Shown here: positions 1 through 64,000 of the stretch, one piece after another
Layout: each line of letters begins with the position of its first letter
How positions within the stretch are numbered: position 1 is the stretch's first letter
IMG/VR virus record: IMGVR_UViG_3300008255_000099
Coordinates: 32,001 to 96,000 of that record
Reading direction: 5' to 3' (one strand)
Source: a virus
DNA: 64,000 bases
Notes under the pieces: generated by a model
Seen by the model: only the letters and a program-made list of their open reading frames with translations
Databases searched by the model: none
Told to the model about the DNA's origin: nothing
Made by a program: the position numbers and the translations under genes

Positions 1-22
1 ATGAAATAAACATTGTTGCCAT

Positions 23-880
23 TTAATCACCTTTTGGCGTTGGGTTATAACTTGAAATCAAAACTGTTTCAAAATTTTCATCTAATTTTCTATAGCCAGA
101 AAACATTTCTGGTTCATAAACCCCAATCCCCAACCCATCAACTATTTCTGGGTGTTTATTTAGATATCCAAAGAAAGGAGCACCAACTGCGATGTCCTCA
201 ACTTTTCGTTCAATTGCTTCTGCAAAAAAAGCATCCCATTCTTTCTCTGTCTCAATCTCCTTTGCTCTTCCAACTGCTTGATAAGGCAAACAAACATAAC
301 AATAAACGCCTTCTGTTGAATCATAAATTTCCCAAAATTTATCTGCTGATTTTGGTTCCCCAACAATAATATGAAGACATGTTTTGATTTCTTTTTCAAC
401 AAATTGAATCAATGCTTTACGCCAAATTTTTTCAATGTGTGGATGACAAGAAACTGCCACTCCTCCACAAAATTCTTTTGTTGCTTCAAGAAGTTCTTCT
501 GTTAAATGCATCCCGTTTGTGGTGAAATTCGGCAACACACGAAGTCCTGCAACAGTTTTCAAAACATCAACAAATTCAGGGTGAAGAGTTGGTTCTCCTC
601 CTCCACCAATAGCAATTTGGAATGGTCTTTGATCTTCTGTAAGATCCCCATAAACCTTTTTGATTTTTTCAACAACATTTGGATAAATCTCGCCACTTGA
701 AGTTGCAGAAGTATAACAATAGGGGCAACCAGCCCAACATTTTGTCCCCAATGAGACATCTTCAATTTCAGGGTTAGCCAAAGATGTTATTGGTTTTGAT
801 GGATCAATAGCAAATCGAAGAGTCTTTCCATCTTTGAACATGGCAAAATAATTACTGTCTGCCGTTTTTCTTGTTCTCAT
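23..880 (-). CDS. Radical SAM protein
   Basis: CxxxCxxC motif (CWAGCPYC), GGGEPTLHP and FTTNG motifs. Confidence 0.85.
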   Translation of the reverse strand: MRTRKTADSNYFAMFKDGKTLRFAIDPSKPITSLANPEIEDVSLGTKCWAGCPYCYTSATSSGEIYPNVVEKIKKVYGDLTEDQRPFQIAIGGGGEPTLHPEFVDVLKTVAGLRVLPNFTTNGMHLTEELLEATKEFCGGVAVSCHPHIEKIWRKALIQFVEKEIKTCLHIIVGEPKSADKFWEIYDSTEGVYCYVCLPYQAVGRAKEIETEKEWDAFFAEAIERKVEDIAVGAPFFGYLNKHPEIVDGLGIGVYEPEMFSGYRKLDENFETVLISSYNPTPKGD

Positions 881-897
881 TTGGACTCTCTGCTAAA

Positions 898-1488
898 TCA
901 ACCCAAATGAATTCTATAAGAATTGTATTTGCTATCAATAATTTCAAATACTTCATATGGGATAGAGTTATCTGAAGAGCTTCTAATAACAACAAAATCT
1001 TTAATTGACTTTCTTAAAACTTCATCATTTTCTCTGAAAAAGTTTTCTATTTTTTCCCACATTTGATTTTCTTTATTTTCTTTTTCGTCCCAAACTTTTT
1101 GTGAAATTGCTCTTCTTTCTTGTTCTGGTGTCTCTTTGGAATAAAAAGATCTTGGATAATCAACATCCAAATCTTTATAACACCATCGAGGGATTTTATC
1201 AGAAAAATCTTTTGAGAATGGGATAAATCTAAAAATAATTGTTGCTAAAGAACCCTCCTCTAAATAACAGATAGAAATTGTTTGTAATATTTTTAAAAGA
1301 GCATCTGGACCATGATGGACTTCTATCTCCCGAATCCCAATCCTCTTTTCAAGAAGTTCAGAAAGATTTTCGAAAAAATCATCAATTTCTTGTTTTGTTT
1401 TTTGTGTATTACAAATAAACAATTCTGACGAACTATTGGTTGTCAAATCAATTATGCTATGGATCGGGATAACCGATATCGTTCCCAT
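898..1488 (-). CDS. Hypothetical phage protein with N-terminal TNSSSE motif
   Basis: ORF; start moved to ATG 1488 (AAGGAGAG RBS); IIDLTTNSSSELFIC near N-terminus; directly upstream of the radical SAM gene. Confidence 0.6.
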   Translation of the reverse strand: MGTISVIPIHSIIDLTTNSSSELFICNTQKTKQEIDDFFENLSELLEKRIGIREIEVHHGPDALLKILQTISICYLEEGSLATIIFRFIPFSKDFSDKIPRWCYKDLDVDYPRSFYSKETPEQERRAISQKVWDEKENKENQMWEKIENFFRENDEVLRKSIKDFVVIRSSSDNSIPYEVFEIIDSKYNSYRIHLG

Positions 1489-1578
1489 CGCTCTCTCCTT
1501 CTCTTTTTCTTCCAACACAGGGTCTGAGCTAACGCCTCTATTATACAACACCGCACGAAGCTAGGCTTGTAGGATAAT

Positions 1579-1628
1579 AAAAAAAAGAACATGGGTTCCA
1601 AGCGCTTGGAACCCATGTTCTTTTTTTT
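1579..1628. terminator. Perfect 50-bp palindrome with A/T tails, probable intrinsic terminator
   Basis: aaaaaaaagaacatgggttccaagc/gcttggaacccatgttctttttttt. Confidence 0.75.
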
Positions 1629-1629
1629 G

Positions 1630-1832
1630 GAGCGATTCTTTTAAAAAAACCAAATAACCCGGTTTCGGCTCTAGGAAACCAACCTATTCCACGGGTGTAG
1701 CGTTCAAAAGTTTTTCAACCGGCGGACTTCTCTGCTGTTTCATCAAACAACCTTTCTGGTTTGTCCAGGGCAAGTGCGCTAGTGTTTTGACACTCGATAG
1801 TGTATCACCAACAGGCCACCTCGGCTGAAAGG
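1630..1832 (-). ncRNA. Candidate structured RNA of unknown class
   Basis: Intergenic, GC-rich relative to flanks, several hairpins, followed on the minus strand by a U-run and the palindromic terminator. Confidence 0.35.
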
Positions 1833-1844
1833 AATAAAAAAAGA

Positions 1845-2203
1845 TCAAACATCAAAATATGCAACAATGAAAGTCTTGATTTCAATCCCACTTGCTCCAA
1901 CCAACTCTTCCATCTGATTGATCGCTTGTTGAATTAAATCTGGATCAATTTGAACAAATTGATTGGACATAGGATCAAGGGATCCAATCATAATCCCAAT
2001 AGCATTGATATCACCATTGACATCATAAACTTCTTGAAGAAATAATTGTTTTTCTTCACCACTTTCATCTTCTTCATAAAAAAGTGTTTCATTGTGAAGT
2101 TGAGCACATTCATTACTTTCGAGTTTGTCCCCTTTGCTTCTATCTCCATTTCAAACTCGATTCCATCATCACAAACGAACTTAACACTCTATTCTTTTTT
2201 CAT
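1845..2203 (-). pseudogene. Interrupted hypothetical gene
   Basis: ATG 2203 gives MKKE*SVKFVCDDGIEF...; a frameshift near the GGGG run continues DKLESNECAQLHNETLFYEED...AYFDV*. Confidence 0.55.
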
Positions 2204-2212
2204 TTAACTCTC

Positions 2213-2464
2213 TCAATTTTGATTCTCAAAAAAATCTTTAATTGTTTTTTGATAAGAATTTTCTTGACTATACGGAACAGAATTCTGCCACTCATTAGAA
2301 AGTTGTGCCGGCTCTGTCACCTCTCTCGGGGAAAAATGATTTTTCCCAAAATAACATGCTGAAAATTCATCCCCAATAGAATCTGCCATTATTTCAGCAG
2401 CTTCCTTTTCATCATTCGCAAGAACACATAAATCAATCACAACACTATCTCTGAATATCTTCAT
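2213..2464 (-). CDS. Hypothetical protein
   Basis: ORF co-oriented and tightly packed with neighbours. Confidence 0.6.
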   Translation of the reverse strand: MKIFRDSVVIDLCVLANDEKEAAEIMADSIGDEFSACYFGKNHFSPREVTEPAQLSNEWQNSVPYSQENSYQKTIKDFFENQN

Positions 2465-2473
2465 TCTCTTCTC

Positions 2474-3247
2474 CTAAAGAATCAAATCATCAAAAAAATC
2501 TCTTTTTGGAACTGTTTCTGTTTTCTTTTTAGTTAGTTTTTCGAATTGTTTTTTTATTAATTCTTCTCCATCAATCCACCATTCTTTTTTCCCATTCATA
2601 TCTTCGTAAGCTGGCCCATCAAGCCGATGCAATTGGTTGTTTTGCCACCATTCTTTTGAACCATCAGGCCATTCAACGGCTGGGCCATCTTCTCGATGGC
2701 GTTGACCGTTTTGCCACCATTCTTTTGTGCCGTCGGCCATTTCAATTGCTGGGCCATCAAGGCGATGCCACCTTCCATTTTGATACCATTCTTTTCTCCC
2801 ATTGGGATATTCAAACGCTGGCCCATCTTCACGATGTGCTATACCATTAACCCACCACTCTTTTCTACCATCCTGGATTTCAATTGCTGGGCCATCAAGG
2901 CGATGCCACCTTCCATTTTGAAACCATTCTTTTGATCCGTTGGCATATTCAATTGCGGGGCCATTCTCTCGATGAAGAGAACCATTGAGAAACCATTCTT
3001 TATGTCCATTTTCAAATTCAATTGCCGGGCCATCAATTCGATGCCTTACTCCATTTTGATACCAAAATTTTGTGCCATCAGCAATTTCAATTGCTGGCCC
3101 GTCAAGGCGATGATACTTGCCATCAACTCGCCATTCTTTATTCCCATTTTCAAGAACAGTCATTTCTGGTTCATTCATAGCATCAAACCGTTCGGCAAAT
3201 ACCTTTGGGGCATTTCTTAGCAAAAACAACTTCAAGAAATTCAGCAC
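2474..3247 (-). CDS. Tandem 23-aa repeat protein (HRxDGPAIExxxGxKEWxxNG; MORN-variant-like)
   Basis: About 8 copies of the 23-aa unit. Confidence 0.8.
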   Translation of the reverse strand: MLNFLKLFLLRNAPKVFAERFDAMNEPEMTVLENGNKEWRVDGKYHRLDGPAIEIADGTKFWYQNGVRHRIDGPAIEFENGHKEWFLNGSLHRENGPAIEYANGSKEWFQNGRWHRLDGPAIEIQDGRKEWWVNGIAHREDGPAFEYPNGRKEWYQNGRWHRLDGPAIEMADGTKEWWQNGQRHREDGPAVEWPDGSKEWWQNNQLHRLDGPAYEDMNGKKEWWIDGEELIKKQFEKLTKKKTETVPKRDFFDDLIL

Positions 3248-3467
3248 GAGAAATCAAATCTTCGCTAATAAAATTTTCCATACTCCAAACCTCCTGTGCT
3301 CTATTATACGTCAAGCCGGCCCTCTTGCACACCAGTTTTTTGGATATAATAATTTATTTTTTAAAGATAAAAAGAACATAAGAAAAATTAAATGCCACGA
3401 CTCAACAAACCCGCTCACAGAGCGGGTTTGTTTGGCGGGAAAGTGGAAGAATGGAATAAAGAAATCA

Positions 3468-4511
3468 TTAAGAGGATTTCCAAAGGCTACGGAAAAATCT
3501 AGATCTTCCACCAGGAAGTTGGAATTCTGGTGTAACAATAACTCCAGTCATTGGGTATCTTTCGATTGCTAGTTTTTCTTTCATTTTATCAAATCTTTCA
3601 AGGTATTCTTGTGATTTTTTATTAATATTGTCGAATGCTGATTTTGCATCTTGTCTAATTTCATCTGGGTCTCTTTGACCGAAGGAGAAGAAGACAGAAG
3701 GTTCTGGGACTGTTAGATAAAGAGCAATTTGTTTCAAAAGTCTTCCTGCGGCTCCATAAACGATTGCAGCATCCCAATGGATAGGGGCTTGATAGATTTC
3801 TGTGATTTTATTTGCACCTGGTTGAGCTACAATTTCATGTAGGGATTGTCTTGCAGCACGATTAATATCTCTGGTAGTTATCAATTTGAATTGATAGGTA
3901 ACAAAGACATCATCATATGGTTGGATTGCGACGGTGTTCCCTGGACCATCATAAAAGAAAACCTTTCCATTGAAGTCCACATTGTATTTTAATCCGGTTG
4001 GATAATCATTTCCTGTATCTGTGGTTGAATAAATAAGTTCTACTTTATCTAATTGTTGAAGACCGCCTGTTTCATAGGCATTTGGAGCATTTATTTCAAC
4101 AATTGGTGGCGGTTCATAATTCCAGTTGCCCATTGCTGAAAACCCTACTGTTCTTGTGCGATTAAATCTGAGTCTAGATTCTTTTGCACGCAAATGAAGG
4201 AAGGGAAGGATTTCATAATAGACATCTGCAAGGAGTAGGGATTCTTCCCCATAAAAGACAGTTTGTGTTGTTACAACAGCACCAAGAGAATCTAATTCTT
4301 CGATGTAATAATAGCTATCTACCGTCCCATCTTCGTCAATATATGAGTTTTCAGGGAAATCAATTTCATCAACTTCTTCCCAGGGTCCATTCATGCGACC
4401 ATAATCAGATCTATATATTTTGGCTGTTGCAACAGTAGATTCGTTGCCAACCCAATCCCAAGCTATAAAGATTCCGTTACCATAATAATCTTCAATTGAC
4501 GCAACTGGCAT
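3468..4511 (-). CDS. Probable virion structural protein (possible head-tail adaptor-like C-terminus)
   Basis: 347-aa ORF with RBS; beta-rich N-terminus and helical C-terminal DAAIVYGAAGRLL segment; function inferred. Confidence 0.4.
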   Translation of the reverse strand: MPVASIEDYYGNGIFIAWDWVGNESTVATAKIYRSDYGRMNGPWEEVDEIDFPENSYIDEDGTVDSYYYIEELDSLGAVVTTQTVFYGEESLLLADVYYEILPFLHLRAKESRLRFNRTRTVGFSAMGNWNYEPPPIVEINAPNAYETGGLQQLDKVELIYSTTDTGNDYPTGLKYNVDFNGKVFFYDGPGNTVAIQPYDDVFVTYQFKLITTRDINRAARQSLHEIVAQPGANKITEIYQAPIHWDAAIVYGAAGRLLKQIALYLTVPEPSVFFSFGQRDPDEIRQDAKSAFDNINKKSQEYLERFDKMKEKLAIERYPMTGVIVTPEFQLPGGRSRFFRSLWKSS

Positions 4512-4519
4512 TTTGACTC

Positions 4520-4831
4520 CTATTCTTCGACATAATCCCCAGGATTAAATTTAACTGATTCTTGATGAAGAAGTTTAAGGATATCTTTCAAATCAGTTGG
4601 TGGTTCGTTTTCAATTGGATGTTTAACTTTTGGAATTTCTTCTGTTGGGTCTCCATCAGAAACACGATTTAATAAAAGTTCAATTTCATTATCTTTTAAA
4701 ACATCACCATTGATTGCACATATTTTAATAAGATTTTTAAAAATTCTTTGACTAGTTTCAGTCATTGATTTTTTTTCAAATTCATCAATCAAATCTAATA
4801 AATCATTAACACCTTCTGAAAATTTATCCAT
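4520..4831 (-). CDS. Hypothetical protein
   Basis: ORF; its TAG stop overlaps the next gene's RBS (TAGGAG). Confidence 0.65.
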   Translation of the reverse strand: MDKFSEGVNDLLDLIDEFEKKSMTETSQRIFKNLIKICAINGDVLKDNEIELLLNRVSDGDPTEEIPKVKHPIENEPPTDLKDILKLLHQESVKFNPGDYVEE

Positions 4832-4890
4832 AACGCTCTCCTGTTGAGTTATTTATTCTTAAACTTTCTTCTTTTTCCTGTTGAAGACAA

Positions 4891-4928
4891 AAAATAGTCC
4901 TAGTTGAAATTTCAACTAGGACTATTTT
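4891..4928. terminator. Perfect 38-bp palindrome, probable terminator
   Basis: aaaatagtcctagttgaaa/tttcaactaggactatttt. Confidence 0.7.
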
Positions 4929-4963
4929 GAGATACTATGGATGACGTTTTGTTTTTCCCTTTT

Positions 4964-5275
4964 TTATTTTCCTTCTAAAAAATCATCAAAATCTCTTGTG
5001 TGGGTCCAGCCAGCACCGTGACAAATATCACATTCTGATCGATACCCATGTTTAACATCAGAGCCACAAGAGCATCTCTCAACAAGGCCAGCTTCTTCCA
5101 TTAAATAAAATTCGTATCTTGCATGTGAAAAAATTAATCCCATAATTTTTTTTCTTAGATATTGATATCTTTCATTTTCTCTATCGCCATAAATTTCTTC
5201 TAAATCATCTAAACATTCTTTTAATTTTTTCCAATAATTTAAATGAATTTCCTCGGCGATATTTTTTATGTTCAT
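4964..5275 (-). CDS. Hypothetical protein with C-terminal Cys motif
   Basis: CSCG...CDICHG. Confidence 0.65.
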   Translation of the reverse strand: MNIKNIAEEIHLNYWKKLKECLDDLEEIYGDRENERYQYLRKKIMGLIFSHARYEFYLMEEAGLVERCSCGSDVKHGYRSECDICHGAGWTHTRDFDDFLEGK

Positions 5276-5304
5276 AATTTTTAATTCCTACTAATTAGTT
5301 AGTT

Positions 5305-6066
5305 CTAGAATCTTTTAAAACCCCCTGGTGTTGCTTTAAAATCGTCTGCTAAATCGATATTTTCGACGGGGCCGTTGTCTTCAAATTCTGGTGCTAAATC
5401 CCTATTTAAGTTATACATTTTGGTCTTTGTAGCTCCAATATCGCTTTGGTCTCTTCCTGCGTCGAGATATGTTGCGTTTGTTGCTGTGTCACGAAGTGGA
5501 TCATAAACTTGTGCCATGTTGACTTTCATCTTTCTCCCTCTTCGACCACCAATAAATGCACCTTCTTTAACCATTTGACTAAATTCATAAGGATCTACAT
5601 TCTCTTGATCTGCTAATTCTTTATACTTTCTAGCATAAACAATTGGATTATTAATTTGATCTAGTTGTTCAATAATATTTGCAGCATCTTGTTCTGTTAC
5701 CTGTTTTCTACCACGGCTTTGACCTGCGTTGGGATCATCAAGATCGATATCTATATTTCTCCCCCTCGGGGTGCTATCGTCTTGTGAATACATTGACTTC
5801 ATCTCTTCGGTGTATTGTTTTTCCATCTGGGCAGCATATTGCTCTTCAGAAAGCATAACAAGAAAACCTTTGTAAAGAGAATTCTTCAAGTTTCGAGAAG
5901 ACCTAACAATATCTCCGTTGACACGCATGTCTATTTCCCAACATTCCCTTGGGTTAAGCTGAAGATTAAGGTCCGTGATGTGCAGTGGCCCATCCAAAAC
6001 ATTTTGAACAATTAAGTATTCCGATTTAAGATCATCATGAATTTGTTGAAAATCTTGATTTGACAT
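5305..6066 (-). CDS. Hypothetical protein
   Basis: 253-aa ORF with GGAGG RBS. Confidence 0.7.
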   Translation of the reverse strand: MSNQDFQQIHDDLKSEYLIVQNVLDGPLHITDLNLQLNPRECWEIDMRVNGDIVRSSRNLKNSLYKGFLVMLSEEQYAAQMEKQYTEEMKSMYSQDDSTPRGRNIDIDLDDPNAGQSRGRKQVTEQDAANIIEQLDQINNPIVYARKYKELADQENVDPYEFSQMVKEGAFIGGRRGRKMKVNMAQVYDPLRDTATNATYLDAGRDQSDIGATKTKMYNLNRDLAPEFEDNGPVENIDLADDFKATPGGFKRF

Positions 6067-6167
6067 TTTTATTCCTCCTGATTTTTATTTTTTAACCATT
6101 TCACAAAAAAAGTTCATAACAGTTCAATGTCATTATATGTAATTCAAAGAGGGAATTAAGAATTCCT

Positions 6168-6506
6168 TTATTTTCTTTTAATTTGTGGCAGATTTAATCT
6201 ATTTTCACCTTGAACATCCGATGTCCACAGTTCATTGCTTTGTTGGTTATATTCAGAAGACCCGGAAGATTTCTTTCTTTTTTCTCTCATGTCGTGGACA
6301 TATTTCTTTTTATCGACATCAAGGCCCGCCTGTTTCGCTTTATTTTCAGCATCTGTTAAGACAACGCAGGCGGGGGCAGAGATAAAAACACGGTGGCATT
6401 TAGCGTCACATTCTGGGCATCCTTGTTCTTCTTGTCTTTTTGCTAATGGGACATTTCTCTCAAAATAAAAATCGCATTTTTCACACTTATAATCATAAGT
6501 CGGCAT
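6168..6506 (-). CDS. FmdB-family zinc-ribbon protein
   Basis: MPTYDYKCEKC...CPEC signature. Confidence 0.8.
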   Translation of the reverse strand: MPTYDYKCEKCDFYFERNVPLAKRQEEQGCPECDAKCHRVFISAPACVVLTDAENKAKQAGLDVDKKKYVHDMREKRKKSSGSSEYNQQSNELWTSDVQGENRLNLPQIKRK

Positions 6507-6835
6507 TTAAATTATTTCCTTTAAAAACTCTGTGTTTCCAACCCAATTAAGTTTTTCAACATTTTCTTTTGTTAGATAACTGACATACTCCCTCCGCTAA
6601 AGCAGGAGGGCTTTCTAGCCGTGTTCTTTGTAATTCCCATCTTAACAATTCCAGTATCATATTTTTCAAGAACCTTTTGAAATGGAAATTCTTTTGCATC
6701 AATTGGAATAAAGACACAATAATTTTCATTCCATCCCATTAAACAAAAATAACTACGCCAAACAAATTGTTTTAATTCATATCTAATTTTTTTCTGCTCT
6801 TTCCTCTGTGTATGGGAATCCGAATCCGTATCCAA
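6507..6835 (-). pseudogene. Hypothetical gene frameshifted by a 50-bp IS scar
   Basis: Removing 6580-6629 restores an ORF (...MGITYLTKENVEKLNWVGNTEFLKEII*) whose TAA abuts the ATG of the FmdB gene. Confidence 0.8.
6580..6629 (-). mobile_element. 50-bp IS200/IS605-derived scar, copy 1
   Basis: TTAC|aaagaacacggctagaaagccctcctgctttagcggagggagtatgtcag; subterminal hairpin; no target duplication. Confidence 0.8.
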
Positions 6836-6866
6836 TTAAACTTTGCATTTTAACCTCATTCCAATA

Positions 6867-7163
6867 TCATTTCAAATCAACTTCTTCGAAAAATCTTCGC
6901 ATTTCTTTTTGAGCTTGGTCTAATTTTTCACACCAATTGTTTTTTAGAATATCTGAATTATATATCATTTCAGAAAAAATAATTGAATTCCCTTCCTCTT
7001 CTTTAATCATTTTGGAAATTTTTTTAGATTCCTTCATCATATCGTCTTGAATTCTTAAAATTTCTATTTCATCAAAATTATTCCAAAAATCTTCCCTTAA
7101 AGATTTAGCCGAAGCTGCAATGTTAGCAATTATTTCTGGTTTTGCTATATCAAAATTACTCAT
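6867..7163 (-). CDS. Hypothetical protein
   Basis: ORF with GAGGTG RBS. Confidence 0.6.
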   Translation of the reverse strand: MSNFDIAKPEIIANIAASAKSLREDFWNNFDEIEILRIQDDMMKESKKISKMIKEEEGNSIIFSEMIYNSDILKNNWCEKLDQAQKEMRRFFEEVDLK

Positions 7164-7287
7164 GAATCACCTCTTCTTTTTTGATTATACATAAAATTGT
7201 TAAAATTCTTCTGTTGACTTTTTGAAAACTTCCAGGGTGCCGAAAGGCGGCCCCCTGTGATACAATAGCAGAGACTGGAGGATTTAA

Positions 7288-7968
7288 ATGCTAAACAGAA
7301 ACGACTTGGAGAACTTTGAGAGACCAAAAGAAATTCAGAAATTTCTTGATGAATATTCTGAATGGGAGGCAAAGTTTAAGAAAGAAGCCCCATCAACATC
7401 TTACAACCCATTGTGGTTTAAAAATAACCCAAAGCCGAACATGCCAAGGATTTTACTTATTGATTTAGATACCAACTATTTAAATCTAACAAGAAAGATA
7501 ATAAATAAAAGTTGGTTTTTACCAAAAATTTTTATTTTTTCAGAAGGTAATTGTGATTGGAATTTTTGGTTAATTCCAACATTTGAAGATCGTGAAAAAG
7601 TATTCATAGAAATTGTTGAATTTCTAGTTAAAACTAATAACATTTTTATCACAAACGAACAACCATCTGAAGAAGAATTAAAAAAAGAAATTGAGGAAAG
7701 GTTCCCGTACAAGGACATCCAGGAATCTGATGTTAATGAATTGCCAGAAAATATTTCAAAAGAGTTGCTATCAAAAGCTTCTACGCAAAAAGCAGACTTT
7801 TCTTCTTTCTTGATGTCTAATAAAAAGAATATTGATTTTAACAACCATCTTAAAAAAGCATTAGAAGGGGATGGTGTTTATGCTGCAAGAGTTTTGTCTT
7901 ATTTATCAACTGATTTTCATTCTGAATATAATTATTCATTAGAAGATTTTAAGAATTATTCTATTTGA
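7288..7968 (+). CDS. Hypothetical protein
   Basis: ORF with GGAGG RBS and upstream TACAAT. Confidence 0.7.
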   Translation: MLNRNDLENFERPKEIQKFLDEYSEWEAKFKKEAPSTSYNPLWFKNNPKPNMPRILLIDLDTNYLNLTRKIINKSWFLPKIFIFSEGNCDWNFWLIPTFEDREKVFIEIVEFLVKTNNIFITNEQPSEEELKKEIEERFPYKDIQESDVNELPENISKELLSKASTQKADFSSFLMSNKKNIDFNNHLKKALEGDGVYAARVLSYLSTDFHSEYNYSLEDFKNYSI

Positions 7969-7975
7969 ACGATGT

Positions 7976-8047
7976 GGCAACGAGGGCGATTGGTCGAGCC
8001 ATGGCACTCTAAATGCCCCGTAGAGAGTTCGATTCTCTCCGTTGCCA
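7976..8047 (+). tRNA. tRNA with CUA anticodon (amber suppressor-type)
   Basis: Acceptor GGCAACG/CGTTGCC; D-arm GGC..GCC with GG; anticodon arm GGCA-CTCTAAA-TGCC; T-arm GAGAG-TTCGATT-CTCTC; CCA not encoded. Confidence 0.8.
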
Positions 8048-8066
8048 TTAACAGAGGAGAAAAAAG

Positions 8067-8192
8067 ATGAAAGACGGAAAGTTGGAAATCCGAGAAGAGT
8101 GGAAAAACAATGACCCCGAAGTTTTTGAAGCGCTTTTCATCGAATTAAATCCTAGAAAAACAATCGAGTGGGCCGATCAGATTGTGTTGTGA
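8067..8192 (+). CDS. Small hypothetical protein (41 aa)
   Basis: GAGGAG RBS; MKDGKLEIREEW... Confidence 0.5.
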   Translation: MKDGKLEIREEWKNNDPEVFEALFIELNPRKTIEWADQIVL

Positions 8193-8204
8193 GGTCTTCA
8201 AAAA

Positions 8205-8693
8205 ATGAAGAAACAAGATCTTGACAAGTTGATAGAAACTTTAGATAAATTAAAAACATCTCAAGATTTAAATGAGATTCAAGATCTTGAAGATATGGTA
8301 TTGTTATTTTTTGACCATCATTCATTAATTGATGTTTTTGAGTTTGTGCCATATGAATATATTTATGATATTTTTTATCATATTAAAATTGGCGATTGTG
8401 AAGTTTTTGATTGTTTTTATTTATTTTTAAGAAGTGATAAAGAGCTTGCATTTAAGACATTGTTTTTTTCTGGATATTTTCCATCTGAAGTAATAGAAGA
8501 TATACTTTATAATTTTGGAGTAAAAGAAATAGAATTTTTAATAAAAAAATATCTTATGACTATGGATGAAATAATGGATGCTTTTAAAAATTCTAATCTT
8601 GAAATTGAAACAAACACAGAGGTTTATGAATGGGTTTGTGAGAAAATTAGAAAAGAACAACTTTTATCATGGGCACATAATATACTTTTTTAA
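8205..8693 (+). CDS. Hypothetical protein
   Basis: 162-aa ORF. Confidence 0.6.
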   Translation: MKKQDLDKLIETLDKLKTSQDLNEIQDLEDMVLLFFDHHSLIDVFEFVPYEYIYDIFYHIKIGDCEVFDCFYLFLRSDKELAFKTLFFSGYFPSEVIEDILYNFGVKEIEFLIKKYLMTMDEIMDAFKNSNLEIETNTEVYEWVCEKIRKEQLLSWAHNILF

Positions 8694-8753
8694 CTTCTAC
8701 ATTGGGTTTTGGCGTCCGCTTGCTGTATAATGTAGGGAAAGGAGACGAGAGAA

Positions 8754-9122
8754 ATGAAAACATTAGACAAATTGTAGGAATTAGAAGAAGCTGTCAGAAA
8801 ACATTTTTATGTTTTAGTAAGAACCGATCTATCCTTGCCTCAACAAATCGTGCAAGCAGTCCATGCAGCACATGAGGCAGGAATTCACTTCGCACACCAA
8901 TCAAACAACACATCCTCTGTCGTTGTTTGTGAAGTCCCCTCTGAACAAGACCTGTTGTTTGCGTTAGATTCCTTAACGCAAAAAGGTATTCGTTGCGTCT
9001 TATTCCGTGAACCAGACATTGGTAATGAAGCTACCGCTTTGGCTTCTGAACCAATTTTCGGGAAACATCGTCACATCTTTCGAAAGTTCAAACTTTGGGG
9101 AAAAGGAGGAACAAATGCTTGA
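8754..9122 (+). CDS. PTH2-like (peptidyl-tRNA hydrolase-like) protein with in-frame TAG at codon 8
   Basis: TATAAT, AAGGAG RBS, ATG 8754; TAG 8775-8777; then FYVLVRTDLSLPQQIVQAVHAA...EPDIGNEATALA. Confidence 0.65.
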
Positions 9123-9528
9123 AAAAATACAAAAACTTGAAGCTGAAAACCATAAACTAATTTCAACAAATATTGGTCTTAGAAAAATGTTAGCTAGACA
9201 TGAATGGGACGCAGGAACAGGAAGTTGGTATAGATATTGTTGCTATTGTCATGGAAATAAGGATTCTGGACACGAAGAAGATTGTGAATGGAATCTATTT
9301 TTTTACAACAAAGAAGATCCTTCTTTTAGAATTTTTGAATCTTTAGTTAGAACACAAAAATATACAGATTCATTAATTCTTTTATTATGGAGAATCGACG
9401 AAGAGCTTGACGAGCTTGTGACACAAACAAATAATGAAAAATTCAAAGATATGCGAAAAAGAATAAAAAAGCGATTAGATATAATTTTTAGTTATCTTGG
9501 AGATAAAGATAACTATGAGATGGAATAA
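9115..9528 (+). CDS. Hypothetical protein
   Basis: Start moved to ATG 9115 (AAGGAGG RBS); CCYC motif. Confidence 0.6.
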   Translation: MLEKIQKLEAENHKLISTNIGLRKMLARHEWDAGTGSWYRYCCYCHGNKDSGHEEDCEWNLFFYNKEDPSFRIFESLVRTQKYTDSLILLLWRIDEELDELVTQTNNEKFKDMRKRIKKRLDIIFSYLGDKDNYEME

Positions 9529-9643
9529 AAAGGAGAAGTAAATGTTTGAAAATGAGTTTAGGTAGGGAAGGTCACCTCCTTGTCTATTTTTTTCGGAGGC
9601 TAATAAGCAACACATCTGAACGAAACTGAATGCGACAAGGAGA

Positions 9644-9991
9644 ATGGAAATGAAAAAAACAATCTTCGCTTTAAAAGAAGAAATTAAAAAAATGTCTGAA
9701 ATTCAGAAAAAACTGAAAATTTTGAGAAAAACTGTATATCGTCACCCAAAACACGATGAATATTTTGCAGAATTAGGAGTTCAGGGGAATGGCGCTGCGA
9801 CACAGTGCGTCTACAATTCCTATTACATTTCTATTTTAATTTCACTAATGAATGAATTAAAAGGGAATCCAATAAGACATTATCGGGATTGGGTCGATGG
9901 GAAATCCCCAAGTTGCACTTGGGTCAAAAGAATAAATGAAAAACTTGGGATTGAGATAGAAAGACAACAAGCTATTTTACAAATAGCTTAA
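9644..9991 (+). CDS. Hypothetical phage protein
   Basis: AAGGAG RBS; basic helical N-terminus. Confidence 0.65.
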   Translation: MEMKKTIFALKEEIKKMSEIQKKLKILRKTVYRHPKHDEYFAELGVQGNGAATQCVYNSYYISILISLMNELKGNPIRHYRDWVDGKSPSCTWVKRINEKLGIEIERQQAILQIA

Positions 9992-9993
9992 AC

Positions 9994-10037
9994 AAAACAA
10001 ATTTGGCCGAAGGTGTTCCTTCGGCCAAATTTGTTTT
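9994..10037. terminator. Bidirectional intrinsic terminator
   Basis: 20-bp inverted repeat with 4-nt loop between convergent genes. Confidence 0.85.
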
Positions 10038-10041
10038 AAAA

Positions 10042-11256
10042 TTAAGCTGATTCTTTAAATGACAATGATTCAAGAATTGTTCCAGTAGACGTTGTTGTTT
10101 GGCAACAAAGTGCTACAACATCTGAAACCCCATCAATATCCGCAGCTATAGATAATAGATTATTTACATTAATATTTGATAGCGCATCAGAAGATTTAGA
10201 AATATATCCAGAACTAATTTGCGTCCCATTAGTAACTGTTCCTGTTGCAGTGATATCATATTGTGCTACGCTATTATCCAATGTTACCCATGAGGCTGCT
10301 GTTCCACCCGTTACAGTAGGGTTAAAAATAACAGCCCATCTATAATCATCATTACCAGAAACCGATAGAAAATTTAAACCAATAATTTCTATTTTCTCAC
10401 GTATATAAGAAGAGTTAAGTCTAATTTGAATAACTGGTATTAATGTTGTTGACATTGATTTCGATGTTATACCATTATCAACAGATCTAATTATTTCTCT
10501 TGGATTATGACCGCCCTCTGACATAACAGAACAACAAATTGCATCCATTGTTGTAAGACTAGCGGTTGTATTTGTGTTTATAATTTCATATCTAACTGGC
10601 AAATTCGGTGTCGTCATATAAACTTCCGCTTTATTGTTCGCATTATTAAATTCATGACAATATGCTGGAATCCCATCTATAACAAATCCTAACCTAACAC
10701 GACCAACACCAAGCCATTCTAAATCAATAAAGAAAATTTGACATTTAGTAAAATCTAAATTTATTCCACTTGGACCTGTGCCATCCATTATATCTAAATT
10801 CCAGCTTGATTGAACGACACGAGTATCAACAGCGGATCCAGAAGTGTAACTTCTTTGTACCACTCCCATAACTGTTCCTGCCATTTCAAAGAAAATACCG
10901 TTAGATGCATCAAAATAACCTATTCTCTTTGTGACATTTTCTTTCCCGTCATTTAAATTGCCTGTTATTATTATAAGATGAGATTTTCCGGGTTGATACT
11001 GAAAATATTCTTTCGTTTATCTTATAACATATTCACCAGATACAGTCCCAACCTGAAGTGTTGTTGAGCTTTCATTGATATTATATGTAGTTGAAGCACC
11101 TGCCCCATTTGTTTTTATTGACCAAATAAGTCCATTATCCATACCAATCTGTTTACTATCAAATAAACTCTGGGTATTTGAAACTCTAAGTCTGGCAAAA
11201 GCATCTATCGAAGGACTATCACTATATTCAATTTTTGTTGTTGGAAAATAACTCAT
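10042..11256 (-). pseudogene. Virion structural-like protein split by an in-frame TAA
   Basis: ORFs 11017-11256 and 10042-10884 share a frame: ...GEYVIR*TKEYFQYQPGKS...GYFDASNGIFFE; FIDLEWLGVGRVRLGFVIDG motif. Confidence 0.65.
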
Positions 11257-11291
11257 TTTTTATCCTATTTAATTATATTATCCTGTCTAAA

Positions 11292-12263
11292 TTAGATAAT
11301 ATACCAAGCATCCACATTATTGCTTATTAAACTAATTGAAACCCATTGATTTGTTATAAATACTTGTTGATAATAATCTATTGTTTCAACCCCATCTGGT
11401 GTTATTATTAATTGATTGGCTGAACTATCAATCTTTTTAATAATATAATTTTTACCACCTATTAATGCTGCCGTCGGTAATGTTATTTCTACGTCCCCCG
11501 AACTAGCATCCACAATACAAATACAATCTGTTGATGTTAAAGTATAATCAGATGTCTTTTCTACATATGACAATGACAATCCACCAGATAAAATTAAACT
11601 TTGAGAAGAGATATCTCCTGATAAATATAAATCTTTAAATTTTTTCGATAAGGATCCTAAATCAACGGAGTTGTTTGTTACTGGTTGGATAACCGTATCA
11701 TAAAGATCTAAAATACCAACATCTATTGGTGTAGCCCCATCATCTGAAATTGTAATTCTTAAATAGGGGTTAGAATTTGAAATAACCTCAAATGTTGCTC
11801 TTATCTCATTGTCTACGGCTCCAGTAAAATAATTTCCAGAAATAGAAAAAACAGGAGAATTAGCACCTAGTCCTGTTGTCGGATCATCAATTCTTACTTC
11901 TTCGCTATTTGTTATTTTAAAAATTGTTCTAGATGCAATATTTAAATTAATATCCCCCGAAGCATTAGCATCAGCATCTGATGTTACTTCTATATCAGAA
12001 TTTGACGAAAGCGATTCTGCGGAGCCACCGCCTGCGGTGTTTATACTCGACCCATCAGAAAAATAAAGAGAACCACCAGCCCTAATTCTAATATCCCCAT
12101 TAACATCTAATACATATTCTGGGGATGAAGTTAAAACACCGACTCTATTATTTACAGAATCTACTGTCAAAACATCATTATCAACAAATAATGATCCTTT
12201 GATTATAACACCTTCTGATGTCTCATGTATATTTGATCTTTTAATTATTGGATAACTTGGCAT
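11292..12263 (-). CDS. Tail fiber/virion structural-like protein
   Basis: Gly/Ser/Asp-rich beta repeats (LYVDSVNNRVG-like; SVDLGSLSKKFKDLYL); C-terminal YTLTSTD..VDASSGDVEITLPTA domain. Confidence 0.6.
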   Translation of the reverse strand: MPSYPIIKRSNIHETSEGVIIKGSLFVDNDVLTVDSVNNRVGVLTSSPEYVLDVNGDIRIRAGGSLYFSDGSSINTAGGGSAESLSSNSDIEVTSDADANASGDINLNIASRTIFKITNSEEVRIDDPTTGLGANSPVFSISGNYFTGAVDNEIRATFEVISNSNPYLRITISDDGATPIDVGILDLYDTVIQPVTNNSVDLGSLSKKFKDLYLSGDISSQSLILSGGLSLSYVEKTSDYTLTSTDCICIVDASSGDVEITLPTAALIGGKNYIIKKIDSSANQLIITPDGVETIDYYQQVFITNQWVSISLISNNVDAWYII

Positions 12264-12471
12264 TAAAAATTCCCTAAAATATACTATCTAATTCAAATAA
12301 ATTCAAAATTATCCTATTTTGAGAGAATTTTTATTCAAAATTCTCTCAAAATGAGTTCTGGTGATTTTCTGTAATTATTTGTAACAATCAAATTAGAATA
12401 TCCCAAAAAAAGAAAAACTAGCCAAAAAACACCTTCGGCCAGCTTTTCTGAATAAAAACTTTTCTGATATT

Positions 12472-12933
12472 TTAATCCATTCTAAATGCTTCTTTTAATT
12501 TTGTTTGTATCCCCATCCTTAATTTTTCTTCTGATGTTTTATTTTCTTTTTTTATTTTTTCAAAAAATATTTTAATAATTTCCATTATTTTAAGTGAATA
12601 TTCATAACAATATTCCATTTCTTCCGTCCAATCATCACAGCCACGATTGAAATAATTATTATCTATTTTTATTAGACCATAGTCATCTGGGAAAAAAATA
12701 ATCTTTATTTTTATTTCATTGATGTTTAAAATAATATAAAGAAAATCATAATATGGAAATAAATCATATTCTAATATATATCTGACAGATGTTAACGACG
12801 AAATTTCTATAATATTTAAATTTTTATCTTTTATTTTTTCAAGATCTTTTTCTATAAATTTATAAATATTTCCACGATAAATTTCTGGTTCTGGTCTTGA
12901 TGTTTTTAATAGTTTTTTTAGATAATTAAACAT
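12472..12933 (-). CDS. Hypothetical protein
   Basis: ORF overlapping the ligase stop. Confidence 0.6.
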   Translation of the reverse strand: MFNYLKKLLKTSRPEPEIYRGNIYKFIEKDLEKIKDKNLNIIEISSLTSVRYILEYDLFPYYDFLYIILNINEIKIKIIFFPDDYGLIKIDNNYFNRGCDDWTEEMEYCYEYSLKIMEIIKIFFEKIKKENKTSEEKLRMGIQTKLKEAFRMD

Positions 12934-13843
12934 TTTTCTTTCCTATAATTCCTCTTTCAGTCAAAAGTGCTTTTGTTTTATATGTGATTCCTTTTGAAAC
13001 TGGTTTCCAATCATCTGAAATTTCTTTCCAAGAATCATTGCATTCTTTTTGAATATCAAGATTTATTTCTTTAATTATATCTCCAACCCCAGGATTATCA
13101 CCGAGGTGGGTCAAAACATGGGTTAGTCTTTCGTCTGTGACCCATTCATCAACAAACCCATCAAGGCCAATAATCTCAACAACTTCTTTTTGTTCTCTTG
13201 CTGATTTTAATTCTTCGAAGGCTGGGTTTTTGAATTTAATTAAAATTCTATCCATTTGATTGTCAAAAAAAGTTTTTCTTGTTCTTAAAACAATACCTTC
13301 TGTCATTTGCCCGTCAAACCCATTACTTTTTGCCAATGTTGATTCACAAATTGTCATTGGTCGAAGGATTTCCTCATCAAATGGTCCTTCGTAAAGCAAT
13401 GGGACAACATCATACCCAAGATTTTTCGAAACATCTTCAATTCCATCCCAAGCTAACCAAAAACCATAAATACAAACATCAAAAACAATAAATCTTTTTT
13501 CATCTGAATATTTAATTTTTCCACAAATTCCAGGTCCATACCATTCGCCGACAATTATAATTTCTGAAATTCCTGGATAAACTCTGCGAATAACTTCTTC
13601 TTGATCTTTTGCGAAGGAATAAAGGCCATAACTGTCTTTGATTCTTTCGTTCGGACCAATCAAACAATTGTGTGTTGCCACAAAAAATTCATTGTTAACC
13701 AAACCAAATTTGGATTGTGCTCCATCTATTTTCTCGGTTGCGATAACCATCGAAAAATCAGAAAGTTTTCCCTTTGAATCTTTTAAGGATTTAATTGTCG
13801 CATAATCAACCGCCTCTTGCAGCGACATCGACATGTCTTTCAT
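12926..13843 (-). CDS. RNA ligase (Rnl2-like)
   Basis: Nucleotidyltransferase motifs TEKIDG, GEWYG, FIVFDV, EGIVLR, IKFKN. Confidence 0.8.
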   Translation of the reverse strand: MKDMSMSLQEAVDYATIKSLKDSKGKLSDFSMVIATEKIDGAQSKFGLVNNEFFVATHNCLIGPNERIKDSYGLYSFAKDQEEVIRRVYPGISEIIIVGEWYGPGICGKIKYSDEKRFIVFDVCIYGFWLAWDGIEDVSKNLGYDVVPLLYEGPFDEEILRPMTICESTLAKSNGFDGQMTEGIVLRTRKTFFDNQMDRILIKFKNPAFEELKSAREQKEVVEIIGLDGFVDEWVTDERLTHVLTHLGDNPGVGDIIKEINLDIQKECNDSWKEISDDWKPVSKGITYKTKALLTERGIIGKKNV

Positions 13844-13873
13844 TCGTTGCGCTCCTATTCTGTTCGAAAGGTG

Positions 13874-14175
13874 TTATCTATCCGTCCACTCACAATGAAA
13901 ATTATTTTCTGGAAGATGCCCGCCTTTTCTAACAATTCCCATTGAATCTGAATCTAAGATGTGAAACCAACCATTTTCGCATTTCTTTTCACCAGCCATT
14001 TCGACACAATCATCAAAAGTTATCATTTTAACAAGAGAATCTAAATCATCAGAAGAATCAATAAAATCTCCAAATCCACTATTAGGCTGACATACTCCCT
14101 CTGCTAAAGCAGGAGGGCTTTCTAGCCGTGTTCTTTGTAATAAGCATCACAAGCAAAAAGAATATATCTTTTCAT
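13874..14175 (-). pseudogene. Small gene disrupted by a 50-bp IS scar
   Basis: Removing 14087-14136 gives an 83-aa ORF MKRYILFACDAYY|PNSGFGDFIDSS...WTDR*. Confidence 0.8.
14087..14136 (-). mobile_element. 50-bp IS200/IS605-derived scar, copy 2
   Basis: TTAC|aaagaacacggctagaaagccctcctgctttagcagagggagtatgtcag; 49/50 identical to copy 1. Confidence 0.8.
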
Positions 14176-14243
14176 TTTTCTAACTTTTTTTAAAATAAGC
14201 ATTAACAAACCTAGTTGCAAATGATCTACCCATTTCTTTCCTT

Positions 14244-14291
14244 CCAACGCACAGGTCAACCAACGCACAGGTCAACCAACGCACAGGTCAA
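14244..14291. repeat. Three exact 16-bp direct repeats
   Basis: (ccaacgcacaggtcaa)x3. Confidence 0.95.
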
Positions 14292-14299
14292 GCATAGAC

Positions 14300-14328
14300 A
14301 TTATACTACCGGCACCGAATCACAGCAA
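14300..14328 (-). promoter_or_regulatory. Sigma70-type promoter
   Basis: TTGCTG-17 bp-TATAAT. Confidence 0.6.
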
Positions 14329-14552
14329 AAGAGGAAATATTATTTTCTAGCGAGTCCTAAAATTTGGACCCTAATAGATGGTGTTGGTTAGTTGGCTTGG
14401 AATAACTTTGAGGTCTGAAAATAAATTTAGCCAAGGGATATGATTAAAAACTCCTTGGCTAAATTTTCAATGACTATTTATTCGATAAAGGTATTATATA
14501 AAAAATTTCAGAATTAAATTCTGAATAACTTTTTTTATTAGGGGAAATTTAG

Positions 14553-14870
14553 ATGACAAAATATAATCGAATTGATACTTTGATTCAGTTAGCAAACTGC
14601 TTTGATCAAATAGATGATTTCCAAAATTCTGACAGACTCTCAAAATTTGCATCTGATTCAATTGAAAAAAATAAGAAAAAACCATTTCTTATTAAAACAC
14701 CAAATGGAGATAAATTTATATCAACTGAATTAATTTCTGGTTTTGAAGATGAAATGGAGCATATCCAAACTGTTGATCAGAATGTTTTAAAAGTTTTGCA
14801 AATTGCTATGGATCATCTTAGAGAAGATCCTCATTATTATTCAAAAATGTCGAAAGCAAACATAAGATAA
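14553..14870 (+). CDS. Hypothetical protein
   Basis: LIQLANCFD...SKFAS helix; MDHLREDPHYYSK motif. Confidence 0.65.
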   Translation: MTKYNRIDTLIQLANCFDQIDDFQNSDRLSKFASDSIEKNKKKPFLIKTPNGDKFISTELISGFEDEMEHIQTVDQNVLKVLQIAMDHLREDPHYYSKMSKANIR

Positions 14871-14940
14871 TTTAATTCTTAATTCTTCCGTTCCTTAAAA
14901 AATCCCCCTGGTGTATAATCATAGAAATGGAGGCAGTAGG

Positions 14941-15597
14941 ATGTCATATGACCCAAAATTTTATGAATTGTATGGTGATTACCTAAAAGAGAACAGCGTC
15001 AGAGACGCACATGATTTTGTTTTAAAGATCTCAAGAAAAAATAAGAATTTAGATTCTGTTATAGATATTGGATGTGGTGCTTGGAATGAATATCTAGAAA
15101 GAGATACTGGTAAAAAACGATATGGTTACTACTCTGGAGTAGATCTAAATTGGAATTCTTTTAATAAAATTAAATCTTTTTTGCTTAAAGAATTAACGTT
15201 CGACTGCGACACAAGAAGATTTAAGGGAAAAGAACTAGATTATAGAAATTTAGATCTTTTAATTCAATACATAAAAGAAAGAAATTTTTTCACTGGTTTT
15301 GTTAGTTTGTTTTCAACTGAAATAACTGCACCATACCTTGAGAACTATGAGTTTTACAAAGCTATTTTCGAAAGGACACAGTTAAAATCTGGGTTAGTTA
15401 GTGGGTTTTATTATTCTAACAGAAAAGAACAAGAAAAAGTTTATGAAACAGGAGGTATAATTAGTTTTCAAACTATTGAAAGTCTTGAAGATGTGAAAAA
15501 TGATGTTTTTTCAGAGATAAGAATTGTTCTTCCTGTACCCTCTAAAATGTTTGGTGATGATGTTATTGAAGTCTGGAAGTTTTTTGAGAGAATCTAA
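14941..15597 (+). CDS. SAM-dependent methyltransferase-like protein
   Basis: VIDIGCG motif I; start at ATG 14941 after GGAGG and TATAAT. Confidence 0.5.
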   Translation: MSYDPKFYELYGDYLKENSVRDAHDFVLKISRKNKNLDSVIDIGCGAWNEYLERDTGKKRYGYYSGVDLNWNSFNKIKSFLLKELTFDCDTRRFKGKELDYRNLDLLIQYIKERNFFTGFVSLFSTEITAPYLENYEFYKAIFERTQLKSGLVSGFYYSNRKEQEKVYETGGIISFQTIESLEDVKNDVFSEIRIVLPVPSKMFGDDVIEVWKFFERI

Positions 15598-15911
15598 TGA
15601 ATTATTGGAATTTTAGAAGAATGCGAATCGGAGATAAGATAGCTCTTGTCGAAGTTTATTACAACGATCTTGATGAAATAGAAGGATGGACAGAACCTGT
15701 CATCCAATCTGGGGAAAATGATCAAGAATTGTTAAATGAACTAAACCACATGATAAAAGCATTTGAAAAACCACTGTTGATTGAATCTGAAATTGAAGTA
15801 GCACCGGATGAAAGAAATAGTTTAGTCTTAAAAAAAGAAGATATAAAAAATTTAGTTCCATTAAATCTTCTCATGAATTTTAACAAGGAAGTTGAGTCTA
15901 AAGACTTATGA
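15597..15911 (+). CDS. Hypothetical phage protein
   Basis: Translationally coupled; WNFR...EVYY motif. Confidence 0.65.
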   Translation: MNYWNFRRMRIGDKIALVEVYYNDLDEIEGWTEPVIQSGENDQELLNELNHMIKAFEKPLLIESEIEVAPDERNSLVLKKEDIKNLVPLNLLMNFNKEVESKDL

Positions 15912-16462
15912 GTAAGCAATTTGTAAAACCAGATTGGGATAGTTATTTTATGGCAATGGCCTTTGTTGTTTGTCAAAGATCAATAGATCCAGACACAAAA
16001 CATGGTTGTGTTGTTGTTGATAAAGATCATTCAATTTTGTCAATTGGTTATAATTCCCCTCCAAGGGGCTGTGTGGATGAAGAAATTCCACTAACAAGAC
16101 CAGAAAAATATTCATTTTTTGAGCACGCCGAATCAAATGCGATTATTAACGCTGCAAGAGTAGGCATCCCACTCATTGGTTCAACATTTTATGTTACAGG
16201 GCACCCATGCACAAAATGTTTTTCTCAAATTTTGAATGTGGGAGCAAAAAGAATTATTTATGGACCTGTTAAATCACCTTCTGTTAATGAACAAAGATTT
16301 AAAGAAATAGAAATACTTATGAAAAATCAAGATTTGATTCTTGAAGAATATGATCAAAGCAATCTCAATATTAAATTCCTTTTAATAGATTCTTTTCTTT
16401 ATTTCTGTGACAGAGAAGGTCGTGAAGAAACTAAAATTTCAAATGTTGAAATAGAGGAATGA
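15908..16462 (+). CDS. dCMP deaminase
   Basis: HAESNAI and PCTKC zinc motifs; RSIDPDTKHGCV; GYNSPP. Confidence 0.9.
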   Translation: MSKQFVKPDWDSYFMAMAFVVCQRSIDPDTKHGCVVVDKDHSILSIGYNSPPRGCVDEEIPLTRPEKYSFFEHAESNAIINAARVGIPLIGSTFYVTGHPCTKCFSQILNVGAKRIIYGPVKSPSVNEQRFKEIEILMKNQDLILEEYDQSNLNIKFLLIDSFLYFCDREGREETKISNVEIEE

Positions 16463-16564
16463 AAAATGATGAAACCGATGAAGGTGAACTTTTTAAAGAA
16501 GCAAATGTAAGAGCATATTTTTCACAATATTTAGAATGCATAGATAAAGAGATGGAGAAATTAA

Positions 16565-18871
16565 ATGGAACAAAACACGATTGTTAATATCAGCAAAGAT
16601 GGACTTGAATTGCCCTTTGTCAATGTTGTTGCAGATACACTCCCTGAAGCATGGGAAAATGCTGTTTTAGCGACATGGGAAAATGGGGCTGAAATAAAAA
16701 CACAATATGACAAAGAAGGGGATTCTCCATCAAGAGATGTGTCTTTAAACATGATCATTCGGAATCCTTTTGCTGAACCAAGAATTCATTTAGCTTTCCC
16801 TGGTGGAATTGATGACCTTGAAGTTTATCGACAAGAAGTTGTTGATGGGATTCACGATCATTGGGTTGATCCAGCAAATGGTAAATGGGAATATTGTGTA
16901 GGCCCTGAAACTATGATTCTAATGAAAGATTATTCAGAAAAGCCTATTATAGAAATTACTAATGGAGAAGATATATTATGTTATTCGTTTGAGCATAAAA
17001 GATTAGTACCAGCTACTATTAAAGCAGTTGTTCAAACAAATGCTAAACCATACGCTATTACTTTATCGAATGGTGACAGCATACGGGTTTCATCAGTTCA
17101 TCCCCTTTATGTTGATAGGAAAGGATGGGTTAAAGCACAAGATCTTCAACTTGGAGATAATATTGCATTACATCATAGTAACACAAGTGCCCATATGCGT
17201 TCTAATATATGTGATGATAACACCATATTAGTAACTGAAGATGATATACGAAATATTCCATACCCAATTAACCATAAACGATGTATATCTGTCCTTAAGG
17301 CAAAGGGACTTCTTCCCTTTAGCTTAAATTTAGATGTGGCTGATGTTGTTATACTTCTTGCAGGATATCTTTTTGGTGATGGATGGTTAGGCACACCCTG
17401 TAGTAAATCTACATCGTGTTATCATTCTGGAAGGATTGGATTTGCAGGTGAATATGAAGCATTAAGAGCAATCCGCTCTATTATCAATTTAATTGGATTT
17501 TCAACAGGGAATATTCGTCCTCTTTATCAGAATACAAAAATTAAAGATCGTGTTATTACTGGAACTTCCTTATCATGTGGGTGTAGTCATACTCCATTAT
17601 GGGCGTTGTTTTATGCACTGAAAATACCTGTTGGCAATAAGACTAATCAACATTATACATTACCGGAATGGGTAATGCAAACTGATAACTTGAATATAAA
17701 GAAGCTCTTTTTAGATGGTTTTTTGGATGCTGAGGCATCTGCTCCATATAAACCTAAAAATGATTCTGGTATCGGTGCATCTATATATTTTAGACAAAAT
17801 AAAGATGAAAGTCTTAGTGAATCATTATTTGGTCTTATTGATCAATTTAAAGAATTACTTTTAACAGTTGGTGTTGATTCCACCCTAATTCCAGATTACG
17901 CCCAAGAAGAATCGGTTTCGTTGGGGCTTAGAATTGGTGACAGAGATAATATTGCAAAATATCTTGACTTATTTAAATACCCATTAAGTAAAACTAAACA
18001 ATTTAGAGCTAATTTATATCTTGAATATTTAAATATGTGTATGGACACAATGGATAGTTATGATTGTAAAAATCTTTCACAACTAAAATTACCTAAATAC
18101 AAAGATTGGTTATTAGGTAGAGATATTAGCAAATTAGTATTTTCATCTATTTCATCAATACAAATTTCTAATATTATTGAGCCACTATATGATATAGCTG
18201 TAGAACATCCTGACCATAATTTTATAGCCAATGGTATATTATCTCATAATACTTATCATGAAAGACTTTTTGGGTATTCTATACCAATAAATACTGATGA
18301 GTGTTTAGCATTGAATTCGAATATTAATCTTTTACCATGTAATTATCCTTTAAGTGATAATAATTTTGGATATTCTGTTAACCAAATTCAATATATCATA
18401 GACACACTTTCAGAAGTGCCACACAGTCGAAGGGCACAAGCAATAACTTGGAAACCCTGGGAGGACTGTGGAATTTATGACCCAGCTTGCCTTCAATCTT
18501 TGTTTTGTCGAATTTTTAATGACAAGTTGGTCATGAATGTTCGCATGAGAAGCAACGATGCTTTCAAAGCTGCATTTATGAACATCTTCGCTTTCACCGA
18601 TTTACAGAGGCTGATCGCTGAAAAGATTTCAGAGAAAATTGGAAGAAAAATTGAAGTAGGTCAATATCAACATCAGGTTGACTCATTTCACATTTATGGG
18701 AGTTATTTTTCTGAATTCGAAGGATTTTTAAATAGAACAGAAACGGAACCTTTTAAATCTAGAATTTGGGATAGCTCTTCAGAATTTGTTCAAGATCTTT
18801 TTGCAGAAGCAAAAGAAAAAGTAAAAAAATCAATTGAAGAAGAGAAAAAATCTGGAAGAAAAGGGCTTTAA
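16565..18871 (+). CDS. thyA: Thymidylate synthase (short, archaeal-type ThyA-like) with intein
   Basis: Spliced WEY|TYHERL; SRRAQAITW; PACLQ; MRSND; HIY. Confidence 0.8.
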   Translation: MEQNTIVNISKDGLELPFVNVVADTLPEAWENAVLATWENGAEIKTQYDKEGDSPSRDVSLNMIIRNPFAEPRIHLAFPGGIDDLEVYRQEVVDGIHDHWVDPANGKWEYCVGPETMILMKDYSEKPIIEITNGEDILCYSFEHKRLVPATIKAVVQTNAKPYAITLSNGDSIRVSSVHPLYVDRKGWVKAQDLQLGDNIALHHSNTSAHMRSNICDDNTILVTEDDIRNIPYPINHKRCISVLKAKGLLPFSLNLDVADVVILLAGYLFGDGWLGTPCSKSTSCYHSGRIGFAGEYEALRAIRSIINLIGFSTGNIRPLYQNTKIKDRVITGTSLSCGCSHTPLWALFYALKIPVGNKTNQHYTLPEWVMQTDNLNIKKLFLDGFLDAEASAPYKPKNDSGIGASIYFRQNKDESLSESLFGLIDQFKELLLTVGVDSTLIPDYAQEESVSLGLRIGDRDNIAKYLDLFKYPLSKTKQFRANLYLEYLNMCMDTMDSYDCKNLSQLKLPKYKDWLLGRDISKLVFSSISSIQISNIIEPLYDIAVEHPDHNFIANGILSHNTYHERLFGYSIPINTDECLALNSNINLLPCNYPLSDNNFGYSVNQIQYIIDTLSEVPHSRRAQAITWKPWEDCGIYDPACLQSLFCRIFNDKLVMNVRMRSNDAFKAAFMNIFAFTDLQRLIAEKISEKIGRKIEVGQYQHQVDSFHIYGSYFSEFEGFLNRTETEPFKSRIWDSSSEFVQDLFAEAKEKVKKSIEEEKKSGRKGL
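16895..18250 (+). other. Intein with LAGLIDADG endonuclease (452 aa)
   Basis: Starts CVGPET, ends ILSHN|T; LAGYLFGDG and FLDGFLDAEA motifs. Confidence 0.9.
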
Positions 18872-18960
18872 AATGATAAAAATTAACATCTTAAATGAGG
18901 CCCTAAATTTAGGTGCTAATAAGGTGTCTTGAAGTATATCTTCATTTCACGATATAAAAA

Positions 18961-19197
18961 ATGATAAAAAAAGATACAAAATTAATTCCTTCTGGTTATT
19001 ATTGTTATGAAATTTTGAGCATCAAAGATGGAAGAATAAAAACAAAAATTTGTCCTTATTGGAGTAAAGATCCTAATCGTGAGGAGCAAATGAATGGATA
19101 TTGCAGTTTCCTTGAAAAAGGGGATTGGGACGAAGATTCTTTTGGTTTGTTTTGGGATCAAGTAAAAGAGTGCGGTGTCAACAAAAGAGAAGAGTAA
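18961..19197 (+). CDS. Hypothetical Cys-rich protein
   Basis: GYYCYE...CPYW...CSFL...WDQVKECGV. Confidence 0.65.
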   Translation: MIKKDTKLIPSGYYCYEILSIKDGRIKTKICPYWSKDPNREEQMNGYCSFLEKGDWDEDSFGLFWDQVKECGVNKREE

Positions 19198-19434
19198 AAT
19201 GAAACTACCGAAAAGTGTTCACCTAATTTTTGATGAAGATGAAGTTATTTTGTTCTATCTATTTTTTGATGTCTGTGAAGAAGAATTGCAATATTCTTTA
19301 AAAGAAAATCAAGATTTATATTTAACAACAGAAGAATTTAAGAAAGAATTAAAATAACATATTTATATTATAGAGAAAATGGGATCAAATCCCAACGTGT
19401 GATGAGGGATAATCCGTAGAAAGCGAGATGAGTT

Positions 19435-20040
19435 ATGCATGAGATTTTCTTCACATCTGACAGTCACTGGAATCATGGAAATATTATTAAGTATTGCAAC
19501 AGACCTTTCCTGAGTCCGGCAGAACAAATCATGCTGGACAACAATGAAAAATTTTGGGTGAGCCAAGAGTCAATTGATTTTATGAATCAAACAATGATTG
19601 ACAACATCAATCAAATTGTTGGTCAAAATGATGTTCTCTGGCATCTTGGTGATTTTTTATTTAAGGGACAGGACACAGTTAAACATTTTAGGGATCAAAT
19701 CAATTGCCGAAATATAAATCTTATTTTTGGGAATCATGATAATAAAAATAAAATAATTCAATCCAGATGTTTTAGTTCTCTTCACGAGTTGCATGAAATA
19801 AAAATTTCTGGGAAAATAATTGTTCTTTGTCATTATGCAATGAAAACTTGGAACCATTCTCATCATGGTTCTTGGCATTTTTTTGGTCATAGTCATGGAA
19901 CACTTCCAGATGATCCAACTTCTCTTTCAATTGATGTTGGAGTTGATTGTCATAATTTCTTCCCGTTGAGTTTTGATCAAATTGTTGAAATTATGGCTAA
20001 AAAAGAATGGAAACCAATAGATCATCATGGGAAAGATTAA
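19435..20040 (+). CDS. Calcineurin-like metallophosphoesterase
   Basis: TSDSHWNH, HLGDF, GNHD, GHSHG, DVGVD. Confidence 0.9.
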   Translation: MHEIFFTSDSHWNHGNIIKYCNRPFLSPAEQIMLDNNEKFWVSQESIDFMNQTMIDNINQIVGQNDVLWHLGDFLFKGQDTVKHFRDQINCRNINLIFGNHDNKNKIIQSRCFSSLHELHEIKISGKIIVLCHYAMKTWNHSHHGSWHFFGHSHGTLPDDPTSLSIDVGVDCHNFFPLSFDQIVEIMAKKEWKPIDHHGKD

Positions 20041-20291
20041 AAATGAAAAGATAATCCCGTTGAAGAAAAAATCCATCACTTTGCAGGAGATTGTTTAGGT
20101 TCTATGGATTTAATGTCTCCTGATAAAAAATGGAAATACCCAAAACCAAGTGATGAATTTGTGAAAGATGCCGTGAAGTGGGTAAAGAACAAATTAAATG
20201 GCCCTACAGGGCCACAGGATGCTCCGAGAGGCGTTTGAGAGTTAGATATGTGATGTGAGGCCCAGGGGAAACAAGCCCGCAGGAGAGGGCT

Positions 20292-20591
20292 TTATTTCTG
20301 GGTCCTTTCATATCTTCTTGTGCCGTGGTTAAAGTAGTAAACACAGACTGGAACTTGCAATTGAATGTCTGTTTTTTTGGGTTCAACTTGGACTTGAACA
20401 ACTCTCCAATCTGGATATGCTTTTTGAATTCCAAGTTGAGTTGGGCTAAACTCATTATCAAAAATTAAATCTTCTAAAAATTCTGTTGCTTTATCAACAT
20501 CAAAAAAAACAAAATGAGATTCCCATCCGATATCAAAATGTTCAATTAAATAACCGAATTTCATATCTTCACCTCTTGTTGTCCAATTCAT
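20292..20591 (-). CDS. Hypothetical protein
   Basis: ORF; start uncertain. Confidence 0.5.
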   Translation of the reverse strand: MNWTTRGEDMKFGYLIEHFDIGWESHFVFFDVDKATEFLEDLIFDNEFSPTQLGIQKAYPDWRVVQVQVEPKKTDIQLQVPVCVYYFNHGTRRYERTQK

Positions 20592-20673
20592 CTTTAATTT
20601 AAATCATCCTATCTTCCAGGTCTCTGTTTTTGGTCATGGTGTGATATAATGAATCTGTCAGGATGGTGAGTAA

Positions 20674-21159
20674 GTGGACAAGAATGAGATTTTGTTGTTA
20701 AAAGCAAGAGAAACAGCCTCAGAAAAAAGCCCTTTTGAATATAAAATGGGGGCTATCATTGTGATGGGTAGTCAAATTTTGTCAACAGGAGCAAATAGAA
20801 CGAGTGGGAACATCCCCCCTCTTTTATTTTCGTCACATAGAAGGTCTTCTAAATTTGGAGCTTTGCACGCAGAAATGGATGCTTTGATAAATTTGTTTGG
20901 TAGAATTTGGGATCTTTCGCCGAAGGCAGATTCTAGAACCAAAATCTATGTTTCTGGATTAACGAAAGGTGGGAACATAGCTAATTCAAAACCGTGCAAA
21001 AATTGCATGAAGATTTTATGGTCTTTTAACATTCATAGGATTTATTTTAGCACATACAATGGATATAAATTCTTAAAATTAAATAAAAACAACATTCATT
21101 ATTTAACTAACAATAAGAGATGTACTTCTTGCGATCAAAGCCTTGAAAATATTTATTGA
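20674..21159 (+). CDS. Cytidine/deoxycytidylate deaminase-family protein
   Basis: LHAEMDA and SKPCKNC zinc motifs. Confidence 0.8.
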   Translation: MDKNEILLLKARETASEKSPFEYKMGAIIVMGSQILSTGANRTSGNIPPLLFSSHRRSSKFGALHAEMDALINLFGRIWDLSPKADSRTKIYVSGLTKGGNIANSKPCKNCMKILWSFNIHRIYFSTYNGYKFLKLNKNNIHYLTNNKRCTSCDQSLENIY

Positions 21160-22424
21160 ATAAATTTGAAATTAAGTCCTTGCAAAAGCGGGAAGAATTT
21201 TAGGAGTCCATCAACCTCAATCAAAGGGATTCTATTTCTAACTGGTTGTGGAATATTTAGAATTTTAAATAATTCTTTAGCTTTGATATCTTTATCCCAT
21301 TGAACAACTTTATCCCCTGGTTGCCAACTTCGAGCAATACATTCAACAGAAGATCTAATTAAAAGTTTTGCCTCTGGAATAAAATTGTTCCCTATCTTCA
21401 AATTGACTTGCCATTTGGGGATGTCAAAAGCCCCATTCCAAATGCACAGTCTGCCGTTTTGAGTTCGATTTTTAGGGGACAACGAGCACATAATTCCATG
21501 GGTTTTTAGAGTATCTCCACCGTTCAAGAAAAGGTATAAGATTTTTTCGATGTCATTAGATGTAATATCTGTTGAGTTTCCTTTTAGCATTTTAATCGAA
21601 TAGAAAATTAATTCTTTGAGAATGTTTTCACCAAGGTCATCTCTATCAATAATCACAAAATCCTTGAAATTCAAAATATCGAGATTGAAAGTAAAAAAAT
21701 TGCAAGTAGAAAAATCATCAAAAATAAAATGACAATTTTTCTTAACTAATCTTTGAATCATTTCCTGATGAGCATCGGATGAACTTTTAATTAGATTCAA
21801 AGATCTTAAAACTTGTTGTTGATCACTTCGGAACAATTCATCAACAATTGGTCTAATTCTGCTTCTTTTGAATTGATCTGTTTCATTTGTTGGATCGACA
21901 AAGAATGGAATGTTTTCATTCCTTGCAAACCTTCTAATTTCTGCTCTAGAAAAATCTAGGATTGGTCTGATGATATTCCCGTCTCTATATGACATTGAAC
22001 AAAATCCACTTAGCCCGCATCCACGCATTAAATTCATCATTGATGTTTCGATGCGGTCGTTTGAGTTGTGGCCCGTGGCAATCAAAGTACAGTTATGTTT
22101 TTGAACAACTTTGTTCAAAAAATCAAATCTTTCTTCTCTGGCTGATGCCTCTGTTGAACAGTTTACACCTTCTCCGACAGAACATCCGATACCCATTTCA
22201 ATAACTAATTTTTGAACAAAGTTGACTTCTTCTTTGGACTCTTCTCTGGTGTTATGGTTAAAAGTTGCAACGTGGAGCTTATTAACCGGAAAAAAGGAAG
22301 ACAAACAGTGAAGGAGGATCATACTATCGGCCCCTCCAGAACAAGCAATTAAGATTTTATCGTTTGGGTTAACAGAACATTTGCTTAAACAGAGGCTCTC
22401 AACATCCTTGATAGAGATACTCAT
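21153..22424 (-). CDS. tilS: tRNA(Ile)-lysidine synthetase
   Basis: SGGADS PP-loop, ARxxR, GHNSND, RPIL, DPTN, RSRIR; start at ATG 22424 (AAGGAGG RBS). Confidence 0.9.
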   Translation of the reverse strand: MSISIKDVESLCLSKCSVNPNDKILIACSGGADSMILLHCLSSFFPVNKLHVATFNHNTREESKEEVNFVQKLVIEMGIGCSVGEGVNCSTEASAREERFDFLNKVVQKHNCTLIATGHNSNDRIETSMMNLMRGCGLSGFCSMSYRDGNIIRPILDFSRAEIRRFARNENIPFFVDPTNETDQFKRSRIRPIVDELFRSDQQQVLRSLNLIKSSSDAHQEMIQRLVKKNCHFIFDDFSTCNFFTFNLDILNFKDFVIIDRDDLGENILKELIFYSIKMLKGNSTDITSNDIEKILYLFLNGGDTLKTHGIMCSLSPKNRTQNGRLCIWNGAFDIPKWQVNLKIGNNFIPEAKLLIRSSVECIARSWQPGDKVVQWDKDIKAKELFKILNIPQPVRNRIPLIEVDGLLKFFPLLQGLNFKFIQ

Positions 22425-22458
22425 TAGAATCGTCCTCCTTGCCCCGGCCCGCACAGGC

Positions 22459-22487
22459 ATTGTAACGCAAGTCAGCCAGGGAGTCAA
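22459..22487 (-). promoter_or_regulatory. Sigma70-type promoter of tilS
   Basis: TTGACT-17 bp-TACAAT. Confidence 0.75.
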
Positions 22488-23167
22488 CAGCTAGACATTA
22501 TTTTCAAAAACAAGTCAAACTCTATGTTTTTAGATTTTATAAATCTTTTAATTAAATTAACATCATAAATAACCATTGAAAAAAATCTATATTTTTTAAT
22601 ATTGAACAAATTCTTATCTTTTTTATTTATTTCTTCTATATCTTTGCCAAAAAAATAGGCTCCGAAGTTTTCTGATTTTGGGAAGATTATTATTTCATCC
22701 TCATCAATAAGTCTATTTGTAAAAACATTAAATACACTTGGATCAAATTCTCTAGTTATTTTTGGGTTAATTAAAATAATAGAAGAATATTTTAATTCAT
22801 TTTTCAAATCATCAAAATTGAAAACAGATATCTCTTTTGATAGTTTTAATAAAGAAATAAAACAATTATCTACATCTTGGTCTAAATTTCTATCAATTGC
22901 ATTATTAACATAAGAAAAATTTAAATCTTGTAATTCTTTATCTATTAACCCATCTTTTGACATTGAAAAAATAGATTCAAAGGATAATCTAACTATTGGG
23001 ACAACCCGTGAATTATTACCATCTTTTTTCGGCTCTTTTAAGTTATTTATAAATAAAGAATCTTTTGTTAATAAATAATCTAATATTAAATATTCGTTAT
23101 TGTTTAAGGTTTGAATTTCTTCATTATTTAAACATTGTGAAATCAATGTTTTAGATTTTTGTCCCAT
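22484..23167 (-). CDS. Possible degenerate capsid-protein paralog
   Basis: IIIFPKSENFG and SMVIYDVNLIKRF resemble the C-terminal motifs of the 38151 and 35853 proteins (manual alignment). Confidence 0.4.
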   Translation of the reverse strand: MGQKSKTLISQCLNNEEIQTLNNNEYLILDYLLTKDSLFINNLKEPKKDGNNSRVVPIVRLSFESIFSMSKDGLIDKELQDLNFSYVNNAIDRNLDQDVDNCFISLLKLSKEISVFNFDDLKNELKYSSIILINPKITREFDPSVFNVFTNRLIDEDEIIIFPKSENFGAYFFGKDIEEINKKDKNLFNIKKYRFFSMVIYDVNLIKRFIKSKNIEFDLFLKIMSSC

Positions 23168-23169
23168 TC

Positions 23170-23432
23170 TTACCAAGCCCTTTCATCTTCCAAAATTATA
23201 GCGAGGACAAAAGCATGTCCCATGGTTTTTTCAGGATTGTTAATAACATCTTTGTATCTCATCCCCATTGATTTATGATCATACCGTTTCTAATTCAACC
23301 ACTTGTTCAACAAAACCACTATAAAGATCAACAGGGCCACAAAAAAACGGGCTTAATCCACGGTTCCACGTTTTTGATCTTGAGGTTGTATTAATTGCAT
23401 CTCTCATTCTTGGATCACGATAATTAACTATT
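23170..23432 (-). pseudogene. Internally deleted/frameshifted phage gene starting at an IS right end
   Basis: RIVNYRDPRMRDAINTTSRSKTWNRGLSPFFCGPVDLY...; in another frame YKDVINNPEKTMGHAFVLA. Confidence 0.55.
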
Positions 23433-23691
23433 CTGACATACTCCCTCCGCTAAAGAAATTAATGATAATCTTAAAAACTTCAAATTCAGATTTCTTTATT
23501 GGTTTGATTGATGTGTTATAACCAAATAAATCCACAATAATTTTTGATGAACTTTCTGGCTTATTAGAATATATGTAAAAATTTGATGATGATCTTTTTA
23601 TGATCTCATCATCGCTTATTTGTAAAGGTTGTAAAGGTTGTAAAGGTTGTAAAGGTTGTAAAGGCCCCATCTCTTCTTCACTCTTTTTCAA
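23428..23691 (-). CDS. Hypothetical protein with PLQ microsatellite; C-terminus from IS fragment
   Basis: (ttgtaaagg)x5 at 23620-23664. Confidence 0.5.
   Translation of the reverse strand: MKKSEEEMGPLQPLQPLQPLQPLQISDDEIIKRSSSNFYIYSNKPESSSKIIVDLFGYNTSIKPIKKSEFEVFKIIINFFSGGSMSE
23433..23455 (-). mobile_element. Right-end fragment of the same IS200/IS605 element
   Basis: ctttagcggagggagtatgtcag, identical to the 3' part of copy 1. Confidence 0.65.
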
Positions 23692-24040
23692 GGAAATTTA
23701 TGACAAGTTTAAAAACTTCAAGAGGAGATTGTTTTTTAAATAGATCTTTTTCTTTTGGACTTATCTGTTGACGATCTACTGTGTATAATTTTGAGAAAAT
23801 ATCTGGAATGTACTGATAATAATCAGGCATTTCTTTTTCTGGTTCGTTAATCTTTTCTGATAAATAACCAAAAAAATTATTCTTTTTTAGTTCCTCCATT
23901 TTTTTATATTTTCTCATTTTATAATTATTTTTATAATAAACCCCATTATCTTTTTCATAAATATCTTCTTCATAAATATCTAAAATATCTGAAAGATAGG
24001 TTGAGTTTTCTATTAACTCTTTTATCTCGTCGTCTTTCAT
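23678..24040 (-). CDS. Hypothetical protein
   Basis: ORF. Confidence 0.6.
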   Translation of the reverse strand: MKDDEIKELIENSTYLSDILDIYEEDIYEKDNGVYYKNNYKMRKYKKMEELKKNNFFGYLSEKINEPEKEMPDYYQYIPDIFSKLYTVDRQQISPKEKDLFKKQSPLEVFKLVINFLEKE

Positions 24041-24421
24041 TTATGTTTCCCTTGACAAACGGTTGATTTCATCCATCGAGAATTCTTTTGGTGTCGATGG
24101 TTCACCTTCAAAAGAGATTATAGTAAACGGAGTCCCATCAATATAAAAATAAATACTTTTCCCAAAAAAATCATCAGAGCTAGAAGTTTGGAAACCAGAT
24201 TTGTTTAAGCAATTATTATAAAATGCTGTGTTTACCACTCGAAGAGAATATTGTAAAATATGATTTTTTGTTGTTTTACAAATCATAAAATTCACCTTAA
24301 ATATATAATTTGGGCGTTTACACCCGGCACCATTATACTTCTGATTCAGCTTGCCAGCTTGCAGGAAAACTGGGTTTAAAGTAGAATTAATTAAATTGAG
24401 GTGAAACAAAATGTGGTTCAA
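24041..24421 (-). CDS. Hypothetical protein
   Basis: ORF; start uncertain. Confidence 0.5.
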   Translation of the reverse strand: MNHILFHLNLINSTLNPVFLQAGKLNQKYNGAGCKRPNYIFKVNFMICKTTKNHILQYSLRVVNTAFYNNCLNKSGFQTSSSDDFFGKSIYFYIDGTPFTIISFEGEPSTPKEFSMDEINRLSRET

Positions 24422-24845
24422 TTTTGCACAAAAAGATATTTCATCAAATGAAATATTTGATGAAGTTATGTCAATCTTAAGAAACCGTTTAGTTGAAACA
24501 GGATTTATTTCATTAAAAGAAGCTGAAATTTGGTCTTATAGCTATTTAAAAAAATCAAACGCTATGCTTCGCAGAATCATAGAAAAAGAAACAAAAAGAA
24601 TGCAATATTTCAAATCACATTATGAAGATCTTGAGATAAATAAACTAATGGGGAAAGAAGAAGAAAATCTTGATAGAATTTTAGAAGAATTGATTAAAAG
24701 TTTTAATATTTGTAAAACCAGAAAAGTTATTTCTGAATTAATTATAAATTCAAGAGAAAGATATGATATCCCAGATGAACCAACTCCAGCAAGTAAACCA
24801 GATATTTCTTATGAAGATTTAGATGATAGTTTAAATCTGTTTTAA
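24411..24845 (+). CDS. Hypothetical protein with MWFNFA N-terminal tag
   Basis: GAGGTG RBS; N-terminus MWFNFAQ. Confidence 0.65.
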   Translation: MWFNFAQKDISSNEIFDEVMSILRNRLVETGFISLKEAEIWSYSYLKKSNAMLRRIIEKETKRMQYFKSHYEDLEINKLMGKEEENLDRILEELIKSFNICKTRKVISELIINSRERYDIPDEPTPASKPDISYEDLDDSLNLF

Positions 24846-24885
24846 ATTAAAACCAATCCCCTTGTGATTGATATGTGGTGTATAA

Positions 24886-25713
24886 TTGACTAGGCACACT
24901 AGTGCCAGATTGGAATATTTGCCTATGACAAGAGATAAAGAATTCAGAGAAATGAATGTGGCGAGTCGGATTTCTAAAACCGATGAAAAAGTTCAAAGAG
25001 TGATAGAAACGATGCTCGATTATGATTTAACCCCTTGTTCAAAATGGTTCGGTGAAAATTTAGAATTTTCAAATTTAGGTGGAACAAAATCAGATTTTTG
25101 CGGGGCTGACATTTCAATCAAAAGTGAAATTGGAGAATGGAAAATCCAAGACAAATGGAGAGCTTCTGGAAATGATTTGGGAATTGAAATTGTTAGAATG
25201 TATTGGTATGAACAAGAAGCAGAGGATTTGGTGATAGTTGATGGCGGTAGAGATATCTTCCAAATTCCACCAACTCCAATAGTTTACTCCGGTAATCTTT
25301 TAGCAGAAAGAGATTGGATAAAAACCAGAACAAAATCAGATTATTATCTTTTTCATAGCAAAAAAGAAAATTCACCAAGAGTTTTTATCCAAACAAAAGC
25401 TGTTAAAAAAATATCTGAAAATCTTTTTAAATCATGGGTTAAGAATTTTGAAAAAATAGAACCAAGCTTGATGTTAAATATTTTTGTAAATAATAACTCT
25501 TTTAGATCAACTGATTATACCATCGAAGTTGAGGCAAAAGAAGGAATTGAAGTTAAATGTTTAAGAGAGCCAGTTAGAGCATATGGATCAAAGAAAAAAG
25601 TTATTATTGATTCAAATGAACCAAAACTTTGTTGGATTGCTAAATCAATTGCTTATATCCCCCTGACTTGTTTTTTAGAAGACGAAATAGCATTTTGCCC
25701 AAAAAGGAATTAA
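24886..25713 (+). CDS. Hypothetical protein, possibly PD-(D/E)xK-like
   Basis: GADI...IQDK spacing; weak. Confidence 0.4.
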   Translation: MTRHTSARLEYLPMTRDKEFREMNVASRISKTDEKVQRVIETMLDYDLTPCSKWFGENLEFSNLGGTKSDFCGADISIKSEIGEWKIQDKWRASGNDLGIEIVRMYWYEQEAEDLVIVDGGRDIFQIPPTPIVYSGNLLAERDWIKTRTKSDYYLFHSKKENSPRVFIQTKAVKKISENLFKSWVKNFEKIEPSLMLNIFVNNNSFRSTDYTIEVEAKEGIEVKCLREPVRAYGSKKKVIIDSNEPKLCWIAKSIAYIPLTCFLEDEIAFCPKRN

Positions 25714-25715
25714 AC

Positions 25716-26228
25716 ATGAAAGAAGAGATGGAAAAATTTAATCAAAAGATTAAAGATCTTAATTTTTATTATCAGAATTATTTAATTGCGACAAAAGCTT
25801 GGGATTCTGTTAGAAAAAGAACAGAAAATTATATTTGGGATAAAATAAAAGAATTATGGTTAGAAAGATTCCCCGGAACAAGACTGGTTAGCATAGGTGG
25901 GTATCACGACAGGGATGAGAACATCTCTTTTAGAGTCGGTTCTTTAGACGGTGGGTGTCACACTGATAATTGGGAACCATCTTTAATTTCTATGTTCGAA
26001 GGTGTTGAAAAAGATGGAATTAGTTTTTTCCCTTCTGTTGAAGGGGAATGGATTTCTGATTATACAGAAACTGAAATTAAAAAAATACCAGGGACAGAAA
26101 TAACCGCATTGGATTTCATAAACTTCCTAAAAGAAATCAAAGAAAATCTTTTTGTATACTTTGATTTTGAAGAATCTTTTCTTAACTATAGAAAAATCAA
26201 TTCAATTTATGAAGACGAAGAGAAATAA
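25716..26228 (+). CDS. Hypothetical protein
   Basis: Start moved to ATG 25716. Confidence 0.6.
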   Translation: MKEEMEKFNQKIKDLNFYYQNYLIATKAWDSVRKRTENYIWDKIKELWLERFPGTRLVSIGGYHDRDENISFRVGSLDGGCHTDNWEPSLISMFEGVEKDGISFFPSVEGEWISDYTETEIKKIPGTEITALDFINFLKEIKENLFVYFDFEESFLNYRKINSIYEDEEK

Positions 26229-26230
26229 AA

Positions 26231-26422
26231 ATGGCAATCAGAGAACCTTATCCTAGACAAAACTATTTTTATGATCAATTTGTTCCATTACTTAAATTTA
26301 ATGAGCAAAGTTTTCAAACACAGCCAGCAATGGGGAAAACTATTTTGTCAAATAACTCACCTATTGATAATAAAAAATTAGAAGTTTTTATTTTTAAGAA
26401 GATTTTAGAAAGTTTAGATTGA
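26231..26422 (+). CDS. Small hypothetical protein
   Basis: Coupled ORF. Confidence 0.5.
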   Translation: MAIREPYPRQNYFYDQFVPLLKFNEQSFQTQPAMGKTILSNNSPIDNKKLEVFIFKKILESLD

Positions 26423-26423
26423 T

Positions 26424-26828
26424 TCAATCGTCTATTTTTAAAAGATATCCACGATCTATTAAATCAAGAACCAGTTTCCCTGCTTTTGCACCGATTTTTC
26501 TCATTCTAAAAACTTCTTTTAATTCATCAAAAGATAAATATCCTTCTTCTTGAATCAACTCAAAAGCTCTATCGTTTTCTCCCATTAGGTATAATCTATC
26601 AATCATGTTAATCAATTGTGCAACTTCGTTTACCCACTCTAATGATGCCCAATCTTTTATTAATTGGAGTGGTGCTTCTAAAACAAGTTCTTTAGCAAGA
26701 TCGTCTGCCTCTTGCTCGTGATCCTCTCCATATCCTCGCAAAAGCAGGGATTTTACTTCTTGAACCATTTCCTCAAGAGTGGGATGATCAAATTTATTTA
26801 ATGAAATTGTTGCAAGTTTAAACCACAT
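26424..26828 (-). CDS. Hypothetical protein with MWFKLA tag
   Basis: N-terminus MWFKLAT. Confidence 0.7.
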   Translation of the reverse strand: MWFKLATISLNKFDHPTLEEMVQEVKSLLLRGYGEDHEQEADDLAKELVLEAPLQLIKDWASLEWVNEVAQLINMIDRLYLMGENDRAFELIQEEGYLSFDELKEVFRMRKIGAKAGKLVLDLIDRGYLLKIDD

Positions 26829-26831
26829 TTT

Positions 26832-27626
26832 TTAATTCCTTGGAAAGAATTTTTTACGAATTAATGAATTTTGATAATTAAAATCATCAATCATATCAAT
26901 CACAGCCCTATGCTCTTCTGAAATATTTTCTTGTTTTTTTATTCTTATTTTAAAAAATCTTTGACCAATTTCTTCAGCTTGTTCAACCATTCTTTCACCT
27001 ATTTTTCTTGCCCCTCTTTCTCGAAGTAGTTTTCCTATTTCTATTGTTGATTTCAAATGACTTTGAAAAACTTCTCTAACAAATCTTTGATGTTTAGAAA
27101 AAATTCCAGGGATTGATTCTGAAACCATTTCCCATGATTTTAATTCATCTTCTAAAACTTCTAAAAAAAGATTTGCAAAATTAGAAACTCCAAACTCTGA
27201 AACTATTTCTTTTATTTTATCAAAATCTTTTACTAAAAACGCAAATCTAAAATTATTATAAACATCAAGCCTTAATTCTTTTTGTTCGATACTATGAAAA
27301 AATTCATGCATTAATGCTAATAAATATTTTTCATAATCTTCATCAGAAAGGCCGGTTGTTGTGTTCGGATATGGGGATTGAATTCTATCTAATTTTTGAT
27401 TGTAACCAATCATCCCAAAATCATCAGAATCTGGATAAAAACCAGAAAGTGTATCTGTTTTTATTTCAATCGGCTCATAATCATCGACAAAAAGATGCCC
27501 ACTAACAGAAGTGCCAATCACATCTTCTCTGGGGTTAGATCCCCAGGTCGGTGATTGCTCAAAATATGGATTGAATTTTAAATTCAAAGCTTCTTTTAAT
27601 TCTTTTATTGCAAGTTTAAACCACAT
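26832..27626 (-). CDS. Hypothetical protein with MWFKLA tag and HExxH motif
   Basis: N-terminus MWFKLAI; LMHEFFH zincin-like motif. Confidence 0.65.
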   Translation of the reverse strand: MWFKLAIKELKEALNLKFNPYFEQSPTWGSNPREDVIGTSVSGHLFVDDYEPIEIKTDTLSGFYPDSDDFGMIGYNQKLDRIQSPYPNTTTGLSDEDYEKYLLALMHEFFHSIEQKELRLDVYNNFRFAFLVKDFDKIKEIVSEFGVSNFANLFLEVLEDELKSWEMVSESIPGIFSKHQRFVREVFQSHLKSTIEIGKLLRERGARKIGERMVEQAEEIGQRFFKIRIKKQENISEEHRAVIDMIDDFNYQNSLIRKKFFPRN

Positions 27627-27744
27627 GATATTTTTTTCTATTTTTAATTAACAAAATCCTATAACTCTTCTAATTCTTCTAACTTTCCCTCCTAGTCTTT
27701 TCTCGGATGGGAGTATAATCTCTTCAACAAAGAGGTTAGGCACA

Positions 27745-27969
27745 ATGGAAGAAAAAGATTTATTTAGAAGCTATGAACATTTTTTACAAGAAATGCTTGG
27801 AGAAATAGTTAAACATCTTGATTATGATCTTTATAAAGAAATGTTTATCTATGATCATCAACTAAACATGCCTGAAATTCAATTTCTTAGCGAAATAATT
27901 CATATGTATCTAGATACAGATGAGTTTAAACTTCATTTTCAAATTAGAGAAAGAGAAAAAAATGAATAA
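27745..27969 (+). CDS. Hypothetical protein
   Basis: ORF after TATAAT. Confidence 0.55.
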   Translation: MEEKDLFRSYEHFLQEMLGEIVKHLDYDLYKEMFIYDHQLNMPEIQFLSEIIHMYLDTDEFKLHFQIREREKNE

Positions 27970-28534
27970 TCAAATAGAAGAAATATATGATGAAATAGTT
28001 GGTTGGCAAATAGAAAATGTAGGAAACTGTGAACAAGGATTTTTTCTTAATATCTCTAATGGAATTGATAAAAAAAGAGTTAATTTTTTTGCATCAGACC
28101 TCGGTGTGGCAATCAACACAGTTATGGATCTAAAAACAAATAAAATAATTTTTAAACATTTTAGTGATCTTTATTTTAGATTTTTAGACGAAATAGATAA
28201 TGAAATATCTTTTTTAAAAAACAATCAATTTGTTGGAATCGAAGTGAACAACATAAACTATTTATTCCCATTAAAAGATATAAATATAAATAAAAAGTTT
28301 ATTTTAGGTGATTTACAGAGACATGAAATATTTTTTAAATATTGTGATGAAAATCTTTTCCAAGAACTTGTTAGTCTTATAAGATCTAATTTTGAAATAA
28401 AATTAGATCTTCGACAATTTATGCAATCCTATATGTCAATAGAAGATCAAATTAAGTTCATAAAGGAAAAGTTCGGCGAAGAAGCCCTCGCCGAACTTGA
28501 CACAACTCTTTTAAAAGAATTTAAAGAAGATTAA
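27962..28534 (+). CDS. Hypothetical protein
   Basis: Start moved to ATG 27962. Confidence 0.6.
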   Translation: MNNQIEEIYDEIVGWQIENVGNCEQGFFLNISNGIDKKRVNFFASDLGVAINTVMDLKTNKIIFKHFSDLYFRFLDEIDNEISFLKNNQFVGIEVNNINYLFPLKDININKKFILGDLQRHEIFFKYCDENLFQELVSLIRSNFEIKLDLRQFMQSYMSIEDQIKFIKEKFGEEALAELDTTLLKEFKED

Positions 28535-28542
28535 TCTAGTTT

Positions 28543-28778
28543 TTATCGGAAATCTTTGGACCTGTTTTTAGCTTTTCTTATTCCTGTTAAATCTTCTAGT
28601 TTGATTCCACATCTGTTCTCTTTTGCTAAATTAACTATCTTTCTCTATTTACTGATACTATTATATAAGAAGATGAAGAATATCTACAATAAATCTCTAT
28701 TAATTTTATGTTAACGAAATAACTGAACGGCTATTCATCCCTCTGCTAAAGCAGGAGGGCTTTCTAGCCGTGTTCTTA
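28543..28778 (-). mobile_element. tnpB: Truncated IS200/IS605 element: left end plus tnpB fragment
   Basis: TTAC|taagaacacggctagaaagccctcctgctttagcagagggatgaatagccg; 28543-28659 encodes SISK*RKIVNLAKENRCGIKLEDLTGIRK (TnpB RuvC-II-like). Confidence 0.75.
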
Positions 28779-28790
28779 GTAAATAAAGTT

Positions 28791-31364
28791 TCAAAATTTA
28801 TTAGAAGTTTTAGTGATTTTTATTAATTTTTGCAAAATTTTATCAGCTTTTTTATGTTCGCCTTCTTTTTCAAATTTGACAAGGAGTTTTGCTTTATCTA
28901 TAAGGTTTCTTGTCTCAAATTTGGCATCTTCTTCATAAGGATGTTTTGAATAATATTCTGGTTCAACCATTTCTTCTTCTGGAACTTCTATTGGTTCAAC
29001 GTCCTCTCTATTTCTCCAAACACTTCCTTCAACAGCTTTAAGAAGAAGTGGATGCCAAAACTTATCTATCTCAAGTGCATACTTATGAGCATAGTAAGGA
29101 GAAAGAGAAACTCCCCATCTTGTCACAGGGTGGGGGCCTTTATCTATTTCTTTTGCATATATCAAAGCATAAAGTGAATGAAGCGAAGCAATATATCTAG
29201 TATCATCACTTGGACCTTCTATCTGTGCAATTGCAAGACTTAATCGAGGTGATTTTTCTGATTGTTGTCTTACTATCTCGAAATCGTCTTCATTAAAAAT
29301 CTTTGGGGCTTGAAAAAATAAAGCCTCTATGACAGAACCACTTGAAAATGCAATTTTTTTAAGAAGGGGAATATTTTCAGCATTAGGTACTTTCCAAAGA
29401 TAGATCCCTGCTATTTCTGCATATTTATCTTTATTTTCTTCTGGATTATCAATAATCGCTTGCATTGTTACAGGATGTGGACCCTCATCGACTTCAATTG
29501 CATATTTAATTGCTGCGTTGACATTTTTTGATGCAGCAAATCTTGTCTCGTCACTTGGTCCCTCATCAATCATATCTGCCCACTCAACCGCCCTCATTGG
29601 ATCAGTCAATGCGGCTTGCTTAATTATTTCATTTTCACCATTAAAAAAAGCGAATTCAACAGACAAAGTTGGATCTGAAAGAACAAATGGTTGGAATCGA
29701 TCTAATGGCATCTGGACTAGATTGCTTTTTTCATCTTTCACTTCTCCCTCTTCAAGTTTCTCTTGGTAACCACCCCAGCGAATCCCTTCAATAAATAAAA
29801 TATAAGGAAAGATTAAATCTAGATTTCCAGATTCTAGAATTTTATTTTTAATAAAGTCACTTTTTTCAACTTCTATTAGATAAGGAATTAAAAGATCCTC
29901 ATCTTGTGCAATAACTTGTTCTAAATCAAGGTTATCGTATGGTCTTCTAAATCTTGAAAGAACAAAAGCAGCAATAGGATCTTCTAGACATAAAGATCTA
30001 ACATATAAATATATCTCTTCTCTTTTATTGTCTGGGAAAGACCAATATTGAGCAATAAAAATATCTAAAACTAATTCCAATGGAAGTTTTTGTAAATTTT
30101 CAACTGTTGCTTCTGTCTCCGAATCTAACATTGATATATACAATGAATGTTCACTTGAAATATTTCTTTCTTCTATATCTAAAATCTCTATTAATTTATC
30201 ATAAGCTTCTCTGTCATATAAAAAATCATTTATTTTATTTCTATAAGCTGGAATTGGATATGAATTTTGTTTACCTTGAATCTGTTTTACTTTATAAAAT
30301 CCTTCTTCATCATAATCATCTTCATCATATTCTTCTGCCATTCTTTCATCGTTCTCATGCACACTCGATTCCGTTGCGACATCAAAATCATCATCACCAG
30401 TTCTTTGTTTTTGATTTGATATAAAAATTTTATAAAGTGGGAACAAAGTATGGATATTTTCTGGAGTTAAATTAATAGAGTTATAGTCTCCAAAAATATC
30501 TTTTGTTGTTTGATAATGACTATCACCTTCGGGCTTTCTTTTAATTTCTTTAAAAAAAGAATTAATAAGTTCAGCCCCATTGTTTGTAATTGATTCCGCT
30601 TTTTCTTTTTCTTTTTTAAAATCAATTGGATTATCTCTTTTCCTTGGGAATTCAAGTTCTATTGTTGCATGAGGGTTGTTATTTTCATCTCTTAAAGAAA
30701 CAATTATAATTTTTTTGTTTTCATATTCTTTAAAATACCTGCCACGACCAACACAATGCCCCATTTTGTTGCCTTCACAATCAAAATCATTTTGTTCTTT
30801 AACTAAACGAATACTCCATCCATCCCATTCTTCTGGAGCATAAAGAATAGGAGAAGGATCCCTCATTTGATAATCGGAGCCGTCATTTATCTCAAAAGAA
30901 TCATGCCATTTTTGCTGTGATTCAACAGCAGATTCCCAGGAATAACTTGCAATGTTAAATCTTGGATTCTCTTGCTTTTTGTAAAACATCCAATCAAAAA
31001 TATTATTTAACTCTTCTGAAAGTTCAAAAAGATTTTCTGGAATTCCATTCTTAAAAAATTGCTTTGTTCTTGATATAATCCATTTTTTAAAATCATCACC
31101 ATATCTTGTTCGAAATAGTTGTTTTTGCCCAGGAAATATTTTTTGGCGACTGGCTAACTCGTCATAAATATCTGAAATTTCATTTATTGAAATTTGGGGA
31201 TTTCTAAAGGCTGCATTTGCAAGAAATTTTTGTTCCTCATCTTCTTCGATAGACATTATGAAATGGGCAACTTCATCTGAAACACCCCTGTGAAGCAAAG
31301 CCTCAAGTCTTCCAGCTAGGATTATTCTTCTAAAATTTTCATTATTTAATTTGAATTTATGCAT
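28791..31364 (-). CDS. PcfJ-like domain protein with C-terminal helical repeats
   Basis: EGNKMGHCVG and SLRDENNNPHATIE motifs; repeated A..(ID)EGP...TR.AA units. Confidence 0.6.
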   Translation of the reverse strand: MHKFKLNNENFRRIILAGRLEALLHRGVSDEVAHFIMSIEEDEEQKFLANAAFRNPQISINEISDIYDELASRQKIFPGQKQLFRTRYGDDFKKWIISRTKQFFKNGIPENLFELSEELNNIFDWMFYKKQENPRFNIASYSWESAVESQQKWHDSFEINDGSDYQMRDPSPILYAPEEWDGWSIRLVKEQNDFDCEGNKMGHCVGRGRYFKEYENKKIIIVSLRDENNNPHATIELEFPRKRDNPIDFKKEKEKAESITNNGAELINSFFKEIKRKPEGDSHYQTTKDIFGDYNSINLTPENIHTLFPLYKIFISNQKQRTGDDDFDVATESSVHENDERMAEEYDEDDYDEEGFYKVKQIQGKQNSYPIPAYRNKINDFLYDREAYDKLIEILDIEERNISSEHSLYISMLDSETEATVENLQKLPLELVLDIFIAQYWSFPDNKREEIYLYVRSLCLEDPIAAFVLSRFRRPYDNLDLEQVIAQDEDLLIPYLIEVEKSDFIKNKILESGNLDLIFPYILFIEGIRWGGYQEKLEEGEVKDEKSNLVQMPLDRFQPFVLSDPTLSVEFAFFNGENEIIKQAALTDPMRAVEWADMIDEGPSDETRFAASKNVNAAIKYAIEVDEGPHPVTMQAIIDNPEENKDKYAEIAGIYLWKVPNAENIPLLKKIAFSSGSVIEALFFQAPKIFNEDDFEIVRQQSEKSPRLSLAIAQIEGPSDDTRYIASLHSLYALIYAKEIDKGPHPVTRWGVSLSPYYAHKYALEIDKFWHPLLLKAVEGSVWRNREDVEPIEVPEEEMVEPEYYSKHPYEEDAKFETRNLIDKAKLLVKFEKEGEHKKADKILQKLIKITKTSNKF

Positions 31365-31550
31365 AAAATAGCTCCTTGCATCCTAAATTCTCGTAAAAAA
31401 TCCAATTATCTTCTTTATGAAATAAAAATTATTAACTAACTCAAATCATAAATTTTCCATCTTTCTCTTTATGGAGGTGCCGTCGCAGAAGTATAATGCG
31501 ACTAACAGTTAAGCACCCCAGGCAAGGGGGACAAAAGAGAGGGACTCCAA

Positions 31551-32075
31551 ATGAAGAGAAAAGATTTATTTTGTAGCAAAATTTTTAAAACTAAAACAAA
31601 AATGGGCAAAGAAATTTTAGAAGAATTCAAAGAATTATTAGACCCAGTTATTGAAAGTTTGATGCAGGTAACACCAGACGATCAAATAGCAGCTAATTTA
31701 ATAGAAATTTTAGAAGAAATAACATTAAAGGATCAATCTTTAACAATATTAAAAATTGTAAAGAAATATATGGCTAAACACGCAGATAATTTGAAAGAAG
31801 GCGATCTTTTTTGTAATACAAAAGATCCAGATGATATATCTAATACATATTTATATAACACTTCCTATAGACTTCTTCATGCACTTGAAGAACAGGGAAT
31901 TATTGTTCTTTTGAATGATAATTTTCAAACAGAAGAAGAATTTAATGCAATCCCTGTCACAAAATTGTCAAGCCGAGACGCCAGGAATGGTATTAGAATT
32001 AACAAACAATATCGAAGACCATTTCTAAAAAATAATTTAGCAAATGAAGATCTTATAAACAATTTTTATAAATGA
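31551..32075 (+). CDS. Hypothetical protein
   Basis: ORF after TATAAT. Confidence 0.6.
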   Translation: MKRKDLFCSKIFKTKTKMGKEILEEFKELLDPVIESLMQVTPDDQIAANLIEILEEITLKDQSLTILKIVKKYMAKHADNLKEGDLFCNTKDPDDISNTYLYNTSYRLLHALEEQGIIVLLNDNFQTEEEFNAIPVTKLSSRDARNGIRINKQYRRPFLKNNLANEDLINNFYK

Positions 32076-32266
32076 TTTGAAAATAATTAGAAAAATAACC
32101 CAGAGAAAATTTTCTCTGGGTTATTTTTGCTTTGCATAATTTAATTCTACCAAAATTCCAGCCAAAGGACAGAGCTATCTATGGTATAATAGCTACCAAG
32201 AGCAAGTATTAATTATTCTCTCGGTGACAGAATCTAGATAGTGGAATTCTTCGAAAGAAAAAAATC

Positions 32267-32617
32267 ATGTTAACACCAAGTCAAGTCGAACAAAAATACC
32301 ATGAAGTAAAAAGAAAACTTGTCGAAAAAGTAAATTTGCCAGGTAAATTTCAAGAAAGCCTTGATCAACAATTAATCAACAATTTTAAAGATAGACGCAT
32401 ATTTTCGTTTACTTGGCTTTACTTCATTCCTGTCTATTTCCCAAGTCTCAACCTTTCAGAACTTCAAGAAGAAATTAGTTTTGATGAAATCATCAAAATT
32501 TTACAATTGAGCGATTATGCAAATTATTGGAAAATTTCGACAAGATATTTCAATGACACGAATGGTGCTTCAAAAAAAGTGATTGGGTTTGAACCAATTT
32601 TTGCGCCAAAAGGTTAG
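32267..32617 (+). CDS. Hypothetical protein
   Basis: ORF after TATAAT. Confidence 0.6.
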   Translation: MLTPSQVEQKYHEVKRKLVEKVNLPGKFQESLDQQLINNFKDRRIFSFTWLYFIPVYFPSLNLSELQEEISFDEIIKILQLSDYANYWKISTRYFNDTNGASKKVIGFEPIFAPKG

Positions 32618-32652
32618 AAATCAACAAAAGCTAGAAACTGTGAAGAATCCTC

Positions 32653-33132
32653 TTGGAATGGTATTGTATGGTTTTTTTAAGTAAAAAACAAAATTTACGA
32701 ACACTTGCGAGAATGTTTTATGATCTTGGGTTGAACCCAAGAACAAATTCGCAAGAATCGGTTGAAAATGTCTTAAAAATTTTAGATAATTACAATCAAT
32801 CAAAATATATAATAACAAATCCGTCTGTTTTTGAAAATTCAATCCTATTTCGTAGATCTATTATTTATCTTCAACCTTTTCAAGAGTTTAAAATTACTTT
32901 TCTATATTTTTTAGATAGAGAATTTATTCATTATTTAGCGTGGGCTAATGAAAAATACTATAAATATCTTGATGTAATCGATTTTTATCACAAAAATCTA
33001 AAAAAATTTGACAGAGAAACAAGCGGAAAAAGACTCAAAACAAACCGGCAAATAAGCCTCGCAAGAGTTCCAGAAGAACAACCAAATGAAAGAAGTTGTT
33101 CGTTTGCTAAAGAAAAAGCAAAAGGAGATTAA
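32653..33132 (+). CDS. Hypothetical protein
   Basis: ORF, TTG start. Confidence 0.5.
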   Translation: MEWYCMVFLSKKQNLRTLARMFYDLGLNPRTNSQESVENVLKILDNYNQSKYIITNPSVFENSILFRRSIIYLQPFQEFKITFLYFLDREFIHYLAWANEKYYKYLDVIDFYHKNLKKFDRETSGKRLKTNRQISLARVPEEQPNERSCSFAKEKAKGD

Positions 33133-33537
33133 ATGAATAAACTAATAAGAGATTCAAGAATGAGTCTAAATAAACATGAAGCTGAATTTATAATTATTAG
33201 AGGCAAAGAAGTTATAGTAGATTTAAATATAATACCTCTAATTAAATATCTAAATAAAGACATGAATATAGAAACTATATACTCATGTGAAGGTGACGAT
33301 GAGTATAAGGATGGACAAATTGCTACACCATATGTCCTTTTAAAATGCTTAACTTTAACTTCTTTTAAAAATCTTCTAAAAATATTTAGAGATGCAAAAA
33401 AAATAGAAACTTTAGAAGATTTAGAAGACTTATCAAATCGTTGTCATGTTAGATTAGACGACGATGATAATTTGATAGTTAATGTTAATTTTGATTCTAA
33501 AAAAGATCTATTAGAATTAATAAACACTCTTAAATAA
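33133..33537 (+). CDS. Hypothetical protein
   Basis: AGGAG RBS; ETIYSCEG motif. Confidence 0.65.
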   Translation: MNKLIRDSRMSLNKHEAEFIIIRGKEVIVDLNIIPLIKYLNKDMNIETIYSCEGDDEYKDGQIATPYVLLKCLTLTSFKNLLKIFRDAKKIETLEDLEDLSNRCHVRLDDDDNLIVNVNFDSKKDLLELINTLK

Positions 33538-33547
33538 ATAAACAAAT

Positions 33548-33964
33548 CTAAATTTCCGGCCACAACCCACGACGATGTAAATCAAGAAGAAATTCTGATG
33601 CTTTTCGTTTTGCCGAGACAATGCCCAAAGTTCTTTCTGTGGCTTTATCTAATTCGGCCATAACACGATCTGGGAAAATATGTTCATCCCTTTCTAAAAC
33701 ATCAATTCTACGCTCAATTGCCTGTTGCCTAATTGGTTCAGAATCGTTTGCTTGAATCAACTGATTTAAAATTTCTTCAAAAGAAGAATGATTTGCCATT
33801 TCGACTAAATGATTTGCTCTATCATAAGCTACACCGCTTGAAAAGAATCCCTTCTCAATCAATGGCTCAAAAAAAACCTTGAAAACTTCATTACGAATTT
33901 CAAGTAATGTCATTTTTTCGTGTTTGTTATTAAAATTTTCATCAATTGCAAGTTTAAACCACAT
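33548..33964 (-). CDS. Hypothetical protein with MWFKLA tag
   Basis: N-terminus MWFKLAI. Confidence 0.7.
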   Translation of the reverse strand: MWFKLAIDENFNNKHEKMTLLEIRNEVFKVFFEPLIEKGFFSSGVAYDRANHLVEMANHSSFEEILNQLIQANDSEPIRQQAIERRIDVLERDEHIFPDRVMAELDKATERTLGIVSAKRKASEFLLDLHRRGLWPEI

Positions 33965-34394
33965 TTTTTCTATTTTTATATCTAATTCCTAGATCTAATA
34001 AGGCTTCTATTTGATCTAAAATAAAATCTGTGGATTTAAATCGGATCAATAAATGTATTAATTTATCTAAAATCTGTATTTTTTCTAATATAACATTAGG
34101 ATCTGGGATTTGACCAATCTCAAGTTTTGTCCTAATATCATAAAATAAATCAAATATTTCAACTAATTTATTGATAAATATCTCTGATGCATTAGATATA
34201 ACTTCGTTTTTAAACAACTTAAAATTAAAAATATCTTCTATTTCTTTTAATAAAATTTTTGTTTGCTGGTTATCATTAGAATTTAAAGAGTTTACAACTT
34301 TTAATGATAACTCTTTTATTGTTTCAATAATATTAATCGCATCATCCACTAATTTAATAGCTTTTTCTGTTAAAATTTTTTCTTGATTATGCAT
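33954..34394 (-). CDS. Hypothetical helical protein
   Basis: Start at ATG 34394 after GGAGGGAG. Confidence 0.6.
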   Translation of the reverse strand: MHNQEKILTEKAIKLVDDAINIIETIKELSLKVVNSLNSNDNQQTKILLKEIEDIFNFKLFKNEVISNASEIFINKLVEIFDLFYDIRTKLEIGQIPDPNVILEKIQILDKLIHLLIRFKSTDFILDQIEALLDLGIRYKNRKNVV

Positions 34395-34601
34395 ATCTCC
34401 CTCCAAGTTTCATTTCTCTGTTTCATTTCTCTTTTGATTAATAAAAAACCTTCTGATCAACAAAAAATCTTTAAAATTTTTAAAATCATATGACTAACAT
34501 CACCACAGAGAGGTATAGTCACAAGAGCAAGCCACAACCAGCTAAGAAGGAAGAAAAAACACCAATGATAAGGGAAAGATATATAATTTGTTCAATAATA
34601 T

Positions 34602-34781
34602 AGGTCTGGCGGTGTGCCGGGGCAGCTAATCAACCACTTGACAAAGACGCCTTGGGGTGGTAGCCTAATGCTGTTGCCCCGAGGGCAACTGGCCCTCGGG
34701 GCCAAAACCACTATATCTAGTGTTGGACCAAACGACCACAACAGGTTGTGGTTTGAGTGGGAAGACGCTCTAGATGTTGGG
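34602..34781 (+). ncRNA. Candidate structured RNA (tracrRNA/scaffold-like) ahead of the array
   Basis: GC-rich; stems gccccgaggg/ccctcggggc, accacaa/ttgtggt, atatctag/ctagatgt; 34619-34634 partly complementary to the repeat; TATAAT at 34582-34587. Confidence 0.5.
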
Positions 34782-35043
34782 GTTGGCTCTCTGCCCGCAG
34801 ATCTAGATCGTGTTTGACGGACAGGATGTCTTATCAGGAGGCGTTGGCTCTCTGCCCGCAGAGCTAGATCCCGCCTAGAGGCCAGCAAGGCCACAGGCAA
34901 AAGGTTGGCTCTCTGCCCGCAGAGCTAGATCGTTCGACACGAGGTTCGGCAACATCTGCGAGCAGTTGGCTCCCTGCCCCCGCAGGGCTAGATCACCGTG
35001 GTCTCGCAGCAATTCGTCGATGTCGAGGTTGGCTACTTGCCCC
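34782..35043 (+). CRISPR. Orphan CRISPR-like mini-array: 4 full repeats, 1 truncated repeat, 4 spacers
   Basis: Repeat GTTGGCTCTCTGCCCGCAGAGCTAGATC (28 bp) at 34782, 34843, 34904, 30-bp variant at 34965, truncated at 35028; four unique 33-bp spacers. Confidence 0.85.
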
Positions 35044-35205
35044 AAACGGAGAATTAATAATAGAAAATAAATTAATCCAATTCGACGAAGAATTAGGTGT
35101 GTTTATTAATTAAATTTAATTTTTTAGAAATATACACAAAAAATGTGTAATTCCCCCACAATTTGTGAAAATTTGTTATATAATTGGTTTATGAGGTGAT
35201 GAATT

Positions 35206-35802
35206 ATGATTCAAAAATGTAAGAGATATAATTTGATGCTTGATGAAGAAGATCAAAATCTTCTAGCTGATGAATGCTCAAAAATGCAAACATCAGTTTC
35301 ATGTATGATTAGGAATTTGATTAAAGATTTTTTGAATGATTTTAAAAAGGAGGAAAAAATGGCTAATTTTAATATTGTTAGAAAAGACTTTGATTCATTA
35401 TTCGACAGAATATTTGATAATAGAATGTTTTCTTTGATAGGGGACGATGCCTTGAGTTCTTTTAATTCATTCCCTGTCGAGGTGAAAGACTGTGGGGAAT
35501 TTTTTGAAGTTTTAGCTGAGGTTCCAGGGGCAAAGAAAGAAGAGATTGATCTTTCAGTTGATAAAAATAATTTGTCAATAATTGTCAATAAATCATCTGT
35601 TGAAACAAAAGAAAATGAAAGAATCCTTTTCTCTGAACTTAGAACAAATTCAAGAATCAGCAGAACATTGCACCTCCCCCAACCCATCGACGAAAACAAA
35701 ATCCAAGCATCGTTGATTTCTGGGTTTTTAAAAATTGTTTTGCCAAAACTTGAAGAAATCCATCTGAAAAGAATAGAAATCAATGAGGTTGAGACAGAGT
35801 GA
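35206..35802 (+). CDS. Hsp20/alpha-crystallin small heat-shock protein with N-terminal RHH-like extension
   Basis: EVPGAKKEEIDLSV, SRTLHLPQPID, GFLKIVLPK; internal RBS and ATG at 35359. Confidence 0.85.
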   Translation: MIQKCKRYNLMLDEEDQNLLADECSKMQTSVSCMIRNLIKDFLNDFKKEEKMANFNIVRKDFDSLFDRIFDNRMFSLIGDDALSSFNSFPVEVKDCGEFFEVLAEVPGAKKEEIDLSVDKNNLSIIVNKSSVETKENERILFSELRTNSRISRTLHLPQPIDENKIQASLISGFLKIVLPKLEEIHLKRIEINEVETE

Positions 35803-35807
35803 CTTCG

Positions 35808-35839
35808 AAAACTCCCCGGAGATTTCTCCGGGGAGTTTT
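35808..35839. terminator. Bidirectional intrinsic terminator
   Basis: aaaactccccggag-attt-ctccggggagtttt between convergent genes. Confidence 0.85.
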
Positions 35840-35852
35840 TAATTAAATTCCC

Positions 35853-36806
35853 TCAATCTGCCATTGAAATAAGACCAATTTTTCTAGAATCACGCAAAAC
35901 CATACAAATTTCCTCACAAACAACCATAGCATATTCTTCAACCTCATTCGTTAAAGAAGTATTGCATGTCCATAATTCATTTCTGTCAATTTTGATATCA
36001 ATAAAACCTAATTGAGAAGATTTCGGCAAAACCAAAATCTTACGCTTTGGCATCAATGTGCTCTCAACAACATCGCCAAAATCTTTGAGCCTCTCACTAA
36101 ATTTAAATTCAGTATTAATTAAAAACTTGTCAACATTTCCACCATAACCCTCAATAGTTTCAGAAATTGTTTTGATAATCATATCAAGATCTTTTTCACA
36201 CGCATCCTCCCAACGATGATACTCAGGTTTTTTACCGTTTTTTGCAGCTAAATCTGTAAGAACAGAAGAATAAAGCAACACAATCACTTTCAAATCTTCT
36301 TGCTCATTCAAGCGATTGTTAGCCCTAAACCTTGCTAACTGTGAATAACAAAAACCATAATCTTTCTTCCAACGAGGATTCGTGGCTAAATGAAAATAAA
36401 CAGGTTCAAAAGATTTGTCCGAAGTTGGCCAAAATTTTGGCACGTTAGATGAAGAACAATATTGATAACTTGAAATAAAATCTTCCTCAATTAAACTCTT
36501 AAGATCTGTTTTTGTTGGAGATTTAAATTGAATTCTTTCAGTTTGATTTAAAAGAAGCCCATCCTCATAAACATCAAAAATCTTTCTTGCTAAATTTGGT
36601 GTTTGATCTTGAACTTTCTTTGCTTCTTTATCAGTTAATAAAAAACATCTAATTGAATTGCGAATCAATTGGCTAACTGGCACATCAAATTTTTCAGAAG
36701 ACTTTTTTAAATCATTAAGATAATTTTGCTCAATTCTAAAATTATATTGAACAAGCTCATCATCCTCAATCGCCTCAAAACCTTCAACATTTTCAGCTTC
36801 CGACAT
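35853..36806 (-). CDS. RHH domain fused to a degenerate major capsid protein paralog
   Basis: N-terminal VQYNFRIEQNYLNDLKKSSEKFDVPVSQLIRNSI; colinear motif matches to the 38151 MCP. Confidence 0.6.
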   Translation of the reverse strand: MSEAENVEGFEAIEDDELVQYNFRIEQNYLNDLKKSSEKFDVPVSQLIRNSIRCFLLTDKEAKKVQDQTPNLARKIFDVYEDGLLLNQTERIQFKSPTKTDLKSLIEEDFISSYQYCSSSNVPKFWPTSDKSFEPVYFHLATNPRWKKDYGFCYSQLARFRANNRLNEQEDLKVIVLLYSSVLTDLAAKNGKKPEYHRWEDACEKDLDMIIKTISETIEGYGGNVDKFLINTEFKFSERLKDFGDVVESTLMPKRKILVLPKSSQLGFIDIKIDRNELWTCNTSLTNEVEEYAMVVCEEICMVLRDSRKIGLISMAD

Positions 36807-36852
36807 GATTAATCACCTCTTTCTTAAATCCAAACATAGATGAACACAAAGA

Positions 36853-36928
36853 TATAACCAGAGCTATAACCAAAGCTATAACTAAAACTATAACCAGAGC
36901 TATAACCAAAGCTATAACTAAATCTATA
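36853..36928. repeat. Six 12-bp direct repeats (two 36-bp units)
   Basis: tataaccagagc tataaccaaagc tataactaaaac tataaccagagc tataaccaaagc tataactaaatc. Confidence 0.9.
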
Positions 36929-36958
36929 CAAGTGAATTATACACCAATTGCAAAAAAC

Positions 36959-36997
36959 AAACAAAACCCACAAGGAAATTCCTTGTGGGTTTTGTTT
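36959..36997. terminator. Intrinsic terminator
   Basis: aaacaaaacccacaagg/ccttgtgggttttgttt. Confidence 0.8.
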
Positions 36998-37002
36998 TTC
37001 AA

Positions 37003-37923
37003 TTATTCTTTATCTAATTCTTTATTTTCTGTGCCATCATCTATAAACTGTTGAATGTTATCAATAATTTCATTTGCCGAATTATTATTCTCAATATTTT
37101 TTGCTAAATCTTTTATTTGTGATAATAGTAAAAATGTTTTTTTATTAATCTTATTTTTAGTTTTAACATGTTTATTTTCTTTTATATCAAATTTATATTC
37201 CATACCCTCTGGTGCAATTAAATTAGGTGATAAAATTTTATAATCTTCTGATGGTATAAACAAAAACCAATGATCTAATGATTGTCTATATTTTTTTTCA
37301 AATGTAACACCAAATTTATCAGAAAAAAATTCACACATTAATGTATGTTCTTCTTCTGTAAAGCAATAAGTAGATATTCTACATCCTTGCCCATGCCTAC
37401 CACCATCATCTGATATTGCCATAGAAAGACCTAAATAATCAATCTTATTTAACCAATATTCAGTAACAACTTTTTTAGTAGAAGATTCATATATTTCATC
37501 ATAAATATTTTTCCAAATTTTATGATATGGAGTATATAATTCCGTTCGTAAACTATCGCCAGATTGCGTGTCATATAGTTTGGGATTCCATCTTTTTAAT
37601 AAATTTGCTTTAAATTCTAATAATGGTCTCTGAACTCTTGTGTGACATTCTCTATAATTATATTCAGTCCCCTTTTGAAGATTTATAGTTCCATCACCTA
37701 ATAAAGAACCATAAACAACTTGTTCTTCTTCATAATTTAATTCGGTTGGTAAATTAAATCTATAAACACTCTTCCTATCTCTTGATGGAAAATCTAAAGT
37801 TTGTAATTTACTTTTAAGAGATATCTTACTTCTACCAAGTTCGGTAGCTATATCTTCTAATGGCATACAATCATCCCACATTTCTCTAAATTTTTTCAAT
37901 TCTTCCTTTGTCCATTCAGCCAT
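37003..37923 (-). CDS. Free-standing LAGLIDADG homing endonuclease with N-terminal HTH
   Basis: YGSLLGDG and LSMAISDDG motifs; N-terminal WTKEE..IATELGRS. Confidence 0.8.
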   Translation of the reverse strand: MAEWTKEELKKFREMWDDCMPLEDIATELGRSKISLKSKLQTLDFPSRDRKSVYRFNLPTELNYEEEQVVYGSLLGDGTINLQKGTEYNYRECHTRVQRPLLEFKANLLKRWNPKLYDTQSGDSLRTELYTPYHKIWKNIYDEIYESSTKKVVTEYWLNKIDYLGLSMAISDDGGRHGQGCRISTYCFTEEEHTLMCEFFSDKFGVTFEKKYRQSLDHWFLFIPSEDYKILSPNLIAPEGMEYKFDIKENKHVKTKNKINKKTFLLLSQIKDLAKNIENNNSANEIIDNIQQFIDDGTENKELDKE

Positions 37924-38076
37924 AATAATTCACTTTCAAGGACCACTGTCGTGTCCTATTTGGATTATACCTCAATCCTCGGAAAACACCGTAGTCATAA
38001 TTATATTTTTTTTGTTCTATGAGGGGATTGGTATGGCTGTTATTAATGATTACCCAAAAGGTAGTTCGTGGTAACA

Positions 38077-38110
38077 AAGAAATCCCCCGGAAGCTTCCGG
38101 GGGATTTCTT
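38077..38110. terminator. Perfect 34-bp palindrome after the capsid gene
   Basis: aagaaatcccccggaag/cttccgggggatttctt. Confidence 0.75.
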
Positions 38111-38150
38111 ATTCTTTTCAGTCATTGCTTGTTATAAATGATAACATCTT

Positions 38151-39005
38151 CTATCCAATTACTATTTTAGCTGTTGCATAATCATTTATCACGGCAATTC
38201 CAAGCTCCTCGTAAATTACCCATCCTAGTCTTAATGCTTTTGGATCATCTGCTGGAAGAACGGTAATGTCCTGTCTTACCGGCATTGCTCCAACGAATTC
38301 ACCTGGGGCTAAAACATAGATTGAGTTTTTTGGAACCATTGTTGAAACGTGAATGTCTGCGGTCCATAAGTGTCCGTAAAGACCTGACATTAAAACATCT
38401 CTCTGAGTTGCCTCATCGAAAAAGTCTTTCCCCCATGCTCTCACGTCCTTATATCTAAATGGATGGCAAACAATTTTTGCACCGACAAGCTCGTGCTCTT
38501 CGATAAGAGCTAATGCGAGATTTATGTTGTCGGGTGAAAGGTTCCCCGAAACGGTTACTGTATGATCTGTTGATACAGCGACAGAGATTGCTTTGAAAAC
38601 TTCGAGGTCTTCTTGGCGTTGGATGCTGTCTTTTGCTCTCACTTGGGCACGATCTACGATGTAGTATCGTCTTGCTCTGATTTCATTCAACTTGATAGTT
38701 GGATTGCAGGCAATTTCAAAAGTGGGAACTAACAGTTCCTCTGCTTCTACCATCATATCAGGCACAGAACCACGTTTTGGAATAACGTAAGAAGTGACTG
38801 CGATATCTCTTTCATATCTTGGCAAAGCGCCTTGCGGCAGTTCGTCAACCATCAAAAGCTTGCGCCCGATGGCCTGATACTCAAGAGAAATCTTGATTGG
38901 TTCAACCATTGCTTGCGCCAGGGCAACACGGCCTTCGCCGGTTTCCAAAGCTTGTGCAATGATCTCTTCCTTTTGCTCATTGATATTTCTCTTGACAAGA
39001 CTCAT
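38151..39005 (-). CDS. Major capsid protein (HK97 fold)
   Basis: 284 aa; GGAGG RBS; last gene of protease-scaffold-decoration series; VDELPQGALPRYERD, QEDLEVF, YEELGIAV. Confidence 0.85.
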   Translation of the reverse strand: MSLVKRNINEQKEEIIAQALETGEGRVALAQAMVEPIKISLEYQAIGRKLLMVDELPQGALPRYERDIAVTSYVIPKRGSVPDMMVEAEELLVPTFEIACNPTIKLNEIRARRYYIVDRAQVRAKDSIQRQEDLEVFKAISVAVSTDHTVTVSGNLSPDNINLALALIEEHELVGAKIVCHPFRYKDVRAWGKDFFDEATQRDVLMSGLYGHLWTADIHVSTMVPKNSIYVLAPGEFVGAMPVRQDITVLPADDPKALRLGWVIYEELGIAVINDYATAKIVIG

Positions 39006-39048
39006 TTTATTTTCCTCCTAATTCTTTAATTCTTTTTAAGCCTTATTT

Positions 39049-39711
39049 TTAAAGTAATGTAACTTCCAGAAGTCCGTTTGTGACACTTGGTCCGATTATT
39101 TTTGCTACTTCGTAGCCATAACCAGCAGCACCACCGGCGTATTGGACTGTATTAGCTTTTGCAATTTTGATAAATTGTCCAACATTAGCGGTAATACCGA
39201 ATGCCAAACTATCATTAACTGCGAAAGTTGGTGCAGCGCCACCGTCAGTTGTGGCTGCGTCAACGCTTGCATCTGATACATATTGATCAGTTAAGAAGCG
39301 TCCACCGTGTCTGTAAACTGCGATTCCTCTTCGTGCTGTTGATCTATTATTGCTATCAACGTCGGTCCAGTTGGTTGTGTTAGTAATTCTCTCGTCGATG
39401 TAATCATTAAGTCTTCTTGCTGGTCGAGCCTCTGGGGTTGGGCCAGTATAAAGGGTTGGATCGTCACCGTCGCCAGAACTATGTGAATAGTTTCCTGGTG
39501 AAACTGGATCGATTATAGCCATAGTATTTCCAGATGTTGAGGTGTCGTCGCCTGCCATCCCCCAGAATTCGTGACTTGAATCTGAGCGATCTGCTGCAAC
39601 TGCTTGCGCTTTGCCGCTTGTCTGGATTAGAGCAACAGCCATTCCGGCTAGGATGCTGTTATCAGCATCGAAGTTATCGAATAAAACATGTTGTTTAACA
39701 TGGATAGCCAT
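39049..39711 (-). CDS. Probable head decoration/cement protein
   Basis: Small Ala/Gly-rich beta protein directly upstream of the MCP gene. Confidence 0.55.
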   Translation of the reverse strand: MAIHVKQHVLFDNFDADNSILAGMAVALIQTSGKAQAVAADRSDSSHEFWGMAGDDTSTSGNTMAIIDPVSPGNYSHSSGDGDDPTLYTGPTPEARPARRLNDYIDERITNTTNWTDVDSNNRSTARRGIAVYRHGGRFLTDQYVSDASVDAATTDGGAAPTFAVNDSLAFGITANVGQFIKIAKANTVQYAGGAAGYGYEVAKIIGPSVTNGLLEVTLL

Positions 39712-39737
39712 TGTAATTCCTCCTTAATTTTTCGCTT

Positions 39738-41828
39738 TTAGCGAATTTTTTTCCTTCCGTATTCATCAAAGTCGTCTTCTTTTAAGACGCTGAATACGTT
39801 CTTTAACATTTCTGTTGTGTTAACAGGTTTTGGGTCTGTTTTAATATCATACATTTGAGTTAAGCCTTCGCTTCCAGAGGTCTTTTGCATAGATCTTGAA
39901 ACGGATGCTTCCGCAATCCTTTTCTTTTGTTGATCGTTTGCGAACAAGACTGCTGTTTCCTCAAAGTTCTTTATTGCGTGAACTGTCATATCACCTTGCA
40001 TAAATTTGGCAACTTGGTCTTTAATTTCAGCGGCTTTAATTAAACCAGCGTCAGCCATAGAGCTTGCTGCGTCATAAGCTGCTGCAACCCTTGCCATTTT
40101 TGTTTTTTCTTCTCGCAGTGCGTTTGATAGTTTTTCGATAGCGGCTTCTTTATTTTCGAATTGTCCTTTGTCGAGTTCCATATCACGGGCATTTTGTTTT
40201 TTAGGTGCCTTCCCTACTTTACCTTGTGTCCTGAAACCACCGTCGCCATTTGGATCTTCTCCACGTTCATCTTTGCAAAGTTCGTTGCCGTAATCGGCCA
40301 TTGATGCTTCTTTTGCTGGTTTATTTTTGGCTAATGCTTCTCTTGCGATTCGCTTGGCTTCTTCGTCAATTGCTGCACAGGCTGGACAATAGCCTTCATC
40401 CTGAGCTTTTGTGCTTAAAACTACAAGAGTATTACATTCGTCGCATTGAACTGCTTGAACAGGATCGTTATTTCCTTCAATTGCATCACACTCATTGAGT
40501 GCAATCTTTTTAAGTATATTCTCTTTTTTATAGTTTTCAGCAAAAACTTTTTTACCATATTCTTTCTTAATTAAATCCTCTCTCTTTTGTTCAAGGAAAA
40601 TATTTAATTTTTCTGCTGTTAGGGTTTTCTTTGTACCTTGGTTTTTTGCAACGATACCTTTTCTTTGCTTGGTTATTTTATCAAGCTGAGTTGGTACATC
40701 AAACTCTAGAAAATCTTCTCCACCTTCAGTTGGAATTCTTTGATCAGCACTTTCAATATCTTGTTTTAATAGATCTCCATATTGACCTTCAAACCCCATT
40801 GTCCCACGAGCATTTCTATTTAATAGAAATTCTTCATTTTCTGTTGGAACATCAAAGAAATCAAACTCTGGGTCTGACTTTAATGAATTTCCACCGTCAT
40901 TTTGAAGATTTACAGTTTTACCATCTTCTCCAGGTCCAGCGACCATAAGTCCATCTTCCATTGTAAACGGTTTTGTTGAAGCGGTTCCTCGTCCATCTCC
41001 AGAATGGGCAGTATCCTCACCGAAACCACGACTAACAGGATCTTCATTATTATTATTTGCGAGTTTTTGAAGGATTTCTCTTCTTTTAGCTTTTCTTCGA
41101 GCTAAAAATCTCTCTTTTTCAACATCCATATCTTCTGGCATGTCTTTTTTACCTCCTCCTAATAATTCATCATCTAAACCTCCGTTTAATTCCCCTAATG
41201 GTTCATCTTCTTCAAGTGAAAGGTCATCAAGTTCAGATCCTGGTGCAACAGGGCCTAAATCTTCATCACCCATTTCTTCACCGAATTTTTCATCGAATGA
41301 TGAATCAGATGGTCCTTCAAGGATTAATCGGAGTATTTCTTCTTCGCCCGAGTCTTCTTTGATTGAGATTTGCAATTCTTCGCCTTCTCTAAGATCGATT
41401 GACTTCTCTCCAGGCGTTTCGTTTTCGAACTCGTCAGCAAATTCGTTGGATTCTGGCTCTATCTCAAAATCACCTTCAGCATCGTCTTCAACATCCTCAG
41501 TCCATTCCTCAACGGTATCACTGAATCTGCCTTTTTCTTTGCCTTCTGATTCTTCTGAGTCGTCACCATCATCATCTGGTTCATGATCGACTTCATTAGC
41601 GTCCTCTTCATATTCAGCATCTTCACCGGCAAGAATTTTTTTTCTTAATTCTTTTTGCCATTTTGATTCAAGAGCGCTTGCAACTAACTTTTTGGTATTA
41701 TCATCATAATCCATAGCTTCCAAAAGTTCCTCTGCTTGCTTTCTGCTTTCATCTCTTGTAGCTTCTGCAAGGTCGAGTTTTGCTGCAACTCTTTTATCCT
41801 TGATGCTGTTCTTCCTAGAATCAGCCAT
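39738..41828 (-). CDS. Probable capsid scaffolding protein
   Basis: Very acidic, coiled-coil-like; position between protease and MCP. Confidence 0.5.
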   Translation of the reverse strand: MADSRKNSIKDKRVAAKLDLAEATRDESRKQAEELLEAMDYDDNTKKLVASALESKWQKELRKKILAGEDAEYEEDANEVDHEPDDDGDDSEESEGKEKGRFSDTVEEWTEDVEDDAEGDFEIEPESNEFADEFENETPGEKSIDLREGEELQISIKEDSGEEEILRLILEGPSDSSFDEKFGEEMGDEDLGPVAPGSELDDLSLEEDEPLGELNGGLDDELLGGGKKDMPEDMDVEKERFLARRKAKRREILQKLANNNNEDPVSRGFGEDTAHSGDGRGTASTKPFTMEDGLMVAGPGEDGKTVNLQNDGGNSLKSDPEFDFFDVPTENEEFLLNRNARGTMGFEGQYGDLLKQDIESADQRIPTEGGEDFLEFDVPTQLDKITKQRKGIVAKNQGTKKTLTAEKLNIFLEQKREDLIKKEYGKKVFAENYKKENILKKIALNECDAIEGNNDPVQAVQCDECNTLVVLSTKAQDEGYCPACAAIDEEAKRIAREALAKNKPAKEASMADYGNELCKDERGEDPNGDGGFRTQGKVGKAPKKQNARDMELDKGQFENKEAAIEKLSNALREEKTKMARVAAAYDAASSMADAGLIKAAEIKDQVAKFMQGDMTVHAIKNFEETAVLFANDQQKKRIAEASVSRSMQKTSGSEGLTQMYDIKTDPKPVNTTEMLKNVFSVLKEDDFDEYGRKKIR

Positions 41829-41924
41829 TTTATTCCTCCTTAATTCCGAAGATATTCTAATACCTTCGAGTTATTAATTTGTAATTCTCATTATTGATAA
41901 GAATCCAAAATTCCTTTTTTACGA

Positions 41925-43022
41925 TTAAAAAATATTATCTTCTATGTCTTCAGCTTGTTCTGAACCACAATTTCTACATCTAAACCATTGTTTTGAGCCT
42001 AATTTTCCAAGTTCTTGTAATTCTCCACCACATTCATGACATTGTTTTAGATCTTCTTCAAATTCATCTTCTTGATCATCTTTATCTAAAAGATGTTTTA
42101 ATAAACCTTCAAGATCTGAAGATTCATCATCTTCATCATCAGAAAAAATTTGAGATAATTTAATTGTTTTAAATTTGCTTAATTTATTTGAAGATAATTT
42201 GTTGCCACCCAACATATCTTTGTTATTATTAAATCTATCTTTGTGGTTTTTAATTGGCAAATCATTATTAAATTTAGGTTCTAGAATTGGTGAATCATTA
42301 TTAAAATAATCAGCTTCTAAATCAGGGCCAAGGTTTGCATCATCTTCTAAATCAGGGCCAAGATTTGCATCAGCTTCTAAATCAGGGCCAAGATTTGCAT
42401 CAGCTTCTAAATCAGGGCCAAGATTTGCATCAGATTCTAAATCAGGGCCAAGATTTGCATCAGATTCTAAATCACCTTCTAAACCATCGCCCAAACCCTC
42501 TGCTGCTAATTCTTCTCTTAAAATATCAAAAAATTCTTTATTTTGATCCATTGGTGAAAACAAATCACCCAGATCACCCGAATCTTCTAAATCTTCTGAA
42601 ATCTCTGGATCATCAGCATATTCTAATCCCCCCTCATCTAAATAATCTTCTGAAGCACCAAGATCACCTAGATCATCAATATCTTTTGGTCTATCAGGGA
42701 TTTCTGGGTCGTCGGCGTATTCTAATCTCCCTTCATCTAAATAATCTTCTGGAAGCCCATCATTCCCAAATTGAGAAATTTTTGTAAATTTTGTTTTAGA
42801 ATAACTTTTAATTATTTTTTCTGCATTTTTTTCTATTTCTTTTTCTTTAATTTCAAGAATAGCTTGAAGTTTTTTCTTTCTTTTGTCAAGATTAGCTAAA
42901 ACATATGGAGTTTTAATTTTCCATTTTAGATTTTCTATATCTTCCATTTCTTCAAGAATATCTTGTTTTGTTTTTGGTTCTTTTGAAGATAATCCCATAA
43001 TTAAATGTTGTATATCTGACAT
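41925..43022 (-). CDS. Acidic repeat protein with C-terminal zinc ribbon
   Basis: About five 30-bp repeats (DLExDANLGP) at 42315-42473; CHECGG...CRNCG. Confidence 0.7.
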   Translation of the reverse strand: MSDIQHLIMGLSSKEPKTKQDILEEMEDIENLKWKIKTPYVLANLDKRKKKLQAILEIKEKEIEKNAEKIIKSYSKTKFTKISQFGNDGLPEDYLDEGRLEYADDPEIPDRPKDIDDLGDLGASEDYLDEGGLEYADDPEISEDLEDSGDLGDLFSPMDQNKEFFDILREELAAEGLGDGLEGDLESDANLGPDLESDANLGPDLEADANLGPDLEADANLGPDLEDDANLGPDLEADYFNNDSPILEPKFNNDLPIKNHKDRFNNNKDMLGGNKLSSNKLSKFKTIKLSQIFSDDEDDESSDLEGLLKHLLDKDDQEDEFEEDLKQCHECGGELQELGKLGSKQWFRCRNCGSEQAEDIEDNIF

Positions 43023-43035
43023 AATTTTCTCCTAA

Positions 43036-43073
43036 TATTTATGGCTGGGTGAATATTCACCCAGCCATAAATA
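43036..43073. terminator. Perfect 38-bp palindrome
   Basis: tatttatggctgggtgaat/attcacccagccataaata. Confidence 0.7.
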
Positions 43074-43075
43074 AT

Positions 43076-46000
43076 TTAATATAGAGCTATAATTTCACTG
43101 ATTACCTTACCGTCTTCAGCCTTAGTTTTAGCTACTGCAACATTAAAGCAAGAATTGCAATAGATTTTAGTTTTATCTTTTCCTGCAACTCTTCTTAATT
43201 TATGTCTTTCTCCACAATATGGGCAAACATGACCAACACTCATTGGTTTCCCTGGTTGGGTTTTTTCACCATAATTCATTGCTGTCTTGATAAAATCGTC
43301 AGGGTTTGTGACCCATGAGATTTTAACAGCAAGTGGATTCTCACCAGCTAAAACAGTTCGTCTTTCACTCTTAGCTAATCCTGGTAATGGTGCCCCGCCT
43401 GGGCCTCCGGCCCCTGGTAAACCACCGCCCATGCCACCGGCTGCTGCTCCTGGGGCTTGTGCGCCCATCTCTGCGCCTCCCGGCTCGGCTCCTGGGTTAA
43501 GTTCTTCTCCTAGCCCAAGGCCCTCTTCTGGGACTTCCTCTTCTGACATTGAATTTCCGCCAGATTCGAAGTTCTCTGGATTTATGATTTTAATATCGAA
43601 TGTATATTCAAATTCTGTTGAACATGAATTACATTGTCCATGACCTTCTGCTAAATCAACATCTGTTGATCCACAAGCAGGACAAATAGAGCCGGGTGGA
43701 GCAATTTCTCCTGGTGTGGGCAAAGATTCCTCTGGGGAAACTTGACCTTCTTCTCCCACTGGTTCACCGCCGCCACCACCTGTTATTGCTGATAAGCCAT
43801 CTCCACCTAATGCGCCTGCTGCCGGATCTGCGCCCGGACCAGCCGCCATCGGATCTCCTCCCATTGGTGCGGCACCTTGCATTGCTCCTGGCATTGCTTG
43901 TGCTGCTTTTAATAAATCTCTTCTAGAAGAGCTTCTCTTTTTTAACATTCCGTCAGAAAAGATATCAATTTTATTATCTGCAACTACACCAAGCGCAACG
44001 CCTTCTTCTGGTGCTGGATCACTTTGTAAAGTTCTTGTTATGCTACTTTTTATAACTCCACAAACATCACCATTTTCTGAGATGTTTAATTCTGTAAATG
44101 TCAGGCTATCTGGATCTGAAAGTTCATAGCCTCTATTGGCAAAAAGTTGAATAACGTATGGTTTAACTTTACTTTCTAATTCAGAATCATCTTTTCTACA
44201 ACCACATTCATTTAGATTAAAAGAAACTCTAAATTCTCTATCTGATCTATCTGTGATTGTGGCTGCGTTTTTAATAAAATTAATTTTTGCTTTTGTAGCA
44301 TCAGAAATTAATTTCTTTGATGTCGCTGGATACGCTGATAAGCATTCAACAGCCTTTGCGATTGTTGGACTTGAAATATCATTTTGATTAGCAACATCAG
44401 CGATATTTCCCACAAGATTCTCTATGACAGATTGTTTATCTGTTATTTCAGCGAGTTTTATATTCCAGAAAGAAGCTCTTTCTTTTATTGCAACACGCTT
44501 ATTTGTCGCATCTTCTGTCCTTGCAGATTCAATTTCTCTTGAGAGGTCTTCTGTTTTCAAAGAAGCAACAACTTCAAGAATGTCTTGGGCTGTGCTTTCG
44601 GTATCAAAAACAGTATCAGCAAGAGCAACAACACTATGCTTTAAGTGCTCACTACTAAGTTTTTCTTCTTTACCAGGATCAAGAGAGCCAACAAATGCTT
44701 TTTTAATATCATCTGTTCTATTACCCCTTTGAAGAATAGTATCTTTTGAGATATTGTTATCAACTATTAATTCTTTTGCTAATTTTTCAATAGTTTTTAC
44801 ATATTTATCTTTATCAATTGATGCAATTAACTTTATACCTTCTGAAAGATCTATTGGCATAACTTCTTCTGAAGCTACATCAGCTAAAGATCCAACAATA
44901 TAATCTTCTAAAGCTTTATCTGAAACAGAGGCAATCTTTTGGCCGATGGATCGGTTAAATGATTGTCTTTCTCTCCAATCTCGTCTTGCTTTTTTGAGAT
45001 TTGGAGTTGTATTCTCTGAAATCTTTTCATTTAAATCTTCAGTTGAAGATAATTTAATTGCAGATTCTATTATTTCCATTGGGCTTACAGCAGCATCCAC
45101 AATAGCTTTCGCAATTGCATTATTTAATGATGCTACAACTTCTTTTGCGGTTGATGAACCTGATCTTTTTGCTTCAAGTCTTTGCTCGTGAACAGTGTTG
45201 TCTGTGCCTCTCCTTGAATCTTCGAGTTTATGCTCTTGGACATCAACTTCAAATCCTTGTCTACCCAATTCACCTTTTGGGTTATATTTTTCAAGTCTTT
45301 GTTCGTGAACTGTATTGTCCACACCCGTTCTAGAATCTTCAAGTCTTTGTTCGTGGACTGTATTATCGACTTCTTTTCTAGCTTCTCCGACATAATTCTC
45401 TTCTGGATATACTGGATTACCTAATCTACCAGTGGGATATTCTTCGGTTTCATCTTGAAATCTAACTTCTGTTTGTCTTTTAGGGACTTCTGCTTCTCTT
45501 TTAGCAGTTTTTATTGTTCCTTCTTTTTCAGCCATTTTTAATTGACCTAGTAATTCGCCAGTAACAGAAGATATTTCACCCTCAGCAAGTCTTTCGAGTT
45601 GTTCGTCGCTAATGGATGGAGTCCATTCAATTTCTGAACCCTTGAAATACCCTTTTATTTCTCCACGAGAAGAGATAGCAACTTTGAAAGAGCCTTGCTC
45701 TTTCTCATACTTATCTACGATCTGATCAGTGTACTGATCTTTAATGATCTGAGATAGTTTTACGAAATTATCCATATCTTTCTTCTCCTTGTCTGAATAT
45801 TTATTTTTCATTTTCTTAAATATTTCAAAACCACCTATTTTAGTTTTATCCATATTTTTAGATGCTGACATTTGTAATCCAACATCACCAGCAGGAGCAT
45901 ATTCTTGTATTTGTGGTTGTGGTGGTGGTTGTTGACCATTTGTCATTCCTGCTTGATCAGGACTTTGTGTTAACCCGATTGGAATATTAGTTCCAAATGC

Positions 46001-48625
46001 TTCTGGTTTAAATCCATCATCAATTAGATTGCTAACAACCTCTTGAACACCAGCAAGATGTTTTGTTAAATCGCTAACATGCTCCATATTAACATTTCTT
46101 CTCTTACCTATAAGATCCACAACAGTTGCTTCAAGAATTTTTTGAGCTAAATCCATCTTATTTAGTTCATCCAATCTTTGCATTAATTCAAATACAGATT
46201 GTTTGGTTTGTGCTTGTTCATCTCCAGCAGATGGAACTGGAACATCGGGGGCCATTCCTTCAACTCCCGGTGCTGTGCTACCATCTGCTCTTGAACTAAC
46301 AGGCTCAATATTCATAAATTGATCTGCTGGACTTTCCAAATCGTTTGTTGATAATGCCTGATTATTAAAATCGGGGATTGGTTCCTGAGACGATTTGAGC
46401 ATTTTAGATTTTGAGTTAGCTATTTTTTTAATGTCATCATTAATATTTATTACATCAATAATTACATTCCTAATTTCATCAACATCATTTATTTCAGGAT
46501 CATATAAAGCTTCTCTCGCTAAATTATTAATTTTTTCAGAAGTTTTAGATATTACACCAATTTTTTGAAGAATTTCTTCTGTGGGAAGAATCTCCTCAAC
46601 CTCACAAGCTTCAAAAGCTCCATCTGAAACTGCTGAAAGCTCTATGAATTTAACTCCATAGTTAATCTCATAAACTGGTGCGTCTTGAAATTTTTTGCCA
46701 TTGACAACCCCTGAAAATTTTCTGCCCTTGTGCTCTTTAACATGGGTACAATACTGATCTTCACTTTTTGCTTGATGACCACAAATTGAGCATTTTGAGA
46801 AGTCTACCGAGCAATTTTTTGTAGCACAATTTTCAACTATATAACTATGGCTATCATTTTCTGTTTCAAAGTTATAAACTATTCCCTCATAGTCATCTAA
46901 TTCTATGTTAGAAATTTTTCTTAATAAATAGTTCTCTATATCTCTGAAATATTTTTTGTTAGAAAAATTACCAACAAATCCTGTATATTCTGATATTAAA
47001 GAACAATAAGTTGAGGGAATAGATATTGTATAAAAAATCCTTTTACGATTTTCACCACGAAAACTATTTGGATATTCTTTACTATCTGAATATCTTACAA
47101 ATTTTCCTTCTATTCCGCTTGAGATAGTGTGATAAATACCACAAGAGTTTAGCATAAAATGTAATTGTTCTGCTAATTCTCTTGAAACTGTTACTCCTTG
47201 AAGTGTATCAGGATCTTTTCTGTTAACAAGAATTCTTATACAACCATCTCCATTTAGCCAAGCACCTATAATATGTTTTTTAATTTCAGAATTTGCAAAT
47301 AATAATTCATTTTTAAGTTTTTTATCACAGGAATATCCACCACAATTTACATATAAAAATTCTATTACTTCTTTCGATGAGGTATAAACATCGAAAGTAT
47401 TTTTATCTAATTTTTCTCTGGTACTACAATCAACATTAAATTGATTTTTTATAATATCAATAACTTCTTGTGCTAATGTGTTTTTTTCATCTAGTGCAAA
47501 TGTGAATACTGCTTGTGAAAGTTTATCTTTATACTTTGTGTAAGAACCTTCAGCTAGAAAATATCCTATTAATCTTGCAAGATCATTATTTATGTCAGAT
47601 TCTACTTGTTCTATCTCTTTTGGAAATAATAGGAAATCTCCTGGTTTCAATAATCTAGATTCTTTTTCATCTATTTCTATTTTACCTTTTAAATTTCGTA
47701 TTAATTTTGTTTTTAAAATTTCTTCATCAGAATATTCTGATATAGAATTATAAACATTTTGATGATGTCCGACTTTAAATCTTTTTTCATATTTCGTTGA
47801 TGGTTGATTAGAAACATTTTGGTCTAACTCTTCGCCACATCCACATAAACAATATTCTTGAACTTTTAAAGTTGGGAACTTATGATTTGGTGTACATTTA
47901 ATTGTTTCACCACCTTCAAGTTCTATTTTTAAAGTATCACCAATATAATATCTTCTTTGTCTATTAGTAATTTTTGAAAATTTTCCATCACCATCGACAA
48001 GGATATCTTCTATTTCTATGTCTTCAACATTTTTATATCCATTAGATGTTAAAATTCTTGTTCCGGGTAAAAAACATCCCATTGAAACATCATGAATATA
48101 TCCTTCTTTAACTCCTCTTGCTAAAGAAGGATAAGCTTCTGAGTCAATATAGAAAGTGCAGTAAACACACTTATCTTTATCGTCCCATTCTGCAAAAACA
48201 ACTTTTCCTTTAGCTTCCTCAATATTATCATTCTTATGATTTGTATAAATTGGAACGCCTTCAAAGGTTTTGAAGGCAGGAATTTTCCCCTTTTTTGGTC
48301 CAGCATCTACTTCTTCAAGTAATTGTTCTTCTTTGAACATATCTCCGTTTTCATTTGGAACGTTTGCATCAATAGATCTTGCCCTAACCCATAAAAATGA
48401 ATTAGGTCTTTTTTGCATTTCGTCTATTACAGGGGTGCCTTCATATCTTTTGATTAATTCTTCAACATCAACTTCCACATTGTTAGATGTAGATGTTGAT
48501 TTTGATATTTTAATCATTTTATTCTTTGAAGAATCTTCTTCAATGACACATACCACCTGCAATGGAATATTAGGTCCACGCTTAACTAACACAGGAGCCT
48601 CCTTGATTTTTAAAAAACTAACCAT
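43076..48625 (-). CDS. Prohead maturation protease with intein and very long C-terminal extension
   Basis: N-terminal NENGDMF, YTNH, DVSMG|CSV..SKCSICG, FIELSAV; DNTVHEQRLE repeats; C-terminal zinc ribbons. Confidence 0.75.
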   Translation of the reverse strand: MVSFLKIKEAPVLVKRGPNIPLQVVCVIEEDSSKNKMIKISKSTSTSNNVEVDVEELIKRYEGTPVIDEMQKRPNSFLWVRARSIDANVPNENGDMFKEEQLLEEVDAGPKKGKIPAFKTFEGVPIYTNHKNDNIEEAKGKVVFAEWDDKDKCVYCTFYIDSEAYPSLARGVKEGYIHDVSMGCFLPGTRILTSNGYKNVEDIEIEDILVDGDGKFSKITNRQRRYYIGDTLKIELEGGETIKCTPNHKFPTLKVQEYCLCGCGEELDQNVSNQPSTKYEKRFKVGHHQNVYNSISEYSDEEILKTKLIRNLKGKIEIDEKESRLLKPGDFLLFPKEIEQVESDINNDLARLIGYFLAEGSYTKYKDKLSQAVFTFALDEKNTLAQEVIDIIKNQFNVDCSTREKLDKNTFDVYTSSKEVIEFLYVNCGGYSCDKKLKNELLFANSEIKKHIIGAWLNGDGCIRILVNRKDPDTLQGVTVSRELAEQLHFMLNSCGIYHTISSGIEGKFVRYSDSKEYPNSFRGENRKRIFYTISIPSTYCSLISEYTGFVGNFSNKKYFRDIENYLLRKISNIELDDYEGIVYNFETENDSHSYIVENCATKNCSVDFSKCSICGHQAKSEDQYCTHVKEHKGRKFSGVVNGKKFQDAPVYEINYGVKFIELSAVSDGAFEACEVEEILPTEEILQKIGVISKTSEKINNLAREALYDPEINDVDEIRNVIIDVININDDIKKIANSKSKMLKSSQEPIPDFNNQALSTNDLESPADQFMNIEPVSSRADGSTAPGVEGMAPDVPVPSAGDEQAQTKQSVFELMQRLDELNKMDLAQKILEATVVDLIGKRRNVNMEHVSDLTKHLAGVQEVVSNLIDDGFKPEAFGTNIPIGLTQSPDQAGMTNGQQPPPQPQIQEYAPAGDVGLQMSASKNMDKTKIGGFEIFKKMKNKYSDKEKKDMDNFVKLSQIIKDQYTDQIVDKYEKEQGSFKVAISSRGEIKGYFKGSEIEWTPSISDEQLERLAEGEISSVTGELLGQLKMAEKEGTIKTAKREAEVPKRQTEVRFQDETEEYPTGRLGNPVYPEENYVGEARKEVDNTVHEQRLEDSRTGVDNTVHEQRLEKYNPKGELGRQGFEVDVQEHKLEDSRRGTDNTVHEQRLEAKRSGSSTAKEVVASLNNAIAKAIVDAAVSPMEIIESAIKLSSTEDLNEKISENTTPNLKKARRDWRERQSFNRSIGQKIASVSDKALEDYIVGSLADVASEEVMPIDLSEGIKLIASIDKDKYVKTIEKLAKELIVDNNISKDTILQRGNRTDDIKKAFVGSLDPGKEEKLSSEHLKHSVVALADTVFDTESTAQDILEVVASLKTEDLSREIESARTEDATNKRVAIKERASFWNIKLAEITDKQSVIENLVGNIADVANQNDISSPTIAKAVECLSAYPATSKKLISDATKAKINFIKNAATITDRSDREFRVSFNLNECGCRKDDSELESKVKPYVIQLFANRGYELSDPDSLTFTELNISENGDVCGVIKSSITRTLQSDPAPEEGVALGVVADNKIDIFSDGMLKKRSSSRRDLLKAAQAMPGAMQGAAPMGGDPMAAGPGADPAAGALGGDGLSAITGGGGGEPVGEEGQVSPEESLPTPGEIAPPGSICPACGSTDVDLAEGHGQCNSCSTEFEYTFDIKIINPENFESGGNSMSEEEVPEEGLGLGEELNPGAEPGGAEMGAQAPGAAAGGMGGGLPGAGGPGGAPLPGLAKSERRTVLAGENPLAVKISWVTNPDDFIKTAMNYGEKTQPGKPMSVGHVCPYCGERHKLRRVAGKDKTKIYCNSCFNVAVAKTKAEDGKVISEIIALY
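46814..48076 (-). other. Intein with LAGLIDADG endonuclease (421 aa)
   Basis: Starts CFLPGT, ends CATKN|C; LIGYFLAEG and IGAWLNGDG. Confidence 0.9.
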
Positions 48626-48761
48626 GCATGGGTTATTAAAGTTCTTTGGTTTTAGATATTCACAAGTAAAAATTAAAAATCCTGCAAATTGTCTAAATTA
48701 ATTATATCAGAACAGGATTTCTATGAGAGAATACGAATTGAATAATTAATTTGGATGTTTA

Positions 48762-49227
48762 ATGAAAAATAAAGAATTACAACAACTAGAATATTTTGAC
48801 ATCTTTGAAAAGAGAGGATTCCACAAACAAGCAGAAAAAATTCTTGTAGAATCCTCTTTTTTGATTTGTGTTGCCCAGAAAAGATAATCGTAACACACTA
48901 TTTGGAATGAATGAAAGATGGCCATATTTCTTTGCTAAACATTTCCCAATTTTGAAAAACTATTTATCAGAAAAAGATTTAAATGAAATTTTAGATGAAA
49001 TTTTTGAAAGATTTATCAAAAAAGATAAAGTTTGGCAACATCCTAGTTTTGAAAAAATTCCTAAAGAAATTTGGGCAGAAAGATGGATGAGATATCTTAC
49101 AAAAAACATCAAAAAATTCCCAAGACATGATCGTTATATTAGAGGTGTTTTAACAGAGGAACAATATAATTATTTAAGAAAACTTTTCCTAGAAAGACAC
49201 GAATCAAATAAGACTTTCTTCTTCTAA
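48762..49227 (+). pseudogene. Hypothetical gene with apparent homopolymer frameshift
   Basis: ATG 48762 reads to CVAQKR*; continues in another frame KDNRNTLFGMNERW... Confidence 0.45.
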
Positions 49228-49818
49228 TTCCAAACCTTCATTGGGGAGTGGGACATTTGCTTGATCTTCTGGCATTTCAATCGGTTGTTGAATTTCTCTA
49301 TATTTTTCTGGAAATTGTTCATCAAGATCTGTAGTTATCTGATCAAATTCTTCATCGGATCTTTCTGAAACATCTTCCCACATTTTGTTTAATTGATCGT
49401 TGTAATCAAGATTTTGCAAAATTCCTTCTGGGACAAAACCATCTCTTTTTCTAATTGTTTCTACAATTCCATCTTGATAGATCTTCTGCATTTGTCTTTT
49501 TCTTCTCTCTATCCCAGATTTTCTGTAGTTAATTACGGTTTGAAATCCGCCTCCCCCACCGGGGCCAACACCATATGGTGAAAGTCTTGAATATCCACCT
49601 TTATGATTTTTTTTGAAGACTGTGTTAAAGAAGGTCCCAAGAAATCCAGGTGGATTTTGAAAAAGTTGTGTCCAAATAGGATCAACATGAAAATAGACAT
49701 ATGCCACATCTTCTCGAATAAATACCACAAAAAGAGATAAATTTTCATCATCATACCACATCAAATTAGACATTGTACTTGGTGGTGTTTTAACTATCCA
49801 TCCTGATGTTTTTTCCAA
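49204..49818 (-). CDS. KTSC-like domain protein
   Basis: WYDDENLSLFVVF...YVYFHVD...LGTFFNTVFK pattern. Confidence 0.5.
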   Translation of the reverse strand: MEKTSGWIVKTPPSTMSNLMWYDDENLSLFVVFIREDVAYVYFHVDPIWTQLFQNPPGFLGTFFNTVFKKNHKGGYSRLSPYGVGPGGGGGFQTVINYRKSGIERRKRQMQKIYQDGIVETIRKRDGFVPEGILQNLDYNDQLNKMWEDVSERSDEEFDQITTDLDEQFPEKYREIQQPIEMPEDQANVPLPNEGLELEEESLI

Positions 49819-49831
49819 TTTAAATCTCCAT

Positions 49832-52800
49832 TTATGAATTATATCTTGAATTTACAACTTCTTTTATAACCTCAATAACTTTATCAAGTTTTTGTTCAAC
49901 TTCTTTTTCTGTAAATCTTAAAACAATCCATCCTAACTCTGACAACACAGAATCTCGTTCTTTATCTTTAGCTATTTTTTCTGGATCGCTATGCCAAGTT
50001 TCACCATCTGCTTCAACTGCTACTTTAATTGTCGGGAAAGAACCATCAACACGATATTTCGGATTGCCACCAACTAAATATTGTGCAAAGAAGGGGACTT
50101 CAAGTTGTAGCTCGGCTATCCCTTTATAAAGTTGTTCTTCAATTCTTGTAAAGAATGTTTTTTTAGTATTATCTTGTTTTTTAGCAGATTGTTTGAAAAG
50201 TAATAATCTTTCTTTAAATTCATCGTCTAAATATTCTAAACACTCTTGTGAGGCAGTTGTCAAGAATCTATTCATTGATAAACCATTCGACAAAGGAAGA
50301 TCTTCTTGATCTAAATCAAAATAATTAAGATTAGATTCTTCTGGCATCTTTCCTCTAAAAGAGTTGCCAAAAATTTCATTCTCATGATTATTTTTATTAT
50401 ATTCAGCTAATTTTTCATTTAATTTATTAACAGCATATTTGTAATTTTGTTTCATAAAGGATGCTGCTAAAGGAGTCCCCATACCCATTTCTCCTCCACC
50501 TGGACCACCAGTCGGAGGCATTGGAACACCAGAAGCTTGACCACCACCTAAACCGCCACCAAGATCGGCTCCTTCTTCTGGTGGAATTCCCATTTGTGAC
50601 ATTCCGCCTGCACCACCGCCACCTAAATCTTCTCCTTCTGAAACACCCAACCCAAGATCGGGGCTTAACATCATTGAAGTAGCTTCTTCCTGTCTTATTT
50701 GTTCTACTTCCACGTCATAATCTAATCCTAGTTCTGTTAACAATGTCCGAAGGGAAATTTCGCCACGAGCACGGCACACCATCATATTAGAAATTCTTGC
50801 ATTATCATCTTTCAATGCTAAATCATGGAATTTTACTTTAGGATAAATCAAAGTTGTTGCTCCACGAGGATCTGTTGTTGTTAAGTTGTTAAATTCAGCT
50901 ATTGGTTTAAATATTTTTTGTTCAATAAATTCTGCTATTTCATTTCTGAAAGTGTTCAGTTTTGCAGCAAGAGCATCAAGGCCAACTTGAGCAGATGCGT
51001 AATTAGGTCCTTCACCGTGAAGTAGAGATTTGTTTAATTGAAGACCAGTTTGAAGATCTTCATTAATTAATTCATATTCATTGGTCAACTGAAGAACTTT
51101 TCCGGCTGCACCAATCCATTCGTAATCAAAACTATGGTGAGTTACAATTGTTTGTAGAGGGTCATTTTGGACAGAACTTAATTGTTCTAGAACATTCTGG
51201 ATGTCCTCGTCATTTGCGGGTCGGTTATCAGAACCTATTTTTACCACTTTAACAGGAAGGATATGTCTTTCTGCTGTTAACCATTGCGCTTGTCTTAATT
51301 TATCACGATAAGCCAAAGTTGGGAAAAGTCTTCTAACCAGAGAAATTCCATATGTTCTATAAGCAGAAGCCCCGAACTTTAGATGATGTGTTGAAAGATT
51401 ACTTAATTTAATAGGCTGTTTAGATTTTATCATCTCTCTAACTAATGGCGGAATATTTTGATAGATTGATTCTGGTTTTCCTTTGATGCAAACTTCAATT
51501 AATTGATCTGGTGGAACCCATTGAATCTCTGGGTCTCCCCCAAGAAAAGAAGGAGATACTTCCACTGTGTTAGGATCTAAAATATTTAATCCACCCCAAG
51601 TAGCTCCATAATGATTGCAAGCTGCACCTGTCTTTTTATCTATTCCCGTGCCGGAACATTGTTCACATTGAAGTTCAAGAAAAATAAAAACATCACCAAA
51701 AAGAAAATATTCATGTGCTATTTTTGTTAGCCATTTATTTAACTCAAGTTTTGAACATTCTTTTTCAAATACTTCTTTTATTTCACCATCTGAGCACTCT
51801 AAATCAAAACCATTCATTGAAAAATAAGCATAAAAGTCAATACCTGTAGCAACTATCGGCTCATTCTCAAACCAATACGAGCTATTGGAAACTGTTGAAA
51901 AATTAGCTAAATATTGATGACAATTTGTTTCATCATCGACATGAAAATCATAAACCAACCCTTCATACCATTCCTCTGAAATATCTTTAATTCGTGAAAA
52001 AACTTTATTTTCAGTTTGAAAGAATTGTGTGTTGAACTTAAGAATCTCTATTTGTTCTGTTTTGTAGTTTTCAATCGGAGACCATTCTTTTATTAAGTTA
52101 GAATTTAATTTATCCACCCACAGTGAGTAATATTTTCCTTCTTCTTTTTGATCTTTTGTGTCATTCCCTTGCCTTGATGGGATTCCCAAACCGAAAAGGA
52201 TAAATCTAATTTGTGATAGTAGATTATAGTTGATACTGGTTAATTTTATTTCTCCTTTTCCACGAAATTCTTTATTAACACTATGTCCATCACCGAGGTA
52301 ATATCCTATAATTAATTGTTTCAGCAATTCTTTGTTTTGGTTTAGAATAATTTCTGAAAGGACCTTCTCGTATGAATATCTACCACACAGATCTAAAATT
52401 TTTGATGCTAGTTCTTTAGAATAAATTTCAACACAAAGAACTGATGGCTTATTTATAACTTTTGCATCATAGTTAAATTCTTTTTTAATTATTTCACAAC
52501 AATCTTTGACAAGTGTTTCTTTTTCACTTTCTCCAAAAGAAAATGTTAGATAACTTGGTTGGTTATTTCTAAAAATAACTGAACCTTCTGCAAGATAATA
52601 TCCTAAAAATCTCATAAATTCAGGTGAGAAATCTTCTCGTGTCCCTTTTAGGACATTTGTTGGTGAATACAAAAAATCACCTTCTTCTAGTTCTCCTGCG
52701 TGGCAGTCTTTTATTTCTATTCTATCTTCTAATGTCGTATGATCGTCGCATTTTTTTGATGAGCAGGCATATTTTTCACGGCAGAATCTAAATGTAGATT

Positions 52801-53305
52801 TAAAATATTTGCAAGAGAATTCATCTTCTGGGGCGTAATAAAATTTATGTTCTGGGGTAGCTTTGATGTAGTCCACGGAGCCAATTGTTTGAATTTTTTT
52901 AAGATAACCAGAGAATTGTTTTTTATTAACATATTTAACTGTTCCTTCTGTTCCAGAACCTGTTAAAACTTTATCTCCTTGTTTAATTTCGGAGATTGGT
53001 TTTTGTGTAAAATCAAACATTGTGATTAATGTATCAGGATGTAAGCACCATGCATAAACTTCTTTTCGGTTGGTTGGGATTTGCCAAGCGGACGGTGTGT
53101 GATAGGGAGAATAAAAGCTTGGGGCAGTTGTAATAACACTATTTCCAGTAGCTTGTGCTGTAGAAACAAGACCATTGCTTTTTACATATCTGGTAACTCC
53201 ATCCATACTAAAACTTGGAGGATTAACAGGGAACGTAGCTGTATCTGGATAATTCCTTAAATTTTGATCAAACTGTTTGTAACCTTTTCTCTTAAACTTC
53301 GCCAT
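49832..53305 (-). CDS. Portal protein with intein and C-terminal DUF559/Vsr-like domain
   Basis: Portal-like motifs (EPIVATGIDFY, HEYFLFGDVF, YGISLVRR, FHDLAL); C-terminal RVDG..KVAVEADGETWH..DKERD..L..LGWIVLRF. Confidence 0.8.
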   Translation of the reverse strand: MAKFKRKGYKQFDQNLRNYPDTATFPVNPPSFSMDGVTRYVKSNGLVSTAQATGNSVITTAPSFYSPYHTPSAWQIPTNRKEVYAWCLHPDTLITMFDFTQKPISEIKQGDKVLTGSGTEGTVKYVNKKQFSGYLKKIQTIGSVDYIKATPEHKFYYAPEDEFSCKYFKSTFRFCREKYACSSKKCDDHTTLEDRIEIKDCHAGELEEGDFLYSPTNVLKGTREDFSPEFMRFLGYYLAEGSVIFRNNQPSYLTFSFGESEKETLVKDCCEIIKKEFNYDAKVINKPSVLCVEIYSKELASKILDLCGRYSYEKVLSEIILNQNKELLKQLIIGYYLGDGHSVNKEFRGKGEIKLTSINYNLLSQIRFILFGLGIPSRQGNDTKDQKEEGKYYSLWVDKLNSNLIKEWSPIENYKTEQIEILKFNTQFFQTENKVFSRIKDISEEWYEGLVYDFHVDDETNCHQYLANFSTVSNSSYWFENEPIVATGIDFYAYFSMNGFDLECSDGEIKEVFEKECSKLELNKWLTKIAHEYFLFGDVFIFLELQCEQCSGTGIDKKTGAACNHYGATWGGLNILDPNTVEVSPSFLGGDPEIQWVPPDQLIEVCIKGKPESIYQNIPPLVREMIKSKQPIKLSNLSTHHLKFGASAYRTYGISLVRRLFPTLAYRDKLRQAQWLTAERHILPVKVVKIGSDNRPANDEDIQNVLEQLSSVQNDPLQTIVTHHSFDYEWIGAAGKVLQLTNEYELINEDLQTGLQLNKSLLHGEGPNYASAQVGLDALAAKLNTFRNEIAEFIEQKIFKPIAEFNNLTTTDPRGATTLIYPKVKFHDLALKDDNARISNMMVCRARGEISLRTLLTELGLDYDVEVEQIRQEEATSMMLSPDLGLGVSEGEDLGGGGAGGMSQMGIPPEEGADLGGGLGGGQASGVPMPPTGGPGGGEMGMGTPLAASFMKQNYKYAVNKLNEKLAEYNKNNHENEIFGNSFRGKMPEESNLNYFDLDQEDLPLSNGLSMNRFLTTASQECLEYLDDEFKERLLLFKQSAKKQDNTKKTFFTRIEEQLYKGIAELQLEVPFFAQYLVGGNPKYRVDGSFPTIKVAVEADGETWHSDPEKIAKDKERDSVLSELGWIVLRFTEKEVEQKLDKVIEVIKEVVNSRYNS
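51884..53047 (-). other. Intein with LAGLIDADG endonuclease (388 aa)
   Basis: Starts CLHPDT, ends STVSN|S; FLGYYLAEG and IIGYYLGDG. Confidence 0.9.
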
Positions 53306-53369
53306 AAAAACACCGCCTATCTAATATTATACAAACTTATTTTTTAAAATGTTTTAAAAACATTTTTAA

Positions 53370-55199
53370 TTAAAAGGCCCATGCGTTTTTATCATCATTT
53401 ATAATATTTCTTATTTTTTCTAAAACTTTGTCATTAGCATTAGGGGCATTCATGTCTAATTGGCTATTAATCCCTGGTGCTGGCCCTCTAACTCCTGGAC
53501 CCATTTTTATAATTGGCGCTTCATCAACTTGTGCCATTGGTAATTGTTCTTCCTCTCTTGACAAAAGGTCCCCTCCCATTGGATCAAAATCTTGAGCAAA
53601 AAGATTTTTTGCTCGTTCTTTATCTAATGCCGTTAAAGATGCTTCAGTCCCTAAAAGTTGTGGCCTTTCAGAATTTAATCCTAATTGATCTACAATTCTA
53701 TCAATTTGTCTAGTTATTTCATCAAATCTATCATCATTTTCTCTTTCAAGATCATCTTCGTCCACATCTTCATCAGAAGATGATGTGAAAGGATCTTTAA
53801 GGATGCCACCACCAAAAGATGATGTTTTAGAAAGATTAGATTTATCTCTCCATTTTTCCAACATAGAGTCATAGACTTCTGTTTTATCAGGATTCCGATC
53901 TAAATCATCTTCCATTGTTCTTTCTGTTGTTTTTAAATCTTTTTGATCAGAGTGCTTATGTTTAGCTGCTCTTGATTCATAGTTTTGAGTCCATAGATCC
54001 TCCGGTGAATCGTTCTTTAATAATTTTTCTATATTACTTTTTTCATCAACTTCACGTCTTGCTGTTTTTCCTTCTGCAAGCTCACCAAGGAGAGTCTCTA
54101 TGCTTCTCTTTGGATCATATTTTGTGTCATTAACATTAGCTTGTTTCATTCTTCCTTCCAAACCTACACATTCTGGACTAAGTTCATTATATCTCTTATC
54201 ATCGGGAATTCTATAAGCTCTTTCTTCATTTAATGGATTTCTTTGTTCTTCAAGTCTTGACATAGCTTTATGATGGCTTTCGCCAACATTTTTTAACCAT
54301 TTTTCATAATTAGTTGGGATTGGTCCGGCAACACGTCTTTTATCATCTGTGTTTAATTTATCCATATCACCAATCATATAATAGGCTTCTTTTTTCATTT
54401 TATCTAAATGCCCAGAAGCTTTTGATAATCCAGAATCAGATATATCAACAAAAGCCTCAACAACTAAATTATTCATTTTTTCTGGAAGTTCAGAATATTT
54501 ACTTGGATCTAAAAGAAGCAAGATCTGTGTTTGATCTACTTTTTCAGAAGAATTCAGAATTTTATCAGCAACAACTAAATCTGCTGCTAATTTTATTATT
54601 TGATCTTTTTTAGCTTCGTGCCACATTTCTCCACCTTTTATTGTTGTTTGATTTTTAACTACTTTATCTGGTAATAAAGAATTATCATCAATTTCGCAAT
54701 CAAGACAACAGTCTCCTTCATTTATATCTTCAAGCGGCATTGGTTCTTCTGATTCACATGGGGTATCACTAAAATATTTTTCATGTTCAAACAAATCGAA
54801 TGGAGAACTTCCAATAAAACTATTTATAATATCAGTCATATGAGTTAATATCTGATTATTATTATGATATGGATTTTGTCCACCAAAATTTGGTATTAAA
54901 TCTTCACATTCTTCATCACAATCTCCAATCTCAATAATTGGATCCGTTGTTCTTTTAGTAATTGTTATAATAGCATCGACACCATCTCTTAATGGTTGGA
55001 GTTTAGCATCTGTTTCATCATTAATTTTAGCACCGCAAGAATCACTTAAATGATCCCTAGATAATTGACCAGAAATATTCTCAAGCAAATTACTAGAACT
55101 ATTTTTAATCAATCCCTTAACTTCATTTAATGATTTAACTAAATCACTTTTTGATGAATAGAGCTTATTTTTTTTAACTAAATTATTATAATTAAACAT
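53370..55199 (-). CDS. Hypothetical head-module protein
   Basis: Long ORF; start MFNYNN at 55199. Confidence 0.6.
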   Translation of the reverse strand: MFNYNNLVKKNKLYSSKSDLVKSLNEVKGLIKNSSSNLLENISGQLSRDHLSDSCGAKINDETDAKLQPLRDGVDAIITITKRTTDPIIEIGDCDEECEDLIPNFGGQNPYHNNNQILTHMTDIINSFIGSSPFDLFEHEKYFSDTPCESEEPMPLEDINEGDCCLDCEIDDNSLLPDKVVKNQTTIKGGEMWHEAKKDQIIKLAADLVVADKILNSSEKVDQTQILLLLDPSKYSELPEKMNNLVVEAFVDISDSGLSKASGHLDKMKKEAYYMIGDMDKLNTDDKRRVAGPIPTNYEKWLKNVGESHHKAMSRLEEQRNPLNEERAYRIPDDKRYNELSPECVGLEGRMKQANVNDTKYDPKRSIETLLGELAEGKTARREVDEKSNIEKLLKNDSPEDLWTQNYESRAAKHKHSDQKDLKTTERTMEDDLDRNPDKTEVYDSMLEKWRDKSNLSKTSSFGGGILKDPFTSSSDEDVDEDDLERENDDRFDEITRQIDRIVDQLGLNSERPQLLGTEASLTALDKERAKNLFAQDFDPMGGDLLSREEEQLPMAQVDEAPIIKMGPGVRGPAPGINSQLDMNAPNANDKVLEKIRNIINDDKNAWAF

Positions 55200-55212
55200 T
55201 TTATTTCCCCAA

Positions 55213-56577
55213 CTATTTTTCATGTAAGGTATTATCTAAAAAATATCTATCCTCTTTAATTCCTTCTGTTGCGTGTTTTAATTTTTCATCATCCCAACCT
55301 CTATTTTTTAGTGCTGTTTTTATTTTACCAAGTTCATTTGAGACTGAGCTAAGTGAACCTTTTGGTCCATTCTCGGATTTAAATGGGTCAAATTTCTGGC
55401 ATCCATCAAGATAAATTAATCTCATCATTAAATCTCTCGTTGATTTTTTGTTATAATTTTCATCAACAGCATAAACACCCATCTTTTCCCAATCTTTTTC
55501 AGCATTTTCAAAAGCAGTGCTTGATAAAACAGTTTTTAAATTAAATTTAGAAGATGTTTTTTCTGTTTCTTTTTTAGATCCTTTTCTTTTATTTTTCCTA
55601 TTATATTCTTTAACTATTTTAATACAGTCTCTGACAGTTTTAGAGTCAAATTTTGTAGCATGAGTCACATGTCTTGTGATATCTTGACCGTCCCAATTCT
55701 TATCCAATAATTTTTGAATAATACCCATTAAAACTTTAAAAGGATTTCCTTTTTTACCCTTATCTTTTTTAGATTCTTCTTTATCCTTTTTTTCATATGA
55801 GGTAGTTGGCTTATTAGTCTTCTCTTCTTTCTCTTCTTCAACTGGCTCGTCAACACTAGCAGGACTAGCGGACATCTTTTTAAGATTAAATTTATTTTTT
55901 GCCATAACATTACCTCCCGCATTATTATTTGTTTTTTCAATTTTAATTAATTCGTCTAATTCATTTATAAATGAATTAATTATATTTGAAATATATCCTT
56001 TCGAATCCTTTTCTTGTTTTGTATATTCTCTATCTAAATCTTTAAGTCTTGCTGTATTTATATTTTGAATAGTGCTATTAGCGAATCCTAATAATCTATC
56101 TCCTATAACTTTAAAATTTGGGTTATTAGATAGTTGTGTGGCAAGTTGTGTTAATTGTGATTTAAATTTTTGTAGAGATGATTCTACAATATCTTTGATT
56201 GGTTCTGCTTCCTTTACTTCTTGGTTTTGAGTGGAAGGATTTTGTGAAGGATTTTGAACTTGATTATTCTCAAACTGATATGAATTAATAGTTTGAGATA
56301 ATTTTGTTACAGAACCATTAATAGATCTTAACATTTCAGACAATACTTTTTTAACACTTTCAAGCAATTGGATATCAGATTGCCCACTTCGTTGTGGTTG
56401 AACAGCTTGGTTGCCCTCTGAAAGATTTACAGCATCTTGCAAAGGGATATTTCCTGGCCCACCCGTAGAAGCAGGGTGTGCCGAAACACGCCCCTGAGTT
56501 TCGCCTAATTCTTGTGTGGCAACCCCAGGGGCGGTTATTGAAGCGCTAATTTTCTCTAAATTGAATTTTTTATTCAT
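55213..56577 (-). CDS. Hypothetical head-module protein
   Basis: Three KFNLxK motifs. Confidence 0.65.
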   Translation of the reverse strand: MNKKFNLEKISASITAPGVATQELGETQGRVSAHPASTGGPGNIPLQDAVNLSEGNQAVQPQRSGQSDIQLLESVKKVLSEMLRSINGSVTKLSQTINSYQFENNQVQNPSQNPSTQNQEVKEAEPIKDIVESSLQKFKSQLTQLATQLSNNPNFKVIGDRLLGFANSTIQNINTARLKDLDREYTKQEKDSKGYISNIINSFINELDELIKIEKTNNNAGGNVMAKNKFNLKKMSASPASVDEPVEEEKEEKTNKPTTSYEKKDKEESKKDKGKKGNPFKVLMGIIQKLLDKNWDGQDITRHVTHATKFDSKTVRDCIKIVKEYNRKNKRKGSKKETEKTSSKFNLKTVLSSTAFENAEKDWEKMGVYAVDENYNKKSTRDLMMRLIYLDGCQKFDPFKSENGPKGSLSSVSNELGKIKTALKNRGWDDEKLKHATEGIKEDRYFLDNTLHEK

Positions 56578-56592
56578 TTTTATTTCTTTTAA

Positions 56593-57471
56593 TTATCCGC
56601 CTCTTAAAAGACTTCCAAGATTTGTAATCATATTAGATTCAGATAAAGAATCTTGTATAGTTTTAGCTCTACTTGTTTCAAGATTATTCATCTCTCTCAA
56701 ATAAACATCGTCTTTCTTTTCTATTCTAGAAATTATTTCTTTTTCTATTTTTTTATCTGCAAGAACTTTAGCTTTTCTTTCATCTCTTCTTTTTGCTTGT
56801 TCCTCATCAACAAGACCGAAATCGCTTGCTGCTGGGGTTTCGTGAGCAATTGTTCTTAATTTATTAGATCTTAAATCGGAAGAAGTCATTCCAGATAAAG
56901 AACCAGAAAATGTTTCATCCATTTCCGTACTTTGTCTCTGTTCTCTTTCTTTTTTGAATTCTTGATTAGATGCTCCAAGTTTTCTTGCTTCATTAGCAAT
57001 CCACGCTTCTTTTTCTTTGAGTGCGGATTCTACCATTATATTTTTCAATTCCTCTTCACCAGGGCCAAAAATCCCTGGATGATATTCTGGATAATCACCA
57101 GCATATCTTAGATCTCTTACTTCCGAATCATGATCTTCAGCAGAGGATGTTCTAGAGATTCCCATGGAAGATGCTAATCTTGGATTTAATTCACGATAAT
57201 CATCCTCAGAAGTAATTCTACTAAAACCACCATATCCCTCTGCAACATTAGATTTCATACTGGATGAATAATCATATTCTTTATTAGCTGTCCTAATTTG
57301 TTTTTTATTATAAGCCTCTTTTTCTCTTAGAATTTGATTTCTTCTTTCATCCAATTCTCTTAATTGCATTTCTGCAACTTCAGATTCTGACAATCTATTA
57401 GAAGCAAAATATCTCGTGGAAGCATCCATTATTTCCAAATCTTCATTGGATATTTTCTTAAATTTAGCCAT
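56593..57471 (-). CDS. Hypothetical head-module protein
   Basis: ORF with AGGAG RBS. Confidence 0.65.
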   Translation of the reverse strand: MAKFKKISNEDLEIMDASTRYFASNRLSESEVAEMQLRELDERRNQILREKEAYNKKQIRTANKEYDYSSSMKSNVAEGYGGFSRITSEDDYRELNPRLASSMGISRTSSAEDHDSEVRDLRYAGDYPEYHPGIFGPGEEELKNIMVESALKEKEAWIANEARKLGASNQEFKKEREQRQSTEMDETFSGSLSGMTSSDLRSNKLRTIAHETPAASDFGLVDEEQAKRRDERKAKVLADKKIEKEIISRIEKKDDVYLREMNNLETSRAKTIQDSLSESNMITNLGSLLRGG

Positions 57472-57500
57472 AGCTTAACTCCTATCTAAAAATTTTTAAA

Positions 57501-57977
57501 TTATAATTTAAAAATTCCTCTTCTCTCTGCTTCCTTTAGTAACCTTGCTTTAAGATCTGCTTTTGTCTCTTTTTTAGACGCAGTTTTCTTCAAAGAATCT
57601 TTTTTAGAAGCCAGACTCTCTTTTTCTCTGTATCTATCAGCTAATCCAAGAGGGCCTTCTGTTTCAATTAATTCATTAATTACGCTTCCAATGTCGCTTA
57701 ATGAAAAATCGTCATCTTCTTTTGAAAGATTAGTTTGAGCTTCAACTATTTTGTTTTGACTCTCATCTAAATCTCTTAAATTGATAGCATTCATATAGCT
57801 ATAAACCATTGGATGGTTTTCTCTATCAGATTCGTTGAGCGCAGCAATATTCTTTGCTTGTTTTTTTAATCTTCCAGATTCAACTGTAGGTCCATGTTTT
57901 TCTTCTAAAATTTCAGCATATCTTTCTAAAGAAGCAGTTCTATTATCTGACCTTACAACTTTTGTTTCCTCTTTCAT
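57501..57977 (-). CDS. Hypothetical head-module protein
   Basis: ORF with GGAGG RBS. Confidence 0.65.
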   Translation of the reverse strand: MKEETKVVRSDNRTASLERYAEILEEKHGPTVESGRLKKQAKNIAALNESDRENHPMVYSYMNAINLRDLDESQNKIVEAQTNLSKEDDDFSLSDIGSVINELIETEGPLGLADRYREKESLASKKDSLKKTASKKETKADLKARLLKEAERRGIFKL

Positions 57978-57980
57978 TGC

Positions 57981-58868
57981 TTATCCTCCCTTTACAGGAT
58001 CGACATCTGCAACAAGATCATCAGACCAATCTGCAACATAACCTAACTCATTTTTCCAATAATCTAGGATTCTATTCTTATCTCCAGGGGTTAATTCTGC
58101 TTCTTTAATAAATTCACGCAAAAGATCTTCTTTTGCAGATCTTTCAAGTTTATCATTTTTAGCTAATTTAACTACTAAACCTGGGATTCCAGATGCTGAT
58201 TTTGCTTTTAAAACAGATTCGGTGTAATATTCAGCTACTTTCCCATCAAACCCTAATGAAGACAATCTTTCTTGAATTGCTTGTCTTTCATTGTCATCAA
58301 GTTCTGATGCTTTTTTAAATCCTTCTTTTGAAGCGACTTTTTCTTCTTTCTTTTCTAATTCAGCAAGAACTTTCTTTCTCCAATTTCTTCGTGCTTCAAT
58401 TTCCTTTTTATTTTCTGCTTCTTCAACAGAGGCTAAAACTTCTTTTCTCTGTGAAGATCTTTTTGCTAAAACTTCCTTTTTCTCTAAATTCTTTTCAAGA
58501 GTTTCTGCTTGTTTTAACAACATTTGTCTAAATTGAGAACGAGCTTCAAGAGCTTTAAGATAAGATTCTTCATCTCCTCTGTCTAAAGCAGCTTCTAGGA
58601 ATTTAGCAGAAGGCACACGGACCTTGCCGTCAATCACTGATAATTCTGGTGAAGTATCCGATTTCTTTTCCTTGCTTGTTCTAACTGTTTTTTTGTCCAT
58701 AGAATCGACACAAGCTTCTTTATCTTCTGTTGATTCCTCTGATTTACTGGCTTGCTTTGTGAGTTCTGGGACCATAGTTTTAATTATTTCACCCATGTCA
58801 ACAAAAGACATTCCTCTTGTATCTTCAAGCTCATCGCTTTTTCCAGTAGGATAAATTCTTCCACTCAT
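57981..58868 (-). CDS. Hypothetical charged coiled-coil protein
   Basis: ORF with AAGGAGG RBS. Confidence 0.65.
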   Translation of the reverse strand: MSGRIYPTGKSDELEDTRGMSFVDMGEIIKTMVPELTKQASKSEESTEDKEACVDSMDKKTVRTSKEKKSDTSPELSVIDGKVRVPSAKFLEAALDRGDEESYLKALEARSQFRQMLLKQAETLEKNLEKKEVLAKRSSQRKEVLASVEEAENKKEIEARRNWRKKVLAELEKKEEKVASKEGFKKASELDDNERQAIQERLSSLGFDGKVAEYYTESVLKAKSASGIPGLVVKLAKNDKLERSAKEDLLREFIKEAELTPGDKNRILDYWKNELGYVADWSDDLVADVDPVKGG

Positions 58869-58922
58869 TTAATTCCTCCTTAAAGTTCGAATGATCATTT
58901 ATAACAAACTTTAGTTATTAAA

Positions 58923-59309
58923 TTATTCGTTATGATCAGATAATCCTTTCTTTATAATAATTAAAAAATTATCTGGATCAAAATCTACTTGATCATCTAC
59001 TTCTACTCCATTTGATTCTAAAATTCCTTTATTTGTTTCTATTACATACTTAACCTCACGATTTCCTGGGTATTTAACGTTTTCAGATGTGGCTTCTAGA
59101 TCAAAAATATCAACAATTATAAATTTATCATTAATAAAACAAACATCTATTGGATAGTCAACATCTTTATTCCAAAATCCGTGACATCCTCTGTTCGGGA
59201 AAATAAAAAAAGCACATTCAGAATCTGAAATCTTTTTTTTCATTAATCCTTTTTTTCTTTTTTCATCAGAGTCACATAGATATTTAATTTTTAATTTAAT
59301 TTTACTCAT
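58923..59309 (-). CDS. DUF192-family protein
   Basis: KKGLM, FFIF, FWNKDVDYPIDVCFI, YVIETNKG. Confidence 0.75.
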   Translation of the reverse strand: MSKIKLKIKYLCDSDEKRKKGLMKKKISDSECAFFIFPNRGCHGFWNKDVDYPIDVCFINDKFIIVDIFDLEATSENVKYPGNREVKYVIETNKGILESNGVEVDDQVDFDPDNFLIIIKKGLSDHNE

Positions 59310-61842
59310 CGTTTTCTTCTAGTTCTCCGTCTTGTTGTAATCCACCGTAATCACTAATCGGGACAAGCTCATAGGGATTATCCTCTGGTGCTCTTGTTCT
59401 TCTGATAGTTGAATAATCTGGATCTAATGGCATTGGGTGATGGAAAAGATATCTACCTTTTCTACCCACTCCAGAATAACCAGTGAAGACAGGAGTAAAC
59501 GAAGTAATAACTCCTCTAGATTGAAGCAATGATAAATCAGCCATACTAAGAAGTCTTGGTTCTCCGTGGGTTGAGGCAAACATTAATGCTGTAAATGCAT
59601 CTCTTGGAGTCAACGAAACTTTGACCCAATTCTGTCGATCATTTGTCATCCCACCTCTTGGCATATATCTATATCTTTTAATTAGATCATCATCAGACGA
59701 TCCTATAATTTCACCAGAATACAAATCATAATACCCGCCATTATTTTCCACCAAGAAACTCTCTCTTTTTGAATTAATAAAATTAACAAAAACACCAGCG
59801 TCATCTGGATAGTTTTCCGCATTTTGAAGCATCCTAGAAATTCTTTCAACTTTAGCACCGAAATGCTCAACTAAATTAAGATCTTCATCTGAACTTTCTG
59901 ATTTTGATTGTAAATCTTGGATTATTCTATGATGGTTATTTAATTGATCTTCATAAATTCTCTTAAATTCTACAATTGTCATATCTGAAATTTGATCTTT
60001 TTGTATAGAATCTGATCTAGAAATAATCAAGGATGTCATTGGGACTCTTCCGAGTTTATCCATCATTGCATCTTGCAACATATCCATTACAACCTTTTTA
60101 TTAGCTGGTCTATCATCACCCTGTTGTTGTAATCCAGATTTTGTTGCAGCCATTAATATTTCAATTTGTTTATTAACATAAGCAAGTTGAACTGCTTGAA
60201 TTATAGCTAATATTTTTTTACGATTAGCTGTCCCACCGCCTATAATTGATGAGATATCAGTGATTGAATTTACATCTCCTTTAAAAAGAGCATTTAACAT
60301 TTCTGTTAGATATTGAACTCCTTTCGCTTCTGATAGTCTCTTTCGGACTGCTGGTGGAAGATCTTCTGATGATAACCATTCTATAAAACTAGGAACAATC
60401 ATACTTGCTCTTAAAGAATTCAATAGAGAATCTTTTATAAATACTTGTTCTTCAATATTTTCTTTTGGAGTATTTGTCAAAATTGGATTTATAACTCCTC
60501 TCTCATCAACTATTGGAATTTCTTTACTATTCAATGAAAAAGTCTTATATCTAAAAATAGGAATAAATCTTTCATGTATTTTATTTGGAGATGCAAAAAT
60601 TATATCTTTGAGCAATCCTCTTTTAAGAACATTCCTTGCTCTTAGTCTATCAATTATAACAGATTCAAGATGTCTTCTTTGTGATCTTCCAGATTGAGTT
60701 GTATATAGTTTTTTTCTTAACTCATTTATTTCATTTGTTAATTCTATATACATAGGCGTTTTTGAAAGAAGCCCATCAGTTTGTTCTGCAATTGTAATGG
60801 GGTTTCTTTCTGTATTTGGAACAGAGTAAATATAATCAATCAAAATATCTTGAATTGAAGCTTCTGTCCCATTAAGATGAGATTCTGCTGTTAATTCTTG
60901 TTCCAAAACAGATAAATCATCTGCTGGCATTCGTGTCATCATTTGTTCTAACATTGATTCGGATGCAAAAGCAGATGTTTCAGGATGAGTTCCTGGCTCT
61001 TCGAATCTTTCTGGCTCCATCTGTAAAGAAAGAGCGTCTTGGACATCTTCTCGTGATTGTTCGTCTTCATCTACAGGCGCAGTTATTGTATCATTTCCAC
61101 GTTCTTCTAACCATCTAATCAATCCCTTTTTATCATCAGGCCCACTTGACCTTCTTTCACCGTTCAATATGGTTTTTATAAAAGAAAATAGCAAATTGAA
61201 TGTTCTTGAAGTAGCTTTAAGTTTTGTTCCATCTTCATATCTAGCCCCTTCAATTCTACTTATAAATTTAACAGAAGCGTCACCAACCCTATCGAAAATT
61301 TCATCCATTATTGTTTGATTGCCTTGGAATGGGATGCGACGCTTTAAAAGATTAACAAAAATAGAACCTGCTAAAAAAACTTCTACAGCAGGAATTAAAA
61401 AGCTTAGATATTGTGGAAAAACTGTAAATAAATTTTCCCCATGATTACCTGTTGAATCTCTATACCTAATCATTTCATTAATCATTTCTGAAATTCTATT
61501 TCTCATATTTTCATTCTGATACATAATATTAGCAGCATTAATTATTTTATTTATATTTTTTGATATAAATGCATTTGTACAAATCTCTCCATATTTATCA
61601 AAATCATTATTCTCAATAATACGATTCCCAATTTCTATTAATTGATTTTTAGTTGATGGTCTTGCTGTCGATAGTGACAACCCATGATCAATATAACCCA
61701 TTGGTTTTTGAGGTTCAATTTCTTCTTCACCCTCATCCTCGTCTTCAACATCATCATATTGTGAAAAAACTCGAATCGGTTTTTTGTTTTGATTGTTTTG
61801 ATTATTTATGCTTTTTACAAAAATATCTGAAAATCTTTCCAT
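59302..61842 (-). CDS. Large hypothetical protein
   Basis: 846-aa ORF with RBS. Confidence 0.7.
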   Translation of the reverse strand: MERFSDIFVKSINNQNNQNKKPIRVFSQYDDVEDEDEGEEEIEPQKPMGYIDHGLSLSTARPSTKNQLIEIGNRIIENNDFDKYGEICTNAFISKNINKIINAANIMYQNENMRNRISEMINEMIRYRDSTGNHGENLFTVFPQYLSFLIPAVEVFLAGSIFVNLLKRRIPFQGNQTIMDEIFDRVGDASVKFISRIEGARYEDGTKLKATSRTFNLLFSFIKTILNGERRSSGPDDKKGLIRWLEERGNDTITAPVDEDEQSREDVQDALSLQMEPERFEEPGTHPETSAFASESMLEQMMTRMPADDLSVLEQELTAESHLNGTEASIQDILIDYIYSVPNTERNPITIAEQTDGLLSKTPMYIELTNEINELRKKLYTTQSGRSQRRHLESVIIDRLRARNVLKRGLLKDIIFASPNKIHERFIPIFRYKTFSLNSKEIPIVDERGVINPILTNTPKENIEEQVFIKDSLLNSLRASMIVPSFIEWLSSEDLPPAVRKRLSEAKGVQYLTEMLNALFKGDVNSITDISSIIGGGTANRKKILAIIQAVQLAYVNKQIEILMAATKSGLQQQGDDRPANKKVVMDMLQDAMMDKLGRVPMTSLIISRSDSIQKDQISDMTIVEFKRIYEDQLNNHHRIIQDLQSKSESSDEDLNLVEHFGAKVERISRMLQNAENYPDDAGVFVNFINSKRESFLVENNGGYYDLYSGEIIGSSDDDLIKRYRYMPRGGMTNDRQNWVKVSLTPRDAFTALMFASTHGEPRLLSMADLSLLQSRGVITSFTPVFTGYSGVGRKGRYLFHHPMPLDPDYSTIRRTRAPEDNPYELVPISDYGGLQQDGELEENDE

Positions 61843-61860
61843 TAATTTTCTCCCGTCTAA

Positions 61861-62700
61861 CTAATCATCTAAAATCTTTTTAAATTCAACACTAAACTTT
61901 TCAATTTTACCTCCATCTTTTAAAGCATCAAATTCAATTAATTCATCAATTTTACTATAAATTTTTGTGAATTTCTTTTTTGAAGAAATTTTTTCACCAC
62001 TCATTGTTTGATTAAACTCATTGATTAAATTAGGATCTTCCGGTGGCTCTTCCGGGGTAAAAACATTATTAAATTTACCGATTATATCTTCAACTGTTCC
62101 TAAATCTTCTTGTCTTTGTTCAAGTTCTTCTTTTCGACCTAATCCTTTTTCATATAAATCGTAAAATTTTTGTATTTCAGGACCTAGTTCTTGTTGTTGT
62201 TCTTCCATAGATTCTTGATCTTGTTTTATTCCCTCACTATCAATTTGATCTATAGCCATTGTTTGTGAAAAAACAAATTTTTCTTTTTTTCTATTCTTCG
62301 AAAATTCATTTTCTTGATCCATAATAATTTTCCCAAGAACTTTTTTACCATAATCTGTTAAATTGGCTAAATGTTCTCCTTTGTGAACTAAAACACCATC
62401 TTGAACCATTTGATAAATATCATAGCTTGTTGCCTCACTTGGGATTTTGAATGTTGGTTCACCATTTAAAGTTTTTTGTGCTAAAATTATATTTTCATCT
62501 CTGTCTCTCCACATAGTAAAAAGAAAATCTTTTGTTTTTGAACAGACTTCTTTTTTAGCTGATGTTGTTGTCAGATGATTTGACTGCTCCAAAATAATTC
62601 TTTGAGCATCGCTCATTGGTGTTAAAGAGATCGGATCTGAAAAAACAGAGCCTAAGCTCCCTTCTTGCGAATCTCTAGTTGGTCGTATTGGAATTGGCAT
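61861..62700 (-). CDS. Hypothetical protein
   Basis: ORF with AAGGAG RBS. Confidence 0.7.
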   Translation of the reverse strand: MPIPIRPTRDSQEGSLGSVFSDPISLTPMSDAQRIILEQSNHLTTTSAKKEVCSKTKDFLFTMWRDRDENIILAQKTLNGEPTFKIPSEATSYDIYQMVQDGVLVHKGEHLANLTDYGKKVLGKIIMDQENEFSKNRKKEKFVFSQTMAIDQIDSEGIKQDQESMEEQQQELGPEIQKFYDLYEKGLGRKEELEQRQEDLGTVEDIIGKFNNVFTPEEPPEDPNLINEFNQTMSGEKISSKKKFTKIYSKIDELIEFDALKDGGKIEKFSVEFKKILDD

Positions 62701-62740
62701 TTTAATCTCCTTTTAAATTATTTTATCTTCTTCTCACACC

Positions 62741-62782
62741 AAAAACAAAAACCCTTGTTCCAAATCAAGGGTTTTTGTTTTT
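62741..62782. terminator. Inverted repeat with A/T tails
   Basis: aaaaacaaaaacccttg-8 nt-caagggtttttgttttt. Confidence 0.6.
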
Positions 62783-62803
62783 AGTTAAGAACATAGCCAA
62801 ACT

Positions 62804-63808
62804 ATGTGGTTAAAACTTGCTATTTTCGAAAAGGAACAAGAAGAAGGCGAAAAAATCAAACAAGAAGCCATTGAAATTAGGCGTTGGTGGGATGAGAACG
62901 AATCAAAAGTTATAAGAAAAATGGTTAGGACAAATCCAAAAGATTGGTGCTATAACCCAGATTTTTATAATGGGAGTGGAGTTTATACTGAAATTGATGG
63001 CGAAGAAAATAATATGTTGGGGGCATTATACATATCTGGTTTACTAGGTTTCCCCGATCAATTTAGCAGATATTTTAATTTGACAAATTTAATAGAAAAT
63101 AATTCTTCCTTTATTTCAATTGATTCTATAGTTTTATCATCAAGTCTAAAATGCCATCAAAATAAATATAAATATCTTGTTGTAATTGATACAGCAAAGC
63201 AATATATCAAAGAATTAAAAGAATGGTTAGTAAAACCTCCAGTTTATACATTAGATGTCCAAGATGAAAATTTTAAACAAATAACATTAAAGGCAACACA
63301 AAAAATTATTGAATTAATAGATTCTATTGAAAAAGACCATCCAGAATTAAAACAAAAACTTCAATATTTTAAATTTAGGTTAGAGTTTTTCTATGATTTC
63401 GGTTTAAAAGACAAATGGATAGATCTTTTATTAAAATATATTCATTTAATTTATGAACTTTCAAAAATAGATATTTTACTTGATATCCCAGATGTTTTTG
63501 ATGCCCTACAAATAATAAACAAAGAAAAAAGAGATGGTTTTTCAGAAAAATATCTAGAACAATTTGAAAATTCAATTAGACAAATAGAAAGAGTTAAGAA
63601 TGTCATTGGGAATCATGATGAATCTTATTTTAATAATAAATTCAGAGAACTAATTGGGATCTCATCTCTTTTAAGAAAATCTTTTAAAGAATTTAACGAA
63701 ATAAAATTTAATAATGTATTAGAAAAATTGAATAAATTAATAAAAGAAATTATGTTTATTCCATCATTATCTGATGAAGAGAGAATGTATTTAGATATTG
63801 GAGTTTAA
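62804..63808 (+). CDS. Hypothetical protein with MWLKLA tag
   Basis: N-terminus MWLKLAI. Confidence 0.7.
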   Translation: MWLKLAIFEKEQEEGEKIKQEAIEIRRWWDENESKVIRKMVRTNPKDWCYNPDFYNGSGVYTEIDGEENNMLGALYISGLLGFPDQFSRYFNLTNLIENNSSFISIDSIVLSSSLKCHQNKYKYLVVIDTAKQYIKELKEWLVKPPVYTLDVQDENFKQITLKATQKIIELIDSIEKDHPELKQKLQYFKFRLEFFYDFGLKDKWIDLLLKYIHLIYELSKIDILLDIPDVFDALQIINKEKRDGFSEKYLEQFENSIRQIERVKNVIGNHDESYFNNKFRELIGISSLLRKSFKEFNEIKFNNVLEKLNKLIKEIMFIPSLSDEERMYLDIGV

Positions 63809-63999
63809 AGGCCAAGAATAATTCTTTTCTTTTCTATCAATCCTTCATAACTAGGATCATGAATTCTATCCTCTTCTTCTTTGACAAGTTTTAAGAATTT
63901 ATTAGGAAAAATTTTATCTCTTTCTTTATCTGAAGTTCTTTCAATTTCAACCACAACGACATCTTTATATTTTTCTTCAATTAATTTAAACTCATCAAT
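63805..63999 (-). CDS. Partial hypothetical protein (5' end outside the window)
   Basis: Open frame from the window edge to TAA at 63805. Confidence 0.5.
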   Translation of the reverse strand: MDEFKLIEEKYKDVVVVEIERTSDKERDKIFPNKFLKLVKEEEDRIHDPSYEGLIEKKRIILGL

Positions 64000-64000
64000 T

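Follow-up and report, generated by a model that had tools for sequence, protein, structure and literature searches.

The window analysed here, a stretch of 64,000 nucleotides from a virus (IMG/VR record IMGVR_UViG_3300008255_000099, positions 32,001 to 96,000), has an overall GC content of approximately 32%, and one intergenic region departs abruptly from this value. Flanked by a 150-aa ORF running leftward (33954-34406) and, on the other side, a gene for an Hsp20-domain protein running rightward (35206-35802), the segment 34602-35045 reaches 58.1% GC, as compared to 28.7% and 23.1% in its intergenic flanks, and its edges are sharp. This island consists of a non-coding, structured block of 180 nt (34602-34781, plus strand, 56% GC), followed by a short repeat-spacer array (34782-35050, plus strand) for which the block occupies the position of a leader. 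The AT-rich phage DNA left of the island (34457-34587, plus strand) contains sigma-70-like promoter candidates at 34457-34486 and 34490-34519, as well as a TATAAT element at 34582-34587. The promoter candidates are consensus matches only, with five found versus 2.2 expected; they adjoin the island and point into it, and as far as such motifs can be read, transcription of the array is possible. To the right, the Hsp20-domain gene is followed by a gene (35853-36806) that has no relative outside this phage among 5.8 billion proteins, and a free-standing LAGLIDADG homing endonuclease gene (37003-37923) lies immediately downstream of the capsid gene.

The array comprises four good repeats of 28-30 nt, a degenerate fifth repeat and four spacers of exactly 33 nt, all on the plus strand. 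The first repeat, R1 (34782-34809, 28 nt), carries one change, G21>T, that opens the closing pair of the repeat hairpin. R2 (34843-34870, 28 nt) represents the consensus, and R3 (34904-34931) has the same sequence. R4 (34965-34994) is 30 nt long, with a compensatory pair of changes (U9>C with A20>G) and a loop extended by two bases. Only the first ~15 nt of the truncated R5 (35028-35050) are recognizable, and the right edge of the GC-rich island falls here. The spacers occupy positions 34810-34842 (spacer 1, 52% GC), 34871-34903 (spacer 2, 64% GC), 34932-34964 (S3, 58% GC), and 34995-35027 (S4, 58% GC). All four are different, and no duplicates exist inside the array or elsewhere in the genome. 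The distances between consecutive repeat starts are 61, 61, 61, and 63 bp.

The repeat can form a hairpin with a 5-bp stem (CTCTG/CAGAG) and a CCCG loop, followed by the 7-nt tail CTAGATC. ViennaRNA favours an alternative 8-bp fold for the consensus repeat. The double change in R4 preserves the 5-bp stem and disrupts the alternative fold, and we therefore took the 5-bp register as the relevant one. An earlier note, made from the letters of this stretch alone, had described a CRISPR-like mini-array with a 61-bp period (28+33), this very hairpin and tail, and degeneration towards the right end. Its description stands on each point and can be made more precise: the last interval is 63 bp, the hairpin is backed by the compensatory change, and the degeneration on the right is accompanied by the change at the closing pair of R1 on the left.

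Allowing up to three mismatches, the repeat occurred three times in the window versus 0.00 expected from 100 shuffles, and no further copies were detected in the rest of the 183-kb (183,411-bp) contig. The locus displays the features by which CRISPR arrays are generally recognized, namely at least three near-identical direct repeats of 23-47 nt, regular spacing, and unique spacers of similar length. Since GC-rich hairpins resemble REP elements, we considered whether the stretch could instead be a tandem repeat, a REP/BIME-like cluster, or a transposon-end remnant. Such structures do not account for unique, equal-length, coding-like spacers between near-identical direct repeats; Tandem Repeats Finder called no tandem repeat at the array, as expected given that the spacers are unique, and the TnpB core was absent in all six frames. 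A pattern search for the 7-nt tail alone at a 61-bp period returned 34 loci in species genomes, which proved to be ordinary coding or tandem repeats with little resemblance to the array. A non-CRISPR origin is thus close to refuted, and we are highly confident that the stretch is a real CRISPR array of foreign origin.

The contig is a piece of the jumbo phage CG_PHAGE_32_16, which resembles phage G and comes from groundwater at Crystal Geyser (Utah). The IMG/VR record is a linear fragment with a CheckV completeness of 58%. The same phage is represented by NCBI record GCA_902729855.1 (272,967 bp). Position 136,716 of this record corresponds to the left end of the contig, and proteins encoded at the contig's far right are absent from the record. 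Given that the two sequences overlap only partly, the genome should measure ~320 kb, consistent with the CheckV estimate. The contig encodes its own replisome, ribonucleotide reductase, ligase, and RecA, together with many inteins. The major capsid protein (38151-39005) shares 53% identity with that of Bacillus phage G and 36% with that of a 485-kb uncultured phage, and the published capsid tree places CG_PHAGE_32_16 beside phage G (PMC7162821). Searches with the flanking genes recovered no closer relatives in viral contigs, nor in a set of 5.8 billion proteins beyond the phage itself. DNA of this phage was present in at least 11 groundwater or aquifer runs, and no RNA run was listed among the public runs that contain it.

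The array is not new to the literature. In Table S1 of Al-Shayeb et al. 2020 (PMC7162821), the entry for CG_PHAGE_32_16 reads "Y" for CRISPR-Cas, "N" for Cas1, Cas2, and host spacer match, and "None" for both effector complex and interference. That this phage has an array without cas genes has therefore been on record since 2020, and the locus is a documented case of a known phenomenon. Neither the repeat nor the spacers appeared in those portions of the supplements of PMC7162821 that were accessible. The host table of the same study assigns no dominant phylum to CG_PHAGE_32_16: 77% of its genes are unknown, and Microgenomates, Proteobacteria, and Firmicutes account for ~3% each. The phage also encodes a SpoVR-like and a DUF444/YeaH-like protein, a PrkA-pathway pair (L005:1498-6988), and the SpoVR part scores higher against Bacillota (up to 184 bits) than against Pseudomonadota (up to 112 bits).

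We searched for cas genes and other effectors with six-frame family searches across the 183-kb contig, which returned no Cas1, Cas6e, Cas6f, Cas7e, or TnpB RuvC core. PF08798 and PF09344 were absent from the six frames of the contig, PF01385 (TnpB) gave no match, and none of the 38 contig ORFs scanned against Pfam contained a Cas domain. These family and Pfam searches replaced a PADLOC run on 131 ORFs, which was dominated by methyltransferase models and uninformative on Cas. The portion of the NCBI record at 136.7-208.3 kb, which adds 71.6 kb beyond the contig, yielded no Cas family and contained neither the repeat nor any further periodic array. Our own Cas/TnpB scan thereby covered ~255 kb of the ~320-kb genome, and the last 64.7 kb of the record had been covered by the Cas HMM screen of PMC7162821. 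The earlier remark that no recognizable cas gene occurs in 64 kb is thus extended to 183 kb plus 71.6 kb of the same phage, and the genome-wide scan for Cas/TnpB-like effectors proposed with it gave neither a Cas nor a TnpB signal over these ~255 kb. Lacking cas genes on the phage, the array cannot act on its own.

One weak match to PF07282 (the TNB zinc ribbon of TnpB/Cas12f), at 41925-43022, was dismissed: the protein is not TnpB, and the ribbon sits at its extreme C-terminus. The product of 41925-43022 is an acidic head-module protein that carries DLE-x-DANLGP-like tandem repeats and ends in a CxxC...CxxC zinc ribbon.

The block upstream of the array belongs to no Rfam family and lacks codon periodicity. 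It contains two neighbouring perfect GC hairpins at ~34676-34712, and its folding energy of -77.9 kcal/mol corresponds to a z-score of -3.57. The best duplex between the repeat and the block reached -29.6 kcal/mol versus -24.4 ± 2.6 kcal/mol for shuffles (z -1.95), a value equalled by 4.6% of the shuffles; pairing partners of the repeat were also sought on the opposite strand and in the downstream region, with no result. The strong structure of the block, its slightly better than shuffled pairing with the repeat, and the many large phage ORFs without a family would be in line with a self-contained new RNA-guided system, in which the 180-nt block serves as a tracrRNA- or scaffold-like RNA and an unrecognized phage protein as the effector. 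Against this, class-1 systems, to which the geometry of a 28-nt hairpin repeat with 33-nt spacers belongs, work without a tracrRNA; apart from the zinc ribbon of the head-module protein, neither a TNB nor a RuvC signal of TnpB or Cas12 was detected; the neighbouring genes are small unknowns and Hsp20; and the GC-foreign RNA locus has no GC-rich protein gene adjoining it. We consider such a system very unlikely. The same low probability applies to the broader idea of a phage guide-RNA locus working without host Cas, where the upstream RNA would pair with or scaffold the repeats and act through a new effector or an RNA-interference-like route.

In tracrRNA-dependent class 2 systems (types II and V), a strong anti-repeat lies beside a Cas9 or Cas12 gene, whereas the duplex at the phage locus is marginal and no TNB/RuvC signal was detected. 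Omega-RNA loci of TnpB/IS200-IS605 elements combine a TnpB gene with a scaffold at the right end of the transposon, whereas no TnpB was found in the phage contig. The suggestion in the earlier note that the repeats might serve an undescribed RNA-guided system was accordingly not borne out, as no candidate effector emerged and the upstream anti-repeat is only marginal. Since class-1 geometry needs no tracrRNA, we read the upstream block as the leader or adjacent DNA of the donor array rather than as a scaffold RNA.

By its layout, the array matches type I-E, whose units have a 28-29-nt repeat, a 32-33-nt spacer, a length of 61 nt, and a hairpin that ends at nucleotide 21 and is followed by a 7-8-nt handle. 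The CRISPR4 array of S. thermophilus has the same 28-nt repeat, 33-nt spacer, and 61-nt unit, the 3' base of its hairpin is likewise nucleotide 21, and its handle is likewise 7 nt long. In that system, Cas6e cuts after repeat nucleotide 21, yielding a 61-nt crRNA in which the 33-nt spacer is flanked by handles of 7 nt (5') and 21 nt (3') (PMC3890593). The 61-bp period, which the earlier note had called typical of type I-E, hence reproduces the S. thermophilus unit exactly and is not exotic. The sequence tells otherwise: in-register identity is only 12/28 to the S. thermophilus I-E repeat (19/31 in a gapped alignment, equalled by ~3% of shuffles) and 14/28 to the E. coli repeat. I-E repeats have a conserved G/C stem (CCCGC/GCGGG) in place of the CTCTG/CAGAG stem of the phage repeat, and the I-E genes cse1, cse2, cas7, cas5, cas6e, and cas3 are all missing from the phage; Cascade, Cas6e, and Cas3 may be encoded by the host. 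The repeat geometry thus fits type I-E, and the repeat sequence does not place the array in this type.

Type I-F, as represented by P. aeruginosa PA14 (PMC3890593), likewise has a 28-nt repeat with a GTT start, a CTGCC...GCAG-like core, and a CTA-GA-type tail. It differs in having 32-nt spacers, an 8-nt handle, and a 60-nt unit, as compared to 33-nt spacers and a 7-nt tail in the phage array (PMC3890593); in-register identity to the I-F repeat is 10/28, and Cas6f was not found on the phage. Gapped alignments of the phage repeat to the S. thermophilus, E. coli, and I-F reference repeats were equalled by 2-5% of shuffles.

We looked for the repeat in large sequence collections, where such scans require exact or near-exact matches. 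The exact repeat was not found in 2.9 M viral contigs, and a pattern tolerating the variation seen within the array was not found in 185,579 species genomes or 241 M metagenome records. Relaxing one part of the repeat at a time did not change this outcome, either for the conserved ends with any hairpin (241 M metagenome records) or for the conserved hairpin with any ends (2.9 M viral contigs). At up to three mismatches, the repeat was absent from 1,203 genomes sampled from three phyla and from five single genomes. Rfam reported nothing at gathering thresholds across the whole contig, and nothing meaningful on the island at E-values up to 10, CRISPR-DR families included; the repeat string did not appear in the full-text literature. 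The repeat had been called unfamiliar from the outset, and it remains so with respect to Rfam, the scanned collections, and the literature; the search of metagenomes that the note had proposed produced no copy of the repeat.

Targets of the spacers in viral contigs were sought with N allowed at every sixth base. None of the four spacers had a protospacer in these contigs or among INPHARED phages, plasmids gave chance-level matches only, and no self-targets exist in the phage contig. A 27/29 match of S3 in a housekeeping kinase-like gene of Burkholderia replicons (E ~0.1) was dismissed as chance.

The spacers nevertheless carry information on their origin. With 52-64% GC (58% on average), they stand against 32% for this phage and ~30% for its phage G kin. 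S3 has one reading frame with G or C at all ten third positions, and the position-specific GC of S4 is 0.82, 0.80, and 0.10. In these patterns, S3 and S4 display the 3-base periodicity that marks coding sequences of GC-rich replicons. CRISPR spacers derive from invaders of the cell that builds the array. We infer from the GC-rich, coding-like spacers that the array was built in a cell exposed to GC-rich invaders and was then moved as one piece into the AT-rich phage. The island is absent from the whole records of phage G and of the 485-kb relative (LR745208), and its un-ameliorated composition suggests a recent capture. If so, a near-identical donor array should exist somewhere, and the empty repeat scans mainly show that the donor is unsampled. 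Whether the array is functional or inert cannot be told from the empty repeat and target scans.

A second GC-rich, foreign-looking block is found in the contig between an RNA ligase gene and a 408-aa ORF (L007 ~7170-7910; contig 175170-175910). Two hairpins, a perfect GC one of 16 bp and another of 23 bp, are found in it together with a small GC-rich ORF (77-121 aa), for which a homology search for leads to a donor returned only the ORF itself. GC-rich DNA has thus been taken up more than once.

Contigs from other sequencing runs span the left junction of the island (X2, X3, and X4) and the right junction (X2 and X5) with zero differences, so the junctions are not assembly artefacts; X3 and X4 end inside the array. 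Over 34300-35300, three additional assemblies, two of them from ENA and the third from Logan, match at 100% identity. The array is fixed in the population, being identical in all assemblies that span it, and no spacer turnover was seen across assemblies.

The captured fragment may have no function in the phage and be an inert passenger, recent neutral foreign DNA that has yet to decay or be lost. The composition of the island is still fully foreign, damage is visible in R1 and R5, the collections scanned contained neither a cognate Cas nor a host array or target, no spacer turnover was seen in any assembly, and the second GC-rich block indicates that such uptake recurs. Following from a recent capture, the intactness of the array need not reflect selection, and the R4 and R5 variants may come from the donor. 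Less easily reconciled with an inert fragment are the fixation of the array in the same form in every assembly, the identity of R2 and R3, the exact 33-nt length of all spacers, the position of the island directly behind promoter-like elements, and the literature, according to which viral arrays of this type usually have a role (PMC11656645, PMC7162821). We regard the lack of function as a serious, if tentative, possibility, almost as likely as an activity that depends on host Cas proteins.

The latter is our preferred explanation, held tentatively. A complete small CRISPR array and its leader-like block were probably acquired together, in a single stretch of ~450 bp, from a cell or mobile element of higher GC content and inserted between genes of the AT-rich jumbo phage CG_PHAGE_32_16. 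A phage promoter just left of the island would transcribe both block and array. A Cas6e-type nuclease of the infected cell may then cut each repeat after nucleotide 21, releasing 61-nt crRNAs in which the 33-nt spacer is preceded by a 7-nt handle (CUAGAUC) and followed by a 21-nt hairpin end, and these would load onto the Cascade-type complex of the infected cell. Two outcomes can be envisaged. The crRNAs could direct the complex against GC-rich competing elements, or, as harmless guides, they could occupy it and dilute the host's own guides, a decoy effect like that of RNA anti-CRISPRs. Taken separately, targeting by the array through host Cas is rather unlikely, and a host-Cas-dependent decoy effect is more improbable still.

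We counted several observations in favour of a host-Cas-dependent array: an anatomy beyond chance, a hairpin kept by the compensatory change in R4, the geometry identical to S. thermophilus I-E, the foreign origin of the island, the lack of cas genes on the phage, the fixation in the population, the promoter-like elements next to the island, and published precedents (PMC7162821, PMC11656645). Counted against it were the lack of a host-type array with a similar repeat and of any protospacer, and the change in R1 that opens the closing pair of the hairpin. In addition, the GC-rich spacers cannot target AT-rich kin of the phage, unlike those of classical viral mini-arrays, and if the host were itself the donor, the phage copy would add no new guides. 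The earlier proposal that the array supplies guides for a host or remote effector may hold, but it gains no positive support from host-type arrays, protospacers, or spacer turnover.

The precedents resemble the array in part. Huge phages carry compact CRISPR arrays, the median number of repeats being six, and phages without cas genes may use host Cas proteins where phage repeats resemble those of the host (PMC7162821). With five repeats, the array studied here is likewise compact, whereas for its repeat no host or host-type counterpart is known on which the host-Cas idea could rest. Virus-borne mini-CRISPR arrays (Medvedeva et al. 2019, PMC6858448; PMC11656645) are also short and cas-less, with a block in leader position, and are presumed to act through host Cas proteins (PMC11656645), as we propose for the phage array. 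They have one or two spacers, mostly matching related viruses, and host-identical repeats; the phage array has four spacers without matches, GC-rich unlike the AT-rich kin of the phage, and no known host repeat. Both viral mini-arrays and repeat-RNA decoys are established (PMC11656645). RNA anti-CRISPRs (Racrs) are likewise phage-encoded repeat RNAs without cas genes, which could tie up host Cas6 and Cas7, but they are single repeat units without proper spacers, whereas the phage locus is a regular multi-spacer array with full-length spacers (PMC11656645). A Racr-type decoy effect of the array is possible in principle.

Cas-less arrays of huge phages thus form a known class whose mechanism is untested, and the array of CG_PHAGE_32_16 is a clean, already catalogued example that by itself opens no new kind of system. 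The new details are that the whole locus is a compositionally foreign 450-bp insert, that its spacers appear to stem from GC-rich coding DNA, and that an exactly I-E-like unit geometry is combined with a repeat sequence lacking a known relative. Being a specific probe, the 28-nt repeat could reveal the host or donor in Crystal Geyser data, and 61-nt crRNAs beginning with CUAGAUC would make the locus a simple test case for the "borrowed Cas" idea.

Several other features of the phage genome were recorded. ORF 2474-3247 of the window contains 12-mers at a 69-bp period (window ~2575-2790; contig 34575-34790), which looks like a coding tandem repeat and not a CRISPR array. ARAGORN predicted a tRNA with the anticodon CTA at 7975-8048 (labelled tRNA-Pyl, TAG suppressor type), at which the Rfam tRNA model was silent at its gathering threshold; when TAG was read as sense, ORFs lengthened only slightly, which gives no evident sign of recoding. 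The gene at L007:1344-3338 (contig 169344-171338) encodes a 664-aa protein that has a TROVE (Ro60-like) domain. Ro-type proteins work with small structured Y RNAs, none of which was found in the contig with Rfam.

Inteins are unusually numerous in this genome. Intein and LAGLIDADG domains were found in six named proteins: thymidylate synthase, the portal protein, class II ribonucleotide reductase (two inteins), the DUF444/YeaH-like and SpoVR-like proteins, and DNA polymerase III alpha. The intein-bearing genes are located at 16565-18871 and 49832-53305 of the window and at L004:12053-17587 and L005:1498-4158, 4175-6988, and 14465-18946. The portal protein also carries a C-terminal DUF559 nuclease domain.

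Outside the contig, at ~155-208 kb of the NCBI record (L066-L074), lies a cluster of giant ORFs encoding RCC1-repeat proteins of 1261 and 1920 aa and proteins of 3259, 1021, and 3055 aa without families; tail-fibre-like giants are also encoded within the 136.7-208.3-kb portion of the record. An APS kinase gene and genes for glycosyl-, methyl-, and sulfo-transferases are located beside the cluster, suggesting a module modifying glycans of the virion or the cell surface.
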